Made by a program: the position numbers and the translations under genes | The notes under the pieces: model-generated | Seen by the model: the letters and a program-made list of their open reading frames with translations, nothing else | What the model was told of the DNA's origin: nothing | Database searches by the model: none | Assembly (NCBI GenBank): GCA_023227985.1 | Contig: JALOCB010000003.1 | Coordinates: 5,260-69,259 of the forward strand | Length of the DNA stretch: 64,000 nt | Direction: 5' to 3' | Source: Candidatus Omnitrophota bacterium | Lineage (GTDB): Bacteria; Omnitrophota; Gorgyraeia; Gygaellales; Profunditerraquicolaceae | Part shown: piece by piece, positions 1-64,000 of the stretch | How the letters are laid out: each line of letters opens with the position of its first letter | Numbering within the stretch: the stretch's first letter is position 1

Positions 1-3
1 AGA

Positions 4-3000
4 ATGATCCAGCGTCTGGCTATTAATAATGGTACTGCCCACGGCAATAACTATGACGCTGACGGTAAACTTATTGAAACACAGATGAATTTGAAGATGA
101 CCGCGGCGATCGCCGAAGTTATTAAGGCGTATGGTATACAGATAGTCCAGCACGGCGTGACCGGAACGCCTATTAAAAATCTCCAGGCATTGCGTAATGT
201 CGGGATCAGGGCCGCTCATGTCGGGACCAATTGGCAGAATATTATTTGGGAAACTTTAGTTGCCCAGGCGCAGGCGGGTAATTCGACCGCTAAGTCCATA
301 GTAAACCGGATGATCGATGCGACTATCGCTAAGACTGCGGACGTGGAGAAGAAGTATAAAGTATCCGGCCGAAGCGCAGAAGCCAAGGATAGCGTTTATG
401 TCCCGGGAAAAGACAAGAACCTGGACAAGCTGATCGGTAAAGAATTAAAGATGGTATTAGGTGTTTTCAACGACGAGTTGGTTGCTCTTCCTGATGACTT
501 GATTGCCAAGATTGATGAGGCCACCGAAAAATCCGCTACCGAGCATATGCTGGGTTTCGGTTCTGACGGAACAGCCCAGATGGTAAAGGATGATTATGCG
601 GTTCAGGGGTTGGTTTATCCTGAAGATTTCTCCTCGATCAAAGGATTATATGCCTTTAAGGCGCTCGAAGGAACGGATAAGACGATTATGTGTTGTAATA
701 TACGTTCGCCTCTAAGCATTAGGGGTATTATGCGCGCGGCCCAAAAAACAGGCAGCGTGGTTATTTTTCAGCAGGCAATGAGCGAATTCGATTATACCTG
801 GAAAGGCGGCTATGCCCCGGAGAATGCGGCTAAGCTTGCCCGTAATATCAAAGAAGCTGCAAAAAAAGAAAATTTCCACGATTTCATGATTAAGGGCGAT
901 CATCTTACGGTTAAAGTTGATGATGCTTTCTTGAAGGATAAGGCGGCGCAGGATGCTGTTGCTGTGGTATTTGAGAAAATATTGGATGAACAGGATGTTT
1001 CCAAGCGGGAAGCATTGTTCAACGCTGCATCCAAAGACGAAGTTCTTTTAGCCAATGCCGGCGTAGCTAAAGCAATGAAAGCGGTAAATAAGGCTATGAC
1101 CTTGATCAAAGAAGAAGTTGCTTCGGATTTCACTGTTTTTGCTTTAGACGCGTCATTTATGCCTACCAGGCTTAATGTCCTGGTCAGCGCTTACCTGGCG
1201 GGGTTTATTCCCCAGGATGCAGGTTTGGAAGCTGAAGTTGGCGAGATTGGCGGAAAAGAAAATTCCACGGTTGCCGACGCGTTGGAATTCATTACCGGTA
1301 TCAGGTTCAAGGAAGAGGTTGTGGTCAGCCAGGGAGTGAAATATTCTCAGCTGGTCGGTCCGAGAAGGATCGGTGTTCTTACCGGCGGCGGACCTGCTTC
1401 CGGGCATAACGCGGTGATCGCGGCAATGGTCCGCGAAGCGGAGCAGCGGGGGATCGAGATCGTGGCTATCCCTGAAGGTTGGGCTGGTTTGACCAAGGAT
1501 GAAGTAGCCGCGCAAGCCAAGGTTATAACTATTAAAGATGTGGAAAAGTGGGGGAAGAAAGGCGGCACAATGCTGGGGACCAGCCGCACCAATCCGTATA
1601 AGAAAGAAGGGGACGCCCAGAAGGTTTGGGATAATATCCAGAAGTTAAAGCTTGACGGTCTGGTAACTCTCGGCGGTGATGATACCAACGGGGTTACTTC
1701 CAAACTGCAAAAAGAACATCCGGATTACTTATTCATTGGTCTGCCTAAGACCATGGATAATGATATAGCGCTTCCGGAGAGTGACGCGCAGACCTATGGT
1801 TTTGACAGCTTTACCGTCAAGGCCTCTGAATCGTTCGAGGCTGGAAAGATTGACGCGCAATCTACCCATAGGATACTGATCGCTGAAGTTTTTGGAAGGG
1901 CGGCCGGATTCGTTTCTGCGCGTATCGGGGCCAATATAGGGGCTACCCGCACACTGATCCCTGAAGAATTGGTTGATCTTTCAAAGTTAGTCGAGGATCT
2001 GCGCAGCTATTATAAGAATAATAAATACGGGGTTGTTGTGGTTGCCGAAGGGGCAAGCGTCAATGTTGATGGTTTCAAACTGGATGAAAACGGGGAATTG
2101 ACAGTTGTTAAGCCCGAAGACCCGGATGTAAAATTGTTGCTGGCCGCATTTAAGAGCGATCCTATGGCCAAAGCGGCTTTTATCAAGTCTATGAAAGCCG
2201 AGATGGATGATTTTGGCCACAAAAAACTGGAGAATGTCGGTCTTATTGTCGCAGCTGTGGTAAAAACCGCGTTAAAGGCGGATAAGATCGATATTAGCTT
2301 CGCCGGTAAAGCGGATTATCTTTTTCGCTCCGCCGATGTTTCCAAATTGGACGCTGAAATGACCACTATGCTGGGGAAGGCCGCTGTGGAGAAGATCGCG
2401 GATATCCAGAATGATCAGTTGCTTTACGCTTACAAGGGGCAGATTAAATCCATACCGTTTGCCCGGGAATTAGGCGGAAGGGTCCTGGATTACAAAGGCG
2501 CCCATAAAGATGAATATATGTTGGCCAACCTGGCGCTTATTGATGAAAAAACTGAAATAACGCTTTCGGATGCATCGGTTAATGAGGACTTGTTCCAGGC
2601 AGCGGTTAGAAACTTAAAAGGACTTAACCCGGGCGAATTAATGACTCTGAGTTTTTCGGAGATGAAGGTTTTGTTATGGAAGCTTAATAGCCTTGATCAA
2701 GAAACCGGGGACAATCAGGAAGTAGTTCAGTCTGTCAGAAGGATTCTGCATAGGATAGACGACAGGCAGATAGAACAGGTCAAGAAATTTGCCAATATCG
2801 GCGTGTTTGCCCGAGAAAATACTGCGTATAACCTGGAATCAGTGCTTAAGGATGACAATATCCTGGTTATCGCGGCTAACGCGCTTATTTTTCGCGCCGG
2901 AGCCTTTGCCGAATTCTATCATAATTGGGAGCCGGGAGTTAACCTCGCGGCGATCAAGTCTATGAAAGGCGGCAAAGAAGCTACTGCCGAGGAATTTGTC

Positions 3001-4767
3001 CGGCAGAACAGCCGTTATAACGGACCTTTTAGCCCGTATCAGTTAAAAGGTTTGCGCGTGCTTAAGGATGAACGCCGGGTGATTGATGGTGTCGCTGTTA
3101 ATTTCATTTTCGTGCCCGCGGATAAGAATATCGGAAGGCCGGATATCAAGATACCATATTTCGGCCCGGAAACAACTAACCAGCAGGTGCTTGATACTAT
3201 GAAGGCCTTAGGTTTAGAGTTGGATGTCATGGCCTATTACGGCCCGACCAGCGAAACGGTTCAGCCCAGGATATTCAAGGAGTTCATTGAGGCTGGATTG
3301 CCTGTTGTAGCAGCTTCTCCGGTCAACACCGACGCTGTAAAAAATATGCTCAAAGCTAAGTTTCAGCAGGAAGGTGTTGCGGATGATATGCTGGATGAAG
3401 CGGTGAGTAAGGCTTTTAAGGAAGGTTTGTATTCCGCTACCCGTAAAGAAATCGGCGCGGATGTCAAGATCGTGGATACTTTAAGCTGCACTTCCAATGC
3501 CATGATTTCGGTTATTAAAGCAATGTGGGATAAGTTCGGTATCGATCATGGTACCGGCCTGACTATTCATTCCCAGACTGATTCCAATGAGACTTTCCCG
3601 ATGAAAAGCGGCAGGGCCAGGGATCCCCTGGATATCGCCCGCGGCGATTCCATCCGTGACAACATAATCCCTGCTTCAACCGGCGCAAAAAAGAACCTCT
3701 TTAAGATGATCCCGGAATTAAAAGGCAGGTTCGAGATCACCGCTGTTCGCACCGGTACTGTTTCGGCTTCGACCTGGGAGATGACCATGGACCTTAAGAC
3801 TGAAGTGACCAGGGATGATGTCCTTGCGGCTTTAAAGGATTTCGCCCTGAATAAGACCGACGGGGTGGTGAAATTTCACGAAGGAGACCCGGACAGGAAT
3901 CCCGGGCCTCTGGACGCCAACGCCGTGGTCGGCTGGAATAATGTTTCTATTATCGACAGTTTATTGATCAATGTTCTGGATAATAAGAAAACAGTGACTA
4001 TTAAAGGTTTGTATGATAACCAATCAGCGGCGCCGAATCAAATGGTTTCTAAATGGTCGCCGTGGATGGTTGACGGTTTAAGGCTGCGCCAGATAGTCGG
4101 CGAAAAGAACAGCAAAAAGCTGAACAAAGCCGAAGCTGTAGCGTATGCCAAACTCAACGCCGGTTATGCCGGCCTGCTTAAAGCCGTAAGCGCGGTAAAA
4201 ACCAGCGGAGCTCTGGTGGTCAGCGCTGACGTGGTCTTAAAGAACGCCGGGACGCTTTCATCGCTCAAAGCCTTGAAAGAATCAGGCGCTCTTATTGAGA
4301 TCATTGTCCAGGCGAACAACAAGGCTGTCGCTGATAAAATGGTATCAATGGGCGTTGAACAATTCGCGAGCATTCAGTTCAAGCAGGTTAACGCGATAGT
4401 AGAAGAGTTGAATACCAAAGGTATAACTGATGAAAGAATAGTAGTGCTTAAGACCAAAGCTGAATCGAAAGAAGAAGTCAAGAATACCGTCAAGGTGGTC
4501 AATGTCGGCGAAGCTAAAGTCGCCGAATCTTCTGTTAATGCCATGTCGATAGCAGTGGCAAAGGCAGTAACCACCGTGTTGCAGGATAATACGGAGGTTG
4601 TTGATCAATATCAGCAGATGGCGAAGAATTACGCCGAAGCTAACGACGTCGAGCTAAGCAAACTGGAAGATCTGACCAGCCAGATCTCGGATATGCCGCT
4701 GGTTAAGGTGAGCGAAGAAGTGGTCAAGGCTCAGGTTACTTACGAAGAAACTGTAAACAAGATCTAA
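4..4767 (+). CDS. Giant multidomain glycolytic fusion protein, 5'-partial (>1587 aa): class II fructose-bisphosphate aldolase segments + PPi-type 6-phosphofructokinase + GAPDH + conserved C-terminal module
   Basis: ORF is open from window position 4, so the gene continues upstream. aa 1-90 match the class II FBA C-terminal half (GTAHGN..., IVQHGVTGTP vs FVFHGGSGST). aa ~200-450 match the class II FBA N-terminal/catalytic half (TIMCCNIRS..VVIFQQA; IKGDHL = HxDH; EVGEIGGKEN). aa ~455-850 match PFK (RRIGVLTGGGPASGHNAVI; GGDDTNG; PKTMDNDI; FGRAAG). aa ~930-1270 match GAPDH (catalytic SCTSNAM, HSQT, NIIPASTGAAK). aa ~1395-1587 form a module shared with the next gene. Confidence 0.8.
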   Translation: MIQRLAINNGTAHGNNYDADGKLIETQMNLKMTAAIAEVIKAYGIQIVQHGVTGTPIKNLQALRNVGIRAAHVGTNWQNIIWETLVAQAQAGNSTAKSIVNRMIDATIAKTADVEKKYKVSGRSAEAKDSVYVPGKDKNLDKLIGKELKMVLGVFNDELVALPDDLIAKIDEATEKSATEHMLGFGSDGTAQMVKDDYAVQGLVYPEDFSSIKGLYAFKALEGTDKTIMCCNIRSPLSIRGIMRAAQKTGSVVIFQQAMSEFDYTWKGGYAPENAAKLARNIKEAAKKENFHDFMIKGDHLTVKVDDAFLKDKAAQDAVAVVFEKILDEQDVSKREALFNAASKDEVLLANAGVAKAMKAVNKAMTLIKEEVASDFTVFALDASFMPTRLNVLVSAYLAGFIPQDAGLEAEVGEIGGKENSTVADALEFITGIRFKEEVVVSQGVKYSQLVGPRRIGVLTGGGPASGHNAVIAAMVREAEQRGIEIVAIPEGWAGLTKDEVAAQAKVITIKDVEKWGKKGGTMLGTSRTNPYKKEGDAQKVWDNIQKLKLDGLVTLGGDDTNGVTSKLQKEHPDYLFIGLPKTMDNDIALPESDAQTYGFDSFTVKASESFEAGKIDAQSTHRILIAEVFGRAAGFVSARIGANIGATRTLIPEELVDLSKLVEDLRSYYKNNKYGVVVVAEGASVNVDGFKLDENGELTVVKPEDPDVKLLLAAFKSDPMAKAAFIKSMKAEMDDFGHKKLENVGLIVAAVVKTALKADKIDISFAGKADYLFRSADVSKLDAEMTTMLGKAAVEKIADIQNDQLLYAYKGQIKSIPFARELGGRVLDYKGAHKDEYMLANLALIDEKTEITLSDASVNEDLFQAAVRNLKGLNPGELMTLSFSEMKVLLWKLNSLDQETGDNQEVVQSVRRILHRIDDRQIEQVKKFANIGVFARENTAYNLESVLKDDNILVIAANALIFRAGAFAEFYHNWEPGVNLAAIKSMKGGKEATAEEFVRQNSRYNGPFSPYQLKGLRVLKDERRVIDGVAVNFIFVPADKNIGRPDIKIPYFGPETTNQQVLDTMKALGLELDVMAYYGPTSETVQPRIFKEFIEAGLPVVAASPVNTDAVKNMLKAKFQQEGVADDMLDEAVSKAFKEGLYSATRKEIGADVKIVDTLSCTSNAMISVIKAMWDKFGIDHGTGLTIHSQTDSNETFPMKSGRARDPLDIARGDSIRDNIIPASTGAKKNLFKMIPELKGRFEITAVRTGTVSASTWEMTMDLKTEVTRDDVLAALKDFALNKTDGVVKFHEGDPDRNPGPLDANAVVGWNNVSIIDSLLINVLDNKKTVTIKGLYDNQSAAPNQMVSKWSPWMVDGLRLRQIVGEKNSKKLNKAEAVAYAKLNAGYAGLLKAVSAVKTSGALVVSADVVLKNAGTLSSLKALKESGALIEIIVQANNKAVADKMVSMGVEQFASIQFKQVNAIVEELNTKGITDERIVVLKTKAESKEEVKNTVKVVNVGEAKVAESSVNAMSIAVAKAVTTVLQDNTEVVDQYQQMAKNYAEANDVELSKLEDLTSQISDMPLVKVSEEVVKAQVTYEETVNKI
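4190..4767 (+). repeat. Copy A of a duplicated ~570-nt segment encoding the shared C-terminal module (paired with 12130..12698)
   Basis: The last ~60 nt (gatctgaccagccagatctcggatatgccgctggttaaggtgagcgaagaagtggtcaaggctcaggttacttacgaagaaactgtaaacaagatctaa) is about 80% identical to the last ~60 nt of the next gene (gacctgaccagccagatctcggagatacccatggccaaggtcagcgaagaagtcgctaaggcgcaggccacttatgaggagactataagcaagatataa). Protein-level similarity extends ~190 aa upstream (ALVVSADVVLKNAGTL... vs ALVVSANAVLNNAGTL...). Confidence 0.7.
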
Positions 4768-4773
4768 CATTCT

Positions 4774-4828
4774 CAAGACCCGGTCTTGCATCCCAATGAG
4801 TCCTAATGGGTTGCAAGACCGGGTCTTG
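4774..4828. repeat. Paired palindromic motif CAAGACCCGGTCTTG ... CAAGACCGGGTCTTG. It forms a ~22-bp stem hairpin 7 nt after the stop of giant gene 1.
   Basis: caagacccggtcttgca-tcccaatgagtcctaatggg-ttgcaagaccgggtcttg. The arms are reverse complements, and each 15-mer is itself a near-palindrome. No U-tract follows. Confidence 0.75.
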
Positions 4829-4925
4829 AACATGTCTTTATATGAATAAGATAAATCCGTTTCAATTTAAAAACCGCAACAGGCAGAAGTTGTAATTTAA
4901 TTCAAATCATCAACCGGAGGGAAAA

Positions 4926-7900
4926 ATGTTCGTAAGGTTATCCCAAAACAACCTGTTCAGGAAGATCGTCGGCATTCTTATTCTTTTACAATTTTCAGCC
5001 GGTTTTGCCGTGATTAGGGGTTATGCTGCTCCCGGAAATTTGCGGCCTGCCGCCGTCAAACAGGATGGTTCCCGGTCCGGGACTATCCAGAATTCGCTTG
5101 ACGCGGCCAGCCTGGATAAGGTTATAAAAACCCCGGTCATTCATAAGGACGGCGGTATAACCGGCCAGGATGTTTTTAAGAATATCCTTGGCGAATACCG
5201 TGTTTCCTCCACGATAAACAATCTCGCTTTCGGGACGTTCGTCCAGGGGCAGATCGACCTTAGTTCGGTTCAGAACCGGGAAGCGCTGGTCAATAATTTC
5301 GGGGAGATTAAGAGCAAAGATCGTTTTTTTACCCTTGAATACGCGGGAATTCCGCTTGCCCTGGTCAAGAAGGCCGAAACCGGAGAAATTACCGTCAAGA
5401 AAGTAGTCGAAGACATTGCTTCGATCCCGCTCAACATCCTTTCCGACAATGCCGAAAAGCTCAAAACCGAAGGTGTTACTTCCTCGGATATCCTGGTCCG
5501 CGATTTTCTTATCCTTGAAAAAAGGTCGCGTATCGACATCACTCAGTGCATGACCGTAGAGTTTGGCGAGCTGCGCGACTACGTATACAATCTGGCTAAA
5601 AATGTCGGCCAGGAAAAGGCACTGGAGATGGCATCGGCGTTTGCGGGTAAGGCTACCGTTGACGAGGCTATGGCGGAAGTCGGCGAGAAAGCTAAGCAGT
5701 TAGGCCGCGACCAAGCGAAGGACACAGGTCTGGCGCTGGCCGGCGGTAAGGGTTTGAGCCTTTCGGTCATGAGCCGCGTGGTTGACGTGCCGCCTGGTTT
5801 GAACGTTACTACTACCGCGTATTTTAAGTTCGTCAAAGATAATAAACAGGTCTGGGAGAAGATCTTTAATGAGCTGCAGACCTTGGATACTATGGATGAC
5901 CAGAAGCGCGACGTTGTCACTTCGGAGATCCGCGATGTCATTAAAAGCGCGCCGATACCCGAAGACATCAAGGCTGAGGTAACAGCAATGTACCACCAGC
6001 TAAGCGTTATCCGTTTTCTTGCCGGTAAACCTTCGCCCGCTCCGGTGGCTGTCCGCTCTTCCGGCACCAAAGAGGATATTCACGTTAAAACCTGGCTGCC
6101 GGTTTCCACCGGTTCCCAGGCCGGCCAGTCGGATACATTCCTTAATGTTAAGGGCGAACGGGATGTCCTGGATAAATTACGCGCCGATTGGGCGTCTTTA
6201 TTTACCGATCGCGCGGTCAGCTACCGTGATGACGCCACCTTCTTGCAGTTCTCTGGAGCCATCGATTTTAACGGTAAGACTTCTCAGGATGTCTATTGGG
6301 GGATCGTGGCGAAGCTTCGGGAATACTCCAAGAAACTGGATAAGCCTGAATATAACGTGTACGCTGACTTAATGAGTAAAGTCACCAGCCCTAACCCTGG
6401 GTCGGTGAGCCTGATGAACGCCATGGAGGAGATCCTGAGACAGGAATCGAATCCGGAGATGTCCAATGCCCTTGCCGTTCTGAAGAAGAAAGCAGAGGAG
6501 GTTGTGCATCCCGAACAGATCGGTATCGACGTTGTGATCATGCAGATGGCTAAGAGTTATCTTGCCGGCGTGCTTTTTACCGTCAATCCGGCGACCAAGA
6601 TGGCCGGTGTGGCCCAGTCGTTATACAAGTCATGGTATATGGGTGATGATTCGCTCGTGTACCGCGACGCGAAGACCGATATTATCCAGGGAACCAGGCC
6701 CATAGTGGTGAGCTTTGATGTGGCCTTCGGCTACGGCGAGAACGTAGTCGGCGGCAAGGTAAACCCGGACAAGTTCATTATGGGCACCTACGACGGCGAG
6801 AGCTGGTTTGTTATCGAGAAAAGCAAAGGCAATAAACTTATTCAGATGAAGGACGTGGAAGAAGTCATCGATCTCCTCAAAGACAAGATATCGGAAAAGG
6901 GCCAGCGGCAGCTCGCTATGACCGTGAAAGACGCGATCGCGTATGATGAGGTCGGCAAGCGGATCAACGGCATTATGGCGACCAAACTCTACGGTATCAA
7001 GTATCTTAAGGCGCTTGAGGGTAAAGAGGAAAGCGATAAAGACAAGAAGGCCCGCGTACAGGCTATCGCCAATGAGATTGCCGACATGGTCAAGAATAAG
7101 GTTTCCGAGGATGAAGTTGTCGCGTTCATCAAGGGTAACTTTGAGGTCGTTAACCGGAAGGGCTATAAAGGCATTCAGGAAATGGCGCTTTCGGGAGTGG
7201 TCAGGGAAGTGTTTGAGAAAGTCCAACAGGCCCAGGCTGAGACCGACCGGGGTATGTTTAAACTCTCAAAGCAGCTCGGCGATATGGGAAAGGCCGATAC
7301 GCTTATCCATATGATCAAGGAGGTTTGGGAGAATAAGGAATTTACTCTTTCCGACCGCCAGGCGATTCTTGACAAACTGAACCTTACCAACCAGGAATTG
7401 CGTAATATGAGTTACCTTATCCGCGCGCTGGTGGATAATAGCTTTACTTCAAATTATGAGACTACTTTAACCCACCAGGATACCTTTACTATGACCGATG
7501 ATCAGGCCCAGTATGTGGCGCGTATGGGTTGGGCGATCACCGAATATTATAAGGATGCCCGAGATATAGAGTATGCCATCGAGATAGATAAAACCGCTTC
7601 TTCCGACAAAGCGGTGAGGCTTTACGTTGTGGACGACCTGGGCAATGTCCAGGGAATGGACAATAATGGCAACCTGGTAACGGTGAAGTCCGAAAAGGAT
7701 AAAGCGCGTATAAAAGAAGCGAAGCTGCGCCTGTATAACGTGCAGGCCCGTCCGTATACCGCGGAATACTTGAAGGTGGATGTAATGCGCGCCCGGACCG
7801 AAGCGGATGAAAAGTGGCTTGAGGAGAATTCTCCTAAAGCGATTGCCAGCGGGACTAAGGGAGAGAACGCGACGCAGGGTTATGTGCTGGTGTTCGATCC

Positions 7901-10900
7901 TAACAAAGACGTTGCCTGGCACGCGGACCAGATCCGTCGTTTGAAAGCCGGAGATTTTACTGCGGAGGAAAAAGCCCAGATCATGGCTATGGGGTTTAAT
8001 CCCGAAGAGTATGGTTCAGGCAAAGAAAAGCAATTGTCGGTTATTCTTTATCTGCTTGAAGCTGACCCGAATCATGATCCGATCATGCGCCTGGTTGATT
8101 CGGTTGTTACTATCCGCGGCGGCGATACCTGCCACGCGGCTATCTTTTGCCGTGAACAAGGGATCCCTGCGGTCACCGGCGCGGGCAAGGTTATACTCAA
8201 CGGCCAATTGCTTAAGACCGGTGACGCGGTTACCGTTGATGCTAATAACGGGAATATTTACGAAATGCCCGCTGATGCCGGAGCGCGCATTCCGATCAAC
8301 TACGTGAAATTCAAGATTAAACCGTATGGCATCCCCGGCGACGACGACAATATGCCGTATCCGGGCATCGGCCAGATCATCGCCGCGGCAAGTGCCGCTC
8401 AGCAGAACTCGCCTATTATGCTTGCGGTTGACGCGGTCGGTAACTCGCTGACCCGCGCCGAGTTCAAAGGCGAAGAGATCGGTATCAACGTTTACGCCGG
8501 CTATGGCCATTATCTTTTACAGCAGATCAAGGCCGGAAAAATAAAGGAGCCAGTGAGGGTGCGTGTCCAGGAATTGATCCAGGGCAAGGTTCCCGGCGCA
8601 AAGAGGTTCGTGGACAATATTGAAAATGTTATGGCAGGCGCTTTTGCCAAGGATCCCGCCGCGCGTTCGGCATATCGCGACATTATGGGTAAGGATTTCA
8701 ATAAGGCGGATAGCCTGCAATTGCTGGAGTTTTTCGATTTGAAGAGCGACATTGAGCTGTATGGATTGGATGCGCTTAAACTGGTAAAACAGCAGGTTGA
8801 TATTCTTGATCTCGTTCCCCGGCTTCCGGAGAATATGTATCAGACGCTTGAATATCTTTATGGCGCCACTCAGCGCAGGCTCAACTATGATTATAATATT
8901 ATCGCCGATCTTCAGAACCATCCGTGGATACTGAAAGAAGTCGATTCTAAACTCGCGGAAAAGGGTTACGCGACGTTCAAGGAATACATCACTAACGAAT
9001 TCCTGTATTTTTACAATTTGATGGGTTTTACCATTGCGCCCGATCAGACCGCCAAGAACAGGGCTTACGATTTCGCCCAGGATAAGATCCGCGGCATGCC
9101 CGGTTCCGAGGTTTTTTCCTGGCCCGGAGTCAATCCGTTGGTCGGTTTGCGCGGTACGTCGTTGGAGATCGAGGCCTTTGACGAAGATTTCGGCGGCAAT
9201 CAGCTGGTATTGGATTTTCTTTTTGATTCCGTGATCCAGGCGCACCAGAATACCGGTAACCAAGCCTGGTTTTATGTGTTTGTCCGTTCTTCCCGGGAGT
9301 TAGAGACCCTGGATAAGATCATTGAGCACAAGGCTAAGCAGACCGGGAAGCTTCCGAAAGAGATCGGGATCATGATCGAAGTTCCCAGTGCCGCTTTGGT
9401 GGCTGATGAGCTTGCTGTTAAGATGTCCGAGATGGAGAAAAAATATAAGAAGTATGGCGTTGAGCATACTTTCTTTTCCTTCGGCACTAACGACTATTCG
9501 CATCTTGCTGGTATGGGTGACCGTGAAGACCCGCGAATGAAACTCAAGATTATGGATCCCGCAGCGATCGAAGCGATCGGCGAGATGAAAGCAGCGGGGT
9601 ATTATTATGATGATGCTGCTAAAGTGCTTCCGTTGATTGATGAAGGCGCTGATGTTATGCAGCAGCTTATGGAAACAGTGGTTGCTGCGGCTAATGGTTC
9701 AAGCGTGGCTACCTCGCTTTGCGGCGAGGCGATCACCGCCCTGGTTAACCGCGGGGATTATGAGACCGCAGGCAAGATAATGGCGCTTCTGGATTCTTTC
9801 GGCGTGAGCATGATGAAAGTCCGCCTCGCAGCTTCAATGACGCGCGTGGACACCATGGCGGCTACCAAAGGGATCACCATTCCGGAAGCCGGACGTTCGA
9901 TCCTGTTCGATTTGTCTGCCGGCGAGGTGAAACAGAAAAAGGGCGTCATCAAGGGCGAGATAATATTCGTTGATAATGCCGATGATCTCGTCCCGAACGT
10001 CCTTAAAGGCCTTCAGGGTCCGGAGCTGACGAAAAAGAAAGAGATGTTCAAGCTCCAGAGCCTGGAAAACGCCCGTTCGACTATGCGTACCTTCAATAAG
10101 ATCGTAATTATCACTAAAAACCTCGTTGCTCAGCAGGAGCCTGAGTTGGTCGCGGAGATGGGCAAAGCCGCATTCAGCAAGTTTGTCAATGACGGCCTGC
10201 TTAAAGATATCGGTAATGGGCAGTATGTCTGGACGAATCTGGGTGTAAAGACGGAGAAGTTCAACCAGGAATTGACAATTCAAGGTTTCTCTGAAAAAGA
10301 ACGTAAAGCTATTGAAGGTTTGTGGCAGAAGGCCTGGGATAACAGCATTGAAGGGCTTGAGCGCCGCGGAATTGATTGGGATGATCTACAATATGCCAAG
10401 GCTATAATCGTTGATGCGGACGTTAACCTTGATGGCTGGGATGTGTTCCGCAAGGACAAGAGTATTATTCCGACCCGTATCAAGGCTACGGTCAAAGGTA
10501 TAAGCTCCCGCCGTGCGGAGTTAGAAGGGCAATTGGCAACTATAGATTACGCCGCTAAGAAGGTCTACAAGGATTTTCTCAGCGTGGAAAAGATCGCTGC
10601 CGTCCTGCGCAGTCTTCCTATCCCAGCGGAAAAGCCTATGATAACTACGCAATCGGCTGTCGCGGAGAACGCCAACAGTGTATACCAGAAGATCGGGTAT
10701 CATCCTAAGCTCCTTCTTGCCTATGAGCGGAATGCTGTGAATGAACTTGGAAAGATATTCGAGGAATATGTAGGCAAGCTGGTTGAAGAAGTTGAAAAAG
10801 TTACTCAGGAGACCGACGTTCAGAAACGCGTATGGCTTTTACAGAAACTGCAGAATAAAGTTGGCGGGCTTGCGGAACCGATGATCAAATCGTTTATGAG

Positions 10901-12698
10901 CGATGTGCTTTCCGAGGCCATGCGCACAGGTGCGGTAACGCTGCCGGATAACTGGAACAAGAAGCTTTGGGAGGCCTATCGCAGCGACCTGGAAAGCGAG
11001 ATCAGTAAGATCCTTAACGGAAAGACGGTTGAGCAGTATTTTATCGCGCAGTTCAGCGAACAGATGAAGGAAGTGCTCTCCGCCAACAAAGGGGCATTGG
11101 TTGTCCATCTTTTGGGAAGCCTCAACTGTGTTGATTTCTTTAATATGAAAGGCGGTTTCCTGGTTGAACAGGTCAATCCCAACCCTGATTACGGCATTCT
11201 TGGAGCGGCGCGCGCAATAGGGGATATGTGGGAGATAAACCGCATGGAATTGTCCGCTTTTAAGGCGGTATGGGATAATCTGCCGGTTGACCAGCGCGGT
11301 AATTTTGGCCTGCAGATCACCAATCTCAAAGGCACCCAGTCCGGCGCGGTGGTGATCGGCTGGCGTAATATTCTGAAACAAACCGGTATTATCCCGGGGC
11401 AAGACGGTTTGCAGGTTGGCGTCAATATCGTCACTCCGGCGGATAGCATCGCTGCGGATAAGTATTTTGAGTACTTTAATACGCTCGGAAGCGGGTTAAG
11501 TTTTATCTCATATGATGCGTTGAAGCTTGGCGCTGCCTGGGCCGGCGTGGATATTTTTTGGAAGGAATGGAGGAGGCTGGCTAAGGAAGATGAGTTGTTG
11601 AGGTTCGGCGTCATGACCGGCTGGATGGCGGAAGCCAAGGCTCTGAGGTTCGGCGGCAAAGTCCTTTCCTTTGATATTTCTGACGAAGCCAAACAGACTG
11701 ACGGCGGCGCTGAGGTTGTGCCTTACCGGGTAGTGGTGGAGAATCTCTTCCGGGGGATCATTAAGAAATATGATGCTTTGGATAACGGCCAAGCTCTTTC
11801 TCTCGAAAAAGAAGAGTTGGAGGCAATACTCTGGATCTTGAATTCTTCTCCTTTTGAGAATATGTCAAGCCCGTTTGCCGCGATCAAGAGTATGAAGAAT
11901 ATCAGGAATGTGATCGAAAGGCTCAGCGATGACCAAAAGAAGGCCCTAAGTGTACTTTCACAGGGCTTGGTTTTTGTCAATCACGGGCTGGATAAAAAGG
12001 TGGCGGCATTGCTCGTAGACAAGAAGTTGCTCGACACCGCATATGAATCCGACACGGCGGTATATAAAGGGTTGAACAGCGGTTTTGACAGCTTCGCCAA
12101 TGCCTTGAAAGAGGTTAAGAATGCCGAGGGCGCTTTAGTGGTTAGCGCAAATGCTGTGTTGAATAACGCCGGAACGCTGAGAGTCCTGAGAGAAATAAAA
12201 GAAACCGGGCTGACCTTGGAAATAATCGTCCGGGCTGATACGGAAGATCAGGTGAATAAGCTGATTGCCCTTCGGGCAGACGAAGTCGCGACTATCCAGG
12301 CCAAGCGGCTGTCAGTTGTGCTCAGCGGCTTGAAGAACGCGGGTATAACCGATGGCAAGATAGTGGTGATTAAAGGCAAAGAAGAAGTAAAAGACGCGGT
12401 AGAAGCCGGCGTAAAGGTCGTAGAGATCTCCATGCCTAAAACAGAGGAGTCCAGTATCAACTCCATGGCCTTAGTTGCGGCAAAAGCGGTAATCATAGTG
12501 TTAAATGGTGAAGAAACGGTTGCCGCGCAATACCGGGAAATGGCGGTAAAATACGCCGCAGATAACAGCGTAACCTCTGAAGAATTGGATGATCTGCAGG
12601 ACCTGACCAGCCAGATCTCGGAGATACCCATGGCCAAGGTCAGCGAAGAAGTCGCTAAGGCGCAGGCCACTTATGAGGAGACTATAAGCAAGATATAA
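4926..12698 (+). CDS. Giant 2590-aa protein: N-terminal hydrophobic anchor/signal + pyruvate phosphate dikinase/PEP synthase-like enzyme + ~900 aa unassigned region + conserved C-terminal module
   Basis: RBS ggaggg lies 6 nt upstream of the ATG. N-terminus has the hydrophobic stretch IVGILILLQFSAGFAVI followed by RGYAAPGNLRPAAVK. PPDK N-terminal domain: GGKGLSLSVM...VPPGLNVTTTAYFKFV and VAVRSSGTKED...NVKGERDVLDKLRADWASLFTDRAVSYR. Phospho-His swivel motif: RGGDTCHAAIFCREQGIPAVTG. PEP-utilising TIM barrel: IGIMIEVPSAALVADE...FFSFGTNDYSHLAGMGDRED. The C-terminal ~190 aa are closely related to the C-terminus of the previous gene. Confidence 0.8.
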   Translation: MFVRLSQNNLFRKIVGILILLQFSAGFAVIRGYAAPGNLRPAAVKQDGSRSGTIQNSLDAASLDKVIKTPVIHKDGGITGQDVFKNILGEYRVSSTINNLAFGTFVQGQIDLSSVQNREALVNNFGEIKSKDRFFTLEYAGIPLALVKKAETGEITVKKVVEDIASIPLNILSDNAEKLKTEGVTSSDILVRDFLILEKRSRIDITQCMTVEFGELRDYVYNLAKNVGQEKALEMASAFAGKATVDEAMAEVGEKAKQLGRDQAKDTGLALAGGKGLSLSVMSRVVDVPPGLNVTTTAYFKFVKDNKQVWEKIFNELQTLDTMDDQKRDVVTSEIRDVIKSAPIPEDIKAEVTAMYHQLSVIRFLAGKPSPAPVAVRSSGTKEDIHVKTWLPVSTGSQAGQSDTFLNVKGERDVLDKLRADWASLFTDRAVSYRDDATFLQFSGAIDFNGKTSQDVYWGIVAKLREYSKKLDKPEYNVYADLMSKVTSPNPGSVSLMNAMEEILRQESNPEMSNALAVLKKKAEEVVHPEQIGIDVVIMQMAKSYLAGVLFTVNPATKMAGVAQSLYKSWYMGDDSLVYRDAKTDIIQGTRPIVVSFDVAFGYGENVVGGKVNPDKFIMGTYDGESWFVIEKSKGNKLIQMKDVEEVIDLLKDKISEKGQRQLAMTVKDAIAYDEVGKRINGIMATKLYGIKYLKALEGKEESDKDKKARVQAIANEIADMVKNKVSEDEVVAFIKGNFEVVNRKGYKGIQEMALSGVVREVFEKVQQAQAETDRGMFKLSKQLGDMGKADTLIHMIKEVWENKEFTLSDRQAILDKLNLTNQELRNMSYLIRALVDNSFTSNYETTLTHQDTFTMTDDQAQYVARMGWAITEYYKDARDIEYAIEIDKTASSDKAVRLYVVDDLGNVQGMDNNGNLVTVKSEKDKARIKEAKLRLYNVQARPYTAEYLKVDVMRARTEADEKWLEENSPKAIASGTKGENATQGYVLVFDPNKDVAWHADQIRRLKAGDFTAEEKAQIMAMGFNPEEYGSGKEKQLSVILYLLEADPNHDPIMRLVDSVVTIRGGDTCHAAIFCREQGIPAVTGAGKVILNGQLLKTGDAVTVDANNGNIYEMPADAGARIPINYVKFKIKPYGIPGDDDNMPYPGIGQIIAAASAAQQNSPIMLAVDAVGNSLTRAEFKGEEIGINVYAGYGHYLLQQIKAGKIKEPVRVRVQELIQGKVPGAKRFVDNIENVMAGAFAKDPAARSAYRDIMGKDFNKADSLQLLEFFDLKSDIELYGLDALKLVKQQVDILDLVPRLPENMYQTLEYLYGATQRRLNYDYNIIADLQNHPWILKEVDSKLAEKGYATFKEYITNEFLYFYNLMGFTIAPDQTAKNRAYDFAQDKIRGMPGSEVFSWPGVNPLVGLRGTSLEIEAFDEDFGGNQLVLDFLFDSVIQAHQNTGNQAWFYVFVRSSRELETLDKIIEHKAKQTGKLPKEIGIMIEVPSAALVADELAVKMSEMEKKYKKYGVEHTFFSFGTNDYSHLAGMGDREDPRMKLKIMDPAAIEAIGEMKAAGYYYDDAAKVLPLIDEGADVMQQLMETVVAAANGSSVATSLCGEAITALVNRGDYETAGKIMALLDSFGVSMMKVRLAASMTRVDTMAATKGITIPEAGRSILFDLSAGEVKQKKGVIKGEIIFVDNADDLVPNVLKGLQGPELTKKKEMFKLQSLENARSTMRTFNKIVIITKNLVAQQEPELVAEMGKAAFSKFVNDGLLKDIGNGQYVWTNLGVKTEKFNQELTIQGFSEKERKAIEGLWQKAWDNSIEGLERRGIDWDDLQYAKAIIVDADVNLDGWDVFRKDKSIIPTRIKATVKGISSRRAELEGQLATIDYAAKKVYKDFLSVEKIAAVLRSLPIPAEKPMITTQSAVAENANSVYQKIGYHPKLLLAYERNAVNELGKIFEEYVGKLVEEVEKVTQETDVQKRVWLLQKLQNKVGGLAEPMIKSFMSDVLSEAMRTGAVTLPDNWNKKLWEAYRSDLESEISKILNGKTVEQYFIAQFSEQMKEVLSANKGALVVHLLGSLNCVDFFNMKGGFLVEQVNPNPDYGILGAARAIGDMWEINRMELSAFKAVWDNLPVDQRGNFGLQITNLKGTQSGAVVIGWRNILKQTGIIPGQDGLQVGVNIVTPADSIAADKYFEYFNTLGSGLSFISYDALKLGAAWAGVDIFWKEWRRLAKEDELLRFGVMTGWMAEAKALRFGGKVLSFDISDEAKQTDGGAEVVPYRVVVENLFRGIIKKYDALDNGQALSLEKEELEAILWILNSSPFENMSSPFAAIKSMKNIRNVIERLSDDQKKALSVLSQGLVFVNHGLDKKVAALLVDKKLLDTAYESDTAVYKGLNSGFDSFANALKEVKNAEGALVVSANAVLNNAGTLRVLREIKETGLTLEIIVRADTEDQVNKLIALRADEVATIQAKRLSVVLSGLKNAGITDGKIVVIKGKEEVKDAVEAGVKVVEISMPKTEESSINSMALVAAKAVIIVLNGEETVAAQYREMAVKYAADNSVTSEELDDLQDLTSQISEIPMAKVSEEVAKAQATYEETISKI
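12130..12698 (+). repeat. Copy B of the duplicated C-terminal-module segment (paired with 4190..4767)
   Basis: See copy A. The two copies can be aligned codon by codon. Confidence 0.7.
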
Positions 12699-12704
12699 TA
12701 TATT

Positions 12705-12758
12705 GAGGCCGGGTCTTGTAACCGATTCAAACGCAAGGGAATACAAGACCGGGTCTTG
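12705..12758. repeat. Second occurrence of the (G)ACCGGGTCTTG palindromic motif pair, 7 nt after the stop of giant gene 2 and abutting the RBS of giant gene 3
   Basis: gaggccgggtcttgtaaccgattcaaacgcaagggaatacaagaccgggtcttg. Same core motif and same two-copy architecture as at 4774..4828. Confidence 0.7.
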
Positions 12759-12778
12759 ATAATTAGAGGAGGGAAAAG

Positions 12779-15700
12779 ATGTCCAGGCCGTCTAAAAACA
12801 ATAGTATCTCTAAAATAATTTCCGGCGTTGTGATCGCGCAATTTATCATGAGCAGTATAGCCCTGCGCGGTTATGCCGGCACAGACAATTTAAGGCCGGC
12901 TCCGGTCAAAGATTCCGACCGGATAAGCGTTCTGGCCGATGAATTGCAGAAAGACGGCGGCAAACTGGCTGAATGGATCCATATCTTAGCGGAAAATACA
13001 ATTGTGGGCGATGCCGCTAAAGGTTCGAACGTCGGCATGGTCATACGGCTGGGAAAGCTTGTTGAAGAGAATATATCCGGGTCCATATTAGGGCATTCGG
13101 CAAACCGGAAGGCGTATATAAAGGAAGTGGGCGCTCAAATCGCTGAAGGGCTGCGTTTGACCGGAATGGAAGAAAAGGCGATCGCGGCTGCCAGCCGCAA
13201 GATAGCTTTTTCCAGATACGATAACATCATGAATCACCGGATCCAGGCGATGTTTCAAGCAGGGATCAGGGAGATCTGCCTTTGCGTAGGCAGTGATAAG
13301 GATAAGCTCACCGTTGAGGAAGAGATATCGGATGTGCTTGCGCAGTTGCAGGTGTCTTTTGCCGATGTCTCTTTGGAACAAATAAAAAAGATAATTTTCC
13401 ACGTGGCTTGGGAGCCTGCGGCGAATATCGGCACCGGTACTGCTGTCGGTCCGGAAAAGATCAAGCTGGTCCATCAGGCTATCTATGAATTCTTTGCCGA
13501 GAAGTATAATACACCCTCCGGGTATATCGGCGATGTTTGGGGGAAGTCATTGAAAATACTTTACGGCGCAAGCGTTGACGGAAAGAACGTCGACGGCATA
13601 ATGGCGGTGAAAGAGGATAAAGGCATGGCTTTGGTGCACGGCGTGTTATTCGCTTCTTCGGGTAAAAAGGCCGATGGCTTCCTGGCTGTGGCCGAGGGGG
13701 TTAGCCGCGCCGCGGAAAGGGATAACGCCCAGTATGTCTGTTTTGTCAACCTTAAGGAATTCGCCAGGGCTGAGAAAGATGAGGCTTTGACTTTTGTCGT
13801 CGAGATCGTCCGGGCCATTGCTTTAGGACGGATCGATCCCCGGCATACCATTCTGGCGATCGCTGACCAGGATGTACATCTAAAGGAGTGGCAGGACGCG
13901 ATCGTCGGCAGAAGCGTTTCGATGTCGGACGGCGGATACGCGTATGTTGAAGGAACGAACTTTAAGGACAAGAATGTGCTTTTTCGCCCGGATTATAACA
14001 CTCCGGCTTCGGTAAAGACCGATGATCAGGGTAATGTTTTGTCGATCAAAATATCCGACGCAAGCAGGATCGTTGATTCCTTCCCGGCTTTGACCAAGAT
14101 CCTGAAAGATAAGCCAAAACATGTGGTTGTCGTTGTCCATTTCGAACCTAAGGTGTTGAATCCCGCGACCGGTAAGAAAGACAAGAAAAATCTGTCTACT
14201 AAAGTCACAGCGGACAAACTTAAAGAATTGCTGCCGGCGGAATATAAAGATAAGGTAATATTCCTGGCTGATTCAGTCAATGACAATGGGATTGCCGCCG
14301 AAGCAATGCGGGCTATAGAAAGTTATACTGATTCCGAGATCATCGTATTGGAAAATATCCGTTTTGCCAAAGGCGAAAAGAAAGGTGCCCCCGAGCTTAA
14401 TGATCCTAAAGGTGTAGCTTTACGCAAACAGCTTTCAGGATTAGCGGACGAATATGTGGTGGATGCCTTGGGTAATATTCATCGCGCCCACGCATCAATG
14501 CTGCCTTTGCCCGGGGTGCATAAAGTCATGGGCAGTCTTGTGGAAAAAGAGATTAAAGTGTTCAACCGGATACTTAACCCGGCGCATCCTTATGCCGGGG
14601 TTAACGGCGGTAATAAGGTTGAAGATAAAGTGGATACCATGGATGTGTCTTTGTCGACGATGCAGGAAGGCGACGCGATCATCATCGGCGGGGCTATGGC
14701 CTACACTTTTTTAAAGGCGCAGGATCCAACATTGAAATTGGGCAAATCACTTGTTCAGGCGGATAAAGTTGATCTGGCTAAGACTATACTTGAGAAGGCC
14801 GCCCGGAAGAAGGTGCGGATAATCCTTCCAGTGGACCATCGCATCTCGGATAAACTCGCTCCCGGAGCAGCAGAATTGGTTACTGAGGGGCTGGAAGTGC
14901 CGGATGGGTACATGGCGGTAGATATCGGACCCAAGACTGAAAAAATAGTCGCCGAGGTCTTAAGTAATGCCCAGACCGCTTTTTGGAACGGCCCAATGGG
15001 CGCGTTCGAGGATGAGGCTGGTGGTTTTAATAAGGGGACTTATACGGTTGCCAGGGAACTGCAGAAAATGGGCAGGTCCGGACGCCTGGCCGGTATCGGC
15101 GGCGGGGAGACACGTATGGCAGCAATTAAGGCCGGGGTTACCGATGCTGACGGCGTGTTCATGTCCAGCGGCGGCGGTTCCACGCAGGAATATTTCGCCA
15201 AGAAAGGCAATCTCCCGGTGATCAAGAATCTGGAGAATGACGAAACCGCCCAGAAAAATCTCGTCCTCGCGGGGAAATTGGGGGTAGAACCCGCGGATCT
15301 GGCGCGTTTTGAAGCGGCAGACAGCAGTATTTATAATGCCTTGGGAGATAAACTTTTCAACGGCTATATATCTCAGGTCAGAAGGTTGCTTCCCAGGTTT
15401 TCGACAGGCCAGAAATTAAACGGCGCTCTGTCCAAAGCAGAGGTCTCTGCGGAGGTGATTAAAGATTCGCGCGGAAACAATACTGTCCGGGCAACTTTAA
15501 AGATCGGGGATATTGTTACTGTCGGCGAAGTCCCTGCAGGCGCTTCCAAAGGGGCAGCTGAGGCTTTTGCTTTTCCGCCGAAGGAAATAGATAGGGCGAT
15601 CGCCAACGTGGCGAAGATCCAGGAGATACTTAAGAACAGCGGCCTGGATATAAGCAAACACAGCGATCTGCGCAAGACGGAACAATTGATCATTGCCGCG

Positions 15701-17302
15701 GCCGGTGAAAACTTCGCGACACTGGGCGCGAACGCCACAGTCCCTATTTCCTGGGCCTTGTGGAGGATGGCGGCAGCGTTGAATAATATGGAACTCTGGG
15801 AATACATCCGGATCAATGAGCCGGGAGTTGTCGGTAATGATCCGGTTTATTTCTATATGAACATATATAACGGCGGGCTGCACGCTTCCGGAGGCGACGC
15901 TTCGGTATTGGGTACAGTTTGGACCGAATTCCAGGAGATGCTGATCGTGCCCGTGGGCGCTAAAACTCACGCCGAAGGCGTGGCTATGGGAGATAAGATC
16001 GACCAGGAATTGAAGAAAATACTGAAAGGTAAATTCGCGGAAGCGGATATAATGCGTAAAGATGAAGCTGGTTTCGCGGTCAAAGGCCTGGGAAAAAGCG
16101 AAGACGCGATCGCTTATGTGGTACAGGCGATCAGGAACGCCGGCTATGAGCCCGGTAAAGACGTAAAGCTGGCTTTGGATGTCGCCGCGACCTCTTTCTA
16201 CGACGAGAAAGAGAATATATACAAGTTCCAGGGCCAGAAATTGACCTCAGCCGAGATGGTCGATTTTTACGTCAAACTGGTAAAGCAATATGACGGCCTG
16301 TTCCTTTCTATAGAAGACGGCCTGGCTGAAGAAGATTGGCAGGGATGGGTAGAGCTAACCGCGGCTATGAAAGAAAAAGGCGTCCTGACTATAGGCGATG
16401 ATCTGTACGTTACCCAGCACGGCCGGTTGAACAAAGGGCTGGCGATGAACGCGGCTACAGCGATCCTGATCAAGGTTAATCAAAATGGGACCCTGGGCGG
16501 AACTATCGATGTTATGAAGACCGCCAAGGCCAATGGCATTAAAGCTGTGGTATCGCACCGTTCCGGAGAAACTCTGGATGCCGGGATCGCGGATCTGGCT
16601 TACGCAACCCGGGCGTTCGGGCTTAAAACCGGGGATCCTCAACCTTTGGTTGATTTCCAGAATCCGAACGAACTGGTGCGCCGGGCTAAGTATGACAGGA
16701 TGATCGAGATCCAGAAACAAGAAAACATCCAAAATGACCCGGCATTATCCAGGCCTAAAGCGCTGTTGATCAATGCGGATTTTTTCAAATCCGGCGCGGT
16801 TAAGAACGCTGTGGCGGAAATAGCGAGATTAAACGGGAATATCAATGTGGTGATCTACGGAGATAATGCCGAAAAGCTAAAGACGCTGGTAGGAAATCCC
16901 GATATTATCGCGGTGCGGAGTTTGACTGCAGCTGTCTCTGAAATAGCTAACCGCGGGGTAAAATCTTCTCAGGATGCCGTTATTTTGACGCCTATGCCGT
17001 ATAGCTCGGAAACGTTTATTGTTCAAATCCGCAGCGGAGAAATAAGCACGCTGGCTTTGGCCAAGGCGGTAAAGCAGTTATTCAAGAACGACCGGATCAC
17101 CGCGGCTATGGATGAATTCTATAAATCGCTGGTTGATAACAAAGTGGTTTCCGAGCAGGACTACATAAATACAAGGGAAAAAATCCTAACGGATCTGATC
17201 GACGGTGTTTACAACCTGGGTGAGATTAAGTTGACAAAACAGGTATCTGATGTTATAGAAAAGGAGCGGCTGGTAACCGAAGAGTTCGTGGGTAAAGTGT
17301 AA
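12779..17302 (+). CDS. Giant 1507-aa fusion protein: N-terminal anchor + triosephosphate isomerase + phosphoglycerate kinase + enolase domains
   Basis: RBS aggagg lies upstream of the ATG. N-terminus has IISGVVIAQFIMSSIALRGYAGTDNLRPAPVK, sharing the RGYA..NLRPA.VK motif with the previous gene. TIM domain: GHSANRK, AWEPAANIGTGTA, ILYGASVDGKN. PGK domain: ENIRFAKGEKKG, GNIHRAHAS, GGAMAYTFLKA, VDIGPKT, FWNGPMGAFE, GIGGGET. Enolase domain: IKDSRGNNTV, MLIVPVGAK, LALDVAATSFY, LSIEDGLAEEDW, IGDDLYVTQ, ILIKVNQNGTL, VVSHRSGETLD. Confidence 0.8.
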   Translation: MSRPSKNNSISKIISGVVIAQFIMSSIALRGYAGTDNLRPAPVKDSDRISVLADELQKDGGKLAEWIHILAENTIVGDAAKGSNVGMVIRLGKLVEENISGSILGHSANRKAYIKEVGAQIAEGLRLTGMEEKAIAAASRKIAFSRYDNIMNHRIQAMFQAGIREICLCVGSDKDKLTVEEEISDVLAQLQVSFADVSLEQIKKIIFHVAWEPAANIGTGTAVGPEKIKLVHQAIYEFFAEKYNTPSGYIGDVWGKSLKILYGASVDGKNVDGIMAVKEDKGMALVHGVLFASSGKKADGFLAVAEGVSRAAERDNAQYVCFVNLKEFARAEKDEALTFVVEIVRAIALGRIDPRHTILAIADQDVHLKEWQDAIVGRSVSMSDGGYAYVEGTNFKDKNVLFRPDYNTPASVKTDDQGNVLSIKISDASRIVDSFPALTKILKDKPKHVVVVVHFEPKVLNPATGKKDKKNLSTKVTADKLKELLPAEYKDKVIFLADSVNDNGIAAEAMRAIESYTDSEIIVLENIRFAKGEKKGAPELNDPKGVALRKQLSGLADEYVVDALGNIHRAHASMLPLPGVHKVMGSLVEKEIKVFNRILNPAHPYAGVNGGNKVEDKVDTMDVSLSTMQEGDAIIIGGAMAYTFLKAQDPTLKLGKSLVQADKVDLAKTILEKAARKKVRIILPVDHRISDKLAPGAAELVTEGLEVPDGYMAVDIGPKTEKIVAEVLSNAQTAFWNGPMGAFEDEAGGFNKGTYTVARELQKMGRSGRLAGIGGGETRMAAIKAGVTDADGVFMSSGGGSTQEYFAKKGNLPVIKNLENDETAQKNLVLAGKLGVEPADLARFEAADSSIYNALGDKLFNGYISQVRRLLPRFSTGQKLNGALSKAEVSAEVIKDSRGNNTVRATLKIGDIVTVGEVPAGASKGAAEAFAFPPKEIDRAIANVAKIQEILKNSGLDISKHSDLRKTEQLIIAAAGENFATLGANATVPISWALWRMAAALNNMELWEYIRINEPGVVGNDPVYFYMNIYNGGLHASGGDASVLGTVWTEFQEMLIVPVGAKTHAEGVAMGDKIDQELKKILKGKFAEADIMRKDEAGFAVKGLGKSEDAIAYVVQAIRNAGYEPGKDVKLALDVAATSFYDEKENIYKFQGQKLTSAEMVDFYVKLVKQYDGLFLSIEDGLAEEDWQGWVELTAAMKEKGVLTIGDDLYVTQHGRLNKGLAMNAATAILIKVNQNGTLGGTIDVMKTAKANGIKAVVSHRSGETLDAGIADLAYATRAFGLKTGDPQPLVDFQNPNELVRRAKYDRMIEIQKQENIQNDPALSRPKALLINADFFKSGAVKNAVAEIARLNGNINVVIYGDNAEKLKTLVGNPDIIAVRSLTAAVSEIANRGVKSSQDAVILTPMPYSSETFIVQIRSGEISTLALAKAVKQLFKNDRITAAMDEFYKSLVDNKVVSEQDYINTREKILTDLIDGVYNLGEIKLTKQVSDVIEKERLVTEEFVGKV

Positions 17303-17331
17303 TTACCGCAGCTGATATAAAATGTTCTTTT

Positions 17332-17389
17332 AGAGGCCTCTGGAGAATTCCTATAAAGGATTATATCAGAGGCCTCTGATCTTTTGGGG
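17332..17389 (+). terminator. Paired palindrome AGAGGCCTCTG x2, followed by a T-tract: probable rho-independent terminator of the giant-gene operon
   Basis: tagaggcctctggag...atcagaggcctctgatcttttgggg. The second copy cagaggcctctg is followed by atcttttgggg. Confidence 0.55.
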
Positions 17390-17399
17390 CCCGAATGAA

Positions 17400-18701
17400 A
17401 TGTTAAGGCGCATCAGGACAATTAAAAAAAAGGTTAAAATCATATTCTGCGCGGCAGCCGCGGTTTGTGCGGTTGTGTGTTTTTTACCGGTAACCTGCCA
17501 GGCGGGTATGGCGGGTAGTGAACAGATAAGCGCGCTAAGCTTAAAAGGCATCCAATGGGAGAGCCTGCCGGGCGGGGGGACGCGCTTAAAGATCTTTGCT
17601 GACGGCTTAAAGGCCGGAAGGTTTGAGCCATTGATCGATCCGGAAGAGTCCGGGCGCAGGTTAATGGATTTTTTTATCCTGGGTTTGAATGTCCGGGAAG
17701 ACAAATTCTGGGCCAATCTTACTCCCGGCGATCCGGATAATATCATTGACCCGGATTTGGCCGGGACGCCCTTAGGCGAGGTTATGCTCAGGGCGGACCT
17801 GAGATTGAAAAAAGATTTCTGTGAATTGACCAACCCGCAGTTTTCCCAGCCCGGCAAAAAATACTGGGCAGCCTTATCGGAAAAAGCGGCGGAACTGGGC
17901 ATTAAGAAAATACCCGCGATGAACCGCGTGTGGATAGTCCCGGAAGAGGCTGCGGTTTATGAGGCCGGAAACGGGGCTTATATAACCGAAAGCCGGCTTA
18001 AGGTCTGCCTGAAAATAAATTATTCAGCCGGTCTTCTTAAGGACGGCGGCGGTAAGGCGTACGGCGAACTTTCGGAGTATGCCGGAGAATTGGTAAGGGA
18101 TATTATTTTGCCTGAATTGGATAAAAGGGTTAATGAGGATTTCCTCTATGCTGACCTGAGGCAGGTAAATAGGGCATTGATACTGGCCAGATGGTATAAT
18201 AACAAATTCGGCGATGGCGGGGGATTTAATTTAAAAAATACCCTGACAGCATCGAGCCGGCCTGAGATAAACGCGGGCTTGCTAAAGAAACAGATATATG
18301 ATGATTACATGGATTCTTTGAGCAATGGCGAATATGTGGTCGTCGGGCCGTCAGGCTGGTCCAGCGCATTGGATTATTTAAGGCCTAAGAAACGTTATAT
18401 CAGCGGAGGTGTTGATTTGCGCAAAAGTCCGGCAAGGCGCAGCCCGGCGCCTGCGGCAGCCTGGCAAGGCCGGGATCCGCAGTTTACATTTTTAGTGGAA
18501 ATATCCGCGCAGGCAGTTATGTCCGCGGGAGATAAAAATAATGCGATAAATGATTTTTCCGTCATAGGAAATATCGGGGATAATAATGTAGAAGGGCTAA
18601 TCCGGGATTTGCCGGGAATATCGCCTTCGCGTAATAACCGGGATGCGGAAACCGATATAAATAAAGGCGTTATAAGCGATATGGTATTATATAGTTTATA
18701 A
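17400..18701 (+). CDS. Hypothetical secreted/membrane-anchored protein (433 aa)
   Basis: Long ORF with coding-like composition. N-terminal hydrophobic segment IIFCAAAAVCAVVCFLPVTCQAG. No recognisable catalytic motif. Confidence 0.5.
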   Translation: MLRRIRTIKKKVKIIFCAAAAVCAVVCFLPVTCQAGMAGSEQISALSLKGIQWESLPGGGTRLKIFADGLKAGRFEPLIDPEESGRRLMDFFILGLNVREDKFWANLTPGDPDNIIDPDLAGTPLGEVMLRADLRLKKDFCELTNPQFSQPGKKYWAALSEKAAELGIKKIPAMNRVWIVPEEAAVYEAGNGAYITESRLKVCLKINYSAGLLKDGGGKAYGELSEYAGELVRDIILPELDKRVNEDFLYADLRQVNRALILARWYNNKFGDGGGFNLKNTLTASSRPEINAGLLKKQIYDDYMDSLSNGEYVVVGPSGWSSALDYLRPKKRYISGGVDLRKSPARRSPAPAAAWQGRDPQFTFLVEISAQAVMSAGDKNNAINDFSVIGNIGDNNVEGLIRDLPGISPSRNNRDAETDINKGVISDMVLYSL

Positions 18702-18704
18702 AAT

Positions 18705-18738
18705 ATCTTTACAGCAGCGCGGTTTTTGTTATAATAAA
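18705..18738 (+). promoter_or_regulatory. Candidate sigma70 promoter (TTTACA - 16 nt spacer - TATAAT) upstream of the PilZ gene
   Basis: tttacagcagcgcggtttttgttataat, in an AT-rich intergenic region. Confidence 0.3.
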
Positions 18739-18826
18739 AGCGAACGATAATAAGCCACGGCTATATCTTTTTATCTTTAAAAAAGGTTTTAAAAGTGAGA
18801 AGATATGGCCTTGTTTTTTACTATAA

Positions 18827-19549
18827 ATGGACATAAAAGAACGCAGGCAGGCAATAAGGTGGCAAATAAACAGCCCCGGGCAAATTGTTCTGGAGGACTG
18901 CCGGGCGTTAGTTAATTGCACTATACTTGATATAAGTTACCGGGGGGTCCAGGTATTGCTGGATAAACCTCTGGAGAATACCAAGTTATTCAAGATCAGC
19001 GTCGTACTTTCCGAGGAGTGCTACCTGGACAGCATCGACCTGCGCAGCGTCTGGCACAGGAAGGTTCCGGAAGGCGAGCTTTACGGCTTGTATTTTAACC
19101 GCATAAAAGACATAGATAAAGAGAAGATCTACAAATTTGTCTTTAAGCACGCACCAAGGCAAATACATCAACAGTGGTGGCAGGAATCTGACAAGGGGGG
19201 GGGTGAATCAATGGAAGATATGGGGACCAACGACAAGAGAGTCTTTGCGCGGTTTCCGGTGCAGATGGCTTTGAAATTCATTGATCTATTATCCAACAGG
19301 GAAGGCCAGGCGCATGCTTATGATATCAGCGCCAAGGGTTTGGGATTTATGGCGACCGAGGAATTAAAACCGCTTACACCGTTGGAGATGTGGCTACAGG
19401 TCCCGGATAAAGGGGAGCCGCTTTATACCAGAGGTGAAGTAGTCTGGTCAGAGATGGTCGAACCTAATAAATACAAGGCCGGGATCAATCTGGAAAGAGC
19501 GGACCTGATGGGTGTTTCCCGGGTTTTAAGGACCCTCAATACGATATAG
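18827..19549 (+). CDS. Tandem PilZ-domain protein (c-di-GMP receptor)
   Basis: Two copies of the PilZ signature. First: RRQAIRW ... DISYRGVQV. Second: KRVFARFPV ... DISAKGLGF (RxxxR ... D-x-S-x-x-G). Confidence 0.7.
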   Translation: MDIKERRQAIRWQINSPGQIVLEDCRALVNCTILDISYRGVQVLLDKPLENTKLFKISVVLSEECYLDSIDLRSVWHRKVPEGELYGLYFNRIKDIDKEKIYKFVFKHAPRQIHQQWWQESDKGGGESMEDMGTNDKRVFARFPVQMALKFIDLLSNREGQAHAYDISAKGLGFMATEELKPLTPLEMWLQVPDKGEPLYTRGEVVWSEMVEPNKYKAGINLERADLMGVSRVLRTLNTI

Positions 19550-19679
19550 TCTTGAGCTCAAGATCCCCACAGTAATAAAAGCCTTGACCAGGCAATTAAC
19601 CTGTGTTAAATTCGAATATTGTCTTCATTAGCCATTTCTGTAATATTCTGTTATCTCGTTCATATTTAGGAGGGGAATA

Positions 19680-20996
19680 ATGTTCAGAAACAGGGTCAGC
19701 TTCAAATCGTGGTCGGTTTTTTTAATGATTATCTTGGGTTTTTCCTGCCTTAGCGGATGCGCGGGCGAGAGCGGACAATCCGGTAAGTCTTTATTGATCT
19801 GGCATTGGATGACCGACAGGCAGCAGGCCTTTGACGAGTTGGCCAAAAGATACGAGGCTGCTTACGGAGTGAAAGTTAATTTTGATCTCTATGCGCCTTC
19901 GGACGCGTATTCCCAGAAAGTTCGGGCAGCTGCCCAAGGGGTTAATCTCCCTGATGTGTTCGGTATTTTAGCCGAAAAACGCGACTTTGCCGCGTTTGTC
20001 GAGGCCGGCCATATCCTTGACCTCACCTATTATATGGACGAGAACGCCGGCCAATGGCGCAATGTCTTCTTTGCCAAAGCCCTTCAGATAAATGAATTCC
20101 CCGCAGGCAACATTTATAAAGTAGCTCCGGGTATTTACGGCGTTCCCATAGATACTATGACCATACAGCTGGTTTATAACAAAGATCTGTTCAGGAAGAT
20201 GGGGCTTGATCCGGCAAAACCGCCGGTCACCTTCAGTGAATTCATCGGGATAGCCAAGAAAATAAAAGAAAATAACCTGCAGGGCCTGGTTTCAGGATGG
20301 GGTGAATACTGGCTGATTGATTGTTTCGCCAATAATTACGCCTTCAACCTTATGGGCCAGGACAAGGTCCTGGCTACCATAAAGGGGCAGGTCCCTTATA
20401 CCGATCCCGACTGGATTAAGGTTTTGGCCTTGTTCAAAGACATGCGCGATTCCGGCCTGTTGTATAGCGGAGCGATCGCTATGGTCAATAAGGACGCTGA
20501 GCAGGCTTTTGCCAATGAAAAAGCGGTTTTTGCTTTTAACGGCTCTTGGTGCGTGAATGTCTATAAGGAAATGAATCCTAAATTGAATTACGGGGTAATG
20601 CTTCCGCCTAAAATATCTGATAAATACCCGGTGAGCATCTGGGGAGGGGCAGGTTCTTCTTTTATGGTCAACGCCCGTTCGGCGAAAAAGGACGAGGCGG
20701 TAAAGTTCCTGAAATGGCTCACTGCCAAAGAACAGCAGGTTTATTTGTCGGAAGCGACTAATAATCTGCCGGCTAATAAAGAAAGCCTGAATACTATACC
20801 CAAGATCCTTTCCGCGTTCGCCAAGAACATAGATTACACCACCCATCCCAATATCTGGGGCGTGTCGGAGTTTCCTCTGGTGGTTGAGGCCCTGGATAAA
20901 GGGATACAGTCTATAATAATCGGGGAAAAGACCCCGGAACAAGTGGCCCAGGAAGTCCAAAGGACCAAGGAAAAAGAAATAGCGAAGAAGCGTTAA
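19680..20996 (+). CDS. ABC transporter substrate-binding lipoprotein (carbohydrate family)
   Basis: RBS aggagg upstream. Lipobox LSGCAG after a hydrophobic N-terminus. Size and composition are typical of a family-1 sugar substrate-binding protein, and it is followed by two permease genes. Confidence 0.75.
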   Translation: MFRNRVSFKSWSVFLMIILGFSCLSGCAGESGQSGKSLLIWHWMTDRQQAFDELAKRYEAAYGVKVNFDLYAPSDAYSQKVRAAAQGVNLPDVFGILAEKRDFAAFVEAGHILDLTYYMDENAGQWRNVFFAKALQINEFPAGNIYKVAPGIYGVPIDTMTIQLVYNKDLFRKMGLDPAKPPVTFSEFIGIAKKIKENNLQGLVSGWGEYWLIDCFANNYAFNLMGQDKVLATIKGQVPYTDPDWIKVLALFKDMRDSGLLYSGAIAMVNKDAEQAFANEKAVFAFNGSWCVNVYKEMNPKLNYGVMLPPKISDKYPVSIWGGAGSSFMVNARSAKKDEAVKFLKWLTAKEQQVYLSEATNNLPANKESLNTIPKILSAFAKNIDYTTHPNIWGVSEFPLVVEALDKGIQSIIIGEKTPEQVAQEVQRTKEKEIAKKR

Positions 20997-21006
20997 GGTT
21001 TAGCCA

Positions 21007-21921
21007 ATGAAAGTCAAAGCTACTTTAGAAAACTATCTTTTTGTCCTGCCGGCTGTGGCGATATTCAGCGTTTTCTATGTCATCCCGTTCATTTGGGTAT
21101 TTCAGCTGGGGATGTATGAATGGAACGGGATATCCGTAAGCAGGGTGTTCGTCGGCTTAAGCAATTTCAAGGAAATACTTTTTGGCGATCCCGTATGGTG
21201 GCAGGCAATGCGCCAGGTCGGCTACATAACCCTGTTTGCCCTTACCTTCCAGAATGCCCTGGCTTTTATGCTGGCAATGGCCTGCGACCGCGAGATAAGG
21301 CTTAAGAATTTTTACCGGGTCCTGTTTTTCATCCCGCCGGTATTATCCGAGGTAGTTGTCGGCCTGGTCTGGAAATACATAATCCTGAACAGCGACGGCC
21401 TGGTGAACCACGGCATCGCCACTGTCGGCCTGACTAATTTCTTTAATTCCTGGTTATCCCTGCCTAATCAACCTTTTACCGGCAATTGGACATCGCATAC
21501 CAATACCGCGTTGACCTGCGTGGCCATTGTGCATTCCTGGAAAGGTTTCGGCTGGGGGTTTTTGATCTTCCTGGCCGGTTTGCAGGGCATCCCGCGCGAG
21601 CTTTACGAGGCGGCCAAGGTGGACGGCGCCAATTCCTGGGATTGTTTCCGCAAGATAACCCTGCCTTTGATGGTCCCGGTGATCGTATTGGTGGCCATAC
21701 TGACTATCCTGGGCACTATGCAATCTTTTGTCCTGATAATTTCCCTTATCGGCGGCGAACTTGCCGGCCACACTACCGTGCCGGTTTTAAGAATACTGGC
21801 TTCAATGCGCGGATCTTCGCGGTTCGGTTATGCCTGCGCGCAGGGCATAAGTTTCGGGGTAATATTGGTAATGATATCTTTTATCCAGTATAAGTTCTCC
21901 CAAAAGTTCAAACAGGCTTAA
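21007..21921 (+). CDS. ABC transporter permease (MalF/UgpA-like)
   Basis: Six predicted TM segments. Permease EAA-like region ELYEAAKVDGANSWDCFRKITLP. Confidence 0.75.
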   Translation: MKVKATLENYLFVLPAVAIFSVFYVIPFIWVFQLGMYEWNGISVSRVFVGLSNFKEILFGDPVWWQAMRQVGYITLFALTFQNALAFMLAMACDREIRLKNFYRVLFFIPPVLSEVVVGLVWKYIILNSDGLVNHGIATVGLTNFFNSWLSLPNQPFTGNWTSHTNTALTCVAIVHSWKGFGWGFLIFLAGLQGIPRELYEAAKVDGANSWDCFRKITLPLMVPVIVLVAILTILGTMQSFVLIISLIGGELAGHTTVPVLRILASMRGSSRFGYACAQGISFGVILVMISFIQYKFSQKFKQA

Positions 21922-21925
21922 AAAA

Positions 21926-22774
21926 ATGAGATCGATCGCTTATTACAAAACAAAAAAGATATTCACCAACGTAATAATCCACATATTCCTTCTGTCGGTG
22001 GCCGTCTCCTGCGTATTCCCTTTGTTATGGATGGCGTCTTCGAGCCTTAAGACCCAGGAGACCATATTCAAGGATATGTCCATTGTCCCCAAGGAATTCC
22101 ATTTTGAGAACTACGTTGTTGCCTGGAAAGAAGGCGGGTTCGGAAGGTATTTCCTGAACAGCATATTTTATACCACTTCCGTGGTCGTCGGCATCATTAT
22201 CATTTCGTCCCTTGCCGCTTACGCCTTTTCCCGTTTCAGTTTTCCCGGGAAGAATTTTTTGTTTTACGTGTTTATGGCCGCGATGATGATCCCTATCCCG
22301 GGCAGCTTCGTGCCTTTATACGTCCTTTTGAATAAACTGCACCTGCGCAATACCGCGGTAGGTTATATATTGTGCATGATTAATGTTGGGCTATCCACCA
22401 GCATTTTTCTTTTAAAGACATTCTTCGACAAACTGCCGCATGAATTGGAAGACGCGGCCCGGATCGACGGATGCTCTAAATTCGGGATCTGGTGGCATGT
22501 GGCCCTGCCGTTGGCCAAACCGGTAATGGCCGTGGTTGTTGTTTTTAACGCGCTGAACGTCTGGAATGAATATGTCCTGGCGTTGATCATTTTTGACAGT
22601 AAAGGACTGATGCCTTTGCAGGTGGCTTTGACCACCTTCCAGGGGGAATTCATCACCCGCTATCCGCTGTTGATGGCCGGGCTTACAATAACGGCTTTGC
22701 CGATAATATTGGTCTATCTTTTAATGCAGAAATATATAGTCAAAGGCGTAACCCAGGGGGCTCTGGTAGGATGA
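21926..22774 (+). CDS. ABC transporter permease (MalG/UgpE-like)
   Basis: EAA motif LEDAARIDGCSKFGIWWHVALPLAKP. Multiple TM helices. Confidence 0.8.
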   Translation: MRSIAYYKTKKIFTNVIIHIFLLSVAVSCVFPLLWMASSSLKTQETIFKDMSIVPKEFHFENYVVAWKEGGFGRYFLNSIFYTTSVVVGIIIISSLAAYAFSRFSFPGKNFLFYVFMAAMMIPIPGSFVPLYVLLNKLHLRNTAVGYILCMINVGLSTSIFLLKTFFDKLPHELEDAARIDGCSKFGIWWHVALPLAKPVMAVVVVFNALNVWNEYVLALIIFDSKGLMPLQVALTTFQGEFITRYPLLMAGLTITALPIILVYLLMQKYIVKGVTQGALVG

Positions 22775-25086
22775 CCTTAAGATTAAACAACCTGATTTGC
22801 TTGTCCGTTTGTGTTTTATCAGCGGTTTTTTATCCCGGCGCGGGCTTTGCTCAGAATAACCCTGAAGCTGCGGATGCCCGGATGTCTTCTGCGGATTTGA
22901 TCAATAAATCCTGGGAGTCGCACGGCGCCAGGGATATAGAGGCTACATTCAAATATACGCAGGAATGCATTGATTATTATAAAGAAGACGCGGATAAACA
23001 ACAAGCGGCCTTGAGAGCTTTACCTAAGGGCAAGGATGAGATAGATAATGTCCAGGCCTTGAATGACGTGGCTACCGCGTATTTTATCCAGGCCGAATCT
23101 TATATGCGCCAGGAAAAACCGGATGAGGCCAAAAAGATATTTCAGTTGATCATCGATAAATATTATTACGCCCAGGCCTGGGATCAGCGCGGCTGGTATT
23201 GGCAGATATCCGAGGCGTCCAAGCAGAGCATCCAGAAGATGGAAAAGGGGACTATAGAACTTGAAAAGAAAGTAAAGGTCAGCCAGCTTCCCACCAAAAT
23301 AGACTTGTATGACCCGGGCAAAGAGGATTTCGTCAATTACGAGGAATACGGGGAGTTCGTCAATCTCGGCAAAGAAGATTATAAATACGTTATCACCGAC
23401 CAGGAAGGCTTAAGCCTGGCTGTAGGGGAAGGGATCTTTCCCAATACCTCTTCCGTCAGATGGGACCCGAAGTTCAAGAAAGCGCTCAAAGATAAGAGGC
23501 TGTACGGTAATCATTGGGATTTCGTGCATTCCCCCGATCTTGAGGCGGCGTTTTTTAAATGGGCTACCGGCTCTGAGCCTGCCGGTGTAAGGCTTTTTTA
23601 TACCGGGCTTATACTGGAAAAATCCGGCTTGATCAAGCACGCGCTAAAATGCTATTATGCCATATTGGTGCATTACCCCGGGAGTTACGGGTGGACGTAT
23701 TTCAAGACCCCCTGGTATATAGGATACGCGGCGATATCCAAGATAAATTTCCTGCTGAGCAAAAACCCGCAGTTAGGCTATAAGCTGGTTGACGCGGATA
23801 TAAAGATCAAGAACGGATTTGATAATAATGTGGCAAACGATATTGTGAGCGCAAACCCGGGGAGGTTCGTTAAGGTCACCCTGATGGATAAATTCAAGCC
23901 TAAACAATCCAAGGAGCTGTTAAGCATAAGGCGGCGCCTGGGTAAAGGCAAGGTCCATCTGCTCCAGTATGAGACAGGCGATTGGGAATTAATAGTCGAC
24001 GGAAAACCGTATGTGATCAAGGGCATAACTTATGCCCCTACCAAGGTCGGCCAATCCCCCGATGACGGGACATTAGGCAATTGGATGGAAGAGGATTTTA
24101 ACAACAACGGAAAAATCGACGGGCCGTACGATTCTTTCGTGGATAAGAACAGGAATAACCTCCAGGACGGCGATGAGCCGGTTGTCGGGGATTTTCATCT
24201 GTTAAAGGATATGGGGGTAAATACCATACGGCTTTATCACCATCCCAGCCCGGTGAATAAAGAGCTGCTGCGGGACCTGTATAATAAATACGGCATCAGG
24301 GTTATCCTGGGCGATTTTTTGGGTAAATATACCATAGGTTCAGGCGCGAAATGGAATCCGGGCACGGACTATAATAATGAAGAGCACCGCAAGAATATGA
24401 TGGACTCGGTGCTGGGCATGGTCAGGGAATTCAAGGATGAGCCTTTTGTATTGTTCTGGCTTTTGGGTAATGAGAATGTGTACGGTTACGCCTGCAACGC
24501 CGATAAGGACCCGGATGCGTTCTTTAAATTTGCCAACGACGTAGCCCGCCAGATCAAGGCTATTGACCCCGAGCATCCCGTGGCTATCTGCAGCGGGGAC
24601 GTGTTATACCTTGATAAATTCGGCCAGCACGCTCCGGATATCGACATCTTCGGGGCTAATGCCTATCGCGGAGAATATGGTTTCGGGTTTTTCTGGCGGC
24701 AGGTTAAGCAGGAAGCGGATAAAGCAGCTTTTATCACCGAATTCGGCTGTTCCGCGTATTCCGAAGGAAAAAATGAGGAAGAGTCCGAATTGCTGCAGGC
24801 GGAATATCATAACGGCAACTGGGATGACATTAAAAATAATATGGCTTTTTCCGAGGGCGCGGGAAACGCTTTGGGCGCTGTTGTCTTTGAATGGATGGAT
24901 GAATGGTGGAAGGGCTATGAACCGGCCATACATGACACTAAAGGGCTGTGGATGGGGCCTTTCCCGGATGGCTATATGCATGAGGAATGGCTGGGGATGA
25001 CCGGTCAGGGCGACGGCAAACTTAGCCCGTTCCTGCGTCAGCTGCGCAAGGCTTATTTCATGTATAAAAAGGAATGGAAAGAATGA
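22771..25086 (+). CDS. Secreted clan GH-A type glycoside hydrolase (771 aa), putative
   Basis: Signal peptide CLSVCVLSAVFYPGAGFA. TIM-barrel hydrolase motifs LLGNENVYG (acid/base NE) and FITEFGCSAY (nucleophile E). Paralogous to the gene at 26332..27684. Confidence 0.55.
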   Translation: MTLRLNNLICLSVCVLSAVFYPGAGFAQNNPEAADARMSSADLINKSWESHGARDIEATFKYTQECIDYYKEDADKQQAALRALPKGKDEIDNVQALNDVATAYFIQAESYMRQEKPDEAKKIFQLIIDKYYYAQAWDQRGWYWQISEASKQSIQKMEKGTIELEKKVKVSQLPTKIDLYDPGKEDFVNYEEYGEFVNLGKEDYKYVITDQEGLSLAVGEGIFPNTSSVRWDPKFKKALKDKRLYGNHWDFVHSPDLEAAFFKWATGSEPAGVRLFYTGLILEKSGLIKHALKCYYAILVHYPGSYGWTYFKTPWYIGYAAISKINFLLSKNPQLGYKLVDADIKIKNGFDNNVANDIVSANPGRFVKVTLMDKFKPKQSKELLSIRRRLGKGKVHLLQYETGDWELIVDGKPYVIKGITYAPTKVGQSPDDGTLGNWMEEDFNNNGKIDGPYDSFVDKNRNNLQDGDEPVVGDFHLLKDMGVNTIRLYHHPSPVNKELLRDLYNKYGIRVILGDFLGKYTIGSGAKWNPGTDYNNEEHRKNMMDSVLGMVREFKDEPFVLFWLLGNENVYGYACNADKDPDAFFKFANDVARQIKAIDPEHPVAICSGDVLYLDKFGQHAPDIDIFGANAYRGEYGFGFFWRQVKQEADKAAFITEFGCSAYSEGKNEEESELLQAEYHNGNWDDIKNNMAFSEGAGNALGAVVFEWMDEWWKGYEPAIHDTKGLWMGPFPDGYMHEEWLGMTGQGDGKLSPFLRQLRKAYFMYKKEWKE

Positions 25087-25217
25087 TGGTCTCGCGCTGA
25101 GACCTTTAGATATATGGGAGAAGAAAGGGGGTGTTTCAGGCAAATACGCTAACCTGCTTTCCGGCAAGACTTAAAAATAAGCGGAACAAAATATAATATA
25201 ACAAAGGAGGAGTAAAG

Positions 25218-26372
25218 ATGAAAAGAATTGTCATGATGGCGCTGGCTTTAGCGTTTATCCTTCCTATGGCGTACGCCCAGGAGAAGGACACCGCAGCCGC
25301 AGAGGTAAAGGAGTTTTGGGTGTATAAGGACAGGGGAGCCAGGGATAATCATTATGTCCCTTCGGGCTGGATGGGCGATTACGGCGACGTGAAACTGAAC
25401 GACCAGTCGACCGATAATCCTTATTCCGGGACTACCTGCCTGCAGTTTGTTTATACCGCCAAGAAATCCCAGGCGCAAGGCTGGGCAGGCGTGTATTGGC
25501 AGAATCCCCCGAATAACTGGGGCAGCAAAAAGGGCGGATTTGATCTTACCGGAATGACCAAGCTGACTTTCTGGGCCCGCGGGGCAAAAGGCGGGGAAAT
25601 ACTGCAAAAGTTCGTCATTGGGGGGCTTAAAGGCACTTATGCCGACTCAACGACTATTGAATTCGGACCGGTGGAACTTACCGATACCTGGAAACAGTAT
25701 ACCATTAACCTGGTAGGCAAGGACTTGACTTATATCAGCGGCGGGTTCGGATGGGTGACTACCGCGGACCTGAATCCCGAAGGAGCAACGATATACATTG
25801 ATGATATCAAATATGAAGTTGACACCATGATGAAGGCTGAAAGCAAAAAACAGGAAGCTATGCCTTTCTACATCTATGCGGATCGCTCTTCGGTAAACAA
25901 CCATTTTGTCCCTTCGGGCTGGATGGGCGATTACGGCGACATAAAATATGACGGCGCCAACAAAGAAGACGCGTATCTGGGCGACACCTGCGTTAAGATA
26001 ACCTACAGCGGCAAAGTCTCTCAGGGGGCGCGTTGGGCTGGTATGTACTGGCAGAATCCCGCTAACAACTGGGGGACCATAGACAAAGGTTTCGATCTTT
26101 CCAAGGCGACTAAAATCACCTTCTGGGCCCGCGGGGCAAAAGGCGGGGAGAGGATCGAAGAATTCAAGGTCGGCGGTATCATGGGAGAGTTCTCGGATTC
26201 CGACGCTGCCGGTATCGGCCCGGTCATCCTGAATAAGGAATGGGCCCAGTACAGCATTGATCTGAAAGGGAAAGACCTGTCATTCATCATCGGCGGATTC
26301 TGTTGGGCGACGAACATCGACGTGAATCCCGATGGAGCTATTTTCTATCTGGATGAGATCAAGTACGAATAA
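25218..26372 (+). CDS. Secreted protein with two tandem ~190-aa repeat modules (possible carbohydrate-binding modules)
   Basis: Signal peptide MKRIVMMALALAFILPMAYA. Internal duplication: HYVPSGWMGDYGDVK...GWAGVYWQNPPNNWG...TFWARGAKGGE is repeated as HFVPSGWMGDYGDIK...RWAGMYWQNPANNWG...TFWARGAKGGE. Confidence 0.5.
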   Translation: MKRIVMMALALAFILPMAYAQEKDTAAAEVKEFWVYKDRGARDNHYVPSGWMGDYGDVKLNDQSTDNPYSGTTCLQFVYTAKKSQAQGWAGVYWQNPPNNWGSKKGGFDLTGMTKLTFWARGAKGGEILQKFVIGGLKGTYADSTTIEFGPVELTDTWKQYTINLVGKDLTYISGGFGWVTTADLNPEGATIYIDDIKYEVDTMMKAESKKQEAMPFYIYADRSSVNNHFVPSGWMGDYGDIKYDGANKEDAYLGDTCVKITYSGKVSQGARWAGMYWQNPANNWGTIDKGFDLSKATKITFWARGAKGGERIEEFKVGGIMGEFSDSDAAGIGPVILNKEWAQYSIDLKGKDLSFIIGGFCWATNIDVNPDGAIFYLDEIKYE

Positions 26373-27684
26373 GCAGGAAGATAGTAACGTAAAAGGCATC
26401 AGCCACAAGCAGCAGGCTCAAAACCGCCGTTTATATCTGGCGGTGGTCGCAGGCCTGTTGCTTGTGGTTTTATTTTTCGGGTATATACTGATCGCCGTAA
26501 ATAAGCCCCGGCCCAGGGTGTACATAAAAAAATACCGTAACGGCAGTTACCGGATGTTCGCCTCCGGAAAGCCTTATGTGGTCAAAGGCGTTTGTTATAA
26601 CCCTATACCTGTCGGGTTGAGCCATGATTATGACTGGTGGTCTGATCCCTATAAGCCCTGGATGGTTGACGGCAAGCTGATGAAAGAAATGGGAATAAAT
26701 ACCATCCGGATCTACCAGACAGGGGAAAAACCCGAAAATGTCAAGCAGGTCATCCGCGAACTTTACGATAACTTCGGGATCCGCACGATCGTGGGGCATT
26801 GGCTGGGATTCTGGGAATATCCCTGTCCTTTGTACGGGGATGAGGAATTCCAGTCCCGGATCGGTAAAGAGGTTCTGGATATGGTCAATGAGTATAAAGA
26901 TGAACCCGGGGTGCTCTGCTGGATCCTGGGCAATGAGAACAATTATTCCTGCCTGGGCAGCGTAAATCCCTGGTCCAGCGACGATATAGACAAAGAGCCG
27001 GATCTTCAGAAACGCAGAGTTTTGCGCAACCGTATTTATTATTCTTTTGTTAATGATCTGGCTAAAAAGATACACGCGATCGATCCCGAACATCCGGTAG
27101 GCCTGGGTAACGGCGAATTGATCGGATTGGATTCGGCCCAGGAGTACGCATCCGAAGTGGATATGGTCGCCTGCATCATTTATCGGGGCAAGACGTTCGG
27201 CAATCTTTTTAAATCGTTGAAAGCGACTTTTGACAAGCCTATACTTTTGTCCGAGTTCGGCGCGGATGCCTATGACGCGTACTTGAAGAAAGAGGACCAG
27301 AATATGCAGGCTTTCTTCCTGGAATCGCTGTGGCGGCAGATCTATGAGAACCTTGCCGATAATAAGAAAGGCGCTGGGAATTGCCTGGGCGGGGTGATGT
27401 TCGAGTGGACCGATGAGTGGTGGAAACATAATTCGGTGGATCCGGAAAGCTGGAAGGTCCATGATACCGAATCCAACTGGTCCAACGGGAGTTATTATTT
27501 TGATATAAAGGCCCCCAAGAACATGAATATGAACGAGGAATGGTTCGGGATAATCGCTTTATCCGCCGACCAGAAGGATTTCGGCCTGGATATGCGTGTT
27601 CCCCGCAAGGCCTATTACGTGATCAGGGATTTCTGGAATAATCCCAAGGTTAAAGCCAGGAAGCAGAGGGGGAAATCAAAATGA
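26332..27684 (+). CDS. Membrane-anchored clan GH-A type glycoside hydrolase paralog (450 aa); true start probably downstream of 26372
   Basis: TM anchor LAVVAGLLLVVLFFGYILIAV. Motifs ILGNENNYS and LLSEFGADAY. Alignable with the 771-aa hydrolase (GINTIRIY, KDEPGVL). The listed start overlaps the previous gene by 41 nt. Confidence 0.55.
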   Translation: MELFSIWMRSSTNKQEDSNVKGISHKQQAQNRRLYLAVVAGLLLVVLFFGYILIAVNKPRPRVYIKKYRNGSYRMFASGKPYVVKGVCYNPIPVGLSHDYDWWSDPYKPWMVDGKLMKEMGINTIRIYQTGEKPENVKQVIRELYDNFGIRTIVGHWLGFWEYPCPLYGDEEFQSRIGKEVLDMVNEYKDEPGVLCWILGNENNYSCLGSVNPWSSDDIDKEPDLQKRRVLRNRIYYSFVNDLAKKIHAIDPEHPVGLGNGELIGLDSAQEYASEVDMVACIIYRGKTFGNLFKSLKATFDKPILLSEFGADAYDAYLKKEDQNMQAFFLESLWRQIYENLADNKKGAGNCLGGVMFEWTDEWWKHNSVDPESWKVHDTESNWSNGSYYFDIKAPKNMNMNEEWFGIIALSADQKDFGLDMRVPRKAYYVIRDFWNNPKVKARKQRGKSK

Positions 27685-29303
27685 AGATAAAAAACGGAAC
27701 GCAAGCGGTAATGTCGTTTTTTGCGGTATTGATTTCTATGTGTTACGCGGTTTCTGCCTTTTCCCAGCCGCAGCCGGCTTGCTGCGGGGATCTGCTTAAG
27801 CGGGCAAATTCTTCCGTGAACAGCCGGGAGCTTTTTGTTGATTTTCAGTCCTGCCAGGCCGAATACCTTAAGGATGGACGTTACAGCAACTTCGTGGATT
27901 TCTTAAAGGGCCTGGGACAGAAGAAAAAGGGCCTGGAGCCGCTCATTAATTATTTTACCGGCTTGACCCGTTATCTGCAGATGAGATTCCTGGAAGAAAA
28001 ACAGGCCTGGGATGAATATTTCAGCCAGGGCAATAATTACCGCGACGAGATCTCCGCGTCCCTGGATAAAGCGGTTAAATCCACTGACGCGAATGAGGCG
28101 TTGAATATTCACGCCCGGCTGATATTGTGGCGGTTCCATTATGACCAGCAGGATGTGTTCGCGGAACAATCCCTGACGGATCTGTTTAACTCCGCGATCG
28201 AATACGCAAAGACCGGGCAGGACCTGTCTGTGGTGAAAAAGACCGCGGACACCCTGATTTCTTACGGGGAGAGGTCAAAAGCGGCCCAGTTATACAAGCT
28301 TTATATTAACACGGTGATCGCCGCCGGGACAAAAGCCGATGATATAAAAGCTTTGGCTTTAGGGTTTTTAAATGAGGGCAATATTGAATTGGCCCAAACC
28401 GCCTTTGACAGCTATATAAAGAAGGTGATCGAGACCTTCACCGCTGAAGAAAAAGCCGCGGCTTTGAGAGAGGTGGCGCTTTTATTCGCCTGGAAGGAGC
28501 CGGAGGCTAAGGACGGTTTATACGCGGAGAAGATATTCAAAGCGATGGAAGAGGGGTGCGGTAAAGACGCATTTGATGAGGAGCTTTTGTATCTAAGGGC
28601 GTATAACCTGGAGCGGGTCAAGGAATACTCGTCCGCCAAGGATGTTTATATAGAACTTTTGACCCGTTTCCCGCAGACCCAATACGCGCAAACCTGCGCT
28701 TATAAGATCGGGTTGATCGCGTTATACATCGATAGGGATGAAAGCACAGCCAGGCAGTATTTTGAAAAGGGCGTTCAGGGCGATCCTTCCGGATCATCGG
28801 GGCTTTCCAGCTTATATCAATTGGGGGTATTGACCCAGTGGGAAGATGAGCTTACCCGGGCCCAGGGTTATTATGATAAACTGATCGAAAACGCGCAAGG
28901 CAGCGGTTTTTCGGATATCGTTGCCTTGACCAAAGACAGGCAAGCCGAGATCAACAGCGAAAAACCTTTGGATAACAACATCAAGATCATGCTGGACCTG
29001 GCTTTGAAGCCGGATAATTCCAATCTGGATATGTCTAAGGTGCAGACTAAAGTTTCTCCGTCAGTGTCCGGGATAGACGGGGAATTTACCATAACCTCCA
29101 GCGCGACCTCGCCGCAAAGCGGATGTATGCAGGTGGCTTTGGACTATATATGGGCGGGTGATCTGGGAAAAATAACCCCTTCCGCCGACTCGTCCGCGTT
29201 AACCGTTGCTTATTCCGATCCCGGGACAAAGATAGTCGGTCTTGTAGTTATGTGCCCCTATGGGGTATTGGACAGGAGCATTGATATAATCGACGTTGAA
29301 TAA
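27681..29303 (+). CDS. Hypothetical secreted helical-repeat (TPR-like) protein
   Basis: Signal peptide MSFFAVLISMCYAVSAFSQP. Helix-rich repetitive composition. Last gene of the sugar-utilisation cluster. Confidence 0.45.
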   Translation: MKIKNGTQAVMSFFAVLISMCYAVSAFSQPQPACCGDLLKRANSSVNSRELFVDFQSCQAEYLKDGRYSNFVDFLKGLGQKKKGLEPLINYFTGLTRYLQMRFLEEKQAWDEYFSQGNNYRDEISASLDKAVKSTDANEALNIHARLILWRFHYDQQDVFAEQSLTDLFNSAIEYAKTGQDLSVVKKTADTLISYGERSKAAQLYKLYINTVIAAGTKADDIKALALGFLNEGNIELAQTAFDSYIKKVIETFTAEEKAAALREVALLFAWKEPEAKDGLYAEKIFKAMEEGCGKDAFDEELLYLRAYNLERVKEYSSAKDVYIELLTRFPQTQYAQTCAYKIGLIALYIDRDESTARQYFEKGVQGDPSGSSGLSSLYQLGVLTQWEDELTRAQGYYDKLIENAQGSGFSDIVALTKDRQAEINSEKPLDNNIKIMLDLALKPDNSNLDMSKVQTKVSPSVSGIDGEFTITSSATSPQSGCMQVALDYIWAGDLGKITPSADSSALTVAYSDPGTKIVGLVVMCPYGVLDRSIDIIDVE

Positions 29304-29322
29304 CCGCCTGCCACGGTAGGTA

Positions 29323-29362
29323 AAACAAAAAACCCGCTCAAAATTCCGAGCGGGTTTTTTGT
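29323..29362. terminator. Bidirectional rho-independent terminator
   Basis: aaaacaaaaaacccgctcaaaattccgagcgggttttttgtt: an A-tract, a 9-bp GC-rich stem, and a T-tract. It serves the + strand TPR gene and the - strand tRNA-fMet. Confidence 0.8.
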
Positions 29363-29408
29363 TGGAAATTGCGGGGGCCAGATTTGAACTGACGGCCTTC
29401 AGGTTATG

Positions 29409-30033
29409 CTTGCTACTACAGCTTTAGCTGCTCCGCTATCAAGCGGATTCGTAGTCTGGACTATATCTTGACCAACTATCGTTGGCCCCTGCCGTTTAGT
29501 CTCTACACTTTTCTCCGTTGCCGGAGACTTAGCTCGGTATTACCTTGACTTGCGTCGAGGGTTTCACCGAATTTGACAGGATATCCTTCAACCGTTACCG
29601 GTTGAGGAGCCCTTCGGACAATAAACTCCATCGTTGCCTGTACAGTGCGGACATCGGTTTGCGCTGTCGTTTGCCGCTTTCGACTAAACTGATGGTGCTG
29701 CCGAATTTGGTAAAGACAGAGCAGGGGACGATGTAGAACACATTCAGGGGTTCGATTACAGCACCGCAAAATCGAAATCATCCGCGTCATATCTCGCCCG
29801 CAACATCCTTCGTCTGTTCGTCTTGGTCCGTCTGACATCGACACAATACATGTCGTTTTTCTGGTCGAACCAAGCGCTTTTGACTTGAATGCGCAGAAGT
29901 TTACCATCCAGGTCGATCGCCAGATCATAAGGGAGGCGATCCCCGAACGGTTTGAGCACCCTGAACCCTTGTTTCAGGAGTTCAGTGATGACGGCAGATT
30001 CTGCGATGTCAGATTTGAGTTTTTTATCCATTG
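29409..30033 (-). ncRNA. Group I intron (IC3-like) inserted between U33 and C34 of the tRNA-fMet anticodon loop
   Basis: Exon ends with U at -1 and the intron ends with G (omega G). The core elements GUCAAAUUCGGUGAAACC, CCGAGCUAAG, GUGUAGAGACUAAACGGCAGGGG (R/P7) and AAGAUAUAGUCCAGAC (S/P7') closely match the Azoarcus tRNA-Ile and cyanobacterial tRNA IC3 introns. A 91-codon ORF occupies the 5' part of the intron. Confidence 0.8.
29756..30031 (-). CDS. Intron-encoded ORF (91 aa), putative PD-(D/E)xK-like homing endonuclease
   Basis: The AUG is at intron nucleotides 3-5 (CA-AUGGAUAAAAAA), in frame with the upstream exon. Sequence MDKKLKSDIAESAVITELLKQGFRVLKPFGDRLPYDLAIDLDGKLLRIQVKSA..., with E...PYD...IDLDGK / IQVK resembling a restriction-endonuclease-fold core. 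The analogous cyanobacterial tRNA-fMet intron encodes the PD-(D/E)xK enzyme I-Ssp6803I. The six-frame ORF 29756..30061 is this ORF spuriously extended into the tRNA exon. Confidence 0.45.
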   Translation of the reverse strand: MDKKLKSDIAESAVITELLKQGFRVLKPFGDRLPYDLAIDLDGKLLRIQVKSAWFDQKNDMYCVDVRRTKTNRRRMLRARYDADDFDFAVL

Positions 30034-30126
30034 AGCCTGACGAGCTACCGGACTGCTCCACCCCGCGAATCTATTATGAAAGAACAGGTATATTTTACTC
30101 TTATTTTAAAGAGTTCAAAGCCTTAT

Positions 30127-31688
<1,562 letters not shown>

Positions 31689-31855
31689 TTAAATGGTTAT
31701 CAGATTGAAGAATTTTAACACACAAACTTTGCCCGGTCAAGACAATTAAATGGGCATACCGGCGCAGTAGTTGTTGACTTGTGGTTTCGGATATGCTATC
31801 TTTGGGGGGTAGGGAAGTCAGGAACGGCGGGTATGCCGCCCAGAAAGGTTAAATT

Positions 31856-33514
31856 ATGAATTGGAAAAAGTTTAAATTCCTGGTTAGTTTGTATTGGGTC
31901 CGGGTGCTGGTGATCGGGGCGTGTATAGCGTTGCTGGTGTCCTTGACAGTCATTATCATCAACGGCTTAAAGGCCTGGAATGCGTCTGAATCTTATCTGC
32001 GGCAGTCGCAATTGGCCTCTGTGCCTTTACAGATGTTCACCTGGGGGATAATGGGGATCATCCAGGCGACCATATATGTTTTCATGATGTACTGGCTTTT
32101 TTATAAAAGAGGATCCAGTTCTTTTACCCAGACCAATAAAAAAGCCATTGCGGGAGAAGAGCTGAAAGTCACCTGGAATGACGTTATCGGGATGGATGAG
32201 GCAAAGCAGGAGGCTTTGGAAATCGTCAAATTGATCACCGACCGGGCGGAACTGCAGCGCATCGGCGGAAAGATATTAAGAGGAATACTGATGATGGGCC
32301 CTCCGGGCTGCGGCAAGACTTATTTAGCCAAAGCCATTGCCACCGAGGCTAAGCTTCCGTTCATTTCCATGTCCGGTTCGGAATTCGTGGAGATGTTCGT
32401 CGGCGTGGGGGCGGGCAGGATCCGCAGCCTCTTTAAAAGGGCCAGGCAGTTCGCGGAGTTGAAAGGCGGCTGCATAATCTTTATCGATGAAATAGACGCA
32501 GTCGGCGCGCAAAGATCGGTTGATCGCGGTTTCGGCGGCCAGACCGAGGCGAATACCACGGTAAATCAGCTATTGGTCGAAATGGACGGGTTAAAGGAAA
32601 AAGACACGAATATCGTGATCATCGGCGCCACTAATGCCCCGGAGCGTTTTCTGGACGCGGCGCTTTTGCGCCCGGGCAGGTTCGACCGGAAGATACACGT
32701 GGATAAGCCCAATCTTGAAGACCGGCAGAAGCTTTTTGAATATTACCTTAAGACCGTTAAATACGACCAGGCAAACGTCAAGGTGGACCGGCTGTCCAGG
32801 ATCACCGTTGGCCAGAGCCCTGCGGATATCGCCAATATCGTCCGGGAAGCGGCGCTTATTACCATACGTACCAGAAAATCCCTGATAACTATGCAGGAAA
32901 TAGACGAGGCCAGGGAGAGGATCGCCTTAGGTATTAAACGCAGGATAAAATTAAGGGATGAAGAAAAATTGCAGGCGGCTTATCATGAAGCAGGGCATGC
33001 CATTGTCACCTATTTAATGGTGCCTACCCAGGACGTGTTCAAGATCACTATTACCCCCCGAGGGCACACCGGCGGAGTGACCTGGATACCGCAGAGGGAA
33101 GAGATATTCATCCGCGACCAAAAGCAGCTTTTAAACACGATAAAGATATGCCTGGGCTCGTACGCCGCGGAAAAGCTGGAGTTGGGGATCACTACCGCCG
33201 GGGTAAGCGGAGACTTCAGCGAGGCGTTGTTAATCGCCCATAATATGGCCTGGAGTTGGGGCATGGGCAAATCCGGTCTGCTGGGTAATTTTGAAGCGCT
33301 GGATTCGCACGCGCATATGTCGGACGGTACAAAAATGAGATTGGATGCCGATGTGCAGGAGATACTCCAGTCCTGCCTGAAGGAAGTAGAGGAATTGTTA
33401 AAAAAAGAAGAGCCATTACTTAAGCGGCTGGCCGAAGAATTGATCGCCAAAGAAGAACTGAACTATGACGAGATCGAAGGTATTTTTAAGGAATTCGGCA
33501 AAGCTAGGCCTTAA
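31856..33514 (+). CDS. ftsH: ATP-dependent zinc metalloprotease FtsH-like (AAA+ ATPase + M41 protease)
   Basis: Two N-terminal TM helices. Walker A GPPGCGKT, Walker B IIFIDEID, SRH region. Zinc motif HEAGHAIV. Confidence 0.85.
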   Translation: MNWKKFKFLVSLYWVRVLVIGACIALLVSLTVIIINGLKAWNASESYLRQSQLASVPLQMFTWGIMGIIQATIYVFMMYWLFYKRGSSSFTQTNKKAIAGEELKVTWNDVIGMDEAKQEALEIVKLITDRAELQRIGGKILRGILMMGPPGCGKTYLAKAIATEAKLPFISMSGSEFVEMFVGVGAGRIRSLFKRARQFAELKGGCIIFIDEIDAVGAQRSVDRGFGGQTEANTTVNQLLVEMDGLKEKDTNIVIIGATNAPERFLDAALLRPGRFDRKIHVDKPNLEDRQKLFEYYLKTVKYDQANVKVDRLSRITVGQSPADIANIVREAALITIRTRKSLITMQEIDEARERIALGIKRRIKLRDEEKLQAAYHEAGHAIVTYLMVPTQDVFKITITPRGHTGGVTWIPQREEIFIRDQKQLLNTIKICLGSYAAEKLELGITTAGVSGDFSEALLIAHNMAWSWGMGKSGLLGNFEALDSHAHMSDGTKMRLDADVQEILQSCLKEVEELLKKEEPLLKRLAEELIAKEELNYDEIEGIFKEFGKARP

Positions 33515-34349
33515 TATATGCGTCTTTATATTCGCCTGCCTGGGTTGTTCGGCATCTCTCGTTCCCACCTATTCCAAATCCGAAGTTGAAAAAGCTATCA
33601 CCGGTATATTGAGCGTCGAGTATAAAGATGACGCCGTGGCGAAGCTCGCCGGTTCCACGCTGTGGGTATATCTCCCGATGGAAGATATATTCGAAAAAGC
33701 CGAAAAGCCGGAAAAAAACCTGGAGAAATTCATCATTGAAAAGAACACCGCCCGGTTCCTCGGCGACCAGGTGCACTGCGTCTATCGGATAAAAGCCATC
33801 CCGGAAAGGCAGACAAGCCAGGAATATGTCTTCAGCAAGAAGGCTCGGGAAAAGATGAGCAACGCTATCCAGGTATTGCGCCGGGTTATCTTAAGCATCG
33901 ACCGCGGCGAGCGCAATGAGATAAAATTCTTCATCCTGGCCGCCTCAGACATAAATAACGGGATGGAGCTCACAGAGACAATATACGCCCCGGACCTGCT
34001 AAAGGTCAGTTATGGGGCGATCTCTCCGGGGGAATACCAGCACAGAATAAGCATTAACTACGGGGTTAACCCCGGGGCGGTAGGCGATAAGGATGGCAGG
34101 CACTTGGAATATAAGGACCTGACTTTAAGGGAGTTTATTTCACGCCAGATAATCCAGCGGATCGCCTTGAAATTCCAAAAACCCGAGGTGGAGCAGAGCG
34201 CGGATGTGGATAAGGAGGTCGCCAGGATCATCGGCGATACATTGAGGATCTACCGGGTAAGGAATGTTTCCCGCGCATGGCTGGATAATCTGTTCACCAA
34301 AAGCAGGGTTGAATTGACGCATTCCCAGATCTACAATAAGAGGGATTGA
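33465..34349 (+). CDS. Hypothetical lipoprotein (294 aa)
   Basis: Lipobox-like FACLGCSAS after a hydrophobic stretch. The listed ATG overlaps the ftsH 3' end by 50 nt. Confidence 0.45.
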   Translation: MTRSKVFLRNSAKLGLNICVFIFACLGCSASLVPTYSKSEVEKAITGILSVEYKDDAVAKLAGSTLWVYLPMEDIFEKAEKPEKNLEKFIIEKNTARFLGDQVHCVYRIKAIPERQTSQEYVFSKKAREKMSNAIQVLRRVILSIDRGERNEIKFFILAASDINNGMELTETIYAPDLLKVSYGAISPGEYQHRISINYGVNPGAVGDKDGRHLEYKDLTLREFISRQIIQRIALKFQKPEVEQSADVDKEVARIIGDTLRIYRVRNVSRAWLDNLFTKSRVELTHSQIYNKRD

Positions 34350-34958
34350 TCAGAGGATTTTTACTTTCCTGCCGTTGACCTTTAATCTCCGCGACAAGAA
34401 TAATTTTATCGCCTGAGGATAAAGTTTGTGCTCGGCCCGGTGTATCCTGGCTTCCAGGTTTTTCAGGGTGTCTTGTCTGTTTATCCCCACCGCGGATTGC
34501 AGGATGATCGGGCCATGGTCCGTTTCTTCATCGACGAAATGCACGGTCACGCCGGTGAATCTTACCCCGTAGTCAAAAGCGTCTTTTATCCCGTGTTCCC
34601 CCTTAAACGCGGGAAGCAGAGAGGGATGGATATTGATTATCCGGTTGGGGTAAGCGCGGATAAAAGACGGCGATAATATGCGCATGAACCCTGCCAGGAC
34701 TATCAGGTCTATTTTGGAGTTTTTGAGATGTTTTATGATCCCGGCTTCAAACGCCTCTTTTGAGGGGAAATCCTTTCTTGGGGCCAACAGGATATTTATT
34801 CCCGCTTTCTTCGCTTTCCCCAATACCGGGGCTTTTGGGGTATCGCATACAAGCAGTTTAAGCGAAGATCCCTTAAGAACGCCTTTTTTGACCGCCTGGG
34901 CTATCGCCGAAAAATTACTTCCTTTTCCTGAAGCGAATACCGCGATATTCTTTTTCAT
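34350..34958 (-). CDS. purN: Phosphoribosylglycinamide formyltransferase
   Basis: IAVFASGKGSNF, LAGFMRIL, NIHPSLLPAFKG. These are the formyl-transferase folate-binding motifs. Confidence 0.85.
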   Translation of the reverse strand: MKKNIAVFASGKGSNFSAIAQAVKKGVLKGSSLKLLVCDTPKAPVLGKAKKAGINILLAPRKDFPSKEAFEAGIIKHLKNSKIDLIVLAGFMRILSPSFIRAYPNRIINIHPSLLPAFKGEHGIKDAFDYGVRFTGVTVHFVDEETDHGPIILQSAVGINRQDTLKNLEARIHRAEHKLYPQAIKLFLSRRLKVNGRKVKIL

Positions 34959-34985
34959 TTGGAAACCGCCTGTGTTATAAATCGT

Positions 34986-35774
34986 TTATTTTACGATCGT
35001 GATCGTTTTTGCCGGGCATACCTTTACGCACTCCCCGCACGAGGTGCATTTATTATGGTCTATTACCGCCAGGTAATCTATTACGTGGATCGCGTCGTAT
35101 TTACAGGCCTTTTCGCATATCTTGCAGGCGATGCATCCTACCGGGCAGACTGTTTTAGTATCTTTCCCCGGTTCATGCAAAGAACAGGCCGCAATGACTT
35201 TATTGTTAATGGGTACCAGGCTGAACAGTTTTTTAGGGCATACCTGCGCGCATTTATTGCAGGCCTTGCATTTTTGGATATCCACTACCGGAAGCCCTTC
35301 TTCCGACATCGTAATCGCTGAGAAAGGGCAGGCTTTGGCGCAGGTCCCGAATCCCAAACATCCCTCAAGACATTGTTTCTGGCCGCCTAAGTGCAGTTTA
35401 GCGGATAAACAGTCTTTTACCCCTTTATAGATGAATCTGTCTTTTACTTTTTTCCCGCCGTTGCAGCGCAGTCGGGCCACTTTCTTGATCTTTTTCTCGA
35501 GCTTTTGCCCCAGCAATACCGCGATAGCCTCTTTAACCTTGTCATCCGCCACCTTGCATCCGTCAGCCAGGACTTTTTCTTCAAGTAAAGCCTCGGCAAA
35601 ACCGGCGCATCCTGCCTGGCCGCAGGCGCCGCAGTTCACGCCCGGCAATATCCCCTGGATCTTTTCCAAGCGGGGGTCGACCTTGACCTCGAATTTTTTC
35701 GAGGCAAAAGCCAGGCCTATGCCGAATAAAAGGCCCAGTAGTCCCAGAGACATTACAGGTAATAGTATATCCAT
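34986..35774 (-). CDS. rnfB: Rnf electron-transport complex subunit B (polyferredoxin)
   Basis: N-terminal TM segment. CGACGQAGCAGFAEA motif plus several CxxCxxCxxxCP 4Fe-4S motifs. Last gene of the rnf cluster. Confidence 0.75.
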   Translation of the reverse strand: MDILLPVMSLGLLGLLFGIGLAFASKKFEVKVDPRLEKIQGILPGVNCGACGQAGCAGFAEALLEEKVLADGCKVADDKVKEAIAVLLGQKLEKKIKKVARLRCNGGKKVKDRFIYKGVKDCLSAKLHLGGQKQCLEGCLGFGTCAKACPFSAITMSEEGLPVVDIQKCKACNKCAQVCPKKLFSLVPINNKVIAACSLHEPGKDTKTVCPVGCIACKICEKACKYDAIHVIDYLAVIDHNKCTSCGECVKVCPAKTITIVK

Positions 35775-35776
35775 AA

Positions 35777-36385
35777 TTAGAATTTAAACCCGTTGAATCC
35801 CATAAAGCTTAAGCTCATGATCCCGGCGATGATAAAACCAAGCGGAAAATCCTTCAAGGCCTTGGGGACGTCGCAAAGTTCCAGCCTTTCCCTGATCCCG
35901 GACATTAGAAGCATGGCCAAGGTGAAGCCCAGGCCTGCGCAGACCGCTTGAAAAACAGAATAAAGGAAGCTTGCTGGGACAGCTTTGCCTTGAGCAAAGA
36001 ACATATCCGAATTCAAAACAGCCACGCCCAGTACCGCGCAATTTACCGTGATCAACGGAAGGTATATCCCGAAAAAGCGGTAAAGCGCCGGAGCGAATTT
36101 CCTTATCATCATTTCCACCAATTGAACGAACGCGGCAATTACCAGGATGAAAGAGATCGTCCGCAGATAGGTGATGTTGAAAGGTATAAGAAGAAAACGG
36201 TAAATGAACCAGGTGATGATCGAAGACATCGTGATAACGAACATTACCGCGAAACTCATTGCCAGCGCCGGTTTGGTTTGTTTGGAGATAGCGATAAAAG
36301 AGCACAAGCCCAGGAACCGCGAAAGGATCACATTGTTGATGAATACCGCGGAGATAAATATGGTCAGGAATACGGCTATACTCAT
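35777..36385 (-). CDS. rnfA: Rnf complex subunit A
   Basis: A ~200-aa polytopic membrane protein paralogous to the RnfE ORF immediately upstream. The A/E order matches rnfCDGEAB. Confidence 0.85.
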   Translation of the reverse strand: MSIAVFLTIFISAVFINNVILSRFLGLCSFIAISKQTKPALAMSFAVMFVITMSSIITWFIYRFLLIPFNITYLRTISFILVIAAFVQLVEMMIRKFAPALYRFFGIYLPLITVNCAVLGVAVLNSDMFFAQGKAVPASFLYSVFQAVCAGLGFTLAMLLMSGIRERLELCDVPKALKDFPLGFIIAGIMSLSFMGFNGFKF

Positions 36386-36975
36386 TTATCCCTTCTTTTT
36401 ATGACATTGAACAATCCCAAAAGCAATCCGATCACCAGAAGCGCGCCTGACGGCATCGCAATGACAGCCGCCGGTTCAAATCCCTTGACAATATTCAGGC
36501 CGAAGATCTTGCCGGCTCCCGCTAATTCCCGGATCCCGGAGATAAGCAAAAGAGCCAGGGTAAAGCCTATGCCCATTCCGATGCCGTCGAACAGGGAATG
36601 CCAGATATTGTTCTTGGAGGCGAATGCCTCTGCCCGCCCGAGGACCATGCAATTGACCACTATCAAGGGCACGTATATCCCCAGCGCCCGGTTCAGGGCC
36701 GGGCTGTAAGCCTTCATCAGCAGTTCGGTAATGGTGACGAAGGTGGCTATCACCACTATGAAACAGGGTATGCGGATCTTATTCGGGACGAAACCCTTGA
36801 TCATCGATATGATGATATTGGAAAATACCAGGACAAAGGTCGCGGCGGCCCCCATCCCCAGGCCGTTGATCATGGATATGGAAACCGCCAGGGTAGGACA
36901 GAGGCCCAGCGCCAGGACAAAGGTGGGGTTTTCTTTGATTATGCCTTTAACGCATTCTTGGAAGATATTTTTCAC
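36382..36975 (-). CDS. rnfE: Rnf complex subunit E
   Basis: Polytopic membrane protein related to the adjacent RnfA. It sits in the rnfCDGEAB arrangement. Confidence 0.85.
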   Translation of the reverse strand: MKNIFQECVKGIIKENPTFVLALGLCPTLAVSISMINGLGMGAAATFVLVFSNIIISMIKGFVPNKIRIPCFIVVIATFVTITELLMKAYSPALNRALGIYVPLIVVNCMVLGRAEAFASKNNIWHSLFDGIGMGIGFTLALLLISGIRELAGAGKIFGLNIVKGFEPAAVIAMPSGALLVIGLLLGLFNVIKRRDK

Positions 36976-37913
36976 TTTACTCCGTAGACCCTGTTCTTGG
37001 TGAAACGGTCGATCAATGGCGCGGCGGCGTTCATCATCAGTATGGCGTAAGAAACGCCTTCAGGGTATCCGCCCCAGACCCGGATGACCGCGGTCAGCAG
37101 GCCGCAACCGACGCCGAAAATAATATGGCCTTTGCGCGTCAAAGGCGATGTGACATAATCCGTGGCCATGAAAAAAGCACCCAGGACCAGCCCTCCGGAG
37201 AGGATATGAAAAACCCAGTCCCCGGTGAATAGGTTTTTCCCGGCGAATAAATAGGTGAATATGCCGGTAGTGGCGATAAAACTTAAAGGTATATGCCAGG
37301 AGATATAGCCTCTTAAGAGAAGAAAGGCTGCGCCTAAGATGAGCGCCAGTATGCTTACTTCTCCTATACAGCCGCTGTGATTGCCCAGAAAAAGGTTGAA
37401 ATAATTGATATGCTCGATGGCTTTGCCTTCTTTAAGCAGGGCCAGAGGGGTAGCCTGGGTCACAGTGTCATAGGTTAAAGGCTGAATGAACGTGGTCATA
37501 TATTTTGGCCAGGAGGCCAGCAGGAATACCCTGCCAACCAGAGCCGGGTTGAAGATATTCTGTCCCAGTCCTCCAAAAACCATTTTTCCTAAAGCGATGG
37601 CTACGAAAGAGCCGACTATCGGTATCCAGAAAGGAACGCTCGGGCCGAGGTTATAGGCTAAAAGCAGCCCGGTCAGGAACGCGCTGCCGTCTAAAACAGA
37701 GACTTTGCGTTTGGTGATCAGCTGAATGCCGGTTTCGGTGATCAGCGCGGAGGCTATAGCCAGAAGGATAATCCAGAGCGCCTGGTTGCCGAAAATCCAT
37801 ATGCCTGAAAGCCCTGCCGGGGCCAGGCTTAGGGCCACCAGCCACATTATCCGGCTCGTTGATTCCCGGGTGTGCATATGCGGAGAGCCGCTGACTATAA
37901 GCTTAGTTCCCAT
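36972..37913 (-). CDS. rnfD: Rnf complex subunit D (NqrB family)
   Basis: 313-aa polytopic membrane protein between rnfC and rnfG. Glycine-rich conserved TM segments typical of RnfD/NqrB. Confidence 0.8.
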   Translation of the reverse strand: MGTKLIVSGSPHMHTRESTSRIMWLVALSLAPAGLSGIWIFGNQALWIILLAIASALITETGIQLITKRKVSVLDGSAFLTGLLLAYNLGPSVPFWIPIVGSFVAIALGKMVFGGLGQNIFNPALVGRVFLLASWPKYMTTFIQPLTYDTVTQATPLALLKEGKAIEHINYFNLFLGNHSGCIGEVSILALILGAAFLLLRGYISWHIPLSFIATTGIFTYLFAGKNLFTGDWVFHILSGGLVLGAFFMATDYVTSPLTRKGHIIFGVGCGLLTAVIRVWGGYPEGVSYAILMMNAAAPLIDRFTKNRVYGVK

Positions 37914-38487
37914 TTAACAGCCTTTTTATCTCCTGGGTTTTTTCTTTTACGGAATCGATCACTGCCTGTGAAGAAATAGTGGCTCCGGTTATCGCCTGGA
38001 TCCCGGAAAGGCCGCGTATATCCTTGCCGGAGAACTGTTCGCCAAACCAGGGTTTTTCGGCGGTGTCCTGTTTTTTGCCTTTAATGAAATCAAATATGGT
38101 GGTGTCGTCTTTTATTTCAGTTATGCGCGAGCCCAAGCCCGGGGTTTCATTCTGGGCCAATACTTTTATGGCGTTTATCGTGCCGTCTTTTTTCATTCCG
38201 ACCATAGTCTCGATCACGCTGGAATAGCCTTTGCCCGAGGCTTTGAAGGCGGCGCCGATAACCCCGCCTGTTCCGTTCAAAGCGCGGTAATAAATGATCC
38301 CGTTATTTTGCCTCACCGGCTCAAAGCTGGCTGCTTCCGGCAGCACTTCTTTTAAACTTTTTTCTGTTTCCCGGTTAAGCTGAATGGTGATCTGGGGCAG
38401 GGTCAGCCGGTTAACTATTGCCAATAGGCCGGTGGCTACCAGGCAGATAAGTCCCAGGATCAATCCGTAACGCAGCAGTGCCCTCAT
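37903..38487 (-). CDS. rnfG: Rnf complex subunit G (FMN-binding)
   Basis: N-terminal TM anchor plus an FMN-binding domain (...ITGATISSQAV...). Confidence 0.75.
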   Translation of the reverse strand: MRALLRYGLILGLICLVATGLLAIVNRLTLPQITIQLNRETEKSLKEVLPEAASFEPVRQNNGIIYYRALNGTGGVIGAAFKASGKGYSSVIETMVGMKKDGTINAIKVLAQNETPGLGSRITEIKDDTTIFDFIKGKKQDTAEKPWFGEQFSGKDIRGLSGIQAITGATISSQAVIDSVKEKTQEIKRLLNGN

Positions 38488-39767
38488 CTTGATAATTCCA
38501 TTTTCGCTAATTTCACCGTTTGGGTTAGCCTGCGGTTAGACGGGCAGATAAAGTTGCATAAGCCGCATTCAATACAATCCAAAACCCCGTATCCTTTTGC
38601 TTCTTGCCACAGCCCTTTTGCCGCGGACAGGTTGATCAGGCAGGGCATAAGTCCCATCGGACAGTTCCGGACGCAGGCTGCGCAGCGGATACAAGGCTGC
38701 TCTTCCAGCATTTTAGCTTCTTGGGCGTCAAGCAGGATAACGCCGGTGGTGGATTTTATTACCGGGACCTGGTCGGTGTACTGGGCTATGCCCATCATCG
38801 GCCCGCCTATTATCATTTTTGCCGGTTCGGTTCTCAGCGGACCGCAGAATGCGATCAATTCCTTTACAGGCGTGCCGATCCGGGCAAGTATATTTTTGGG
38901 GTTTTCGAGAAGGCTGCCGGTCACGGTCACTACCCGTTCGTAAAGCGGCTTGGACCTGTAAACACTTTCGTAAACGGCAAAGACCGTGGATACATTCTGC
39001 ACGTTCACGCCCAGGTCAAAGGGGAGTTTGCCGGGAGGCAGCTCTTTGTTCAATATCTGTTTTATCAGTTGTTTTTCCCCGCCCTGCGGGTAAAGTGATC
39101 TCAATACCCTCAATTGATAAGGGGTGGCTTTGAGTTCTTTCTCCAGTATCTTTATCGCGGATTCTTTATTGTCTTCTATGGCGACGTAAATCTTGCCGCA
39201 GTTAAGGCAGTTTTTTATCAGGGTTATGCCGTTTATTATCTCCTGAGTTTTTTCAAGCACTAATTGTGAGTCGCCGGTCAGGTATGGTTCGCATTCGGCG
39301 ATATTGATGATCAGCGAATCTATTGGTTTGGGCGGATTAAGCTTGATGTGAGTGGGAAAAGCCGCTCCGCCCATGCCGACTATGCCGGCGCTGAAAACAG
39401 CTCCACGGATTTGCTCGGGGGTCGACCTTTCGGCTTCTTCTTTAGTTTTGTCTGCCTGGGCGCTGAAGGGCAGGTCCTTGCCGTCGTTCTCGATGATTAT
39501 CGTCCGGCACATCCCGCGGCTGGGGTGCGGCCAGTTTCGGATGGCGGTTACTTTGCCGGATATCGAGCTGTGGACAGGGGAATAAACCTTGGCTTCGGAC
39601 TGCGCGATAAGCTGTCCGCGCAAAACAGCATCCCCGGGTTTTACCAGGATATTGTCGCAAGGGGCTCCGATATGCTGGCTTATGGGTATATACGCGTTCG
39701 CGGGTAATGGCGCGTTCTCTATCGGTTTGTCCTGGGTGTGGAATTTATTCTCTTCTAATCTAACCAT
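38484..39767 (-). CDS. rnfC: Rnf complex subunit C
   Basis: IPISQHIGAP at the N-terminus. Two CxxCxxCxxxCP ferredoxin motifs near the C-terminus. NADH/FMN-binding region. Confidence 0.85.
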   Translation of the reverse strand: MVRLEENKFHTQDKPIENAPLPANAYIPISQHIGAPCDNILVKPGDAVLRGQLIAQSEAKVYSPVHSSISGKVTAIRNWPHPSRGMCRTIIIENDGKDLPFSAQADKTKEEAERSTPEQIRGAVFSAGIVGMGGAAFPTHIKLNPPKPIDSLIINIAECEPYLTGDSQLVLEKTQEIINGITLIKNCLNCGKIYVAIEDNKESAIKILEKELKATPYQLRVLRSLYPQGGEKQLIKQILNKELPPGKLPFDLGVNVQNVSTVFAVYESVYRSKPLYERVVTVTGSLLENPKNILARIGTPVKELIAFCGPLRTEPAKMIIGGPMMGIAQYTDQVPVIKSTTGVILLDAQEAKMLEEQPCIRCAACVRNCPMGLMPCLINLSAAKGLWQEAKGYGVLDCIECGLCNFICPSNRRLTQTVKLAKMELSR

Positions 39768-40996
39768 GATATTTTATGATGGACGATCAGGTTGATGATT
39801 CCCAATAGCGCGATTATGCAGCCTACTGCCACAAGGATATAGGTATGGGATAATTTGTCCGCCAGCTTGCTGCTGATGAACATGAATGTGAGGAATCCCA
39901 GATGCATTACGATTTCCAGAGAGCTGAAAACTTTGCCCATCATATGATTCGCGCTCACATTGTGAACTATAGTGTTGGAGGCGATCATAATCGGCGAAAT
40001 AGACATGCCTAGGCACAGAGATAATACGGCCGCGACTATGAAAACAGGATAGCGGGATATGCCTAAAGCGAAGGCAACAAGCATTATACCGCTTAAGATC
40101 AATGATGTAAAGATGGTTTTGTAGTGTGAGAGTTTGTGCCCGCAGTGGCCGTATATCAGCGAGCCGGTGAACAGGCCCAGGCCCAAGAACATGATCAATA
40201 ACCCCAGGTCTTTAGTGGCGGAATGCAGGGTTTTTTGGATGAAAACTATCGCGACTACGTATACCGAGCCCAGCGCCGCGAAAAGGGCGAACATCACCCC
40301 TGCGGTGAAGCGTATCTCTTTGTTTTTCCAGACATAAAAAATGCTTTCTTTTATGTCGCTGCCGATGGTTTTTTTGATCGCGCCGACTATTTCCTGGCTG
40401 GTCTTTTTTATATCAATCCGGGCAAAGCGGTTCTTTTTACTGATAAAGAAGAGCAATCCCGCGGATACGATAAAGCTTAAGCCGTCAAGGTAGAATCCGG
40501 CTTTGGCGCCTAATTTTTCAACGATCAGGCCGCTTATTCCGAAACCCAATACCGCGGCGATCATCCCTGTAGTATTGACCAGGGAGTTGGCGGCTACAAG
40601 GTCTTCTGCCGCTACCAGTTCCGGGACTATCGCCAGTTTTGCCGGGATAAAAAAGCGACCTAATGAGAAGACAACAAAAATAACAATGTATATACCGATG
40701 AACTTATTATAAAGGAACAGGAGTGGGATGGTCAGGACCAGGCATGCCCTTAATGAATCGCAAATGAACATAGTTTTTCGCCGGTCCCAGCGGTCAACAT
40801 AGGCCCCGGCGATCGGGCCGATCAAAAATACCGGGATCAGGGTAAATGAGAGTATTTTGGCGATCTGCCAGGTTGATCCGGGGACCAGGCCTATCAGGGC
40901 CATCTGGCTGAGGCGGTCTCCTAATTGGGAGATGATCTGGCTTAGCCAGAGCAGGGAGAAGTCGCGATTACGTAAAACCTTGGTAAACCTGGACAT
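39755..40996 (-). CDS. MFS transporter
   Basis: 413 aa, about 12 TM helices. MFS-like charged loop GAYVDRWDRRK. Confidence 0.7.
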   Translation of the reverse strand: MSRFTKVLRNRDFSLLWLSQIISQLGDRLSQMALIGLVPGSTWQIAKILSFTLIPVFLIGPIAGAYVDRWDRRKTMFICDSLRACLVLTIPLLFLYNKFIGIYIVIFVVFSLGRFFIPAKLAIVPELVAAEDLVAANSLVNTTGMIAAVLGFGISGLIVEKLGAKAGFYLDGLSFIVSAGLLFFISKKNRFARIDIKKTSQEIVGAIKKTIGSDIKESIFYVWKNKEIRFTAGVMFALFAALGSVYVVAIVFIQKTLHSATKDLGLLIMFLGLGLFTGSLIYGHCGHKLSHYKTIFTSLILSGIMLVAFALGISRYPVFIVAAVLSLCLGMSISPIMIASNTIVHNVSANHMMGKVFSSLEIVMHLGFLTFMFISSKLADKLSHTYILVAVGCIIALLGIINLIVHHKISWLD

Positions 40997-41093
40997 TGGT
41001 TTTAATTAGAATACGGTTTTTTATTAATAAAATACGATGGTTTTCCGCAGCAAGCCATTTTGGGGCCTGCGGAAGGATATATGGCGAAATACA

Positions 41094-41166
41094 AGCCGGC
41101 GGAGGGAATCGAACCCACGACCCACGATTTACGAAACCGTTGCTCTACCAACTGAGCTACGCCGGC
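41094..41166 (-). tRNA. tRNA-Thr(CGU)
   Basis: Reverse complement GCCGGCGUAGCUCAGUUGGUAGAGCAACGGUUUCGUAAAUCGUGGGUCGUGGGUUCGAUUCCCUCCGCCGGCU folds as a cloverleaf. Anticodon loop UUCGUAA, T-loop GGUUCGAUUCC. Confidence 0.85.
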
Positions 41167-41354
41167 ATAAATTTTAAAATAAAACTTTTCTAATCATTAT
41201 ATCAACTTTTAAGCAATAGTCAAATTATACCGGTTCAAAACATAAACATTCCGGTATCTTTAATTATTAAAAATACTTGACTTATGTATAGCTACGTAGT
41301 ATAAATAAAAAAACACCTGAAGATTTTTTCTTAATGCCGAGAAAGGTTGCGTAA

Positions 41355-42593
41355 ATGCCGCACGCGAATTTCCAGAATGACGATCTCTCCGAGAAAGAAC
41401 GACGCAATATAGACATACTTGAACTCCTGCGAAAACGCGGCCCGATAAGCCGTCCCGATATCTCCAAAGAAATAGGGATCAATGTGGTCACTATCTCGAA
41501 TTACATCGACGATTTCATAAAGCATAATCTGGTTTATGAAAAGGAGCTTGATGTTTCCGAGGGCGGCAGGAGGCCTGTGCTTTTGGATTTGAATTCCCAG
41601 GGCGGTTATATAGTCGGTGTGGGGCTGAACCTGATGAATATGGTGGGGCTGCTGGTGGATTTAAAAGGCAATATCATCACTAAGACGCAGATCGCCCGGC
41701 CGCAGAAACTGTCGGTAAAGGATATCACCGAATGCCTCCTGGAGATCATCCGCGAGATATTCCGCAGGTCTAAGGATTACTCCGCTAACATAAAGGGCAT
41801 CGGCGTAGGCATAGCCGGCCTGGTCAGCAAGCAGGATGGTTCTATACACTGGCCGCAAAAAATGGACCATTACTATACTTACGCCTCGGTAGACCTGCCG
41901 CTCAAGAACCTCATCGAACGCGAATTCAATTTGCCTACCTTGATTGAGAATGACGCTACCAGCGCCTGTTTCGGTGAATATTGGCTGGGCCTGGAGACCG
42001 GTATAAAAAACATGATCTATATGTTTTCCGGCGTAGGCTGCGGCTTGTTGATGAACGGCCAGATATACCGGGGGACCCAGGGGTACGCCGGAGAGGTCGC
42101 GGTTTATAATTACAAAGAACAGGACCTCTTCAATTGCCAGGCGGGAAATGATTGTTTTCTAAAGCGCTGGGAAATGGACCTGGGAATAGTAGAAGACGTC
42201 AAAGCCGCGCTGGCTAAAGACCCGGAAGCCGCTTCCCGTTTTTTTAAATTGACTTCCGCTAATATCGATAATATAGACCTGAAAAGCGTTTTTATCGGCG
42301 CCCGGACCAATGATCCGATCATCCTCGCGGCTTTAGAGAAAGCAGCTAAGCGCCTGGGAATAAAGATAGCTTCCCTGGTTAATTTCCTGAACCCCGAAAT
42401 GGTGGTTCTTGGGGGCGGGCTGGAAGAAGCGGGGGACGCTTTCTTGAATAAAGTTTCCTCGACTGTAAGGGAGTGGGCTTTCAGGGAAGTCACTTCGGAC
42501 CTTAAGATCGTTTACTCGCAGCTGCGCGAAAACGCCGTTTCGTTGGGCGCTGCGAGTTTAGTGATGCAGCGGCTTTTCGCCCAGGTATGGTAA
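41355..42593 (+). CDS. ROK family protein (NagC/XylR-type regulator or sugar kinase) with N-terminal HTH
   Basis: HTH ILELLRKRGPISRPDISKEIGINVVTISNYI. ROK glycine-rich motifs GVGLNLMN...GIGVGIAG. Confidence 0.7.
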   Translation: MPHANFQNDDLSEKERRNIDILELLRKRGPISRPDISKEIGINVVTISNYIDDFIKHNLVYEKELDVSEGGRRPVLLDLNSQGGYIVGVGLNLMNMVGLLVDLKGNIITKTQIARPQKLSVKDITECLLEIIREIFRRSKDYSANIKGIGVGIAGLVSKQDGSIHWPQKMDHYYTYASVDLPLKNLIEREFNLPTLIENDATSACFGEYWLGLETGIKNMIYMFSGVGCGLLMNGQIYRGTQGYAGEVAVYNYKEQDLFNCQAGNDCFLKRWEMDLGIVEDVKAALAKDPEAASRFFKLTSANIDNIDLKSVFIGARTNDPIILAALEKAAKRLGIKIASLVNFLNPEMVVLGGGLEEAGDAFLNKVSSTVREWAFREVTSDLKIVYSQLRENAVSLGAASLVMQRLFAQVW

Positions 42594-42603
42594 AAAGGAG
42601 TTA

Positions 42604-43863
42604 TTGATGACAGATAGGAAAGTAATAGTCATTATCGGCCTCTTAATTATAATCGCGGTGATCGCGATGTTCGCTTACGGTAAGGTCAATCAGGTGAGCG
42701 TGCTGCAGAGCGATAAGGCCGGCCTGGAAGAGGAAAAAAAGACCCTGGGCGTGAAACTGGAAAGCCTTACCCAGGAGAACCGGGCCTTTAAAGATAAGAT
42801 CATTTCTTTCAACGAGCGCCTGGAAAAACTGGGCACGGAAAAAGGCGAGATACATAAAAGATTTGAATTGGCGGTAAAAGAGAAAGAAGAGCTGAAGAAT
42901 GAGATACGGAAACTGAATAGGGATATCGCCGCGGAGAAAGAAAGATCGGCGATAATCAAATCCGCTCCCCGCAGCTCGGATGCGGCTTCTGAAAAGGGGC
43001 CGGGCGAATTGGAGGGCGATACCTACTGGGCGGGGATATTGAAGAATAAGGCTGAATTGGAATTAGAGATAGAGACCCTGCGTGACGATCTGGATGCCTT
43101 AAAAGAAACTAACGCGAAATTAACGCGGGCTAAGAATGATCTTATCCTGGAGTTGAAGAGCCAAAACCGCGGCACACTCGATTCCGAGCGCCAGCTTATG
43201 TATAATAATAAGGTAATAGACAGCCTGACCCAGGAGCTTTTCCGCGAGAAATCCGATAAATTGATCATTCAGGCTAACCTTAATTCGCTGGAAGCGGATA
43301 ACGCTTTGCTGAAAGACCAGTTGAATGGCCTGGATGCACGTAAAGCCGAACTGGAAAATAAATTCGCGGAATTGCAGGCAAAAAATAAGCTTATGGAGAA
43401 TGATCTTACCCGGATGGAGGTGTTCATCCGCCAGAAGGTAATGCAGATGGATAATCTTAAAGAGGAATTGGGCAATTTGCATCAGCCGAAGATTGTTCCG
43501 TTTGTAAGCCCGGAACCGGCACGGGCAGTTTCATCGCAAAAAGCGGCCGCGGAATCGAGGAAAGAGGCTGTGCAGCTTCAGCCTATAGTAGTGCGCCCCC
43601 AGGACGCGGGTAAAGGCAGATCAGCGCCGGTTGCGGTCCAGGCCAATAAGGCCGAGGTATTGGCGGTAAACCCGGAAAACAACTTTGTGATCATTAATAC
43701 CGGTGAGGCCGCCGGGGTAAAGGTAGGGGATAGATTCCGTGTTCATAATAAGAAAAGGCAAACTATAAGCGATATTGAGGTCATCCAGGTCCGTAAGAAT
43801 ATCGCGGCCTGCGATATAAAGAACCAGAATTATACTATTGAAGTAGGCGACGAGGTCAAATAG
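42604..43863 (+). CDS. Hypothetical membrane-anchored coiled-coil protein (419 aa)
   Basis: N-terminal TM segment VIVIIGLLIIIAVIAMFAY. About 300 aa with heptad-like E/K/L-rich composition. Small C-terminal beta-rich domain. Confidence 0.45.
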   Translation: MMTDRKVIVIIGLLIIIAVIAMFAYGKVNQVSVLQSDKAGLEEEKKTLGVKLESLTQENRAFKDKIISFNERLEKLGTEKGEIHKRFELAVKEKEELKNEIRKLNRDIAAEKERSAIIKSAPRSSDAASEKGPGELEGDTYWAGILKNKAELELEIETLRDDLDALKETNAKLTRAKNDLILELKSQNRGTLDSERQLMYNNKVIDSLTQELFREKSDKLIIQANLNSLEADNALLKDQLNGLDARKAELENKFAELQAKNKLMENDLTRMEVFIRQKVMQMDNLKEELGNLHQPKIVPFVSPEPARAVSSQKAAAESRKEAVQLQPIVVRPQDAGKGRSAPVAVQANKAEVLAVNPENNFVIINTGEAAGVKVGDRFRVHNKKRQTISDIEVIQVRKNIAACDIKNQNYTIEVGDEVK

Positions 43864-43906
43864 CTTTATAGGCCGGCAGTCGACCTGTTATCCGGAATAA
43901 TAAATA

Positions 43907-44932
43907 GTGCGCACAAAGAAAACATCCTCTAAAACTATTTCCATCAAGGACGTTGCCAGGCTGGCTAAGGTTTCTATCAGCACTGTTTCCCGGGTCATAA
44001 ATAAGAGCCCTTCGGTCAAGGCAGCCAGTAAGGCCCGGGTCATCCAAGTGGTAAAAGATCTGCATTTCCAGCCCTCTGTTTCCGCACAGCGCCTGGCTAC
44101 CGGTAAAAGCAACGTGGTCGCTCTGGTCATTCCCCGGTACGAAGGCATATTTTATTCTTTCTACGCGCTGGAATTGATCCGGGGCATAGGCACATTGGCC
44201 TCGGCATTGAAGCTGGACCTGCTTCTGCATCTTACTGAAAGCAATTCAACGCTGAACCTTAAAGGCGTCGGCGGAGTGATCTTTGCGGATATTATCGCCA
44301 ACCGCCTGCAGTTGGAGGATGCTTTGAGTTGCGGCATCCCCGCGGTATTGATCAATAATTACGCCGAAGACCTGAACGTCACCTGCCTGGCTATCGATAA
44401 TAAGAAAGGCGCGGAGGAAGCGGTGAATTACCTTATCGGGCTCGGCCATAAAAAGATCGCCCATATTACCGGCGATATCGTTACCCAGGCCGCCAGCCAT
44501 CGTTTGCTCGGATATAAGGCGGCGATGGATGAGAACAAGATCGCCTTCAGGCCGGATTATGTGATCAATACGGATTATTCCCGCGGCCAGGCCAGGGGCG
44601 CCGCTGAAAAACTGCTTGATCTGCCGGATCGGCCTACCGCCGTATTTGTGGCTTCCGACTCTATGGCGCTGGAGGTTATTGCGGTGGCCAGGGAGCGCGG
44701 GATCCGGATCCCCCAGGATCTGTCGGTGGTCGGTTTTGACGATAACCCTTCCGGGCTTTACGGCCCGGTGGCGTTGACCACGGTAAGGCAGCCTTTGGTA
44801 AAAATGGCGCAGGATTCGGTAAAAGAATTGAATATCCTGATGGCGGACAAGAACGCCGGCAAGAAAACTCAGGCTAAAAAGATCTTCCTCCCCGCTGAAT
44901 TAGTGATCAGGGAGTCTTGCCAGCAGATATAG
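43907..44932 (+). CDS. LacI family transcriptional regulator
   Basis: HTH SIKDVARLAKVSISTVSRVINKS. Periplasmic-binding-like sugar-binding core. Confidence 0.8.
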   Translation: MRTKKTSSKTISIKDVARLAKVSISTVSRVINKSPSVKAASKARVIQVVKDLHFQPSVSAQRLATGKSNVVALVIPRYEGIFYSFYALELIRGIGTLASALKLDLLLHLTESNSTLNLKGVGGVIFADIIANRLQLEDALSCGIPAVLINNYAEDLNVTCLAIDNKKGAEEAVNYLIGLGHKKIAHITGDIVTQAASHRLLGYKAAMDENKIAFRPDYVINTDYSRGQARGAAEKLLDLPDRPTAVFVASDSMALEVIAVARERGIRIPQDLSVVGFDDNPSGLYGPVALTTVRQPLVKMAQDSVKELNILMADKNAGKKTQAKKIFLPAELVIRESCQQI

Positions 44933-44974
44933 CCAGTCGCAGTTCGATCTTTCGTAATGGCCGGAAGGAATAAA

Positions 44975-45021
44975 ATACAACAAGTTGTATTGTTGTAGAT
45001 TAAAAATACAATATGTTGTAT
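44975..45021 (+). promoter_or_regulatory. Two NrdR boxes (ATACAACAAGTTGTAT and ATACAATATGTTGTAT) with centres 31 bp apart
   Basis: Both boxes are 16-bp palindromes matching the NrdR operator consensus (acaCwAtATaTwGtgt-like). They lie upstream of a class II ribonucleotide reductase gene. Confidence 0.75.
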
Positions 45022-45028
45022 TTTTTTA

Positions 45029-45057
45029 TTGACATGTTATTTTGGCGGTGATATACT
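45029..45057 (+). promoter_or_regulatory. Sigma70-type promoter for the nrd gene (TTGACA - 17 nt spacer - TATACT)
   Basis: ttgacatgttattttggcggtgatatact, about 60 nt upstream of the RBS aggagg and the ATG at 45120. Confidence 0.6.
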
Positions 45058-45119
45058 CACAAGATGTCAGCGGTATTTTTGTCAGATCAGGTTCAACGGT
45101 TTTATTATAGGAGGAGAAA

Positions 45120-47405
45120 ATGTCGTTAGCGCTTTCCCAGAATGCCCTCAGGGTGCTGGAGAGAAGGTACCTTAAGAGGGACAAGTCCGGCAAGGTCATT
45201 GAGACCCCGGAGGAGATGTTTCACCGGGTCGCCAGGGCTATCGCCGAAGCCGAGCTGAAGTATAACAAAACGGAAAAAGATGTGGCCCGGATGGAAGATG
45301 AATTTTACCGGGTGATGACCTCGTTGGAATTTGTCCCTAATTCCCCCTGCCTGATGAACGCCGGACGGGACCTGGGGCAGTTAAGCGCCTGTTTTACCCT
45401 GCCGATAGAAGATTCCATGGATTCGATATTCGAAACGCTAAAAGCGACCGCGATGATCCATAAGTCGGGTGGCGGCACCGGTTTTTCTTTCTCACGCCTG
45501 CGTTCCAAGAATTCCGTGGTCAAGACCACCGGCGGCGTAGCTTCCGGCCCGGTTTCTTTTATGCGGGTCTATGACGCGGCCACAGAGGCGGTAAAACAGG
45601 GCGGGACCCGGCGCGGCGCGAATATGGGCATCCTGGGAGTGGATCATCCCGACATCCTGGAATTCATCACCTGCAAGGAAAACAACAAGGAGATAGTCAA
45701 TTTCAATATCTCGGTAGCTATTACCGACGAATTTATGGAGAAATTGAAGACCGGCCAGAAGTATAATCTTATAGACCCTCATACCAAGCAGGTCTATAAG
45801 GAGATCAATCCCAAAGAGGTGTTCGACCTGGTGGTGAAACAGGCGCACAAGAACGGCGAGCCGGGGATTATTTACATTGACAAAATAAACATCGAAAATC
45901 CTACTCCGCACTTAGGCAAGATGGAGAGCACTAATCCGTGCGGGGAGCAGCCGCTTCTGCCTTATGAAAGCTGCGACCTGGGCTCGATAAACCTGGCGGT
46001 GTTATATAAACAGTCGGGTTCCCGCTGTGTAGTCGATTGGGACGAGATCAAAAAAGTGGTCAGGTTGGGCGTGCATTTTCTGGATAATCTGATCGACGTT
46101 AATAAGTTCCCTTTGCCGGAGATTGAGAAAGCGACTACCTCTACCCGCAAGATCGGGCTGGGCGTGATGGGTTGGGCAAGCCTCCTGATAAAACTGGGCA
46201 TACCTTATAACAGCCAGGAAGCGGTGGATCTGGCGGAAAAGGTAATGTCGTTCATATTAGACGAAGGCTTGAAGAAATCGCAGGAGCTGGCGAGGGAAAA
46301 AGGGACTTTTCCGACTTACAAGGGTTCGACCTGGGATAAGAAGAATATCCTTATGCGCAACGCCACCCTGACTACGATAGCCCCTACCGGCACGATCAGC
46401 ATTATCGCCGGTCCGTGTTCTTCGGGCATAGAGCCGTTATTCGCGATAGTATATTACCGCAATGTAATGGATAACGATAAGTTGGTGGAAGTTGACCCGT
46501 TGTTCGAGAAGATCGCCAAGGAGCGCGGATTCTACAGCCGGGAATTAATGGAGAAGATCGCCGAAAGCAGTTCATTGAAGGATATCGAGGGTATTCCGGA
46601 GGACGTAAAGAGGATTTTTGTCACTGCCCATGATATCTCTCCGGAGTGGCACGTGAAGATGCAGGCGGCTTTCCAGAAATACGTGCACAACGCGGTTTCC
46701 AAGACGATAAACTTTCCGCATGAGGCTATTTCCGAAGATGTGCGCAAGGCGTACCTCCTGGCGTATGAGTTGGGGTGCAAAGGCATAACGGTTTACCGCG
46801 ACCGCAGCCGCGAAGAGCAGGTGTTGAATATAAACCATAAGACAGAGGCTCCGCAGTCGCAGGAGTCGAAAAGCGAACCGGGAAAGATCACGCCCAGGCC
46901 AAGGCCTGAGGTTATCTTTGGGACCACTACCAAGGTCTCGACCGGCTGCGGCAACCTTTACGTCACTATTAATATCGACGAAGAAGGCAAGCCTTTTGAA
47001 CTTTTTACCCAGATGGGAAAGGCCGGCGGATGCGCCGGCAGCCAGCTTGAGGCATTGGGCCGCATGGTATCTCTGGGCTTCCGCGCGGGGGTGGAAGTTA
47101 AATCTATTATGGAGCAACTGCGCAATATACGCTGCCCTTCCCCTTCCTGGGAAAAAGGCCAGAGGATATTCTCTTGCGCTGACGCGATCGCCCGGGTCAT
47201 AGAAAAAAGGCTTGTAAGTACCCAGGCGCATAAGTCCGCGCTGGAGACAGCTCCGATAGCCATGAAACATTCTCATCATGACGACAACGGGCTGGAAGAT
47301 AACGCTCAGGGAGAGATCGTGGGGATGTGCCCTGACTGCGGCGGCACGCTGCGGCATGAAGAAGGCTGTATAAAATGCCATAGCTGCGGTTTTTCCAAGT
47401 GCTAA
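45120..47405 (+). CDS. nrdJ: Adenosylcobalamin-dependent (class II) ribonucleotide reductase
   Basis: Class II RNR motifs SPCLMNAG, NPCGEQPL. Active-site thiyl-radical Cys region. C-terminal CxxC zinc ribbon CPDCGG...CIKCHSCG. Confidence 0.9.
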   Translation: MSLALSQNALRVLERRYLKRDKSGKVIETPEEMFHRVARAIAEAELKYNKTEKDVARMEDEFYRVMTSLEFVPNSPCLMNAGRDLGQLSACFTLPIEDSMDSIFETLKATAMIHKSGGGTGFSFSRLRSKNSVVKTTGGVASGPVSFMRVYDAATEAVKQGGTRRGANMGILGVDHPDILEFITCKENNKEIVNFNISVAITDEFMEKLKTGQKYNLIDPHTKQVYKEINPKEVFDLVVKQAHKNGEPGIIYIDKINIENPTPHLGKMESTNPCGEQPLLPYESCDLGSINLAVLYKQSGSRCVVDWDEIKKVVRLGVHFLDNLIDVNKFPLPEIEKATTSTRKIGLGVMGWASLLIKLGIPYNSQEAVDLAEKVMSFILDEGLKKSQELAREKGTFPTYKGSTWDKKNILMRNATLTTIAPTGTISIIAGPCSSGIEPLFAIVYYRNVMDNDKLVEVDPLFEKIAKERGFYSRELMEKIAESSSLKDIEGIPEDVKRIFVTAHDISPEWHVKMQAAFQKYVHNAVSKTINFPHEAISEDVRKAYLLAYELGCKGITVYRDRSREEQVLNINHKTEAPQSQESKSEPGKITPRPRPEVIFGTTTKVSTGCGNLYVTINIDEEGKPFELFTQMGKAGGCAGSQLEALGRMVSLGFRAGVEVKSIMEQLRNIRCPSPSWEKGQRIFSCADAIARVIEKRLVSTQAHKSALETAPIAMKHSHHDDNGLEDNAQGEIVGMCPDCGGTLRHEEGCIKCHSCGFSKC

Positions 47406-47424
47406 ACTGATTTAACAAATACAT

Positions 47425-47468
47425 AGTCCCTTGTCCGGCTTCTGCCGGGCAAGGGACTGCTTATTTTA
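47425..47468 (+). terminator. Rho-independent terminator after nrdJ
   Basis: agtcccttgtccggcttctgccgggcaagggact followed by gcttatttta. Confidence 0.75.
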
Positions 47469-47543
47469 TACCCTAAAAGTATTGTTCACCCGGGTATTAA
47501 TTTACGATAAACACCGGCTTTTAGGCCGGGGCGGGATAAATCT

Positions 47544-48830
47544 ATGCGGAATATAATTTACATGATATTGGACGGATTGGCGGACCTGCCGGTCAAAGAG
47601 CTCGGGCAGAAAACCCCTTTAGAGGCGGCGTATACGCCTAATCTGGACCGATTGGCCCAGATGGGCGTCACCGGATCGGTTGATCCGGTTAAGGAAGGGA
47701 TATTCCCGGAATCCGATCTGGCGGTAATAAGCCTTTTAGGCTACGATGTCGGTAAATATTACACCGGACGCGGTCCTCTGGAGGCGTTTGCCTGCGGCAT
47801 AAGCATCGAAGACGGCAATCTCGCTTTGAGGGTTAATTTCGCCAGCGCGGATGATGATGGACGGATTATAATGGACCGGCGCTGCGCCAAAAGCCTTTCA
47901 TTTGAAGAGGCGTCGTTTTTGGCCGGCCAGATCAATTCCCGGGTGACTTTATCCGGCGCGACGTTTGAATTCAAGAATACTGTCGGCCACCGCGGGGTGC
48001 TGGTCATCCGGGGGATACGCTCTAAATTATCCGGATGGATAACTAACACTGACCCGGCATATGACCGCAGGGGGATATTGGGCGCTCCTTGCAAGGAATT
48101 TTCCAATAAGCTTTTGGATTGCCAGCCGATGCCCGGCTACGAGGATATGCCTCAGGCGGTCGAGGCCGCGAACCTGGTGAATGAATTCACCCGGAAATCC
48201 CATCAGGTGCTTAATGAATGCGGCGTTAACAAGAAGAGGCTGAGCGAGAACAAACTTCCGGCTAACCTGATCTTATCGCGTTATGCCGGGGACAGGCTGC
48301 CGGGTTTTGCGCCGATCGGCGAGCTTTATAAAGATATTAAATTCGGTTGTTTCGTGGAAATGCCGGTGGAAAGAGGGATCGCGCTTTTGACCGGAATGGA
48401 TATTATAGCCGTGCCTTCATCGAGCGGGCATATGGACGTGGATTATCCGGTATGGGCCAAGGTGGCTTTAGACGCAATGAACGGTTATAACGGGGTATAT
48501 ATACATATCAAAGGCCCTGATGAGGCCGGCCACGATAAAGACCATTTAAAGAAAAAAGCGGTTATCGAGGCGATAGATAAATTTCTTTTCGGCAATATTA
48601 TCCCTAACATCGATCTTAAAAAGACGATAGTTTGTGTCACCTCGGACCATATCACTGATTCTGTCCTGGGCCGGCATTCTTTTGGATGCGTTCCTCTGCT
48701 TATTTCCGGAGGCAAGATCAAGCCTGACGGGACATTGAGCTTCTCTGAAAAGGCGGCTAAGCTTGGCTCGTTGGGGTTGCTCAAGGGTCAGGATATTCTT
48801 GCCTTGCTTGTGAAAACCGCTCAAGGGTAG
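47544..48830 (+). CDS. apgM: Archaeal-type cofactor-independent phosphoglycerate mutase
   Basis: IIYMILDGLADLP, metal-binding SDH (VTSDHITD), about 430 aa. This is the ApgM family. Confidence 0.8.
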   Translation: MRNIIYMILDGLADLPVKELGQKTPLEAAYTPNLDRLAQMGVTGSVDPVKEGIFPESDLAVISLLGYDVGKYYTGRGPLEAFACGISIEDGNLALRVNFASADDDGRIIMDRRCAKSLSFEEASFLAGQINSRVTLSGATFEFKNTVGHRGVLVIRGIRSKLSGWITNTDPAYDRRGILGAPCKEFSNKLLDCQPMPGYEDMPQAVEAANLVNEFTRKSHQVLNECGVNKKRLSENKLPANLILSRYAGDRLPGFAPIGELYKDIKFGCFVEMPVERGIALLTGMDIIAVPSSSGHMDVDYPVWAKVALDAMNGYNGVYIHIKGPDEAGHDKDHLKKKAVIEAIDKFLFGNIIPNIDLKKTIVCVTSDHITDSVLGRHSFGCVPLLISGGKIKPDGTLSFSEKAAKLGSLGLLKGQDILALLVKTAQG

Positions 48831-48902
48831 TATAATACTCGCATTATAAATCAAATAGGTATAGATGGAGTTAAAGGCACGGGGAACAGGTTCTTTATTC
48901 CT

Positions 48903-50825
48903 ATGTCTTTAATTATGCCTCAAAATCCGGCAAGCATGAATAATTACGATGTCATAGTGATCGGCGCAGGGCACGCGGGCATAGAAGCCGCGTTAGCCGG
49001 CGCCAGGCTTGGTTGTAAGACGCTGATGGTCACTTTACGCGCTGATACCATCGGGCATATGAGCTGTAACCCGGCAATAGGCGGGGTGGGGAAAGGACAG
49101 TTGGTCAAAGAGATCGACGCCTTGGGCGGGGAAATGGGACTGGCCGCTGATGCCTGCGCCATGCAATTGCGTATCCTTAACGCCTCTAAAGGGGCGGCAG
49201 TCCAGTCATCCCGCGCCCAGATAGACCGTAAGCTTTATAAAGAATATATGATCCGGGCGGTCAGCGGTCAGGACGGCCTTTTTATTAAGGAGACTGAGGT
49301 ATCCGGGTTAATCATCGAGGGCGGCATGGTAAAAGGGGTGATCACGGATAAAGACGAGCGGATAAGCGCGGAATGCGTGGTTATCGCCTCAGGGACGTTC
49401 CTCGACGGATTGATTCACGTAGGGCTTAACCATTATCCCGGTGGCAGGATAAATGAGCCTGCCTCAGTCAAGCTCTCCGCCCGCCTTAAAGCAGAAGGCC
49501 TCAAACTTTTGCGTTTCAAGACCGGGACCTGCCCCCGGTTGGATAAAAAGAGCATTGATTATTCCAGGCTGATCGTGCAGGAAGGCGATAAGCCGCCCAA
49601 GCCGTTTTCTTTCTCTACCCCGCGAATAAGACAGGAACAAGTCCCCTGCCATATCACTTATACCAATCCCGGGACGCATCAGATCATCCGGGATAATCTG
49701 GATAAATCCCCGCTTTACGCCGGGATAATAAAGTCCACCGGCGTGCGCTATTGCCCGTCTATTGAGGATAAAATAGTCAAGTTCAGCGATAGACAAAGAC
49801 ACCAGGTATTCCTTGAGCCGGAAGGTTATGATACTGATCAGGTCTATCCTAATGGCCTGTCTACCAGTCTTCCGGAAGATATTCAGCTTAAAATGGTGCG
49901 TTCGATCGAAGGGTTAGAACAGGCGCGTATACTTCAGTTTGGCTATGGGATAGAGCATACGGTAGTTGAACCTACCCAGCTTTTTCCGACATTGGAAACT
50001 AAAGCTCTCGGCAATCTTTACCTGGCCGGGCAGATAAACGGGACCACCGGTTATGAAGAGGCCGCTGCCCAGGGGTTGGTCGCCGGGATCAACGCCGCTT
50101 TACGCTGCCAGAAAAGGGACCCTTTTGTACTTGACCGCGCCTCCAGTTATATAGGCGTGTTGATCGACGATCTTACTACAAAAGGGACTAATGAGCCGTA
50201 CCGGATGTTCACTTCCCGGGTAGAATACCGGTTGATCCTGCGCGAGGACAACGCGGACCTTAGGCTGACTCTTTTAGGCTATGATATCGGGCTGGTAAAA
50301 CATGATAAAGCCGCCCAGGTGAAGAAAAAACAGGAATTGATCGCGCAAGGCTTCGCCTATCTGAAAAAGACATCCTTAAAACCGTCGGCGAAACTTGATC
50401 TTCAACTGTCCGGAATGGATACTGCGGGATTAAAGAAAAAGACTGCTCTTGAGGATATCCTTAAGCGTCCGCAGATAGATTTTGCGAAATTGCGTTCGTT
50501 GGACGGGGTGAATATACAGCTCCCAGAATTAGTTTCCCAACAACTGGAAATCGAGGTAAAATATAAAGGATTTATCCAGCGTCAATGCAATGAAGTGGAA
50601 CGTTTCCGCAATCTGGAGAAGATAAGAATACCGGCGGGTATGGATTTCTCGCAGGTTAAAAGCCTTTCCCGGGAGATAAGGGAGAAGCTTGCCAAATTCA
50701 TGCCGATCAACCTGGGGCAGGCGGCGCGGATATCCGGGATCACGCCGGCGGCGATCTCAATGCTAATGGTTTTTTTAAGGAAAAATAATGCCGAGCACAG
50801 CAGAGATAAATTATCGCAGGCTTAA
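48903..50825 (+). CDS. mnmG: tRNA uridine 5-carboxymethylaminomethyl modification enzyme MnmG (GidA)
   Basis: FAD-binding YDVIVIGAGHAGIEAALA. Conserved GQINGTTGYEEAAAQG. 640 aa. Confidence 0.9.
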   Translation: MSLIMPQNPASMNNYDVIVIGAGHAGIEAALAGARLGCKTLMVTLRADTIGHMSCNPAIGGVGKGQLVKEIDALGGEMGLAADACAMQLRILNASKGAAVQSSRAQIDRKLYKEYMIRAVSGQDGLFIKETEVSGLIIEGGMVKGVITDKDERISAECVVIASGTFLDGLIHVGLNHYPGGRINEPASVKLSARLKAEGLKLLRFKTGTCPRLDKKSIDYSRLIVQEGDKPPKPFSFSTPRIRQEQVPCHITYTNPGTHQIIRDNLDKSPLYAGIIKSTGVRYCPSIEDKIVKFSDRQRHQVFLEPEGYDTDQVYPNGLSTSLPEDIQLKMVRSIEGLEQARILQFGYGIEHTVVEPTQLFPTLETKALGNLYLAGQINGTTGYEEAAAQGLVAGINAALRCQKRDPFVLDRASSYIGVLIDDLTTKGTNEPYRMFTSRVEYRLILREDNADLRLTLLGYDIGLVKHDKAAQVKKKQELIAQGFAYLKKTSLKPSAKLDLQLSGMDTAGLKKKTALEDILKRPQIDFAKLRSLDGVNIQLPELVSQQLEIEVKYKGFIQRQCNEVERFRNLEKIRIPAGMDFSQVKSLSREIREKLAKFMPINLGQAARISGITPAAISMLMVFLRKNNAEHSRDKLSQA

Positions 50826-51471
50826 AAAGTTATGCCTGGATTCCGGGGCAGGCCTGTTCGGCGTAGCGGACATATCCGGGATAAAAAAAGATTTCCTTCT
50901 TTCCCCGGGAATACTTCCTAAATGCGCCAGCGCGGTCGTTTTAGGCGCCGGGCTTTGCCGCGGGGTATTGGAAGATATAAACGGCGCTCCTACCAGGCTT
51001 TATTTCCACCATTATAAAATAGTTAATTCGTTTCTGGACATGACCGCTTTTAAGCTCGCCGGTTTTATCCAGAAGCAGGGTTATTTCAGTCTTCCCATAC
51101 CCGCCACTCAAATCGTCGACTGGAAAAAACAATCGGCGCATTTGTCGCATAAGAAAATCGGATACCTCGCCGGTATAGGTTGGATCGGCAGGAATAACCT
51201 GCTGGTAAATAAAGAGCTCGGGGCCGCGTTCAGGCTTACCTGCGTGCTTACCGATATGCCCGTCAAAAGAGATAAACCTTCAAAAGAAAACTGCGCGTCA
51301 TGCCGGAGCTGCGTTAATGTCTGCCCGGGCAAGGCCATCGGAGAAAGACCCGAGGATTTCGACCATATGAAATGTTTTGAACAGATGAAGATATTCCAGG
51401 GCCCGCGTCAGGTCGAGCAGTATGTTTGCGGGGTCTGTATAAAGGTCTGCGGGAGAAAAAATGAGGGGTAA
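50788..51471 (+). CDS. 4Fe-4S cluster protein, epoxyqueuosine reductase (QueG)-like; start uncertain
   Basis: CASCRSCVNVCP and CGVCIKVC motifs. The listed start overlaps mnmG by 38 nt. Confidence 0.4.
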   Translation: MPSTAEINYRRLKKLCLDSGAGLFGVADISGIKKDFLLSPGILPKCASAVVLGAGLCRGVLEDINGAPTRLYFHHYKIVNSFLDMTAFKLAGFIQKQGYFSLPIPATQIVDWKKQSAHLSHKKIGYLAGIGWIGRNNLLVNKELGAAFRLTCVLTDMPVKRDKPSKENCASCRSCVNVCPGKAIGERPEDFDHMKCFEQMKIFQGPRQVEQYVCGVCIKVCGRKNEG

Positions 51472-52318
51472 GTTTTTTGCGTTTGTTTTTTTAACCTTCT
51501 TCACGCTCATAACATTTGGGGCGTATGCCGCTGATGACGAAATTCTGATAGAGGGGCCGGAGAAGATGGCGAAGTTCGCCGAGCCCTGGGTGGAAAAATT
51601 CCGGCAGGATGAGCCCGGGGTTGCCATACGCTTCGCTGTGTGTACGGCGAGAGAAGGTTTTACTGACCTGTCCCTCGGGGAATGCGATATTGTTATAAAC
51701 GTGTCCCGGCCCCAAGATATCTTTAGATGGGAAGAGAGTAAGGTAAATAAAACCGTGGTGGCCGCGGAAGGGGTTGTTTTTGTGGTAAATCCGCAGAATC
51801 CGGTTGATAAGCTTACTATGAGCGAACTCGCAGATATCCTGTCAGGGGAGACGATAAATTGGGAGGATGTGGGCGGAGCATTCGGAGAGATAACCGTGTA
51901 TGGGCCTCCGGCTAATTCCTGGGTAAATGATTTTGTTGAAGAAAGCATTTTGAGCGTTTTTTCGCCTTCCGGCAAGAAAAATATCGCTTACCGGGTGAAT
52001 GATTTTCTTTCGAATGCCGAGATACGCCAACAGGTGGCCGTACAGCCGTTAGCCTTGGGTTATTATCCCGGGACCTATGTCCCCGCCGGACTGAAGATGT
52101 TATCCGTAGCGAGCCCCACTTCCGGAGAATACTTTACCCCGGTCAAAGATAAGATGCTTGATGCGCGTTATCCTGTTCAGCGCCCTGTTTTTTTCTGGAC
52201 CAGCGGGTCAAATCCCGCGGTCAGGATGTTCATCGAACGCGTTCTTTCCAGGGATTATCAGGAGATGCTTTCTGCCTATGGGTTTTATCCGGCGGCGGCG
52301 AATGACAAAAGCGAGTGA
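51461..52318 (+). CDS. Periplasmic substrate-binding protein (PstS/PBP-like), putative
   Basis: Signal peptide FAFVFLTFFTLITFGAYA. Periplasmic-binding-protein-like composition. Weak identification. Confidence 0.4.
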   Translation: MRGKFFAFVFLTFFTLITFGAYAADDEILIEGPEKMAKFAEPWVEKFRQDEPGVAIRFAVCTAREGFTDLSLGECDIVINVSRPQDIFRWEESKVNKTVVAAEGVVFVVNPQNPVDKLTMSELADILSGETINWEDVGGAFGEITVYGPPANSWVNDFVEESILSVFSPSGKKNIAYRVNDFLSNAEIRQQVAVQPLALGYYPGTYVPAGLKMLSVASPTSGEYFTPVKDKMLDARYPVQRPVFFWTSGSNPAVRMFIERVLSRDYQEMLSAYGFYPAAANDKSE

Positions 52319-52341
52319 TCCATTAAAACAGAGGGGTTAAT

Positions 52342-53268
52342 ATGATCAATGAAAGCCTTAAGAATTTGTTTTCAAACATCGAAAAGGTGATCATCGGAAA
52401 ATCCGAGACCATACGCTTATTGATAATCGGGATGCTGACCAACGGACATATCCTGATCGAGGATGTCCCGGGCCTGGGCAAGACCATGCTGTCATTGGCT
52501 TTGGCCAAATCCATCGGCGGAGATTTCAAGAGGATCCAATTCACCCCGGACCTTCTGCCTTCGGATGTAACGGGGGGTTCGATCTACAACCCCAAGACCG
52601 GCGAGTTTGATTTCCGCAAGGGCCCGGTCTTCACCAATATCCTTCTGGCGGATGAAATAAACCGGACCACCCCCAGGACTCAGTCGGCGCTTTTGGAGTG
52701 TATGCAGGAAAGCCGGGTCACTCTTGACGGCCAGACCTTTGTTCTGCCCGCGCCTTTTATGGTCATCGCCACACAGAATCCTATTGAGCATCAGGGCACG
52801 TATTCTTTGCCTGAGGCGCAGGTGGACCGCTTCCTGATGAAGATCGATATGGGTTATCTCAGCACGGCCGAAGAGGTCAAGGTGATCAGCGGCCAGAAGG
52901 TCAAGCATCCTGTCGATGATGTCCTGCCGGCAATGGAACTCGTCGAAGTTCTCAGGCTGCAGGCGGAAGTAAAGAACGTGGATATCTCCGAAAATGTCCT
53001 GGAATATATCGTAAAGCTGGTATCGTCCACCCGCAGGCAGGATGATATAAAATTGGGGGCCAGCCCGCGCGCGTCCATAGCTTTGATGAAAGCGGGTTCC
53101 GCCTGGGCTTTCCTGGAAGGCCGTAATTATGTGGTCCCCGACGACATAGTAAAGCTCCTGCCGTGGGTCTTAAAACACAGGATCGTGCTGCAGCATAAGG
53201 CGCTTATCGCCGGGCATACTGCGGATTCGGTGATAAGCGAGATCATCAAAAGCGTACCAATACCATAG
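52342..53268 (+). CDS. MoxR-family AAA+ ATPase
   Basis: Walker A GVPGLGKT, Walker B ILLADEINR. MoxR-type sensor region. Confidence 0.85.
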   Translation: MINESLKNLFSNIEKVIIGKSETIRLLIIGMLTNGHILIEDVPGLGKTMLSLALAKSIGGDFKRIQFTPDLLPSDVTGGSIYNPKTGEFDFRKGPVFTNILLADEINRTTPRTQSALLECMQESRVTLDGQTFVLPAPFMVIATQNPIEHQGTYSLPEAQVDRFLMKIDMGYLSTAEEVKVISGQKVKHPVDDVLPAMELVEVLRLQAEVKNVDISENVLEYIVKLVSSTRRQDDIKLGASPRASIALMKAGSAWAFLEGRNYVVPDDIVKLLPWVLKHRIVLQHKALIAGHTADSVISEIIKSVPIP

Positions 53269-53272
53269 TTTT

Positions 53273-54523
53273 ATGTTCAGGAAATGCGCGGTAAAATGGG
53301 GTTTTCTGCTGTTGATCGCGGCCGCTAATTTTATCATCGGCTACAGGACTTCCATAAAATTCTTCTATTTTTTCTTCGGGTTCCTCTTTTGTTTTATCTT
53401 TCTTTCATTATTCTACGCCTTCCTGTCCGCGTTTATAGCCAGAATATCGTTTACGCGTAAAGCCGGCGCTAAAGTAGTTGAAGACGACGCCCTCGAGATT
53501 GAGGTAACGCTTAGCAACAAAACAATATTGCCGTTGTTTAACGTGGTTATGGAAGACGCGCTGCCTTGCGCCGCGCCGGGGGGGAAGGCTGAATTTATCT
53601 TTTTTGACGGCCTTGCCCCAGGCTCCACCCTGGTGATCAAATACAACTGTGCCTGTCCGGACAGGGGCATATATATGTTAGGCCCTTTTAAGGCGTATTT
53701 TTTCGATCCCCTGGGCCTGTTTTTCTTTGAAAAGCGGTATAACGTATATTCCCAGGTCTATGTTTATCCCAGGGTGTTCCCTATATACAAATTCCCGCGT
53801 TTAGCTAAGGGCGTCCAGCCGTGGTTCGGCATAAATACCGCACGTTCTAGCGGGGATGAGGACGAGTTCTTCGGGGTCAGGGAATATAAGGATGGCGATC
53901 CGATAAAACGGATACACTGGCCTTCTACCGCTAAAAAGAACCGGCTGATAGTAAAACAATTCCAGAACCAGAGTTTTCACCGGGCGACGGTCATATTCAA
54001 TCTGGAAAAGGATAAGGACTACGGCCAGGGCAAGGAAAGTATTGCCGAATACACCGTAAGAATAGCCGCTTCGGTATGCAAATATCTTTTTGACAGCAAT
54101 GTATCGATAGAAATGATCGCGCACGCCGGCGAGATCGTCCATATTCCGTTCAACCGGGGTTCGGAACACTTGGATAATATCTTTAAATTCCTGGCTATGG
54201 CCAGGCCGGAAAGCGGGGTGGGGCTGGCCGAGATAATCCCGGAATTCCTGAGTTATATCCCTGACGATACCACATTGATAATTGTAGCTACAGTAGAGGA
54301 CCTGGGTTATATCGCCCAGATGCTTCCTTTGGCCAAAGGCAATATATCGCTTATTCCGCTGGTCTTGATATCATCCACGTTCCTGGAGCCTTCCGGCAAA
54401 CTGGAAAAAGCGGATATCCTCAAAGATATAAATATACACATCCCGGGGTTAGTTAATTTTAATCCGGTGTTCTTTACCTGCGGGGTCTCGCCGCAAGAAA
54501 GCTTCCTGAAGATAAGTCAATGA
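53273..54523 (+). CDS. DUF58-family protein (MoxR partner)
   Basis: N-terminal TM helices. Conserved GDEDEFFGVREYKDGDPIKRIHW motif typical of DUF58. Confidence 0.7.
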   Translation: MFRKCAVKWGFLLLIAAANFIIGYRTSIKFFYFFFGFLFCFIFLSLFYAFLSAFIARISFTRKAGAKVVEDDALEIEVTLSNKTILPLFNVVMEDALPCAAPGGKAEFIFFDGLAPGSTLVIKYNCACPDRGIYMLGPFKAYFFDPLGLFFFEKRYNVYSQVYVYPRVFPIYKFPRLAKGVQPWFGINTARSSGDEDEFFGVREYKDGDPIKRIHWPSTAKKNRLIVKQFQNQSFHRATVIFNLEKDKDYGQGKESIAEYTVRIAASVCKYLFDSNVSIEMIAHAGEIVHIPFNRGSEHLDNIFKFLAMARPESGVGLAEIIPEFLSYIPDDTTLIIVATVEDLGYIAQMLPLAKGNISLIPLVLISSTFLEPSGKLEKADILKDINIHIPGLVNFNPVFFTCGVSPQESFLKISQ

Positions 54524-57363
54524 AAGAAAAAGACCGTTTTCTGTCAGTTGAAATGTTTATTACCGCCTGCCTTGTGTGCTCTGCCGCTTTTCTGGTAGAG
54601 CGGCAGGTATCGTTTTATTTCCCGCTTTTGATAATAGGCCTTGCTTGCGGTTTGAGCTTCAGTTGGCTGACGCGGAACAAAGCTGTAACTTGGTTGAATA
54701 GCGCGATCGGCGTAAGCGCGGTGATTATTTTATCCTGGCTGGTTTTTTCAGTTTATACTTCTTCTTTTGTTTACCGTGGTGTGGTCGCTTTATGCCTGAA
54801 AGGGATGATCGCGCTGATCATCGTCTTAAGTTTTAACGCCGCCTCGCCAAGGGTGCTTTCCGACATACAGGCATTAAGCCTGCCGTTATTTATGGGCCAC
54901 GCGGTTTGGTTAAGGCAATATTCCGGTGAAGCCGCTTTCGCGGTGCTGGCTTATCTTGTCTTTGGGGCGTTTGTTCTTAAAGTCAAATTCCGGGGTTCAT
55001 TTAAGAACGTTTCCCCGGAGCTCTTTCAGGGCAACCGGTCTTTTTTGATACTTATATCGTTTTTTCTTTGTTCCATCTCCGGCGCCTGGATGATCGCGTC
55101 AAATTGCAAAAAAACTGACCTGAGCGGCGGGGTCCTGCGTGTCGCCGGCGCAGGCGGGTATTCCCCGGCGGAGGAAATGGATAAACAGAATTACGAACTG
55201 CAGGATAAATTGCAAGAGCGGATGCAGCGCTTGATATTGAGATCCGGCTCGGGTGGGGGAAGCCCGGCGGTGTTTTCCGCTTTAAGCGTTTTGTTGAATA
55301 AAGAAAGCGCTGTCCTTGATCTGGATAGGGCTGAACAGTCCCTGGCGGATTTTATCAGGGGAAGCGGGTATATCAAGGGCGATGAGCTGGTTACGCTGGA
55401 AAGCAGTTTGGACAGGAAGATAGCTTATAATAGCGGCAAGATCCGGGATGATATAAACAACAGCCTTAGAAAGAGCCCGTTCAATATTAAGGACAGGATG
55501 AAAATTTTAAGCAGGCTTGACCGGTTTGACAGCCGGGATCCATCCCCTGCGTTTTTTGATCTGGAAGGGGATATCCAGGATGTGATTCAGAGTTCCTCAT
55601 TTGCCTCCGGGCTGAAGAAAGAAATATCGGAATTGGCCTCCTCGCTTAAGGATTGGAAATCCCTGGCGCTTTACCGCGAAAAGAATAAATCGCTAAAGGG
55701 GCGCGTGGAACTGTTGAAAAAAGGATTAAAAGAGGAAATCGCCAAGCTGCTCTGGCAAGTCGGTAAAGCCCGGGAGCCCGCGGATGTCAGGGAAATAGCC
55801 GCGGAGATCGAAAGGCTTAAAAAAGGCCTGTCCGGCGATACTCGGGATATCGTTAATGGGATAAAAGAGTCGCTGGACCTGAAAGCCGGGATGATCATCT
55901 CTGAGGGGTTCCGGGAATCCGGAGAAAAGCTTAAGGCTTTAGGTTTATCCGAAGATGACCAAAGGATCGTTCAAAAGGGCATAGATAATCTTAAGAAAAC
56001 CCGGGATCACCGGGATTTTCTGAAAAAATACGAGGAATTAGAAAGAGTATTAGAGGATAATGATCTGCGGTCCGATGGGTTAATAGGGAAAAGCGTTGAG
56101 GCTTTAAGAGAAAACTTTATCAGAAAGATAAAAAACAGGATCGCTCAGGCGTTGGAAGGGAGCGGGCTGCCTGACAACGGGGAAAAGATCATGAGCTTGG
56201 TGCGGGGAATGGAGTCATCCGGGACAGCGCAGGGATTGGATAATTCCGCCGGTAAGGCCAAAGGCCTGGTTGATGACGCCAAGAGCAAAGGTTTTATTAC
56301 CGAGGAGACAGGGGGCGATATTAAAGGGGGTATTGACGGGATTACCGGGTTGATGAAAGAGCAAAAGGATGTTTCTGCCCAAGGCGGCCAAGATGTGTCT
56401 GAGCCGGAAAGCGCGATCAGAGCACAGACCGATAGTATCGGCTCTAGTCTGGAACAAAGCGGGCTTGCTGACTCCGGCGAAGATATTATGAATTTGGTAA
56501 GGTATATGGCGTCAGCCGGGTCTGAGCAGGATCTTAATGACGCCGCAGATGAAGCCGAAGTCAGGGAAGGGGACGCGGAAAATGGAACATTATCTGATGA
56601 TTATCAGCAAAGTATGCTTTCTGCCATTAAAGGATCGGATCTGGGTGAAGATGAACAAAAGGCTTTAAGCCGTTTAACCGAAGGGTTATTTAAAGCCCAG
56701 ACAATAGCGCAGATGGAAAAGTCGAACGAAGGAGTAAAAGAGCAGGTTAGATCGTTGAGACAAGGCGTTTCCGAAAAAGACTGGCCGGATAAGTTCGCTG
56801 CTGAATTCCAGGAAATCAAGGATATGCTTAAGATGATCAAGATAGGGGAGCGGAATGTCCGGTTAAGGAATACGCTGGAACAATTGAAAAGCATTGATCC
56901 GGATAACGCCGAGGGGTTCGCGGAACAGATGGATAAAATCGTAAAAAGCAAGACCGCGGAAGAGGCGGATGAGGAAATTAAAAAGCTTGAACAAAGTCTG
57001 AAGAACAATCCGGGCTTTCTGTTTAATAAATCTTTTAAAAAAAACGAACCCTCCCCCGGGTTGCGGATCGATCTTCTCCCCCGCCGGGTCGTTATGCCTA
57101 AAGGCGGGTATATTTTTTTGCGGCCTGTCGCGGTTTATGACGGCGTAGATATAAGGGATATAAGCGCTGAAGTGGAATGGGTTTCCCGGGAACCGGTAAT
57201 AGCGCGCGTGGATAAAAGAGGCGCGGTAACCGCTTTAGCCCCCGGCGATACGATGGTCTTCTGCCGGTTTAAAGGTGTCGAAAGTCAAAAGGCCCGGATA
57301 AAAGTTATCGCGGCTATCGGGGAAGATGTTTATAAAACCCTTAAAAGAGAGTTGGAAAAGTGA
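54520..57363 (+). CDS. Large membrane protein (947 aa) with polytopic N-terminus, internal sequence repeats and a C-terminal Big_2-like domain
   Basis: Five or more TM helices in the first 200 aa. A repeated unit SGLPDNGEKIMSLVRGMESSGTAQGLDN occurs again as SGLADSGEDIMNLVRYMASAGSEQDLND. The C-terminal beta-rich domain resembles bacterial Ig-like domains. Confidence 0.5.
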   Translation: MKEKDRFLSVEMFITACLVCSAAFLVERQVSFYFPLLIIGLACGLSFSWLTRNKAVTWLNSAIGVSAVIILSWLVFSVYTSSFVYRGVVALCLKGMIALIIVLSFNAASPRVLSDIQALSLPLFMGHAVWLRQYSGEAAFAVLAYLVFGAFVLKVKFRGSFKNVSPELFQGNRSFLILISFFLCSISGAWMIASNCKKTDLSGGVLRVAGAGGYSPAEEMDKQNYELQDKLQERMQRLILRSGSGGGSPAVFSALSVLLNKESAVLDLDRAEQSLADFIRGSGYIKGDELVTLESSLDRKIAYNSGKIRDDINNSLRKSPFNIKDRMKILSRLDRFDSRDPSPAFFDLEGDIQDVIQSSSFASGLKKEISELASSLKDWKSLALYREKNKSLKGRVELLKKGLKEEIAKLLWQVGKAREPADVREIAAEIERLKKGLSGDTRDIVNGIKESLDLKAGMIISEGFRESGEKLKALGLSEDDQRIVQKGIDNLKKTRDHRDFLKKYEELERVLEDNDLRSDGLIGKSVEALRENFIRKIKNRIAQALEGSGLPDNGEKIMSLVRGMESSGTAQGLDNSAGKAKGLVDDAKSKGFITEETGGDIKGGIDGITGLMKEQKDVSAQGGQDVSEPESAIRAQTDSIGSSLEQSGLADSGEDIMNLVRYMASAGSEQDLNDAADEAEVREGDAENGTLSDDYQQSMLSAIKGSDLGEDEQKALSRLTEGLFKAQTIAQMEKSNEGVKEQVRSLRQGVSEKDWPDKFAAEFQEIKDMLKMIKIGERNVRLRNTLEQLKSIDPDNAEGFAEQMDKIVKSKTAEEADEEIKKLEQSLKNNPGFLFNKSFKKNEPSPGLRIDLLPRRVVMPKGGYIFLRPVAVYDGVDIRDISAEVEWVSREPVIARVDKRGAVTALAPGDTMVFCRFKGVESQKARIKVIAAIGEDVYKTLKRELEK

Positions 57364-59600
57364 AACGGGCAAGCGTGAAATACAGGATGGATCTTGTCGC
57401 TCTGGCGTTATTTTGCTGCATATGGTTTTTTGCTTATTGCCAGTCGGCAGAAGCCGGGGAAATCCAGACTTCAAAGGGCAAAGTCATCACCGGCATCGAT
57501 ACGGATGAGGCACTCAAGAAATACGGCATGCCTGATTCTATCCGCGATGATTTTTGGTATTATTCTCCCCCGCGGGAATTTTTTATTTATTTCCCGGGCA
57601 AGACTGAGCAGGTTTATCTTTATCCGCAGGCCTGCAAATCCCCTCCGGGAGAAGCGATAGCGTTCCGGGTATTTGCCGGTACCCCGGAATCCGGGATAAC
57701 CGATGTTAGCGCGGATTCGAAAATACTGGTTAGTGACCCTAAGGCCTGCAAGGTCACTGGGCGAAACGTTGTTATCCCGCGATATACCGGCGAGTATCAG
57801 GTTTTTGCCGGGTATAATGGGAGATTGAGCGGCCCGGCTTATCTTAGCTGCAAAGAAGTAGAGCGGCAAGAAGGCAAAAAGGTAATTATAAATGTCCTGC
57901 CGTATAAAGCGCGAGTCCCTATGGGCAGAGTTACCGAATTTACGGCATTAGGGGTTTTTCCTCTTGAAGGATATACGGTAAAGGATATCAGCGCCAAGGC
58001 CAAATGGTTTATCCGTCAAGACACTAATGTTATGCCTTGCCGGAATAATACACTTTCTTTTTCTTCCGCGGGCAAGTTCGATGTTTTCTGTGAATACGCG
58101 GATGAGCAAAGTCCGGTTCAGCCTGTCTATGCCAGGAAAAGCCGCGATAATCCGCCGCATATTCTGAGGAATATACTTCTTTTACCTGAATCAGTCAAGC
58201 TTAAAGTAAAACAAACGGTGTTTCTGAAAGCCTTCGGGACATACTATGATAATAAAGTGGTTGATATCACCGCGGATGTGCGCTGGTTGATTTCCGATAA
58301 AAAAATAGGGAATATACTGCAAAACGGTGTCTTTTACGCCCGGACCCCGGGAAGCACCGAGATAACCGCCAGTTTTGCCGGCCGCCTGAAGAGTTTGCCT
58401 ATAAGAATATCCGTTAGAGAATCCGTTGATCCCGAGAGAAATAGGACCAAGTCTGATAAGCCGCCGGAGAAAGACCCCGACGAGGATAAAAATAAAGATA
58501 ATGATAATGAAACGCCCCTGAACCGGCCCGGCCAGGAGGATGCCGATGACCCGGTCCGGCAAACTCAGAACGATGGCAATCGGATGAATGGCAAGGCGTT
58601 AAAAAAACAGGTTAAATTGGTCCGGATAAAGATATCCCCCGGGGATCTTAAAGTGCCTTCCGGCAAAGAAGCCGGATTAAAGGCTGTCGCTATATACAGT
58701 GACGGAAGGGAAAAAGATATTACTTCGGTTGGTGATTGGGCGGCGCGTGATGAAAACATCGCTGTTGTTGCCCAGGGCAGACTTTCCGGATTGTCCGCCG
58801 GAAAAACTAATGTCAGCGTGAAGATGCGGGGAGTGGAAAGCGAGCCTGTGCCGGTCACGGTTACGGGCCCGGACCTGCTTTCTATAATAGTTGCTCCGCA
58901 GAAAGCTAAATTATCCCGCCTTGACCGGATGCGATTAAAAGCGCAAGGTTATTATTCGGATTTTTCGTTTAAGGATATAACTTTACAAGCGGCTTGGCCG
59001 GTCACCGGACGGCGGATATTGAAAGTCGAGAAGTCCGTGATCATTCCTTTGGGATTCGGTAAAACTGTGATCAACGCCGAATATGCCGGGGTAAGATCGC
59101 TTCCGGTGAGCGTTGAGATAGTTTTTACCTGGGCCTGGTTTTGGCGGGTATGCCGCATGATTCTGGCGCAACTTGTTTTGGTTTTATTTTTATTGTTTCT
59201 CATATTTTATCTGATGATCAAACACAAGGCTAAAAAGATCCTCGGGCTCAAGGACAATCCCCGGGGATTTATCAGCGCGGCCTACAATAATTTGAAGCGG
59301 GTTATGGGTATATTTGGTTTTCAGGACCGGCCAGGCCAGGCGCCATTGACCTTTGCCAGGCTGGCCGAAGAAAAATTCCGCATAAAAGGCCGGGTATTTA
59401 TCAGCTTGACCGAGAAATTGGAGGAAGCCTTGTATAGCCGAAATTCGCTTAGCTTTGAAGACGTTAATTCAGCCAATTTGTATTATGAACTGGCATTGAA
59501 AGATATATCGGCTAATTATGGAAAGGTTTCCCTGGCGCTTAAATACCTGCGGGCTTTGGTAAAAATGACCCCTTTCGCATTGAAAACGACAAAATATTGA
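57360..59600 (+). CDS. Bacterial Ig-like (Big_2) repeat protein with C-terminal TM anchor (746 aa)
   Basis: Signal peptide. Repeated beta-rich ~90-aa modules. TM segment ILAQLVLVLFLLFLIFYLMI near the C-terminus. Translationally coupled to the upstream gene. Confidence 0.5.
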   Translation: MKRASVKYRMDLVALALFCCIWFFAYCQSAEAGEIQTSKGKVITGIDTDEALKKYGMPDSIRDDFWYYSPPREFFIYFPGKTEQVYLYPQACKSPPGEAIAFRVFAGTPESGITDVSADSKILVSDPKACKVTGRNVVIPRYTGEYQVFAGYNGRLSGPAYLSCKEVERQEGKKVIINVLPYKARVPMGRVTEFTALGVFPLEGYTVKDISAKAKWFIRQDTNVMPCRNNTLSFSSAGKFDVFCEYADEQSPVQPVYARKSRDNPPHILRNILLLPESVKLKVKQTVFLKAFGTYYDNKVVDITADVRWLISDKKIGNILQNGVFYARTPGSTEITASFAGRLKSLPIRISVRESVDPERNRTKSDKPPEKDPDEDKNKDNDNETPLNRPGQEDADDPVRQTQNDGNRMNGKALKKQVKLVRIKISPGDLKVPSGKEAGLKAVAIYSDGREKDITSVGDWAARDENIAVVAQGRLSGLSAGKTNVSVKMRGVESEPVPVTVTGPDLLSIIVAPQKAKLSRLDRMRLKAQGYYSDFSFKDITLQAAWPVTGRRILKVEKSVIIPLGFGKTVINAEYAGVRSLPVSVEIVFTWAWFWRVCRMILAQLVLVLFLLFLIFYLMIKHKAKKILGLKDNPRGFISAAYNNLKRVMGIFGFQDRPGQAPLTFARLAEEKFRIKGRVFISLTEKLEEALYSRNSLSFEDVNSANLYYELALKDISANYGKVSLALKYLRALVKMTPFALKTTKY

Positions 59601-59685
59601 TTTTACCTGGTTTAAATGGTATAATCCATCAATATTAAGTAATCTTAAGCAAGACAGCGTTATTTCAGTTGAGGTGCGATAAAAT

Positions 59686-61293
59686 ATGGTTCAGGATCTT
59701 ATTTTTGGGGTAGTGGGCGGTCTCGGCTTGTTTATATATGGGATAAACGAGATGAGCGAGGGCCTGCATAAAGCCTGCGGGGACAGGATGCGCAGGATAC
59801 TGCATAACCTTACCGGCAATCCTGTAAAAGGCGTTTTAGTCGGAGCGTGTATCACTTCGGTCATTCAGTCTTCTTCCGCCACTACTGTTATGGTCGTGGG
59901 GTTTGTTAATGCAGGGTTAATGAATATGATCCAGGCTTTAGGGGTTATATTCGGCGCCAATATCGGAACGACAATAACCGGGCAATTGATCGCTTTCCGG
60001 CTTACCGCATACGCGCTTCCTATTATAGGCTTGGGCATGCTTATTTTATTGGTTTGCCCGAAGAAAAAGCATAAATATATCGGCGAGTTCTTGCTGGGTT
60101 TTGGCATTCTTTTTTTGGGGTTGAATATACTTACCGGCGTAGTAGAACCTCTTGGCCAGTATCCGTGGTTCAAGAATATATTCATCAGTTTCAGTAAAAA
60201 CCCCTTTTTAGGGATATTGGCCGGTTTTGTGGTCACCGCCACCTTGCAGAGCAGCTCGGTTGGGACCGGTATGGTAATCGGTTTGGCAATGGTAAACCTG
60301 ATCGATCTAAAGGCGGCAATACCGCTAGTATTGGGCTGCGATATCGGGACTTGCGTTACGGCGTTGATCGCTTCAGTGAACACGAATATTGCCGCGAAGC
60401 GGGTCGCGGTAGGCCATATATTGTTTAATATCATCGGCGCGCTGATATTCCTGCCGTTTCTGGGGGTATTTGAAAACCTGGCTATTCATACATCGAGCAT
60501 GCTGCCCCGGCAGATCGCTAACGCGAATACCTTGTTTAAGATAATAAATACGGTTATATTTCTGGTATTTGTGAAGTATTACGCGGCTTTTCTCACGAAA
60601 ATAGTGAAAGGCAAGGAAGAAGAGGATGTCGATTATTTGCCTAAATACCTGGAACGGCATCTGCTGAATACTCCACCCATAGCTATTGAAGCCGCGATCA
60701 AAGAGATCGTCAGGGTTATGTATTTGACCAAAAAAATGGTCAATGCCGCTATGAACGGTTTATTGAGGAATGAAAACAAGAACCTGGAAAAGATCGTCCG
60801 CAACGAAGAGGCGGTCGATTCTTTGAGGGACGCGATCACGAATTATCTGGTTGAGATCATGCAGCAGGAATTAAGCCCGCAGGAATCGAAAAAGATACCG
60901 CCGCTTATCCACGCGATCAATGATGTGGAAAGGATCGGCGACCACGCGGAGAATTTAAGAGCCTTGGCTGAACAGAGGATCGACAGCAATATTTCTCTTT
61001 CCCGGGAAGCGCTGGATGAATTAAGAACGATGTTTGTTGATTTGAACCTGATGATCGACAGCGCGATCGGCGCCTTGTCTTCGAATAACATTGATGAGGC
61101 GAAGAAAGTGCTCGATCAGGAGCCGGAGATCAATACATTAAGAGACAGGTTAAAGAACAACCATGTAAAACGCCTTGAAAACCGGGTTTGTAATGTCCCT
61201 TCCGGGGTGATTTTTCTGGATACTATAAACAACCTGGAAAAGATCGGGGATCATCTTGTTAATGTGGCTCAAGCCGTAAAACAGGGGTTATGA
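59686..61293 (+). CDS. Na+/phosphate cotransporter family protein with PhoU-like C-terminal domains
   Basis: Duplicated membrane repeats (NptA-like: GANIGTTITGQ, VVTATLQSSS). C-terminal helical PhoU-like repeats (RIGDHAENL, KIGDHLVNV). Confidence 0.8.
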   Translation: MVQDLIFGVVGGLGLFIYGINEMSEGLHKACGDRMRRILHNLTGNPVKGVLVGACITSVIQSSSATTVMVVGFVNAGLMNMIQALGVIFGANIGTTITGQLIAFRLTAYALPIIGLGMLILLVCPKKKHKYIGEFLLGFGILFLGLNILTGVVEPLGQYPWFKNIFISFSKNPFLGILAGFVVTATLQSSSVGTGMVIGLAMVNLIDLKAAIPLVLGCDIGTCVTALIASVNTNIAAKRVAVGHILFNIIGALIFLPFLGVFENLAIHTSSMLPRQIANANTLFKIINTVIFLVFVKYYAAFLTKIVKGKEEEDVDYLPKYLERHLLNTPPIAIEAAIKEIVRVMYLTKKMVNAAMNGLLRNENKNLEKIVRNEEAVDSLRDAITNYLVEIMQQELSPQESKKIPPLIHAINDVERIGDHAENLRALAEQRIDSNISLSREALDELRTMFVDLNLMIDSAIGALSSNNIDEAKKVLDQEPEINTLRDRLKNNHVKRLENRVCNVPSGVIFLDTINNLEKIGDHLVNVAQAVKQGL

Positions 61294-61330
61294 TAAAAGG
61301 TCTGTTCCGGTCTCGGGCCTGTTCAGTTCA

Positions 61331-62047
61331 ATGAAGATCAAGATCATAAAATGGATCAAGAAACAGGTGTCCCGGGCTAAAGCGGGCGGTTTGGTTTTAG
61401 GCTTAAGCGGAGGATTGGATTCCTGCGTAGCCGCTGTCCTGGCAATTAAAGCCTTGGGAAAGAACAGGGTTTTGAGTTTGATATTGCCCTGTCACAGCCA
61501 TAATAACGACTTAAAGCATGCCCGGATGGTCAGCCGGAAATTCGGCATAAAGAATAAGGTTATTGATCTTTCAGGGATATATGACAGCCTTTTGAAAGCC
61601 TTGCCGGCTGCGGACAGGATGACCCGGGCTAATCTCAGGCCCAGGCTGCGGATGATGGTCCTTTATTATTTTGCCCGGAAATTAAAGTACCTGGTCTGCG
61701 GGACGAGCAATAAATCCGAATTAATGACCGGTTATTTCACGAAGTACGGGGATGGGGCCAGCGATATCCTGCCTATTGGGGATCTGGTGAAATCCCGGGT
61801 CAAGGCATTGGCGCGTGAGCTGGGCATACCCGAAGCAGTCATAGCTAAACCGCCTACAGCCGGACTCTGGGACGGCCAGACCGATGAAGCGGACCTGGGC
61901 ATTACTTATCTGGAACTGGATGATATTCTGTTGCGCCTGGGAAAAAGGCGTAAACAGGTCATTGCCGGAGCTAAGGTCAATAAGGTAAAGAGGCTTATTA
62001 AGAATTCCGAACATAAAAGGCATAAGCCTGCTGTTTGCAGAATATAG
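61331..62047 (+). CDS. nadE: NH3-dependent NAD+ synthetase
   Basis: PP-loop LGLSGGLDS. 238 aa. Motifs TSNKSE and GDG. Confidence 0.8.
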   Translation: MKIKIIKWIKKQVSRAKAGGLVLGLSGGLDSCVAAVLAIKALGKNRVLSLILPCHSHNNDLKHARMVSRKFGIKNKVIDLSGIYDSLLKALPAADRMTRANLRPRLRMMVLYYFARKLKYLVCGTSNKSELMTGYFTKYGDGASDILPIGDLVKSRVKALARELGIPEAVIAKPPTAGLWDGQTDEADLGITYLELDDILLRLGKRRKQVIAGAKVNKVKRLIKNSEHKRHKPAVCRI

Positions 62048-62060
62048 CCAAAACGGAGGG

Positions 62061-62549
62061 ATGATGGACGAGATATTGGAGATATTGGAGAAAGACTGCC
62101 GGACTACCAGCGAAGAGATAGCCAAGATGCTGAAGAAAAAACCGGCTGAGGTGAAAAAGGCGGTAGCCAAATATGAAAAGGACGGAGTGATCCTCAAGTA
62201 TAAGGCGGTCATCAACCGGGAATTGGTCCGCGATTCCGATAATGAGGTCCGGGCGCTGATCGAGGTAAATCTTATACCCCAGAAGGATGTGGGTTTTGAT
62301 AAGATCGCCGAACGGATATACCTCTTCCCGGAAGTTTCAAGCTGTTTTTTGCTTTCCGGGACATATGACCTTTTGTTGATCGTAAGGGGCAAAGATATCC
62401 ATACTGTTTCCAGGTTCATCTCCGAAAAGCTTTCCCCGATGGAAAATGTCAGAGGCGTGGTCACGCATTTTTTGCTGAAGAAATACAAGGAAGACGGAGT
62501 GATCTTAAAACAAAAAGAGGATAATAAAAGGATAGCTATTTCGTATTAA
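62061..62549 (+). CDS. Lrp/AsnC family transcriptional regulator
   Basis: N-terminal HTH followed by an RAM/ACT-like domain. 162 aa. Confidence 0.75.
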   Translation: MMDEILEILEKDCRTTSEEIAKMLKKKPAEVKKAVAKYEKDGVILKYKAVINRELVRDSDNEVRALIEVNLIPQKDVGFDKIAERIYLFPEVSSCFLLSGTYDLLLIVRGKDIHTVSRFISEKLSPMENVRGVVTHFLLKKYKEDGVILKQKEDNKRIAISY

Positions 62550-62564
62550 AGCGCGGGTAATCTT

Positions 62565-63728
62565 ATGAATAAAAATATTGTCGCCACAAAAGTCGAGCAG
62601 ATGCAGCCCTCAGGCATACGGGTATTCTTTGACCTTGTCCTGGGTATGAAGGATATTATATCCCTGGGTGTGGGAGAGCCGGATTTTGTCACGCCGTGGC
62701 AGATCCGTGAAGCAGGGATCACTTCCCTTGAAGAAGGCTTTACCTCGTATACCTCGAATAAGGGGCTGTATAAGCTGCGTCTGTCGATCAGCCGCCACCT
62801 GAAGAATAAATACGGACTGGAATATTCGCCTGACGACGAGATATTGGTTACCGTGGGCGTAAGCGAAGGGATCGATTTGGCTTTGCGCACGATCGTCAAC
62901 CCCGGGGATAAGATCCTGGTGCCGAGGCCGGGTTATGTCTCTTACGGCCCGATGGCTGAGCTTGCGGGCGGGATACCGGTATATATCGACACTTCCAAAG
63001 ACGGGTTCAAGCTGACCCCGGAGAATATTTCTCGGTGCATCGACAAAAAGACCAAAGGCATCATCCTGAATTATCCCGTTAATCCCACCGGGGTTTCTTA
63101 TACCCGAAAGGAGCTGGAGGCGATAAAAAAGGTCCTGTTAAAGCACGGTATTTTATGTATGTCGGATGAGATCTATAGTGATCTCACCTACGATTTTGAG
63201 CATATCTCTTTCCCGTCGTTGAGCGGGGCAAAGGAAAACACCGTTTATTTCAACGGATTCTCTAAAAGTTTTGCCATGACCGGCTGGCGCGTGGGGTATG
63301 CCTGCGGGCCCAAGGCGATTATCGACGCGATGACTAAGATACATCAATATACGATAATGTGCGTGCCTATTACCAGCCAGATGGCGGCATGCGAGGCGTT
63401 GCAGACAGGTAAGCGGTCTGTCGAAGAAATGAAGCGGGAATATAAGCGAAGGCGGGAATTCGTTTTTAGCGAACTTAACCGTATCGGATTAACCTGTTCC
63501 AAGCCCCAGGGCGCATTTTACGCTTTCGCCTCGGTGAAGAAGACCGGCATGCACTGCATGGATTTTGCCAGGAAACTGCTGGCTGAGCAGAAAGTCGCGG
63601 TTGTCCCCGGGACAGCTTTCGGGGAGCAATTCACGGATTTTATCCGTATCTCATACGCCTCGAGTTTTGATAATCTTAAAGAGGCGTTCAGCCGGATGGC
63701 CGCGTGCATGGCGGACATTAAAAGATAA
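62565..63728 (+). CDS. Pyridoxal-phosphate-dependent aminotransferase class I/II (aspartate aminotransferase-like)
   Basis: SLGVGEPDF, PLP-lysine motif FSKSFAMTGWRVGY, NPTG. 387 aa. Confidence 0.85.
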   Translation: MNKNIVATKVEQMQPSGIRVFFDLVLGMKDIISLGVGEPDFVTPWQIREAGITSLEEGFTSYTSNKGLYKLRLSISRHLKNKYGLEYSPDDEILVTVGVSEGIDLALRTIVNPGDKILVPRPGYVSYGPMAELAGGIPVYIDTSKDGFKLTPENISRCIDKKTKGIILNYPVNPTGVSYTRKELEAIKKVLLKHGILCMSDEIYSDLTYDFEHISFPSLSGAKENTVYFNGFSKSFAMTGWRVGYACGPKAIIDAMTKIHQYTIMCVPITSQMAACEALQTGKRSVEEMKREYKRRREFVFSELNRIGLTCSKPQGAFYAFASVKKTGMHCMDFARKLLAEQKVAVVPGTAFGEQFTDFIRISYASSFDNLKEAFSRMAACMADIKR

Positions 63729-63840
63729 TTTATACCCGAACTCAATGGAGAGGGCGGTGTTGCGATGAGATCTGACACCCGGCGCAATTGGAATATGCGC
63801 CGGTGTTGATTCTCTAATCAAGGAGGGTTCAGTGGCTAAG

Positions 63841-64000
63841 ATGACCAATCAGGAGATACTGAAGATAGTCAAGGAGCGCAAGATAAAGTTTATCCGCTTA
63901 TGTTTCACCGATGTCCTGGGTTTTTTGAAAGGGTTTGCTATTACCCCTGATGAATTGCCCGGTGCATTGGAAGAGGGAATGGGATTTGACGGTTCGTCGA
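63841..64000 (+). CDS. glnA: Glutamine synthetase, N-terminal fragment (3'-truncated by window end)
   Basis: MTNQEILKIVKERKIKFIRLCFTDVLGFLKGF... is a typical GS beta-grasp N-terminus (FIRLCFTD ~ FVRLQFTD). RBS aggagg lies upstream. Confidence 0.6.
   Translation, partial: MTNQEILKIVKERKIKFIRLCFTDVLGFLKGFAITPDELPGALEEGMGFDGSS

What the first reader, a model, noticed from the sequence alone, without database searches (positions are those of the whole stretch)
9876..12126. About 750-900 aa of giant gene 2 has no recognisable enzyme motif: candidate novel domain(s)
Between the dikinase module and the shared C-terminal module, roughly 750-900 aa (DTMAATKGITIPEAG ... KEVKNAEG) show protein-like composition but none of the glycolytic signatures I can recognise. 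I found no pyruvate kinase ARGDLG motif and no PGM His motif. Given the context, this region could hold a divergent enzyme that completes the pathway (PGM, PGI, hexokinase) or structural scaffolding.
Basis: inference. Interest (0 to 1): 0.55.

Follow-up and report, generated by a model that had tools for sequence, protein, structure and literature searches.

The report
Dead duplicate of dikinase domains
The "unrecognisable" 750 residues of this giant Omnitrophota glycolytic fusion protein are mostly a catalytically dead second copy of the enzyme's own phosphohistidine and PEP-binding domains, not a hidden glycolytic enzyme or a new fold.

Summary
The stretch is real coding sequence: aa 1642-2402 of a 2590-aa ORF (window 4926-12698). 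It is conserved in about 55 proteins, and every homolog that carries an organism label comes from an Omnitrophota-type MAG.

It is not a new fold or a missing glycolytic enzyme. About 625 aa (window 9846-11720) are a degenerate tandem duplicate of the two domains just upstream.

- **Swivel-like domain.** hhalign against the genuine swivel family gives 85-87% probability, E about 5e-6. It carries an optional ~70-aa insert.
- **TIM-like barrel.**
  - hhalign against the genuine PEP-binding domain: 99.8%, E 1.5e-27.
  - PDB profile hit to PEP synthase 2OLS: E 8.6e-13.
  - AF2 model: pLDDT 91.7.
- **Catalytic residues.** His, Arg, Glu, Asn-Asp and Cys are invariant in the genuine copies and lost in the duplicate. 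Strand β2 is deleted.
- **Conservation.** The module is 60-65% identical to its orthologs, against 28-33% for the linkers. It always sits directly after a genuine dikinase.

The last ~135 aa are a poorly conserved helical connector that also occurs in giant gene 1.

A stand-alone iPGM lies elsewhere in the window, so no PGM is missing.

The most likely role (inferred) is a pseudo-subunit or scaffold, or a regulatory half. This is a new variant of a known kind, of moderate interest.

The parts
4926..12698 (+). Giant gene 2 (2590 aa). Order of parts: signal-peptide-like leader, expanded PEP synthase-type dikinase, degenerate swivel+TIM duplicate, helical connector, shared C-terminal module.
   Evidence: ORF list and translation; Pfam and NCBIfam domains; exact match to ENA contig ERZ27247363 k141_735648.
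5736..6977 (+). Genuine nucleotide-binding domain of the dikinase (PPDK_N, aa 271-684).
   Evidence: Pfam PF01326, E 1.4e-53.
8040..8252 (+). Genuine phosphohistidine swivel domain (PEP-utilizers, aa 1039-1109). Catalytic His1070 lies in GGDTCH.
   Evidence: Pfam PF00391, E 2e-14; His invariant in 26/26 family members.
8916..9845 (+). Genuine PEP/pyruvate-binding TIM barrel (aa ~1331-1640), carrying Arg1409, Glu1485, Asn1522-Asp1523 and Cys1599.
   Evidence: Pfam PF02896, E 7.6e-11; each of these residues is invariant in 25/25 members.
9846..10133 (+). Duplicate module, swivel-like domain, first half (aa 1641-1736): a beta-hairpin (GVIKGEIIFVD), a helical hairpin and the strand KIVIIT.
   Evidence: AF2 model pLDDT 86-98 here after the first ten residues; hhalign with a short-form master aligns it to the genuine swivel N-terminal half.
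10134..10343 (+). Optional ~70-aa insert inside the swivel-like domain (aa 1737-1806): helix-helix-beta-hairpin plus helices. It is absent in P0010/11/12/19/20/23/25 and duplicated in P0007. Fold unassigned.
   Evidence: jackhmmer domain map; AF2 secondary structure; no PDB or Pfam hit.
10344..10604 (+). Duplicate module, swivel-like domain, second half (aa 1807-1893). 'AIIVDADVNLDGWDVF' aligns to 'SVVTIRGGDTCHAAIF', so Gly1837 (nt 10434-10436) takes the place of the catalytic His.
   Evidence: hhalign Prob 86.7%, E 4.4e-6 and 84.8%, E 6.5e-6 over 141 columns; colinear sub-threshold HMMER hits to the PpsA swivel in 2OLS and 9DAE; the His column holds G/E/T and others in 18 members.
10605..11720 (+). 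Duplicate module, degenerate PEP-utilizers_C-like TIM barrel (aa 1894-2265) with a helical excursion (aa ~1938-2053) and strand beta2 deleted. Leu2092 replaces Arg, Val2169 replaces Glu, Leu2199-Lys2200 replace Asn-Asp, and there is no Cys.
11721..12125 (+). Poorly conserved helical connector (aa 2266-2400). It is related to aa 859-954 of giant gene 1 and to the connector of P0018.
   Evidence: BLASTP E 9e-6 to ORF1; 28% identity and 50% coverage in orthologs; P0018 alignment; no Pfam hit; low pLDDT.
12126..12695 (+). Shared C-terminal module (aa 2401-2590). It lies outside the finding and marks its downstream boundary.
   Evidence: 46% identity to the C-terminus of giant gene 1; no significant Pfam hit.

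Best explanation
Shown: residues ~1641-2265 of giant gene 2 are an internal tandem duplicate of the dikinase's own last two domains. These are the phosphohistidine swivel domain followed by the PEP/pyruvate-binding TIM barrel. The copy has lost every residue needed for phosphotransfer. Gly replaces the phospho-His. Leu replaces the NPxLGxRG Arg. Val replaces the IExP Glu. Leu-Lys replace the GTND Asn-Asp, and the CGE Cys is missing. Strand beta2 of the barrel is also deleted. The copy has gained a helical excursion and an optional ~70-aa insert. It is therefore a pseudoenzyme module and not a missing glycolytic enzyme. Residues 2266-2400 are a loosely conserved helical connector, also used between modules in giant gene 1. 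Inferred: the module is kept under purifying selection and is always fused directly behind a genuine dikinase. PEP-utilising enzymes normally dimerise or oligomerise through this barrel. The module therefore most likely acts as a built-in pseudo-subunit or scaffold that pairs with the genuine barrel and fixes the dikinase unit within the multi-enzyme polypeptide. A regulatory (effector-binding) role for the former active site is the main alternative.
For: Identity of the TIM-like part:
- NCBIfam PEP_synth E 4.8e-11.
- phmmer hit to 2OLS E 2.5e-5; family profile hit to 2OLS E 8.6e-13 and to 9DAE E 5e-5.
- Genuine barrels of PpsA-like relatives BLAST to both aa 1346-1551 and aa 2021-2202.
- hhalign of the module family against the genuine-domain family gives 99.3%/3e-20 local and 99.8%/1.5e-27 global over 357 columns.
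- AF2 with a 32-sequence alignment gives pLDDT 91.7, pTM 0.70.
- All 19 Foldseek PDB hits with E<=1e-3 are PEP synthase, PPDK or Enzyme I.

Identity of the swivel-like part:
- hhalign 86.7%/4.4e-6 and 84.8%/6.5e-6 over 141 columns.
- Reciprocal weak HMMER hits at consistent positions.
- Colinear sub-threshold hits to the PpsA swivel plus the 'IHPKALL' motif.
- The Foldseek alignment to full-length 2OLS spans 449 columns.

Loss of catalysis: His is 26/26 and Arg, Glu, Asn, Asp and Cys are each 25/25 in the genuine copies. None is conserved in 18-30 module copies.

Retained function:
- Identity to orthologs is 60-65% for the module, 77-85% for the catalytic domains and 28-33% for the connector and C-terminal module.
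- The module directly follows a genuine dikinase in every hit that is complete on that side, whatever is fused downstream.
- Synteny is conserved in L004, L008 and L010.

No need for a hidden PGM: a stand-alone iPGM and a stand-alone enolase are in the window.
Against: The functional part (pseudo-subunit or scaffold) is inference only. No inter-domain or oligomer model could be run, and the model coordinates could not be inspected. The swivel-like assignment rests on ~85% hhalign probability and colinearity. It has no domain-level structural superposition, because the fold searches were dominated by the barrel. The loop 'EQVNPNPDYGLLGAARAI(G)D.W' is very strongly conserved. That would also fit a retained ligand-binding site rather than pure scaffolding. 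Pfam's own PF02896 and PF00391 models do not reach threshold on the segment. The family is small (55 representatives), so the conservation statistics come from few lineages.
Confidence: 0.6

Rival explanations
1. Regulatory half. The former PEP/pyruvate site of the dead barrel, perhaps with the swivel-like domain, binds a metabolite such as PEP, pyruvate, Pi/PPi or AMP and tunes the neighbouring dikinase allosterically. This would parallel the duplicated halves of eukaryotic PFK-1 and hexokinase I.
For: The loop that carries the phosphate-binding Arg in genuine enzymes is among the most conserved parts of the module (EQVNPNPDYG..GAARAIGD). Glu2081 is >=90% conserved across all second copies, and Arg2096 and Asp2100 are >=90% conserved or invariant within the giant-type subset. 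The module is under purifying selection.
Against: The four canonical ligand and Mg2+ contacts (Arg, Glu, Asn, Asp) are all replaced by variable residues. Strand beta2 is deleted. No binding-site model or ligand data are available. Few polar residues are invariant across the whole family.
Confidence: 0.25
2. Cryptic new enzyme. The barrel has evolved a different active site and supplies a missing pathway step (PGM, PGI, hexokinase or a pyruvate kinase-like step).
Confidence: 0.05
3. Functionless remnant. The duplicate is a decaying spacer that merely separates the dikinase from the C-terminal module.
For: All catalytic residues are gone and one strand is deleted. The downstream connector is poorly conserved.
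Against: The module is about twice as conserved as the true connector (60-65% against 28-33%). It is retained in about 20 different architectures, including proteins without the C-terminal module (L008/P0005, L005, P0004). It folds with pLDDT 91.7. No frame disruptions occur except in one JGI population.
Confidence: 0.05

Closest known systems
PEP/pyruvate-binding C-terminal domain of PEP-utilising enzymes (Pfam PF02896; PEP synthase PpsA, PPDK, PTS Enzyme I; e.g. PDB 2OLS, 9DAE, 8A8E, 1VBG, 2WQD)
   Different: All catalytic and ligand residues (Arg, Glu, Asn-Asp, Cys) are lost. Strand beta2 (G.GL.R.EF) is deleted. It has a ~100-aa helical excursion. It occurs as a second copy behind an intact one. 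It falls below Pfam's own threshold.
Phosphohistidine 'swivel' / mobile domain (Pfam PF00391)
   Same: Profile-profile similarity of 85-87% probability, colinear over 141 columns, with the closing 'G..VTvD...G.vY' hairpin. The location N-terminal to the barrel is the same.
   Different: There is no His or T-S-H motif; the position is Gly/Glu. An extra helical hairpin and an optional ~70-aa insert split the domain. It is not detected by the Pfam HMM. The fold was not verified by a domain-level superposition.
Duplicated-and-fused glycolytic enzymes with one inactive half (eukaryotic PFK-1, hexokinase I) - analogy from textbook knowledge, not tested here
   Same: Tandem duplication of a catalytic unit within one polypeptide. 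One copy loses catalysis but is retained, acting as a pseudo-subunit and/or effector site.
   Different: Here only two of the three dikinase domains are duplicated. The host is a bacterial multi-enzyme fusion. No regulatory ligand is known.
Multimeric archaeal PEP synthase (Staphylothermus / Pyrococcus; PDB 9DAE, 8A8E)
   Same: It is the best structural match of the module barrel. In those enzymes the PEP-binding domain forms the oligomeric core (entry titles; bioRxiv 10.1101/2022.08.11.503304 listed). This makes an architectural role for such a barrel plausible.
   Different: Those barrels are catalytically intact single copies. Oligomerisation of the Omnitrophota module is untested.
Glycolytic and PPDK domains inside Omnitrophota giant proteins (West-Roberts et al. 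2023, bioRxiv 10.1101/2023.11.21.568195)
   Same: Same phylum, and the same phenomenon of glycolytic and dikinase domains embedded in very long proteins.
   Different: In the passages found, that paper lists domains only and does not describe a degenerate second swivel+barrel copy.

Membership tests
PEP-utilizers_C (PF02896) PEP/pyruvate-binding domain | Significant sequence similarity to family profiles or members | tested here: met
   TIGR01418 E 4.8e-11; 2OLS E 8.6e-13 with the family profile; hhalign 99.8%, E 1.5e-27 against the genuine domains of the same proteins. Pfam's own HMM is below threshold on the segment.
PEP-utilizers_C (PF02896) PEP/pyruvate-binding domain | (beta/alpha)8 barrel fold of PpsA/PPDK/EI C-domains | tested here: met
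PEP-utilizers_C (PF02896) PEP/pyruvate-binding domain | Catalytic and ligand residues: Arg of NPxLGxRG, Glu of IExP, Asn-Asp of GTND, Cys of CGE (identity of the residues from published EI and PPDK work, recalled; their invariance tested here) | tested here: not met
   Each is 25/25 in the genuine copies. The module columns are variable (Leu/Cys/Lys..., Ala/Ser/Thr..., Glu/Arg/Asp..., Arg/Lys..., gap).
PEP-utilizers mobile (swivel) domain (PF00391) | Sequence similarity to the family | tested here: inconclusive
   hhalign 86.7%/4.4e-6 and 84.8%/6.5e-6; weak reciprocal HMMER hits; no Pfam hit.
PEP-utilizers mobile (swivel) domain (PF00391) | Phosphorylatable His in the G-G-x-T-S/C-H motif | tested here: not met
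   The aligned position is Gly1837. The family column holds G 11, E 2, T 2 and single other residues, and no His.
PEP-utilizers mobile (swivel) domain (PF00391) | Swivel-domain fold | not testable with these tools
   A confident AF2 model exists, but the model cannot be split, and the whole-model searches were dominated by the barrel.
Missing glycolytic enzyme (PGM, PGI, hexokinase/glucokinase, pyruvate kinase) | Profile, motif or fold match to one of these families | tested here: not met
Functional PEP synthase / PPDK unit (for the upstream part of the gene) | Three domains with His, Arg, Glu, Asn-Asp and Cys intact | tested here: met
   PPDK_N, PEP-utilizers and PEP-utilizers_C detected; catalytic residues present and invariant. 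The whole-protein NCBIfam score is far below the equivalog cutoff because of large insertions.

The most novel reading that the evidence does not exclude
The dead swivel+barrel copy is a purpose-built intramolecular pseudo-subunit, possibly also an effector sensor. It would let a normally dimeric or oligomeric PEP synthase work as one self-contained module of a leader-bearing, three-polypeptide glycolytic assembly held together by the shared C-terminal modules. That would make it a previously undescribed pseudoenzyme solution to building a bacterial glycolytic metabolon. The optional ~70-aa insert and the ~135-aa connector would then be new small domains used for inter-module contacts.
Probability: 0.3. 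Interest if true: 0.55.

Novelty: new variant of a known kind. Interest (0 to 1): 0.4.

Why it matters
The result removes a tempting but wrong reading, that a novel enzyme is hidden in the gap. It replaces that reading with a concrete, testable one. An Omnitrophota-type clade of PEP synthase-like dikinases carries a conserved, catalytically dead duplicate of its own phosphohistidine and PEP-binding domains. This is a clean natural example of pseudoenzyme evolution by internal duplication in a central-metabolism enzyme. It lies inside unusual multi-enzyme glycolytic fusion proteins, so understanding it bears on how these megaproteins are assembled and regulated. The module is not a new fold or a new chemistry, so the interest is moderate.

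Tried and rejected
- **BLASTP self-comparison** of aa 1101-1650 against the segment gave nothing significant (best E 0.14). Profile methods were needed to see the duplication.
- **Pfam** on the segment and on its pieces gave no significant family.
- **The word-indexed protein search** found only two homologs. The first AF2 run on that 3-sequence alignment was unusable (pLDDT 42).
The alignment was rebuilt from database proteins only.
- **The afdb50 fold library** was unavailable, so the distribution of the two-domain module in AlphaFold DB was not checked.
- **The optional insert and the connector** gave only insignificant hits in PDB profile and Pfam searches (best E 0.45). A winged-helix guess for the insert, based on its helix-helix-beta-hairpin pattern and a TcpK hit at E 0.67, is therefore not claimed.
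- **Hidden PGM, PGI, hexokinase or pyruvate kinase** is rejected.
- **Minus-strand ORFs** inside the region (10839..11402 and 11189..11692) are treated as by-products of the long conserved + strand ORF and were not pursued.
- **Literature searches** for fused glycolytic enzymes in Omnitrophota found no description of this duplicate.

Full report
**What is there**

The window opens with three long + strand ORFs.
- 4..4767 is cut by the window edge. The gene is 1673 aa in the source contig.
- 4926..12698 encodes 2590 aa.
- 12779..17302 encodes 1507 aa.

Pfam shows that these are fusions of glycolytic enzymes.
- Giant gene 1: class II aldolase pieces, PFK and GAPDH.
- Giant gene 2: PPDK_N, PEP-utilizers and PEP-utilizers_C.
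- Giant gene 3: TIM, PGK and enolase.

The window is identical to ENA metagenome contig ERZ27247363 k141_735648. All labelled homologs come from Candidatus Omnitrophota MAGs, except one that is labelled Deltaproteobacteria.

The finding covers aa ~1642-2402 of giant gene 2.

**Check of the observation**

The region is real coding sequence.
- Homologs of 45-58% identity span it without frame breaks on independent contigs L004-L008.
- An exhaustive HMMER search of 1.84 billion representatives returned 55 matching proteins, most of them very long fusions.
- Pfam finds nothing in the segment.
- None of the PK, PGM, hexokinase or PGI signature motifs is present.

More sensitive models, however, already see PEP synthase homology in the middle of the segment: TIGR01418 at E 4.8e-11 and PDB 2OLS at E 2.5e-5.

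**The C-terminal two-thirds of the core is a degenerate PEP-binding barrel**

- A profile of 15 family members hits Neisseria PEP synthase 2OLS at E 8.6e-13 and archaeal PEP synthase 9DAE at E 5e-5.
- The genuine PEP-binding domains of smaller PpsA-like relatives align by BLASTP both to the genuine domain of giant gene 2 (aa ~1346-1551) and to aa ~2021-2202. An iterated HMM merges the two.
- Profile-profile comparison of the module family with the genuine-domain family of the same proteins gives 99.3% (E 3e-20) locally and 99.8% (E 1.5e-27) over 357 columns globally.
- With a 32-sequence alignment, AlphaFold2 gives a confident model (mean pLDDT 91.7, pTM 0.70). An earlier 3-sequence attempt failed (pLDDT 42).
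- All 19 Foldseek PDB hits with E<=1e-3 are PEP synthase, PPDK or PTS Enzyme I.

**The N-terminal third is a degenerate swivel domain**

- Profile-profile comparison of aa 1641-1900 with the family of genuine phosphohistidine domains gives 86.7% (E 4.4e-6).
- Using a relative that lacks the insert as master, the alignment extends over 141 columns at 84.8% (E 6.5e-6). It then also includes the first beta-hairpin and a helical hairpin at the same place.
- HMMER gives weak but positionally consistent reciprocal hits.
- In the PDB profile search, sub-threshold hits align 'LEG..VTIDY..G.vY' with the end of the PpsA swivel domain, and 'IHPL.LL.Y' with PpsA 'IHPKALLEF'. These hits are colinear with the barrel hit.
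- This assignment is weaker than the barrel assignment. I could not cut the model to run a domain-level fold search.
- Inside the swivel-like domain lies a ~70-aa segment (aa 1737-1806) that is absent in seven relatives and duplicated in P0007. It is confidently folded but matches nothing in PDB or Pfam.

**The copy is catalytically dead but maintained**

| Residue in the genuine domains | Genuine copies | Aligned position in the module |
|---|---|---|
| Phospho-His | 26/26 | Gly1837 (family: G/E/T...) |
| Arg of NPxLGxRG | 25/25 | Leu2092 (L/C/K/R/H...) |
| Glu of IExP | 25/25 | Val2169 (A/S/T/D...) |
| Asn-Asp of GTND | 25/25 each | Leu2199-Lys2200 (variable) |
| Cys of CGE | 25/25 | mostly gaps |

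The functional roles of these residues come from the published EI and PPDK literature, recalled and not re-derived here.

A ~20-residue deletion also removes strand beta2, which carries 'G.GL.R.EF'.

Identity of the window protein to its orthologs (value quoted for L004):

| Region | Identity |
|---|---|
| Module | 60-65% |
| Genuine catalytic domains | 77-85% |
| Connector and C-terminal module | 28-33% |

The module directly follows a genuine dikinase in every hit that is complete on that side, whatever is fused downstream.
- P0006 continues with TIM, aldolase and enolase.
- P0004 continues with a membrane-spanning 4169-aa protein.
- L008/P0005 has nothing further downstream.
- L005 has a different extension.

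Canonical-size PpsA-like proteins of the same clade carry the dead barrel alone, with the same beta2 deletion. One of them, P0018, occupies the same syntenic slot in GCA_026387435.1. This suggests a single old duplication.

**The remaining ~135 aa (aa 2266-2400)**

This is a poorly conserved helical connector.
- It is detectably related to aa 859-954 of giant gene 1 (E 9e-6) and to P0018.
- It has no Pfam hit.
- It precedes the C-terminal module, which is 46% identical between giant genes 1 and 2.

**Mechanism**

Shown: the segment is a pseudoenzyme duplicate plus a connector.

Inferred:
- PEP-utilising enzymes dimerise or oligomerise through this barrel. The best structural matches, 9DAE and 8A8E, are the multimeric cores of archaeal PEP synthases.
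- The most economical role is therefore an intramolecular pseudo-subunit or scaffold for the genuine barrel inside a multi-enzyme polypeptide.
- A regulatory role is the main rival. It is favoured by the very strong conservation of the loop EQVNPNPDYG..GAARAIGD. It would be analogous to the inactive halves of eukaryotic PFK-1 and hexokinase I (textbook knowledge).
- A cryptic new enzyme and a functionless remnant are both unlikely, for the reasons given under the rival explanations.
An archaeal-type iPGM (47544-48830) and a canonical enolase (30393-31682, minus strand) are encoded separately in the window.

**Novelty**

Glycolytic and PPDK domains in Omnitrophota giant proteins have been noted before (bioRxiv 10.1101/2023.11.21.568195). 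I found no description of the dead swivel+barrel duplicate. The literature tool covers only open-access text.

I rate the finding as a new variant of a known kind, with interest 0.4. The broader system is more remarkable than this segment: three leader-bearing glycolytic megaproteins that share a C-terminal module.

Noticed in passing
window 4926-5070 and 12779-12910; also the N-termini of P0003, P0007, P0008, P0010 and P0018: Giant genes 2 and 3 and their homologs start with a signal-peptide-like leader (basic n-region, hydrophobic core, 'GYA|A' or 'GYA|G') followed by a conserved 'NLRP(A/S)' motif. That is odd for glycolytic enzymes. West-Roberts et al. also noted that such domains were predicted to be extracellular.
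   Followed up: no
window 30393-31682 (-) and 47544-48830 (+): A stand-alone canonical enolase (Enolase_C 415 bits, against 215 bits for the fused enolase in giant gene 3) and a stand-alone archaeal-type iPGM coexist with the fusion genes. The fused enzymes may therefore be a divergent second set.
   Followed up: partly
window 4-1320 (giant gene 1, N-terminal part): The C-terminal half of class II aldolase (profile 167-273) lies at aa 3-122, before what looks by eye like the aldolase N-terminal half (aa ~215-440). In P0006 the order appears canonical. This could be a circular permutation or two partial copies. The ORF start is cut by the window (full length 1673 aa).
   Followed up: no
L001 4627-4818 / 4770-6428 (likewise L002 and L003): In three JGI metagenome contigs the homologous gene changes frame at module residues ~50-65, and gene calling splits it into several ORFs. 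This is either a real frameshift or pseudogene, or a shared assembly error.
   Followed up: partly
P0004 (4169 aa), P0006 (3069 aa), P0007 (3288 aa): The dikinase+module unit is fused to very different partners. In P0006, read by eye from the sequence, these are TIM, aldolase and enolase. In P0004 there are hydrophobic segments followed by a long, unannotated extension. P0007 carries the ~70-aa insert twice.
   Followed up: partly
window 12126-12695 and 4200-4764; giant gene 3 C-terminus 16900-17299: A shared ~190-aa C-terminal module ends in '...VSEEV.KAQ.TYEET..KI'. It is 46% identical between genes 1 and 2 and only weakly similar in gene 3. It has no Pfam family (best TrkA_N, E 0.036). It also ends many unrelated hits (P0013, P0016, P0026, P0040, P0042, P0053...), so it is a candidate docking or assembly domain.
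   Followed up: partly
window 17400-18701 (+): A 433-aa ORF directly after the three giant genes has no Pfam hit. ORFs of similar size follow the giant genes in L004 (19603-20871) and L008.
   Followed up: no
window 18827-29303 and 34986-39767: Downstream context: PilZ protein, sugar ABC transporter (SBP plus two permeases), GH2-like TIM-barrel proteins and, on the minus strand, Rnf complex genes (RnfB-like, RnfD, RnfC). This fits a sugar-fermenting Omnitrophota genome.
   Followed up: partly
L006 (JBLMZF010000057.1): The contig carrying a clear ortholog (53% identity, same architecture and C-terminal module) is labelled 'Deltaproteobacteria bacterium'. This is probably a mis-binned or mislabelled MAG.
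   Followed up: no

Follow-up and report, generated by a model that had tools for sequence, protein, structure and literature searches.

The locus described here raises two questions: whether an initiator tRNA gene divided by several hundred nucleotides can still yield its tRNA, and whether the dividing element is still mobile. The DNA analyzed, hereafter the window, is a 64-kb stretch from a Candidatus Omnitrophota MAG, in which the tRNA gene lies on the minus strand. We hold it highly probable that the element is a splicing-competent IC3 group I intron in an Omnitrophota tRNA-fMet gene, its homing endonuclease freshly inactivated, and that it now persists as an immobile passenger.

A split tRNA-fMet gene

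The gene, its intron and the hairpin that follows it have these coordinates:

30034..30067, minus strand: tRNA-fMet 5' exon, 34 nt, positions 1-33 plus one additional D-loop base, 3' end ...GGCU (U33)
29409..30033, minus strand: group I intron (IC3 type), 625 nt, at tRNA position 33/34, beginning CAAUGG and ending ...GCAAG, with omega-G at 29409
29369..29408, minus strand: tRNA-fMet 3' exon, 40 nt, C34 to A73, beginning CAUAACC, CCA not encoded
29324..29363, minus strand: intrinsic terminator hairpin (A-tract, stem, T-tract), directly 3' of the tRNA

Joined, the exons (30067..30034 and 29408..29369) form a 74-nt initiator tRNA-Met(CAU). The split gene is absent from the default ARAGORN output for the window; with introns allowed, ARAGORN finds it with a 625-nt intron and calls Met(CAT), in agreement with the original prediction of a tRNA-fMet divided at these positions on this strand. 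Given the spliced 74-mer, the program returns tRNA-Met(CAT) and a cloverleaf with anticodon CAU. Its calls of 'Leu(caa)', 'Ser(cga)' and 'Pro(tgg)' in related loci were set aside and read as boundary ambiguity in the same tRNA-fMet gene (CT|CAA...).

The claimed near-identity to E. coli tRNA-fMet holds at 67 of 74 positions, and the predicted C1xA72 mismatch is present both in the sequence and in the ARAGORN drawing. The D-stem, GAGC/GCUC, contains A11:U24, a pair specific to initiators. A third G:C pair in the anticodon stem is considered typical for bacterial initiators. Here the stem is UCAGG/CCUGA, and the run of three consecutive G:C pairs (29:41, 30:40, 31:39) is cut to two by an A:U pair at 29:41. 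Anticodon stems with CAAGG or UCAGG occur in many Omnitrophota loci, so A29:U41 looks like a lineage trait rather than damage. Between the window and a sister strain, every difference in the T-stem is compensatory, as expected of a tRNA in use.

That the only visible initiator tRNA depends on self-splicing, as first proposed, is reasonable within the 64-kb window, where ARAGORN reports no further tRNA-Met; that this split gene is the only initiator tRNA of the whole genome we infer. The hairpin directly 3' of the tRNA has an RNA folding energy of -25.7 kcal/mol (z = -6.66). A consensus terminator scan did not detect it, probably because its A and T tracts are predicted to pair with each other and so use up the T-run that the scan seeks. 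No sigma-70-type promoter was found in the scan upstream of the tRNA, and the gene may share a transcript with eno-ftsB.

Class and fold of the intron

The Rfam search proposed in the original prediction gives a match to RF00028 (Intron_gpI) at 29633..29437 on the minus strand, covering the full model (positions 1-253) with 61.6 bits (E = 3.4e-13) against a gathering score of 50 bits, far beyond chance. All three core motifs quoted at that stage, GUCAAAUUCGGUGAAACC, GUGUAGAGACUAAACGG and AAGAUAUAGUCC, are present in the intron. The boundaries, after a U and ending in G, can be read directly from the sequence and recur in relatives: an exon ending in ...GGCU precedes the intron, omega-G is its final base, and the junctions U | intron ... 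G | CAUAAC are identical, in all 76 parsed related loci.

Over about 190 nt, the ribozyme is collinear from end to end with two IC3-labelled tRNA-fMet introns (PMC13011429, Table S5), at 74.1% and 77.4% identity. A tRNA-Leu IC3 intron from the same table matches less well (68% over 163 nt, core only), and an IB3 intron matches the window ribozyme only locally, over 65 nt. By this homology the intron is of IC3 type, inserted between U33 and C34 of tRNA-fMet, the class originally assigned to it. Its ribozyme elements, from 5' to 3', are as follows:

29608..29612, minus strand: internal guide sequence GGGCU; P1 is its helix with the exon end GGCU and intron base +1, in which U33, next to the splice site, makes a U·G wobble
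29585..29607, minus strand: P2 hairpin with L2 tetraloop GUAA (GNRA); 9 of 9 pairs change on both sides across relatives
29508..29580, minus strand: P3 5' strand (29580..29575), J3/4 and the P4-P5-P6 domain (29571..29508), supported by covariation
29459..29501, minus strand: catalytic core, comprising P7 5' strand (29501..29497), P3 3' strand (29493..29488), P8 (29487..29470), J8/7 and P7 3' strand (29463..29459)
29413..29454, minus strand: P9 three-way junction (P9, P9a, P9b), supported by covariation; L9b is UAAA

An explicit P2–P9 pairing scheme of 60 pairs was applied to 75 related introns, with slid pairing partners and 500 shuffles as controls. Under this scheme 92.8% of cells are paired, compared with 27-44% when partners are slid, and 45 of the 60 pairs change on both sides; none of the 500 shuffles reaches the observed values. 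P3 and P7, which together form the pseudoknot, are each 100% paired, with covariation at five of the six P3 pairs and one P7 pair seen as AU, UA, GC and CG; P4 is 98.9% paired, and all seven P8 pairs covary. In the window intron every one of the 60 pairs is canonical and every invariant ribozyme base is kept. It departs from only three of 93 highly conserved columns, two of which make up a compensatory P6 pair. Read from these comparisons, the ribozyme core is undamaged.

P1 is a different case. The three G's of the guide sequence are invariant in all 75 aligned introns and the exon U in all 76 loci; with neither side varying, the pairing is beyond confirmation by covariation. In HEG-less relatives a short P1 hairpin is directly visible. 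The window P1 is short, its five pairs including two wobbles, and hardly any P10 forms. Rfam places its first stem on GGAG...CUCC; this was rejected, since the HEG-less relatives and covariation favor the GGGCU guide (P1) followed by P2. At the other end of the ribozyme, L9b is UAAA in the window and in loci L001 and L002, whereas in 71 of 75 relatives the loop opens with G (mostly GAAA). UAAA in place of a GNRA loop could weaken a tertiary contact; of the two related loci that have it in common, one has an intact endonuclease.

A broken homing endonuclease gene in L1

Not all of the 625 nt is ribozyme, as had been supposed. Loop L1 holds a homing endonuclease gene of the I-Ssp6803I / PF11645 PD-(D/E)XK family that takes up about 440 nt, two-thirds of the intron, and is frameshifted:

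29756..30031, minus strand: N-terminal part of the endonuclease pseudogene, 91 codons from the ATG (30031), then a premature TAA (29758..29756)
29756..29757, minus strand: site of a 1-nt deletion; sister locus L001 reads CTG TAT ATT, the window CTG TA- ATC, which creates the in-frame TAA
29595..29756, minus strand: endonuclease pseudogene, C-terminal part, 53 codons, out of frame, original stop TAA at 29597..29595

The original stop falls in the GUAA tetraloop of L2, so the end of the reading frame overlaps the guide sequence and P2. With the frame repaired, the 145-aa ORF matches residues 4-140 of PDB 2OST (E = 6e-46) and positions 1-137 of the 138 in PF11645 (PDDEXK_5) with 143.3 bits (E = 6e-42; Pfam cutoff 26.1 bits). 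NCBI labels the ORF "group I intron-associated PD-(D/E)XK endonuclease"; a search of NCBIfam returned no family for it. The 91-aa fragment retains D36 and Q49-V50-K51, residues invariant in the alignment of relatives. We take D36 and Q49-x-K51 to be the catalytic residues of the endonuclease, a role that Zhao and colleagues reportedly described in 2007.

The deletion was called by alignment to the syntenic sister locus L001, where the endonuclease ORF is intact at 145 aa, together with codon comparison. Between the two ORFs there are 17 substitutions, 15 synonymous and two nonsynonymous; with so large a synonymous share, the break is, on this comparison, recent. The window copy has presumably lost endonuclease activity.

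Host and relatives of the locus

Exact-protein lookup places the host in Omnitrophota, since proteins of the window match Omnitrophota MAGs. The enolase, entered with a TTG-extended start, gave no exact match, probably because the called gene begins differently. A cyanobacterial origin of the window was rejected on the same matches and on the HIP1 motif GCGATCGC, which occurs only 8 times in the 64 kb. Relatives of the endonuclease are found in 330 species-level genomes, and the best 80 of the 330 are mostly from Omnitrophota; the taxa represented are Omnitrophota, Cyanobacteria, Bacteroidota, Melainabacteria, Margulisiibacteriota, Patescibacteria and MAGs labelled 'Deltaproteobacteria'.

Five states of the eno-ftsB-tRNA-fMet locus are seen in Omnitrophota: an intron with an intact L1 endonuclease; an intron with a freshly broken endonuclease, as in the window; a HEG-less intron; a HEG-less intron plus, downstream of the tRNA, a free-standing homolog; and an allele that lacks the intron. 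Among the matches listed in a metagenome scan for an intron-less allele of the window tRNA (at least 120 stretches), none has the identical 74-nt tRNA. The sole syntenic contig among those at least 120 matches, L155, carries an intron-less tRNA-fMet and belongs to a different Omnitrophota clade.

Alternative explanations

The original prediction took the intron as a sign of horizontal mobility, and the presence of related endonucleases in several phyla speaks for a recent acquisition by this lineage. The intron-less syntenic gene on L155 shows that gain and loss do occur, and endonuclease divergence follows host divergence only moderately (rho 0.41). The ribozyme, however, tracks its host: its identity correlates with that of the neighboring enolase (rho 0.57, p = 0.0015), and the closest relatives of the window intron are in other genomes with eno-ftsB synteny. 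Across Omnitrophota, 46 related loci carry the intron at this one eno-ftsB-tRNA-fMet site although their enolases share just 56-94% identity, which argues for a long-term resident rather than a recent arrival, and a decayed endonuclease likewise points to long fixation rather than fresh invasion. Recent transfer into the lineage is therefore unlikely. On the evidence of the shared locus the intron is an old resident of the lineage, and for horizontal spread between phyla only a much deeper timescale is plausible.

Two further readings deny either the decay of the endonuclease or the need for splicing. Were the frameshift a sequencing or assembly error, or bypassed in translation, the endonuclease would be functional and the intron fully mobile. 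Four contigs, one of them 1.87 Mb long, do carry an intact 145-aa version that falls within the same 90% protein cluster; the substitutions between copies are almost all synonymous; and of about 57 copies carried by introns in relatives, only three show damage, leaving roughly 54 intact. The shortened product (91 or 101 aa), however, is deposited under three NCBI MAG accessions besides the window, with different locus-tag series, though the three may not be fully independent assemblies. The deletion, TAT to TA, lies outside any homopolymer run, which makes a systematic error unlikely, and direct reading of the site reveals no slippery heptamer for programmed frameshifting. We judge an intact or bypassed frame to be very unlikely. 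It would be more surprising still if the split tRNA were a dead remnant, with an uninterrupted tRNA-fMet elsewhere serving the cell and splicing no longer needed. Such a reading could appeal to the 64 kb of genome that inspection covers, to an endonuclease already in decay and to the loss of the GNRA loop at L9b. Against it, the intron-bearing gene has stayed at one locus through the deep divergence of those 46 loci, under strong purifying and compensatory evolution of a ribozyme whose invariant bases and pairs are all kept in the window. The tRNA itself retains C1xA72, A11:U24 and its own terminator, and its T-stems differ from those of the sister by compensatory changes alone. The reading of a splicing-competent intron whose endonuclease has recently broken is the one followed below.

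Proposed mechanism and stage in the homing cycle

The steps of the proposed mechanism are taken from established group I chemistry, and that the intron actually splices we infer from its sequence. A precursor of about 700 nt would be transcribed, ending at the hairpin terminator, and the intron would fold into a P1-P9 ribozyme. The guide GGGCU would pair with the exon end GGCU, placing U33 in a U·G wobble, and an external guanosine would attack 3' of U33. The terminal G (29409) would then take its place in the G-binding site of P7, and ligation of the exons would give the 74-nt tRNA-fMet, with CCA added later.

In relatives, the I-Ssp6803I-type endonuclease is expected to cut intron-less tRNA-fMet genes, whose target would contain …GCTCGTCAGGCTCATAACCTGAAGG…, and so to drive intron homing. 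In the window, the 1-nt deletion, with its stop after codon 91, would leave the intron immobile yet splicing-competent. In the life cycle of homing endonucleases the window would thus stand at the stage of decay, which is to be expected once no free target site is left in the population. The ribozyme, which interrupts a probably essential gene, must keep working; what the window appears to capture is a homing endonuclease at the moment of its decay inside such a ribozyme.

Comparison with known systems

Small group I ribozymes of bacteria have their structural model in the tRNA-Ile IC3 intron of Azoarcus sp. BH72. It appears to share with the window intron a small IC3 core in a tRNA anticodon loop, a short P1, a GNRA-capped P2, the absence of a P5abc extension and similar sequences at J3/4-P4 and P7. 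It differs in its tRNA, its insertion position and its lack of an ORF, while the window intron differs in having a P9 three-way junction with a terminal loop of UAAA, not GNRA. The tRNA-Leu(UAA) IC3 intron of cyanobacteria and plastids lies in a different tRNA, at 34/35, and usually has no endonuclease gene.

Closer is the tRNA-fMet intron of Synechocystis sp. PCC 6803 (I-Ssp6803I; GenBank U10482; PDB 2OST), which has the same host gene and 33/34 site and whose endonuclease is of the same family as the window ORF, with the D...QxK motif conserved. The window intron differs in its Omnitrophota host, its frameshifted endonuclease of 91 aa and its A29:U41 anticodon stem pair. The Synechocystis ORF presumably lies in L1 as well. 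Sizes are similar, with 655 nt and a 150-aa ORF in Synechocystis (PMC1995217) against 625 nt and a frame-repaired ORF of 145 aa in the window.

The novelty implied in the original prediction was overstated, since position 33/34 of tRNA-fMet is a textbook, well-characterized group I site and an Omnitrophota case has already been tabulated (PMC13011429). Table S5 of that survey (Nakagawa et al. 2026) gives a HEG-less tRNA-fMet 33/34 intron of 252 nt in Omnitrophota genome GCF_004102945.1; it resembles the window intron in phylum, gene and site and, over the part of its sequence that was compared, in the layout of guide sequence, P2, P3 and P4. The HEG-less tRNA-fMet IC3 introns of Table S5 carry no endonuclease ORF, whereas the window has one, broken. 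Among complete genomes, the survey reports PF11645 endonucleases in tRNA-fMet introns of only two Cyanobacteriota genomes (PMC13011429), and reviews describe I-Ssp6803I homologs as generally cyanobacterial (PMC3384342). The element is thus of a well-known kind in a less familiar host: its type and mechanism are already known, and the relatives in 330 genomes widen the known host range. We offer only tentatively the suggestion that mobile tRNA-fMet introns of the I-Ssp6803I type have their main natural reservoir in Omnitrophota rather than in cyanobacteria. If so, the phylum would provide, at an essential gene present in single copy, a natural series for testing the cycle of homing-endonuclease gain, decay and loss, and could put to the test the proposal that mobile introns arise from introns together with free-standing endonucleases.

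There is also a consequence for annotation. Default tRNA finding misses the split gene, so that genomes of the phylum will seem to lack an initiator tRNA, and gene callers yield spurious endonuclease models, with starts within the tRNA exon or with ends extending into the ribozyme. Recognizing the element corrects both the missed tRNA and the wrong endonuclease models.

The split tRNA-fMet gene

A direct read of positions 29250..30200 resolves a minus-strand tRNA gene in two parts:

30067..30034, minus strand: tRNA 5' exon, 34 nt, CGCGGGGUGGAGCAGUCCGGUAGCUCGUCAGGCU
30033..29409, minus strand: intron, 625 nt, beginning CAAUGG and ending GCAAG
29408..29369, minus strand: tRNA 3' exon, CAUAACCUGAAGGCCGUCAGUUCAAAUCUGGCCCCCGCAA

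ARAGORN identifies the 74-nt joined exons as tRNA-Met(CAT) and, once introns are allowed, recovers the split gene with its 625-nt intron; by default, over the whole window, it returned a tRNA-Thr as its sole call and missed the split tRNA-Met. The original prediction had placed minus-strand exons at these positions around an intron of 625 nt, and both the read and ARAGORN bear it out. The spliced tRNA has the anticodon CAU, a C1xA72 mismatch and A11:U24, and the 3' CCA is not part of the gene sequence. Three G:C pairs in the anticodon stem are the usual hallmark of bacterial initiators; the stem here, UCAGG/CCUGA, has two of the three, with A:U at 29:41. Because many Omnitrophota loci (L002-L052 in our set of related loci, with stems UCAGG or CAAGG) have A29:U41, we read it as a probable lineage trait. 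Position 1:72 is still mismatched in these tRNAs, as CxA or CxU in several loci.

Ten proteins encoded in the window are exact matches to proteins of Candidatus Omnitrophota metagenome-assembled genomes (MAGs). Genes for enolase (eno) and an FtsB/DivIC-like protein (ftsB) lie upstream of the tRNA on the same strand, and a TPR protein gene converges on it from downstream. A strong hairpin terminator follows the tRNA (29363..29324; -25.7 kcal/mol, z = -6.7), and no sigma-70-type promoter was found upstream of it. At 4-17302, on the plus strand, lie three consecutive very long ORFs of 1587, 2590 and 1507 aa.

Identity and structure of the ribozyme

Scanned against Rfam at the gathering threshold, the window gave two matches, the tRNA-Thr and, as had been proposed as a check, Intron_gpI (RF00028). 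The latter covers the full model at 29633..29437, minus strand (61.6 bits, threshold 50, E = 3.4e-13), and is confined to the final ~200 nt of the 625-nt intron. The three core motifs quoted in the original prediction are found in the intron by direct read. A tRNA split by a group I intron is confirmed, far beyond chance.

The intron had also been labelled Azoarcus-like, a putative likeness. According to PMC13011429, tRNA-fMet 33/34 is a well-characterized insertion site, and the rows consulted in its Table S5 label introns at this site IC3. The window ribozyme aligns end-to-end with two IC3-labelled tRNA-fMet introns from those rows (74% and 77% identity), over the core region with a tRNA-Leu IC3 intron (68%), and over 65 nt only with an IB3 tRNA-Arg intron. 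Because of these alignments and the Table S5 labels, we accept IC3 as the probable subgroup.

The P1 hairpin can be seen directly in short introns that lack a homing endonuclease gene (HEG), such as GGCU/CAAUUUUGGGCUCC in the Omnitrophota-type locus L038, and this identifies the guide sequence as GGGCU, at 29612..29608, minus strand. Alignment A2 comprises 75 ribozymes, each taken from its guide to the 3' splice site; we projected onto it an explicit structure of the window ribozyme (P2, P3, P4, P5, P6, P6a, P7, P8, P9, P9a, P9b), with P3/P7 as a pseudoknot. Standard pairs occupy 92.8% of 4302 cells, a share that drops to 27-44% if the partners are shifted 1-3 columns; both sides change at 45 of the 60 pairs, and none of 500 shuffles attains any of the observed pairing measures. 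P3, P6, P7 and P9b are 100% paired across the alignment, and one P7 pair is seen as AU, UA, GC and CG. All 60 pairs are canonical in the window, which deviates at 3 of the 93 columns conserved at 90% or more. Two of these deviations compensate each other as a U-A pair in P6; the remaining one, common to L001 (the sister strain's syntenic locus) and L002, is the first base of loop L9b (UAAA vs GAAA; 29423-29426, minus strand), a G in 71 of 75 relatives, mostly within GAAA. Should L9b engage in the tetraloop-receptor contact that is usual for it, that contact may be weakened in the small window/L001/L002 clade.

A disrupted endonuclease gene within the intron

In its core, the original prediction of an intron-split tRNA-fMet is correct and the finding real; it recognized the group I intron and overlooked an endonuclease gene in its first ~440 nt. 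The gene reads as two ORF pieces:

30031..29756, minus strand: ORF piece 1, 91 codons from an ATG that begins at intron base 3
29741..29595, minus strand: ORF piece 2, in a different frame

Joined by a one-base repair, the pieces give 145 codons matching I-Ssp6803I (PDB 2OST) over residues 4-140 (E = 6e-46) and Pfam PF11645 (PDDEXK_5) over 137 of 138 profile positions (E = 6e-42). At NCBI the ORF already goes by the name "group I intron-associated PD-(D/E)XK endonuclease," and Table S5 of PMC13011429 already includes an Omnitrophota tRNA-fMet 33/34 intron, HEG-less and 252 nt long.

Because the short introns reveal the P1 hairpin and guide, the ORF can be placed in loop L1 of the ribozyme. Its original stop codon is the UAA within the L2 GUAA tetraloop, and therefore its 3' end (29595-29612, minus strand) overlaps the guide sequence and P2, as seen in A2 and in A1, the endonuclease protein alignment. 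In relatives with GAAA or GCAA L2 loops the ORF continues into P3-P4, producing C-terminal tails such as ...LSNSVKP..., which are translated CUGUCAAAUUCGGUGAAACC, the P3-P4 core; RNA structure thus sets the protein's end point. At the other end, extensions of the form MEQSGSSQGS-MD... in homolog gene models are translated tRNA 5' exon. Some models begin at a GTG inside that exon (window 30031-30061, minus strand; homologs P0021, P0086 and P0149), and GTG-started models, the deposited 101-aa model of the window locus among them, have the artefactual N-terminus MEQSGSS(S/Q)GS.

By exact-sequence lookup, three NCBI MAG accessions include the truncated product, at a length of 91 aa (101 aa if called from the tRNA-exon GTG). 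An intact 145-aa protein of the same 90% cluster, P0023, is encoded on L001, whose genes run in the window's order (FtsH-like, eno, ftsB, split tRNA). Aligned with CTG TAT ATT in L001, the window reads CTG TA- ATC, one missing base creating a TAA. Apart from this base, 15 synonymous and 2 nonsynonymous substitutions separate the two ORFs; selection on the protein therefore lasted until shortly before the deletion. Inspection of the deletion site found no homopolymer or slippery sequence, and the frameshift is very probably real and recent. The 91-aa fragment retains D36 and Q49-V50-K51, lacks ~40 C-terminal positions that are invariant or nearly so in A1, and is probably inactive. ORFs are damaged in 3 of about 57 intron-borne copies: the window, L006 and L046.

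Relatives and history of the locus

A protein search returned 1173 endonuclease homologs, the named ones chiefly from Omnitrophota, and among the species-representative genomes scanned, 330 had relatives. The best 80 of these 330 are mostly Omnitrophota, counting MAGs labelled Planctomycetia or Deltaproteobacteria with Omnitrophota-type synteny; the other labels are Bacteroidota, Cyanobacteria, Melainabacteria, Margulisiibacteriota and Patescibacteria. Of the 80 best loci, 76 could be parsed as a tRNA-fMet split identically (...GGCU / intron ... G / CAUAAC), about 57 with the endonuclease ORF inside the intron and 19 with a short intron (202-324 nt) that has no HEG.

The original prediction took an fMet intron in this lineage to suggest horizontal mobility. 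The locus is conserved: the order eno-ftsB-tRNA-fMet(intron) recurs in 46 loci, with enolases that share 56-94% identity with the one in the window. In a set of 28 loci, the identity of the ribozyme to the window's tracks enolase identity (rho 0.57, p = 0.0015), and endonuclease identity does so more weakly (rho 0.41), both being rough values from points that are not independent. Searching metagenomes for the intron-less junction yielded contig Ga0105164_10037110 (L155, 1246-2658), the sole syntenic intron-less contig among the matches listed. It has the window's gene order, eno, ftsB and then a tRNA-fMet without interruption, and its enolase shares 82% identity with the one at the Omnitrophota locus L059. 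L155 thus resembles an intron-free form of the syntenic locus from inside the phylum, which suggests that intron loss or absence occurs within Omnitrophota. Taken together, the synteny, the correlations and L155 indicate that the intron has long resided at a single locus, being gained or lost there now and then, and give no sign of a recent horizontal arrival in the window genome; the occurrence of related endonucleases in several phyla suggests older transfers between phyla.

L001 carries ~1.4 kb of extra DNA past the tRNA (3640-5136), with opposite-strand ORFs of 252 and 192 aa. Duplicates of the tRNA 3' end (…CCCCGCAACTTTTA…) lie there near 3656-3671 and 3719-3735, suggesting integration of a small element at that end. 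The T-stems, AUGAG/CUCAU in L001 and GUCAG/CUGGC in the window, differ by fully compensatory changes, although only ~3% of intron positions differ.

Known systems and a proposed cycle

The window element is of the same kind as the Synechocystis PCC 6803 tRNA-fMet intron, which carries the PD-(D/E)XK homing endonuclease I-Ssp6803I. That prototype has 655 nt and a 150-aa ORF (PMC1995217), compared with 625 nt and 145 repaired codons here; in contrast, the window's host belongs to a different phylum and its endonuclease appears freshly broken. I-Ssp6803I homologues are generally cyanobacterial (PMC3384342), and a survey of 4,934 complete genomes (PMC13011429) found only two endonuclease-bearing forms, each in a cyanobacterium. 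The frequency of that form outside cyanobacteria is the less documented aspect.

By established group I and homing-endonuclease biology, the precursor would fold so that P1 presents U33·G; an external guanosine would attack, the terminal G (29409) would act next, and ligation of the exons would give the mature tRNA-fMet. Among relatives, intron-less genes would be cut by the endonuclease in their pseudo-palindromic anticodon-stem region, and repair would copy the intron in. With its sole target occupied, selection on the endonuclease would lapse and the gene decay, as in the window; the ribozyme would remain under selection because the tRNA is needed.

Free-standing endonucleases

In some loci a short HEG-less 33/34 intron is accompanied by an intact, free-standing I-Ssp6803I homolog (141-160 aa), downstream of the tRNA-fMet on the same strand, with a gap of 52-98 nt, up to 1.1 kb:

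L071, 2092-2983: Nodularia; the homolog follows a terminator-like hairpin
L064, L070, L072: Arcicella
L073, L074: Saprospiraceae
L075, L077, L078: cyanobacteria
L038, L039, L051, L056: Omnitrophota-type

A free-standing endonuclease beside an intron-occupied target is a proposed step in the origin of mobile introns, and the arrangement seen in these loci resembles such a step.

Follow-up and report, generated by a model that had tools for sequence, protein, structure and literature searches.

A group I intron in an Omnitrophota initiator tRNA gene with an apparently recently frameshifted homing endonuclease gene of the I-Ssp6803I type

An initiator tRNA-Met (tRNA-fMet) gene, located on the minus strand of the 64,000-nucleotide stretch of DNA analysed here (the window, to which all positions refer), is interrupted after U33 by a group I intron of 625 nt that contains the 91-codon open reading frame of the original prediction (Table 1). 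Since a CA dinucleotide is present at both intron borders, three junctions are formally possible; only GGCU/CA...AAG/CAUAA (slashes mark splice sites) gives a U at −1 along with a G as the final intron base. This junction places the ATG at intron nucleotides 3-5, in agreement with the predicted ORF start at intron nucleotide 3. The same 5' exon also precedes the homologous endonuclease gene in about 60 related loci, whose introns, 616-683 nt in length, are inserted at an identical site; across these homologues the initial intron bases vary (CA, CG or TG) while the start of the 3' exon is constant (CATAAC). The split gene was missed both by ARAGORN in a scan of the window and by the Rfam tRNA model. 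Exons joined by hand in silico (30034 to 29408) were accepted by ARAGORN as a tRNA-Met(CAT), and the spliced tRNA displays the CAU anticodon, the C1xA72 mismatch and the A11:U24 (purine11:pyrimidine24) pair of an initiator. The anticodon stem, UCAGG paired with CCUGA, contains A29-U41, G30-C40 and G31-C39, that is, two consecutive G-C pairs instead of three, so that its assignment as an initiator depends on the CAU anticodon, C1xA72 and A11:U24; in related loci the corresponding segment of the stem reads AGG or GGG. No second tRNA-fMet gene was found in the 64,000-nt window.

Table 1. Features of the intron-containing tRNA-fMet locus. Positions are those of the window; slashes mark splice sites and carets the deletion point.
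Feature	Position	Strand	Basis or remarks
tRNA-fMet 5' exon (positions 1-33, ends ...CAGGCU)	30067..30034	minus	letters CGCGGGGTGGAGCAGTCCGGTAGCTCGTCAGGCT; C1xA72, A11:U24
Group I intron (625 nt) interrupting the anticodon loop between U33 and C34	30033..29409	minus	RF00028 core, terminal bases, homologous introns
P1 5' strand GGCU/C; extension UGGAU	30037..30033; 30030..30026	minus	extension comprises UG of the start codon and codon 2
91-codon ORF with premature TAA (29758..29756); homing endonuclease codons 1-91	30031..29756	minus	2OST, PF11645
1-nt deletion (T missing between A29757 and A29756)	29757..29756	minus	CTG TA^A TCG vs CTG TAT ATT; alignments with L002 and L083
Out-of-frame remainder: codons 93-145 and original TAA (29597..29595), −1 frame	29756..29595	minus	translation VIEPLNVFYIVPCSVFTKFGSTISLVESGKRQRKPMSALYRQRWSLLSEGLLNR, then stop
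Ribozyme core, Rfam-aligned	29633..29437	minus	RF00028, model 1-253; 39 nt at its start shared with the 3' end of the endonuclease gene
P1 extension 3' strand GUCCG; internal guide GGGCU	29619..29615; 29612..29608	minus	GUCCG lies in codons 138-140
tRNA-fMet 3' exon (CAUAACC... to discriminator A73)	29408..29369	minus	letters CATAACCTGAAGGCCGTCAGTTCAAATCTGGCCCCCGCAA; no CCA encoded
Putative intrinsic terminator, hairpin CCCGCTC-GGAATTTT-GAGCGGG-TTTTTT	29354..29327	minus	directly 3' of the tRNA; flanked by an A-run and a T-run

The putative terminator, a G+C-rich hairpin of 7 bp, lies between the minus-strand tRNA-fMet gene and a convergent plus-strand ORF (27681..29303) and looks like a bidirectional element. 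It gives weak matches to the Thr and Leu leaders in Rfam, through the terminator part of these leader models, and was not listed in a simple promoter and terminator scan, which also listed no promoter for the tRNA. The convergent ORF encodes 540 aa and is without a Pfam match in the public gene tables of an identical locus (L084). In a syntenic relative (L083), different and shorter genes are found at this position and synteny stops directly past the tRNA.

The ribozyme core is found in the 3' third of the intron, where Rfam family RF00028 matches over its full model (61.6 bits, E 8.5e-15, against a gathering score of 50). The ORF does not fill the 5' third of the intron, as had been stated, since its 276 nt represent 44% of the 625 nt; together with the out-of-frame remainder described below, the gene (30031..29595) takes up 70%. 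Upstream of the ATG, the frame stays open across the tRNA exon as far as a GTG at 30061, and the ORF is indeed in frame with the exon as originally noted. However, in about 60 of 80 related loci the gene begins 2-24 nt after the GGCU/ of the 5' exon, with spacers of 2, 3, 4, 5, 6, 8, 9 or 24 nt between splice site and ATG. This variation makes the shared frame incidental, and a functional link between the ORF frame and the exon frame was rejected.

Comparison of the 91-aa product with proteins of known structure and with Pfam identified it as related to I-Ssp6803I, the homing endonuclease of the tRNA-fMet intron of Synechocystis PCC 6803, as originally proposed. Residues 3-90 align to residues 4-91 of the 151 residues of PDB entry 2OST (I-Ssp6803I) with an E of 6.6e-28, and Pfam PF11645 (PDDEXK_5) is matched with an E of 1.7e-30 and 106 bits (cut-off 26.1 bits), albeit over profile positions 1-90 of 138 only. 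These two matches indicate that the ORF did not arise by chance. Y35-D36 and Q49-V50-K51 align to the YD and QVK of 2OST, with the catalytic-residue assignments for 2OST resting on alignments made in this analysis. D8, E11, D36, Q49 and K51, which are invariant in 24-34 homologues, are all present in the 91-aa ORF, as is a segment RRTKTNRR, and the group I intron and tRNA-fMet anticodon-loop setting of the PF11645 family is found at the window locus as well. Neither the 91-aa fragment nor an intact relative matched an NCBIfam model. Judged from these alignments, the ORF product is a PD-(D/E)XK homing endonuclease homologue of I-Ssp6803I through direct homology, and not through likeness of fold only.

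The remainder of the enzyme, 53 codons, was found directly downstream in the −1 frame. Fusion of the two frames yields a 145-aa protein that aligns without gaps to residues 4-140 of 2OST (E 6.2e-46, 75/137 identical, or 55%), and with one T added between 29757 and 29756 the gene again has an ORF of 145 codons, whose product is identical at 143 of 145 positions to the homologue P0123 encoded at L083. The missing base was placed by DNA alignment with two relatives: the alignment with a metagenome contig (L002, 86% identical) puts it after CTG TA, and that with L083, which is syntenic (eno-ftsB-tRNA-fMet) and 89% identical, puts it at the identical spot. Intact relatives read CTG TTT ATC and CTG TAT ATT where the window reads CTG TAA TCG, and the syntenic L083 and L087 both carry TAT ATT at the deletion point; the surrounding sequence is CTGTAATCG in the window and CTGTATATCG in the intact counterpart. 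A complete domain of this family comprises about 140-150 residues in one reading frame, which the window copy lacks. On its sequence, this copy is a pseudogene, or a degenerate member of the I-Ssp6803I family, and not an intact one.

A search with the repaired protein returned 1173 homologues with an aligned core of 139-145 aa. The best 120 of the 1173 are 66-86% identical to the query and 139-204 aa long; source-named entries among these 120 come mostly from Omnitrophota metagenome-assembled genomes (MAGs), and several have been named “group I intron-associated PD-(D/E)XK endonuclease” by NCBI. Before the truncation point, D8, E11, D36, Q49, K51 and R67-R74 are invariant; after it, F99, Y100, P103, F107, S112, E118, K121-R124, P126 and W135 are. 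The conservation anticipated in homologous tRNA-fMet introns was confirmed, as about 60 of the 80 related loci share this gene context. Besides the window allele, only one of the related loci (L079) has its gene split between two frames.

The fold was modelled with AlphaFold2 on an intact homologue (P0002, 78% identical; 34 aligned sequences) as a stand-in for the window fragment. One of the five models was confident (pLDDT 72.7, pTM 0.70; the others about 40) and contains the elements H3-20, E24-26, E37-41, E44-56, E61-64, E88-93, E98-103, H104-107, E114-116, H127-131 and H135-139. A Foldseek search of the PDB with this model, the comparison with I-Ssp6803I and Hjc that had been suggested at the outset, returned chains of 2OST at the top (2OST_A, E 6e-16, TM 0.85), followed by SPARDA DREN domains and Hjc resolvases. 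These structural neighbours agree with the literature on I-Ssp6803I (PMC3384342; bioRxiv 10.1101/2025.04.08.647717), in which the DREN domains are described as forming a tetramer like that of I-Ssp6803I (bioRxiv 10.1101/2025.04.08.647717). The stop after residue 91 of the window product cuts the strand 88-93 of the P0002 model, and all later elements are lost. Deprived of the rest of the core sheet and of F99, Y100, P103, E118, KRQRKP and W135, the 91-aa product is most likely inactive, as far as the model of its homologue can be carried over.

The deletion recurs in other assemblies: L084 (ENA ERZ27247363) carries the allele, with 1 mismatch to the window in 6276 nt, as do L085 (GCA_028711865.1), with 4 mismatches in 3665 nt, and L001/L086 (GCA_041653715.1 = JGI 3300037067), with 3 mismatches in 2957 nt, and all of these mismatches fall outside the intron. 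These copies were obtained through protein-identity look-ups; an exact-pattern scan of metagenome contigs for the deletion allele found none, and a relaxed pattern found the intact allele only, in a 1.87-Mb contig. A gene that is in truth intact, its deletion introduced only by sequencing or assembly, would be in keeping with a single-base indel, with the origin of every copy in metagenome assemblies and with the absence of any decay downstream. We regard this as very unlikely, however, because the deletion recurs in four non-identical sequences (the window, L084, L085 and L001/L086) from NCBI, ENA and JGI, its site (GCTGTA^ATCG) is not within a homopolymer run, and the related intact allele assembles normally. 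From its occurrence in non-identical assemblies and its position outside a homopolymer, we take the deletion to be a real allele of a near-clonal population, the assemblies of which may come from related samples. The deletion also appears to be recent, as no decay is visible downstream of it. Between the window and L083, codons 1-91 differ by 10 synonymous and 0 non-synonymous changes and codons 92-145 by 5 synonymous and 2 non-synonymous changes, at both of which the window retains the family consensus (A129 and R134), for a dN/dS of about 0.03 overall.

The original prediction had regarded the 91-residue product as a functional PD-(D/E)XK homing endonuclease of unusually compact size. Indeed, the first 91 residues contain all motif residues alignable to I-Ssp6803I (D8, D36, Q49 and K51) as well as the basic segment RRTKTNRR, and the deletion allele persists in several assemblies. 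This is nevertheless highly improbable. The stop falls inside a core beta-strand of the modelled fold and removes 14 invariant positions, including E118 and KRQRKP, from an enzyme whose family acts as a tetramer (PMC3384342), and among the best 120 of the 1173 homologues none ends near residue 91. Moreover, the downstream codons, intact in the −1 frame, point to a very recent loss rather than to an adapted short form; the small size noted earlier is thus the result of a 1-nt deletion. Even less credible is continued production of the complete enzyme, whether through programmed −1 ribosomal frameshifting or through two separately translated halves that then associate. The C-terminal frame is open and undamaged, and a GTG at 29741 opens a 48-codon ORF in it, but no Shine-Dalgarno-like sequence precedes this GTG, a break at the deletion would cut the core beta-strand, and the intact relatives need no recoding. 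Programmed frameshifting was rejected for want of a slippery heptamer of the form X-XXY-YYZ at G-GUG-CUG-UAA. The reading that accommodates these data, and which we consider very probably correct, is that of a tRNA-fMet intron that is self-splicing and contains an I-Ssp6803I-type homing endonuclease gene frameshifted in recent times, with ribozyme and tRNA intact and the endonuclease dead or dying.

The position of the gene within the intron was defined through relatives whose introns lack it. ORF-less relatives (12 loci) begin, for example, GGCT/CAATTTTGGGCTCC, which forms a direct hairpin GGCUC-loop-GGGCU, and the Rfam match in these loci starts about 10 nt before the splice site, so that the first hairpin of the model corresponds to P1. 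In the window, about 420 nt separate the GGGCU from the splice site, which places the endonuclease gene in the P1 loop; this loop is closed by an extra helix of UGGAU with GUCCG. A U(−1)-G wobble at the 5' splice site is found in 28 of 28 distinct rows of aligned introns, and the window intron terminates in ...AAG. In this alignment of 51 introns (28 distinct rows), which is anchored on the protein alignment and on GGGC and so is biased towards the proposed structure, 95% of the cells in P1 and its extension pair, compared with 55-58% after a one-column shift of the partner. Covariation is seen between the third bases of codon 2 (GAC/GAU) and codon 138 (G/A), with C-G in 13 rows, U-A in 9, U-G in 3 and others in 3; this is the one covarying pair, it joins two synonymous third positions, and the window variant is the U-G wobble. 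Sequestration of the start codon in P1 could, as a hypothesis, make translation of the endonuclease dependent on how the precursor is folded.

The first hairpin that Rfam draws in the window is GGAG...CUCC (29629..29606), and the stretch 29619..29608, with GUCCG and GGGCU, falls in the 3' strand of the first (P1) hairpin of its model. A reading of GGAG...CUCC as P2 was rejected, as the same model positions align to the true P1, exon bases included, in the ORF-less relatives; the hairpin is more plausibly a local alternative to the long-range P1. The gene shares its last 39 nt with the Rfam-aligned ribozyme, and the C-terminal LLSxGLL thus reflects constraints on the RNA as well as on the protein. 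At L055, the free-standing copy has a different C-terminal end, …WELIDGDI. The original stop codon of the endonuclease, UAA, lies in the loop of a hairpin AACCGG-UAA-CGGUU (29590-29603, minus strand) just before P3.

These features suggest a place for the locus in the homing cycle of invasion, fixation, endonuclease decay and loss (Goddard and Burt 1999, as cited in PMC1995217). I-Ssp6803I is a tetramer that recognises a 23-bp pseudo-palindromic target, and by analogy the 145-residue enzyme of intact relatives would cut intron-less tRNA-fMet genes across the sequence of the anticodon stem-loop, the putative target being GCTCGTCAGGCTCATAACCTGAAGGCC; the intron would then spread as the cut is repaired from the copy that bears it. 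In the window, the loss of one T creates the TAA after codon 91 and leaves the last 53 codons out of frame, with the 91-residue product retaining the D...QVK motif. With both the ribozyme and the tRNA exons undamaged, splicing should continue and supply a functional initiator tRNA. The locus would thus stand at the first step of endonuclease decay within the cycle, providing a dated snapshot of this step while the ribozyme is intact. The initiator tRNA gene in which the intron resides may be the sole one, in which case splicing has to go on regardless of the fate of the endonuclease. As in the cycle, an intact ribozyme with a freshly inactivated endonuclease is present here and intact copies or ORF-less introns are present in sister lineages; the population-level dynamics are inferred in our case. 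Little is at stake in the finding itself, as the enzyme family and its genomic niche are known, the product has already been named in NCBI and its smallness comes from the frameshift.

The intron and its enzyme were also considered beyond the window. A homologue scan with one genome per species, from which 80 loci were fetched, covers Omnitrophota and MAGs labelled Planctomycetia, Deltaproteobacteria, Bacteroidota, Patescibacteria, Margulisiibacteriota and Melainabacteria. About 12 of these loci (L039, L041, L055, L058, L060, L063, L064, L065, L067, L077, L080 and L082) have an ORF-less tRNA-fMet intron of 202-325 nt along with a free-standing I-Ssp6803I-like gene, which has the orientation of the tRNA and follows it at a distance of about 60-1200 nt. 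Six of the seven ORF-less introns scanned pass the Rfam threshold (52-70 bits), L064 falling below it, and the free-standing gene was confirmed as an intact ORF only in L055 (intron 1684-1904, ORF 1980-2429). A free-standing endonuclease gene beside its intron could represent a stage before or after embedding in the P1 loop.

For the endonuclease gene, the window and L083 show a synonymous divergence of 0.17; the values for enolase and ftsB are 0.51 and 0.83. Identity between the two amounts to 97% for the ribozyme core and 86-88% for the flanking genes (30127-31682). The low divergence of the intron may mean either that it moved between lineages after their split or that its synonymous sites are constrained. 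Free-standing genes (about 12 loci), genes embedded in the P1 loop (about 60 loci) and a freshly frameshifted gene (the window) have now been seen, and we put forward, tentatively, that the tRNA-fMet intron with its I-Ssp6803I-type endonuclease may be widespread and currently mobile in Omnitrophota and several other uncultured phyla, with every stage of its life cycle represented in public MAGs, and not a cyanobacterial peculiarity. If so, the synonymous divergence of the intron, about 3-5x lower than that of its flanks, would reflect recent homing between lineages. A 2012 review still called the I-Ssp6803I family generally cyanobacterial (PMC3384342), and no description of these tRNA-fMet introns in Omnitrophota was found in the literature searched. 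The loci thus indicate a large, unstudied population of tRNA-fMet introns outside the cyanobacteria, although this breadth is a modest addition, as it is already reflected in database annotation.

Among known systems, the closest counterpart is I-Ssp6803I itself. With the frameshift repaired, the window protein is 55% identical to it over 137 residues (E 6e-46) and shares the Y-D...Q-V-K motif, the tRNA-fMet host gene and the group I intron type. The introns are similar in size (655 nt with 150 codons in Synechocystis, PMC1995217; 625 nt with 145 codons in the window), and the modelled structure of a close homologue can be superposed on 2OST with a TM of 0.85. In contrast to the Synechocystis intron, the window intron resides in an uncultured bacterium of the Omnitrophota type, not in a cyanobacterium, and its endonuclease gene is frameshifted after codon 91. 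Hjc resolvases and SPARDA DREN domains, the next-best structural matches, share the PD-(D/E)XK core fold, but at 12-20% identity and a query-normalised TM of 0.34-0.48; they act on other substrates in other biological settings and are not intron-encoded. The records nearest to the window are those of Omnitrophota already named by NCBI, which include the window's own products; relatives number >1,100.

The window's own 101-aa and 91-aa products are in NCBI (MCK9594258.1, MFA5374086.1 and MDD5079619.1) under the name “group I intron-associated PD-(D/E)XK endonuclease”, with the frameshift unflagged. The 101-aa MCK9594258.1 starts at the GTG inside the tRNA 5' exon and carries a spurious N-terminal MEQSGSSSGS (30032-30061, minus strand), a translation of the D-arm and anticodon arm. 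As annotation, then, the 91- and 101-aa records are pseudogene fragments, the longer one beginning in a tRNA exon. The tRNA side of annotation is affected as well: split tRNA genes unseen by ARAGORN and the Rfam tRNA model make such genomes appear to lack tRNA-fMet. Overlong public gene calls are also found for the homologues P0001, P0057 and P0120, and are of two types: those that read through the tRNA exon and acquire the N-terminal extension VEQSGSSSGS, and those that continue past the stop codon into the ribozyme core, gaining RKRLKDSLSNSV (…RKRLKDSLSNSVKP).
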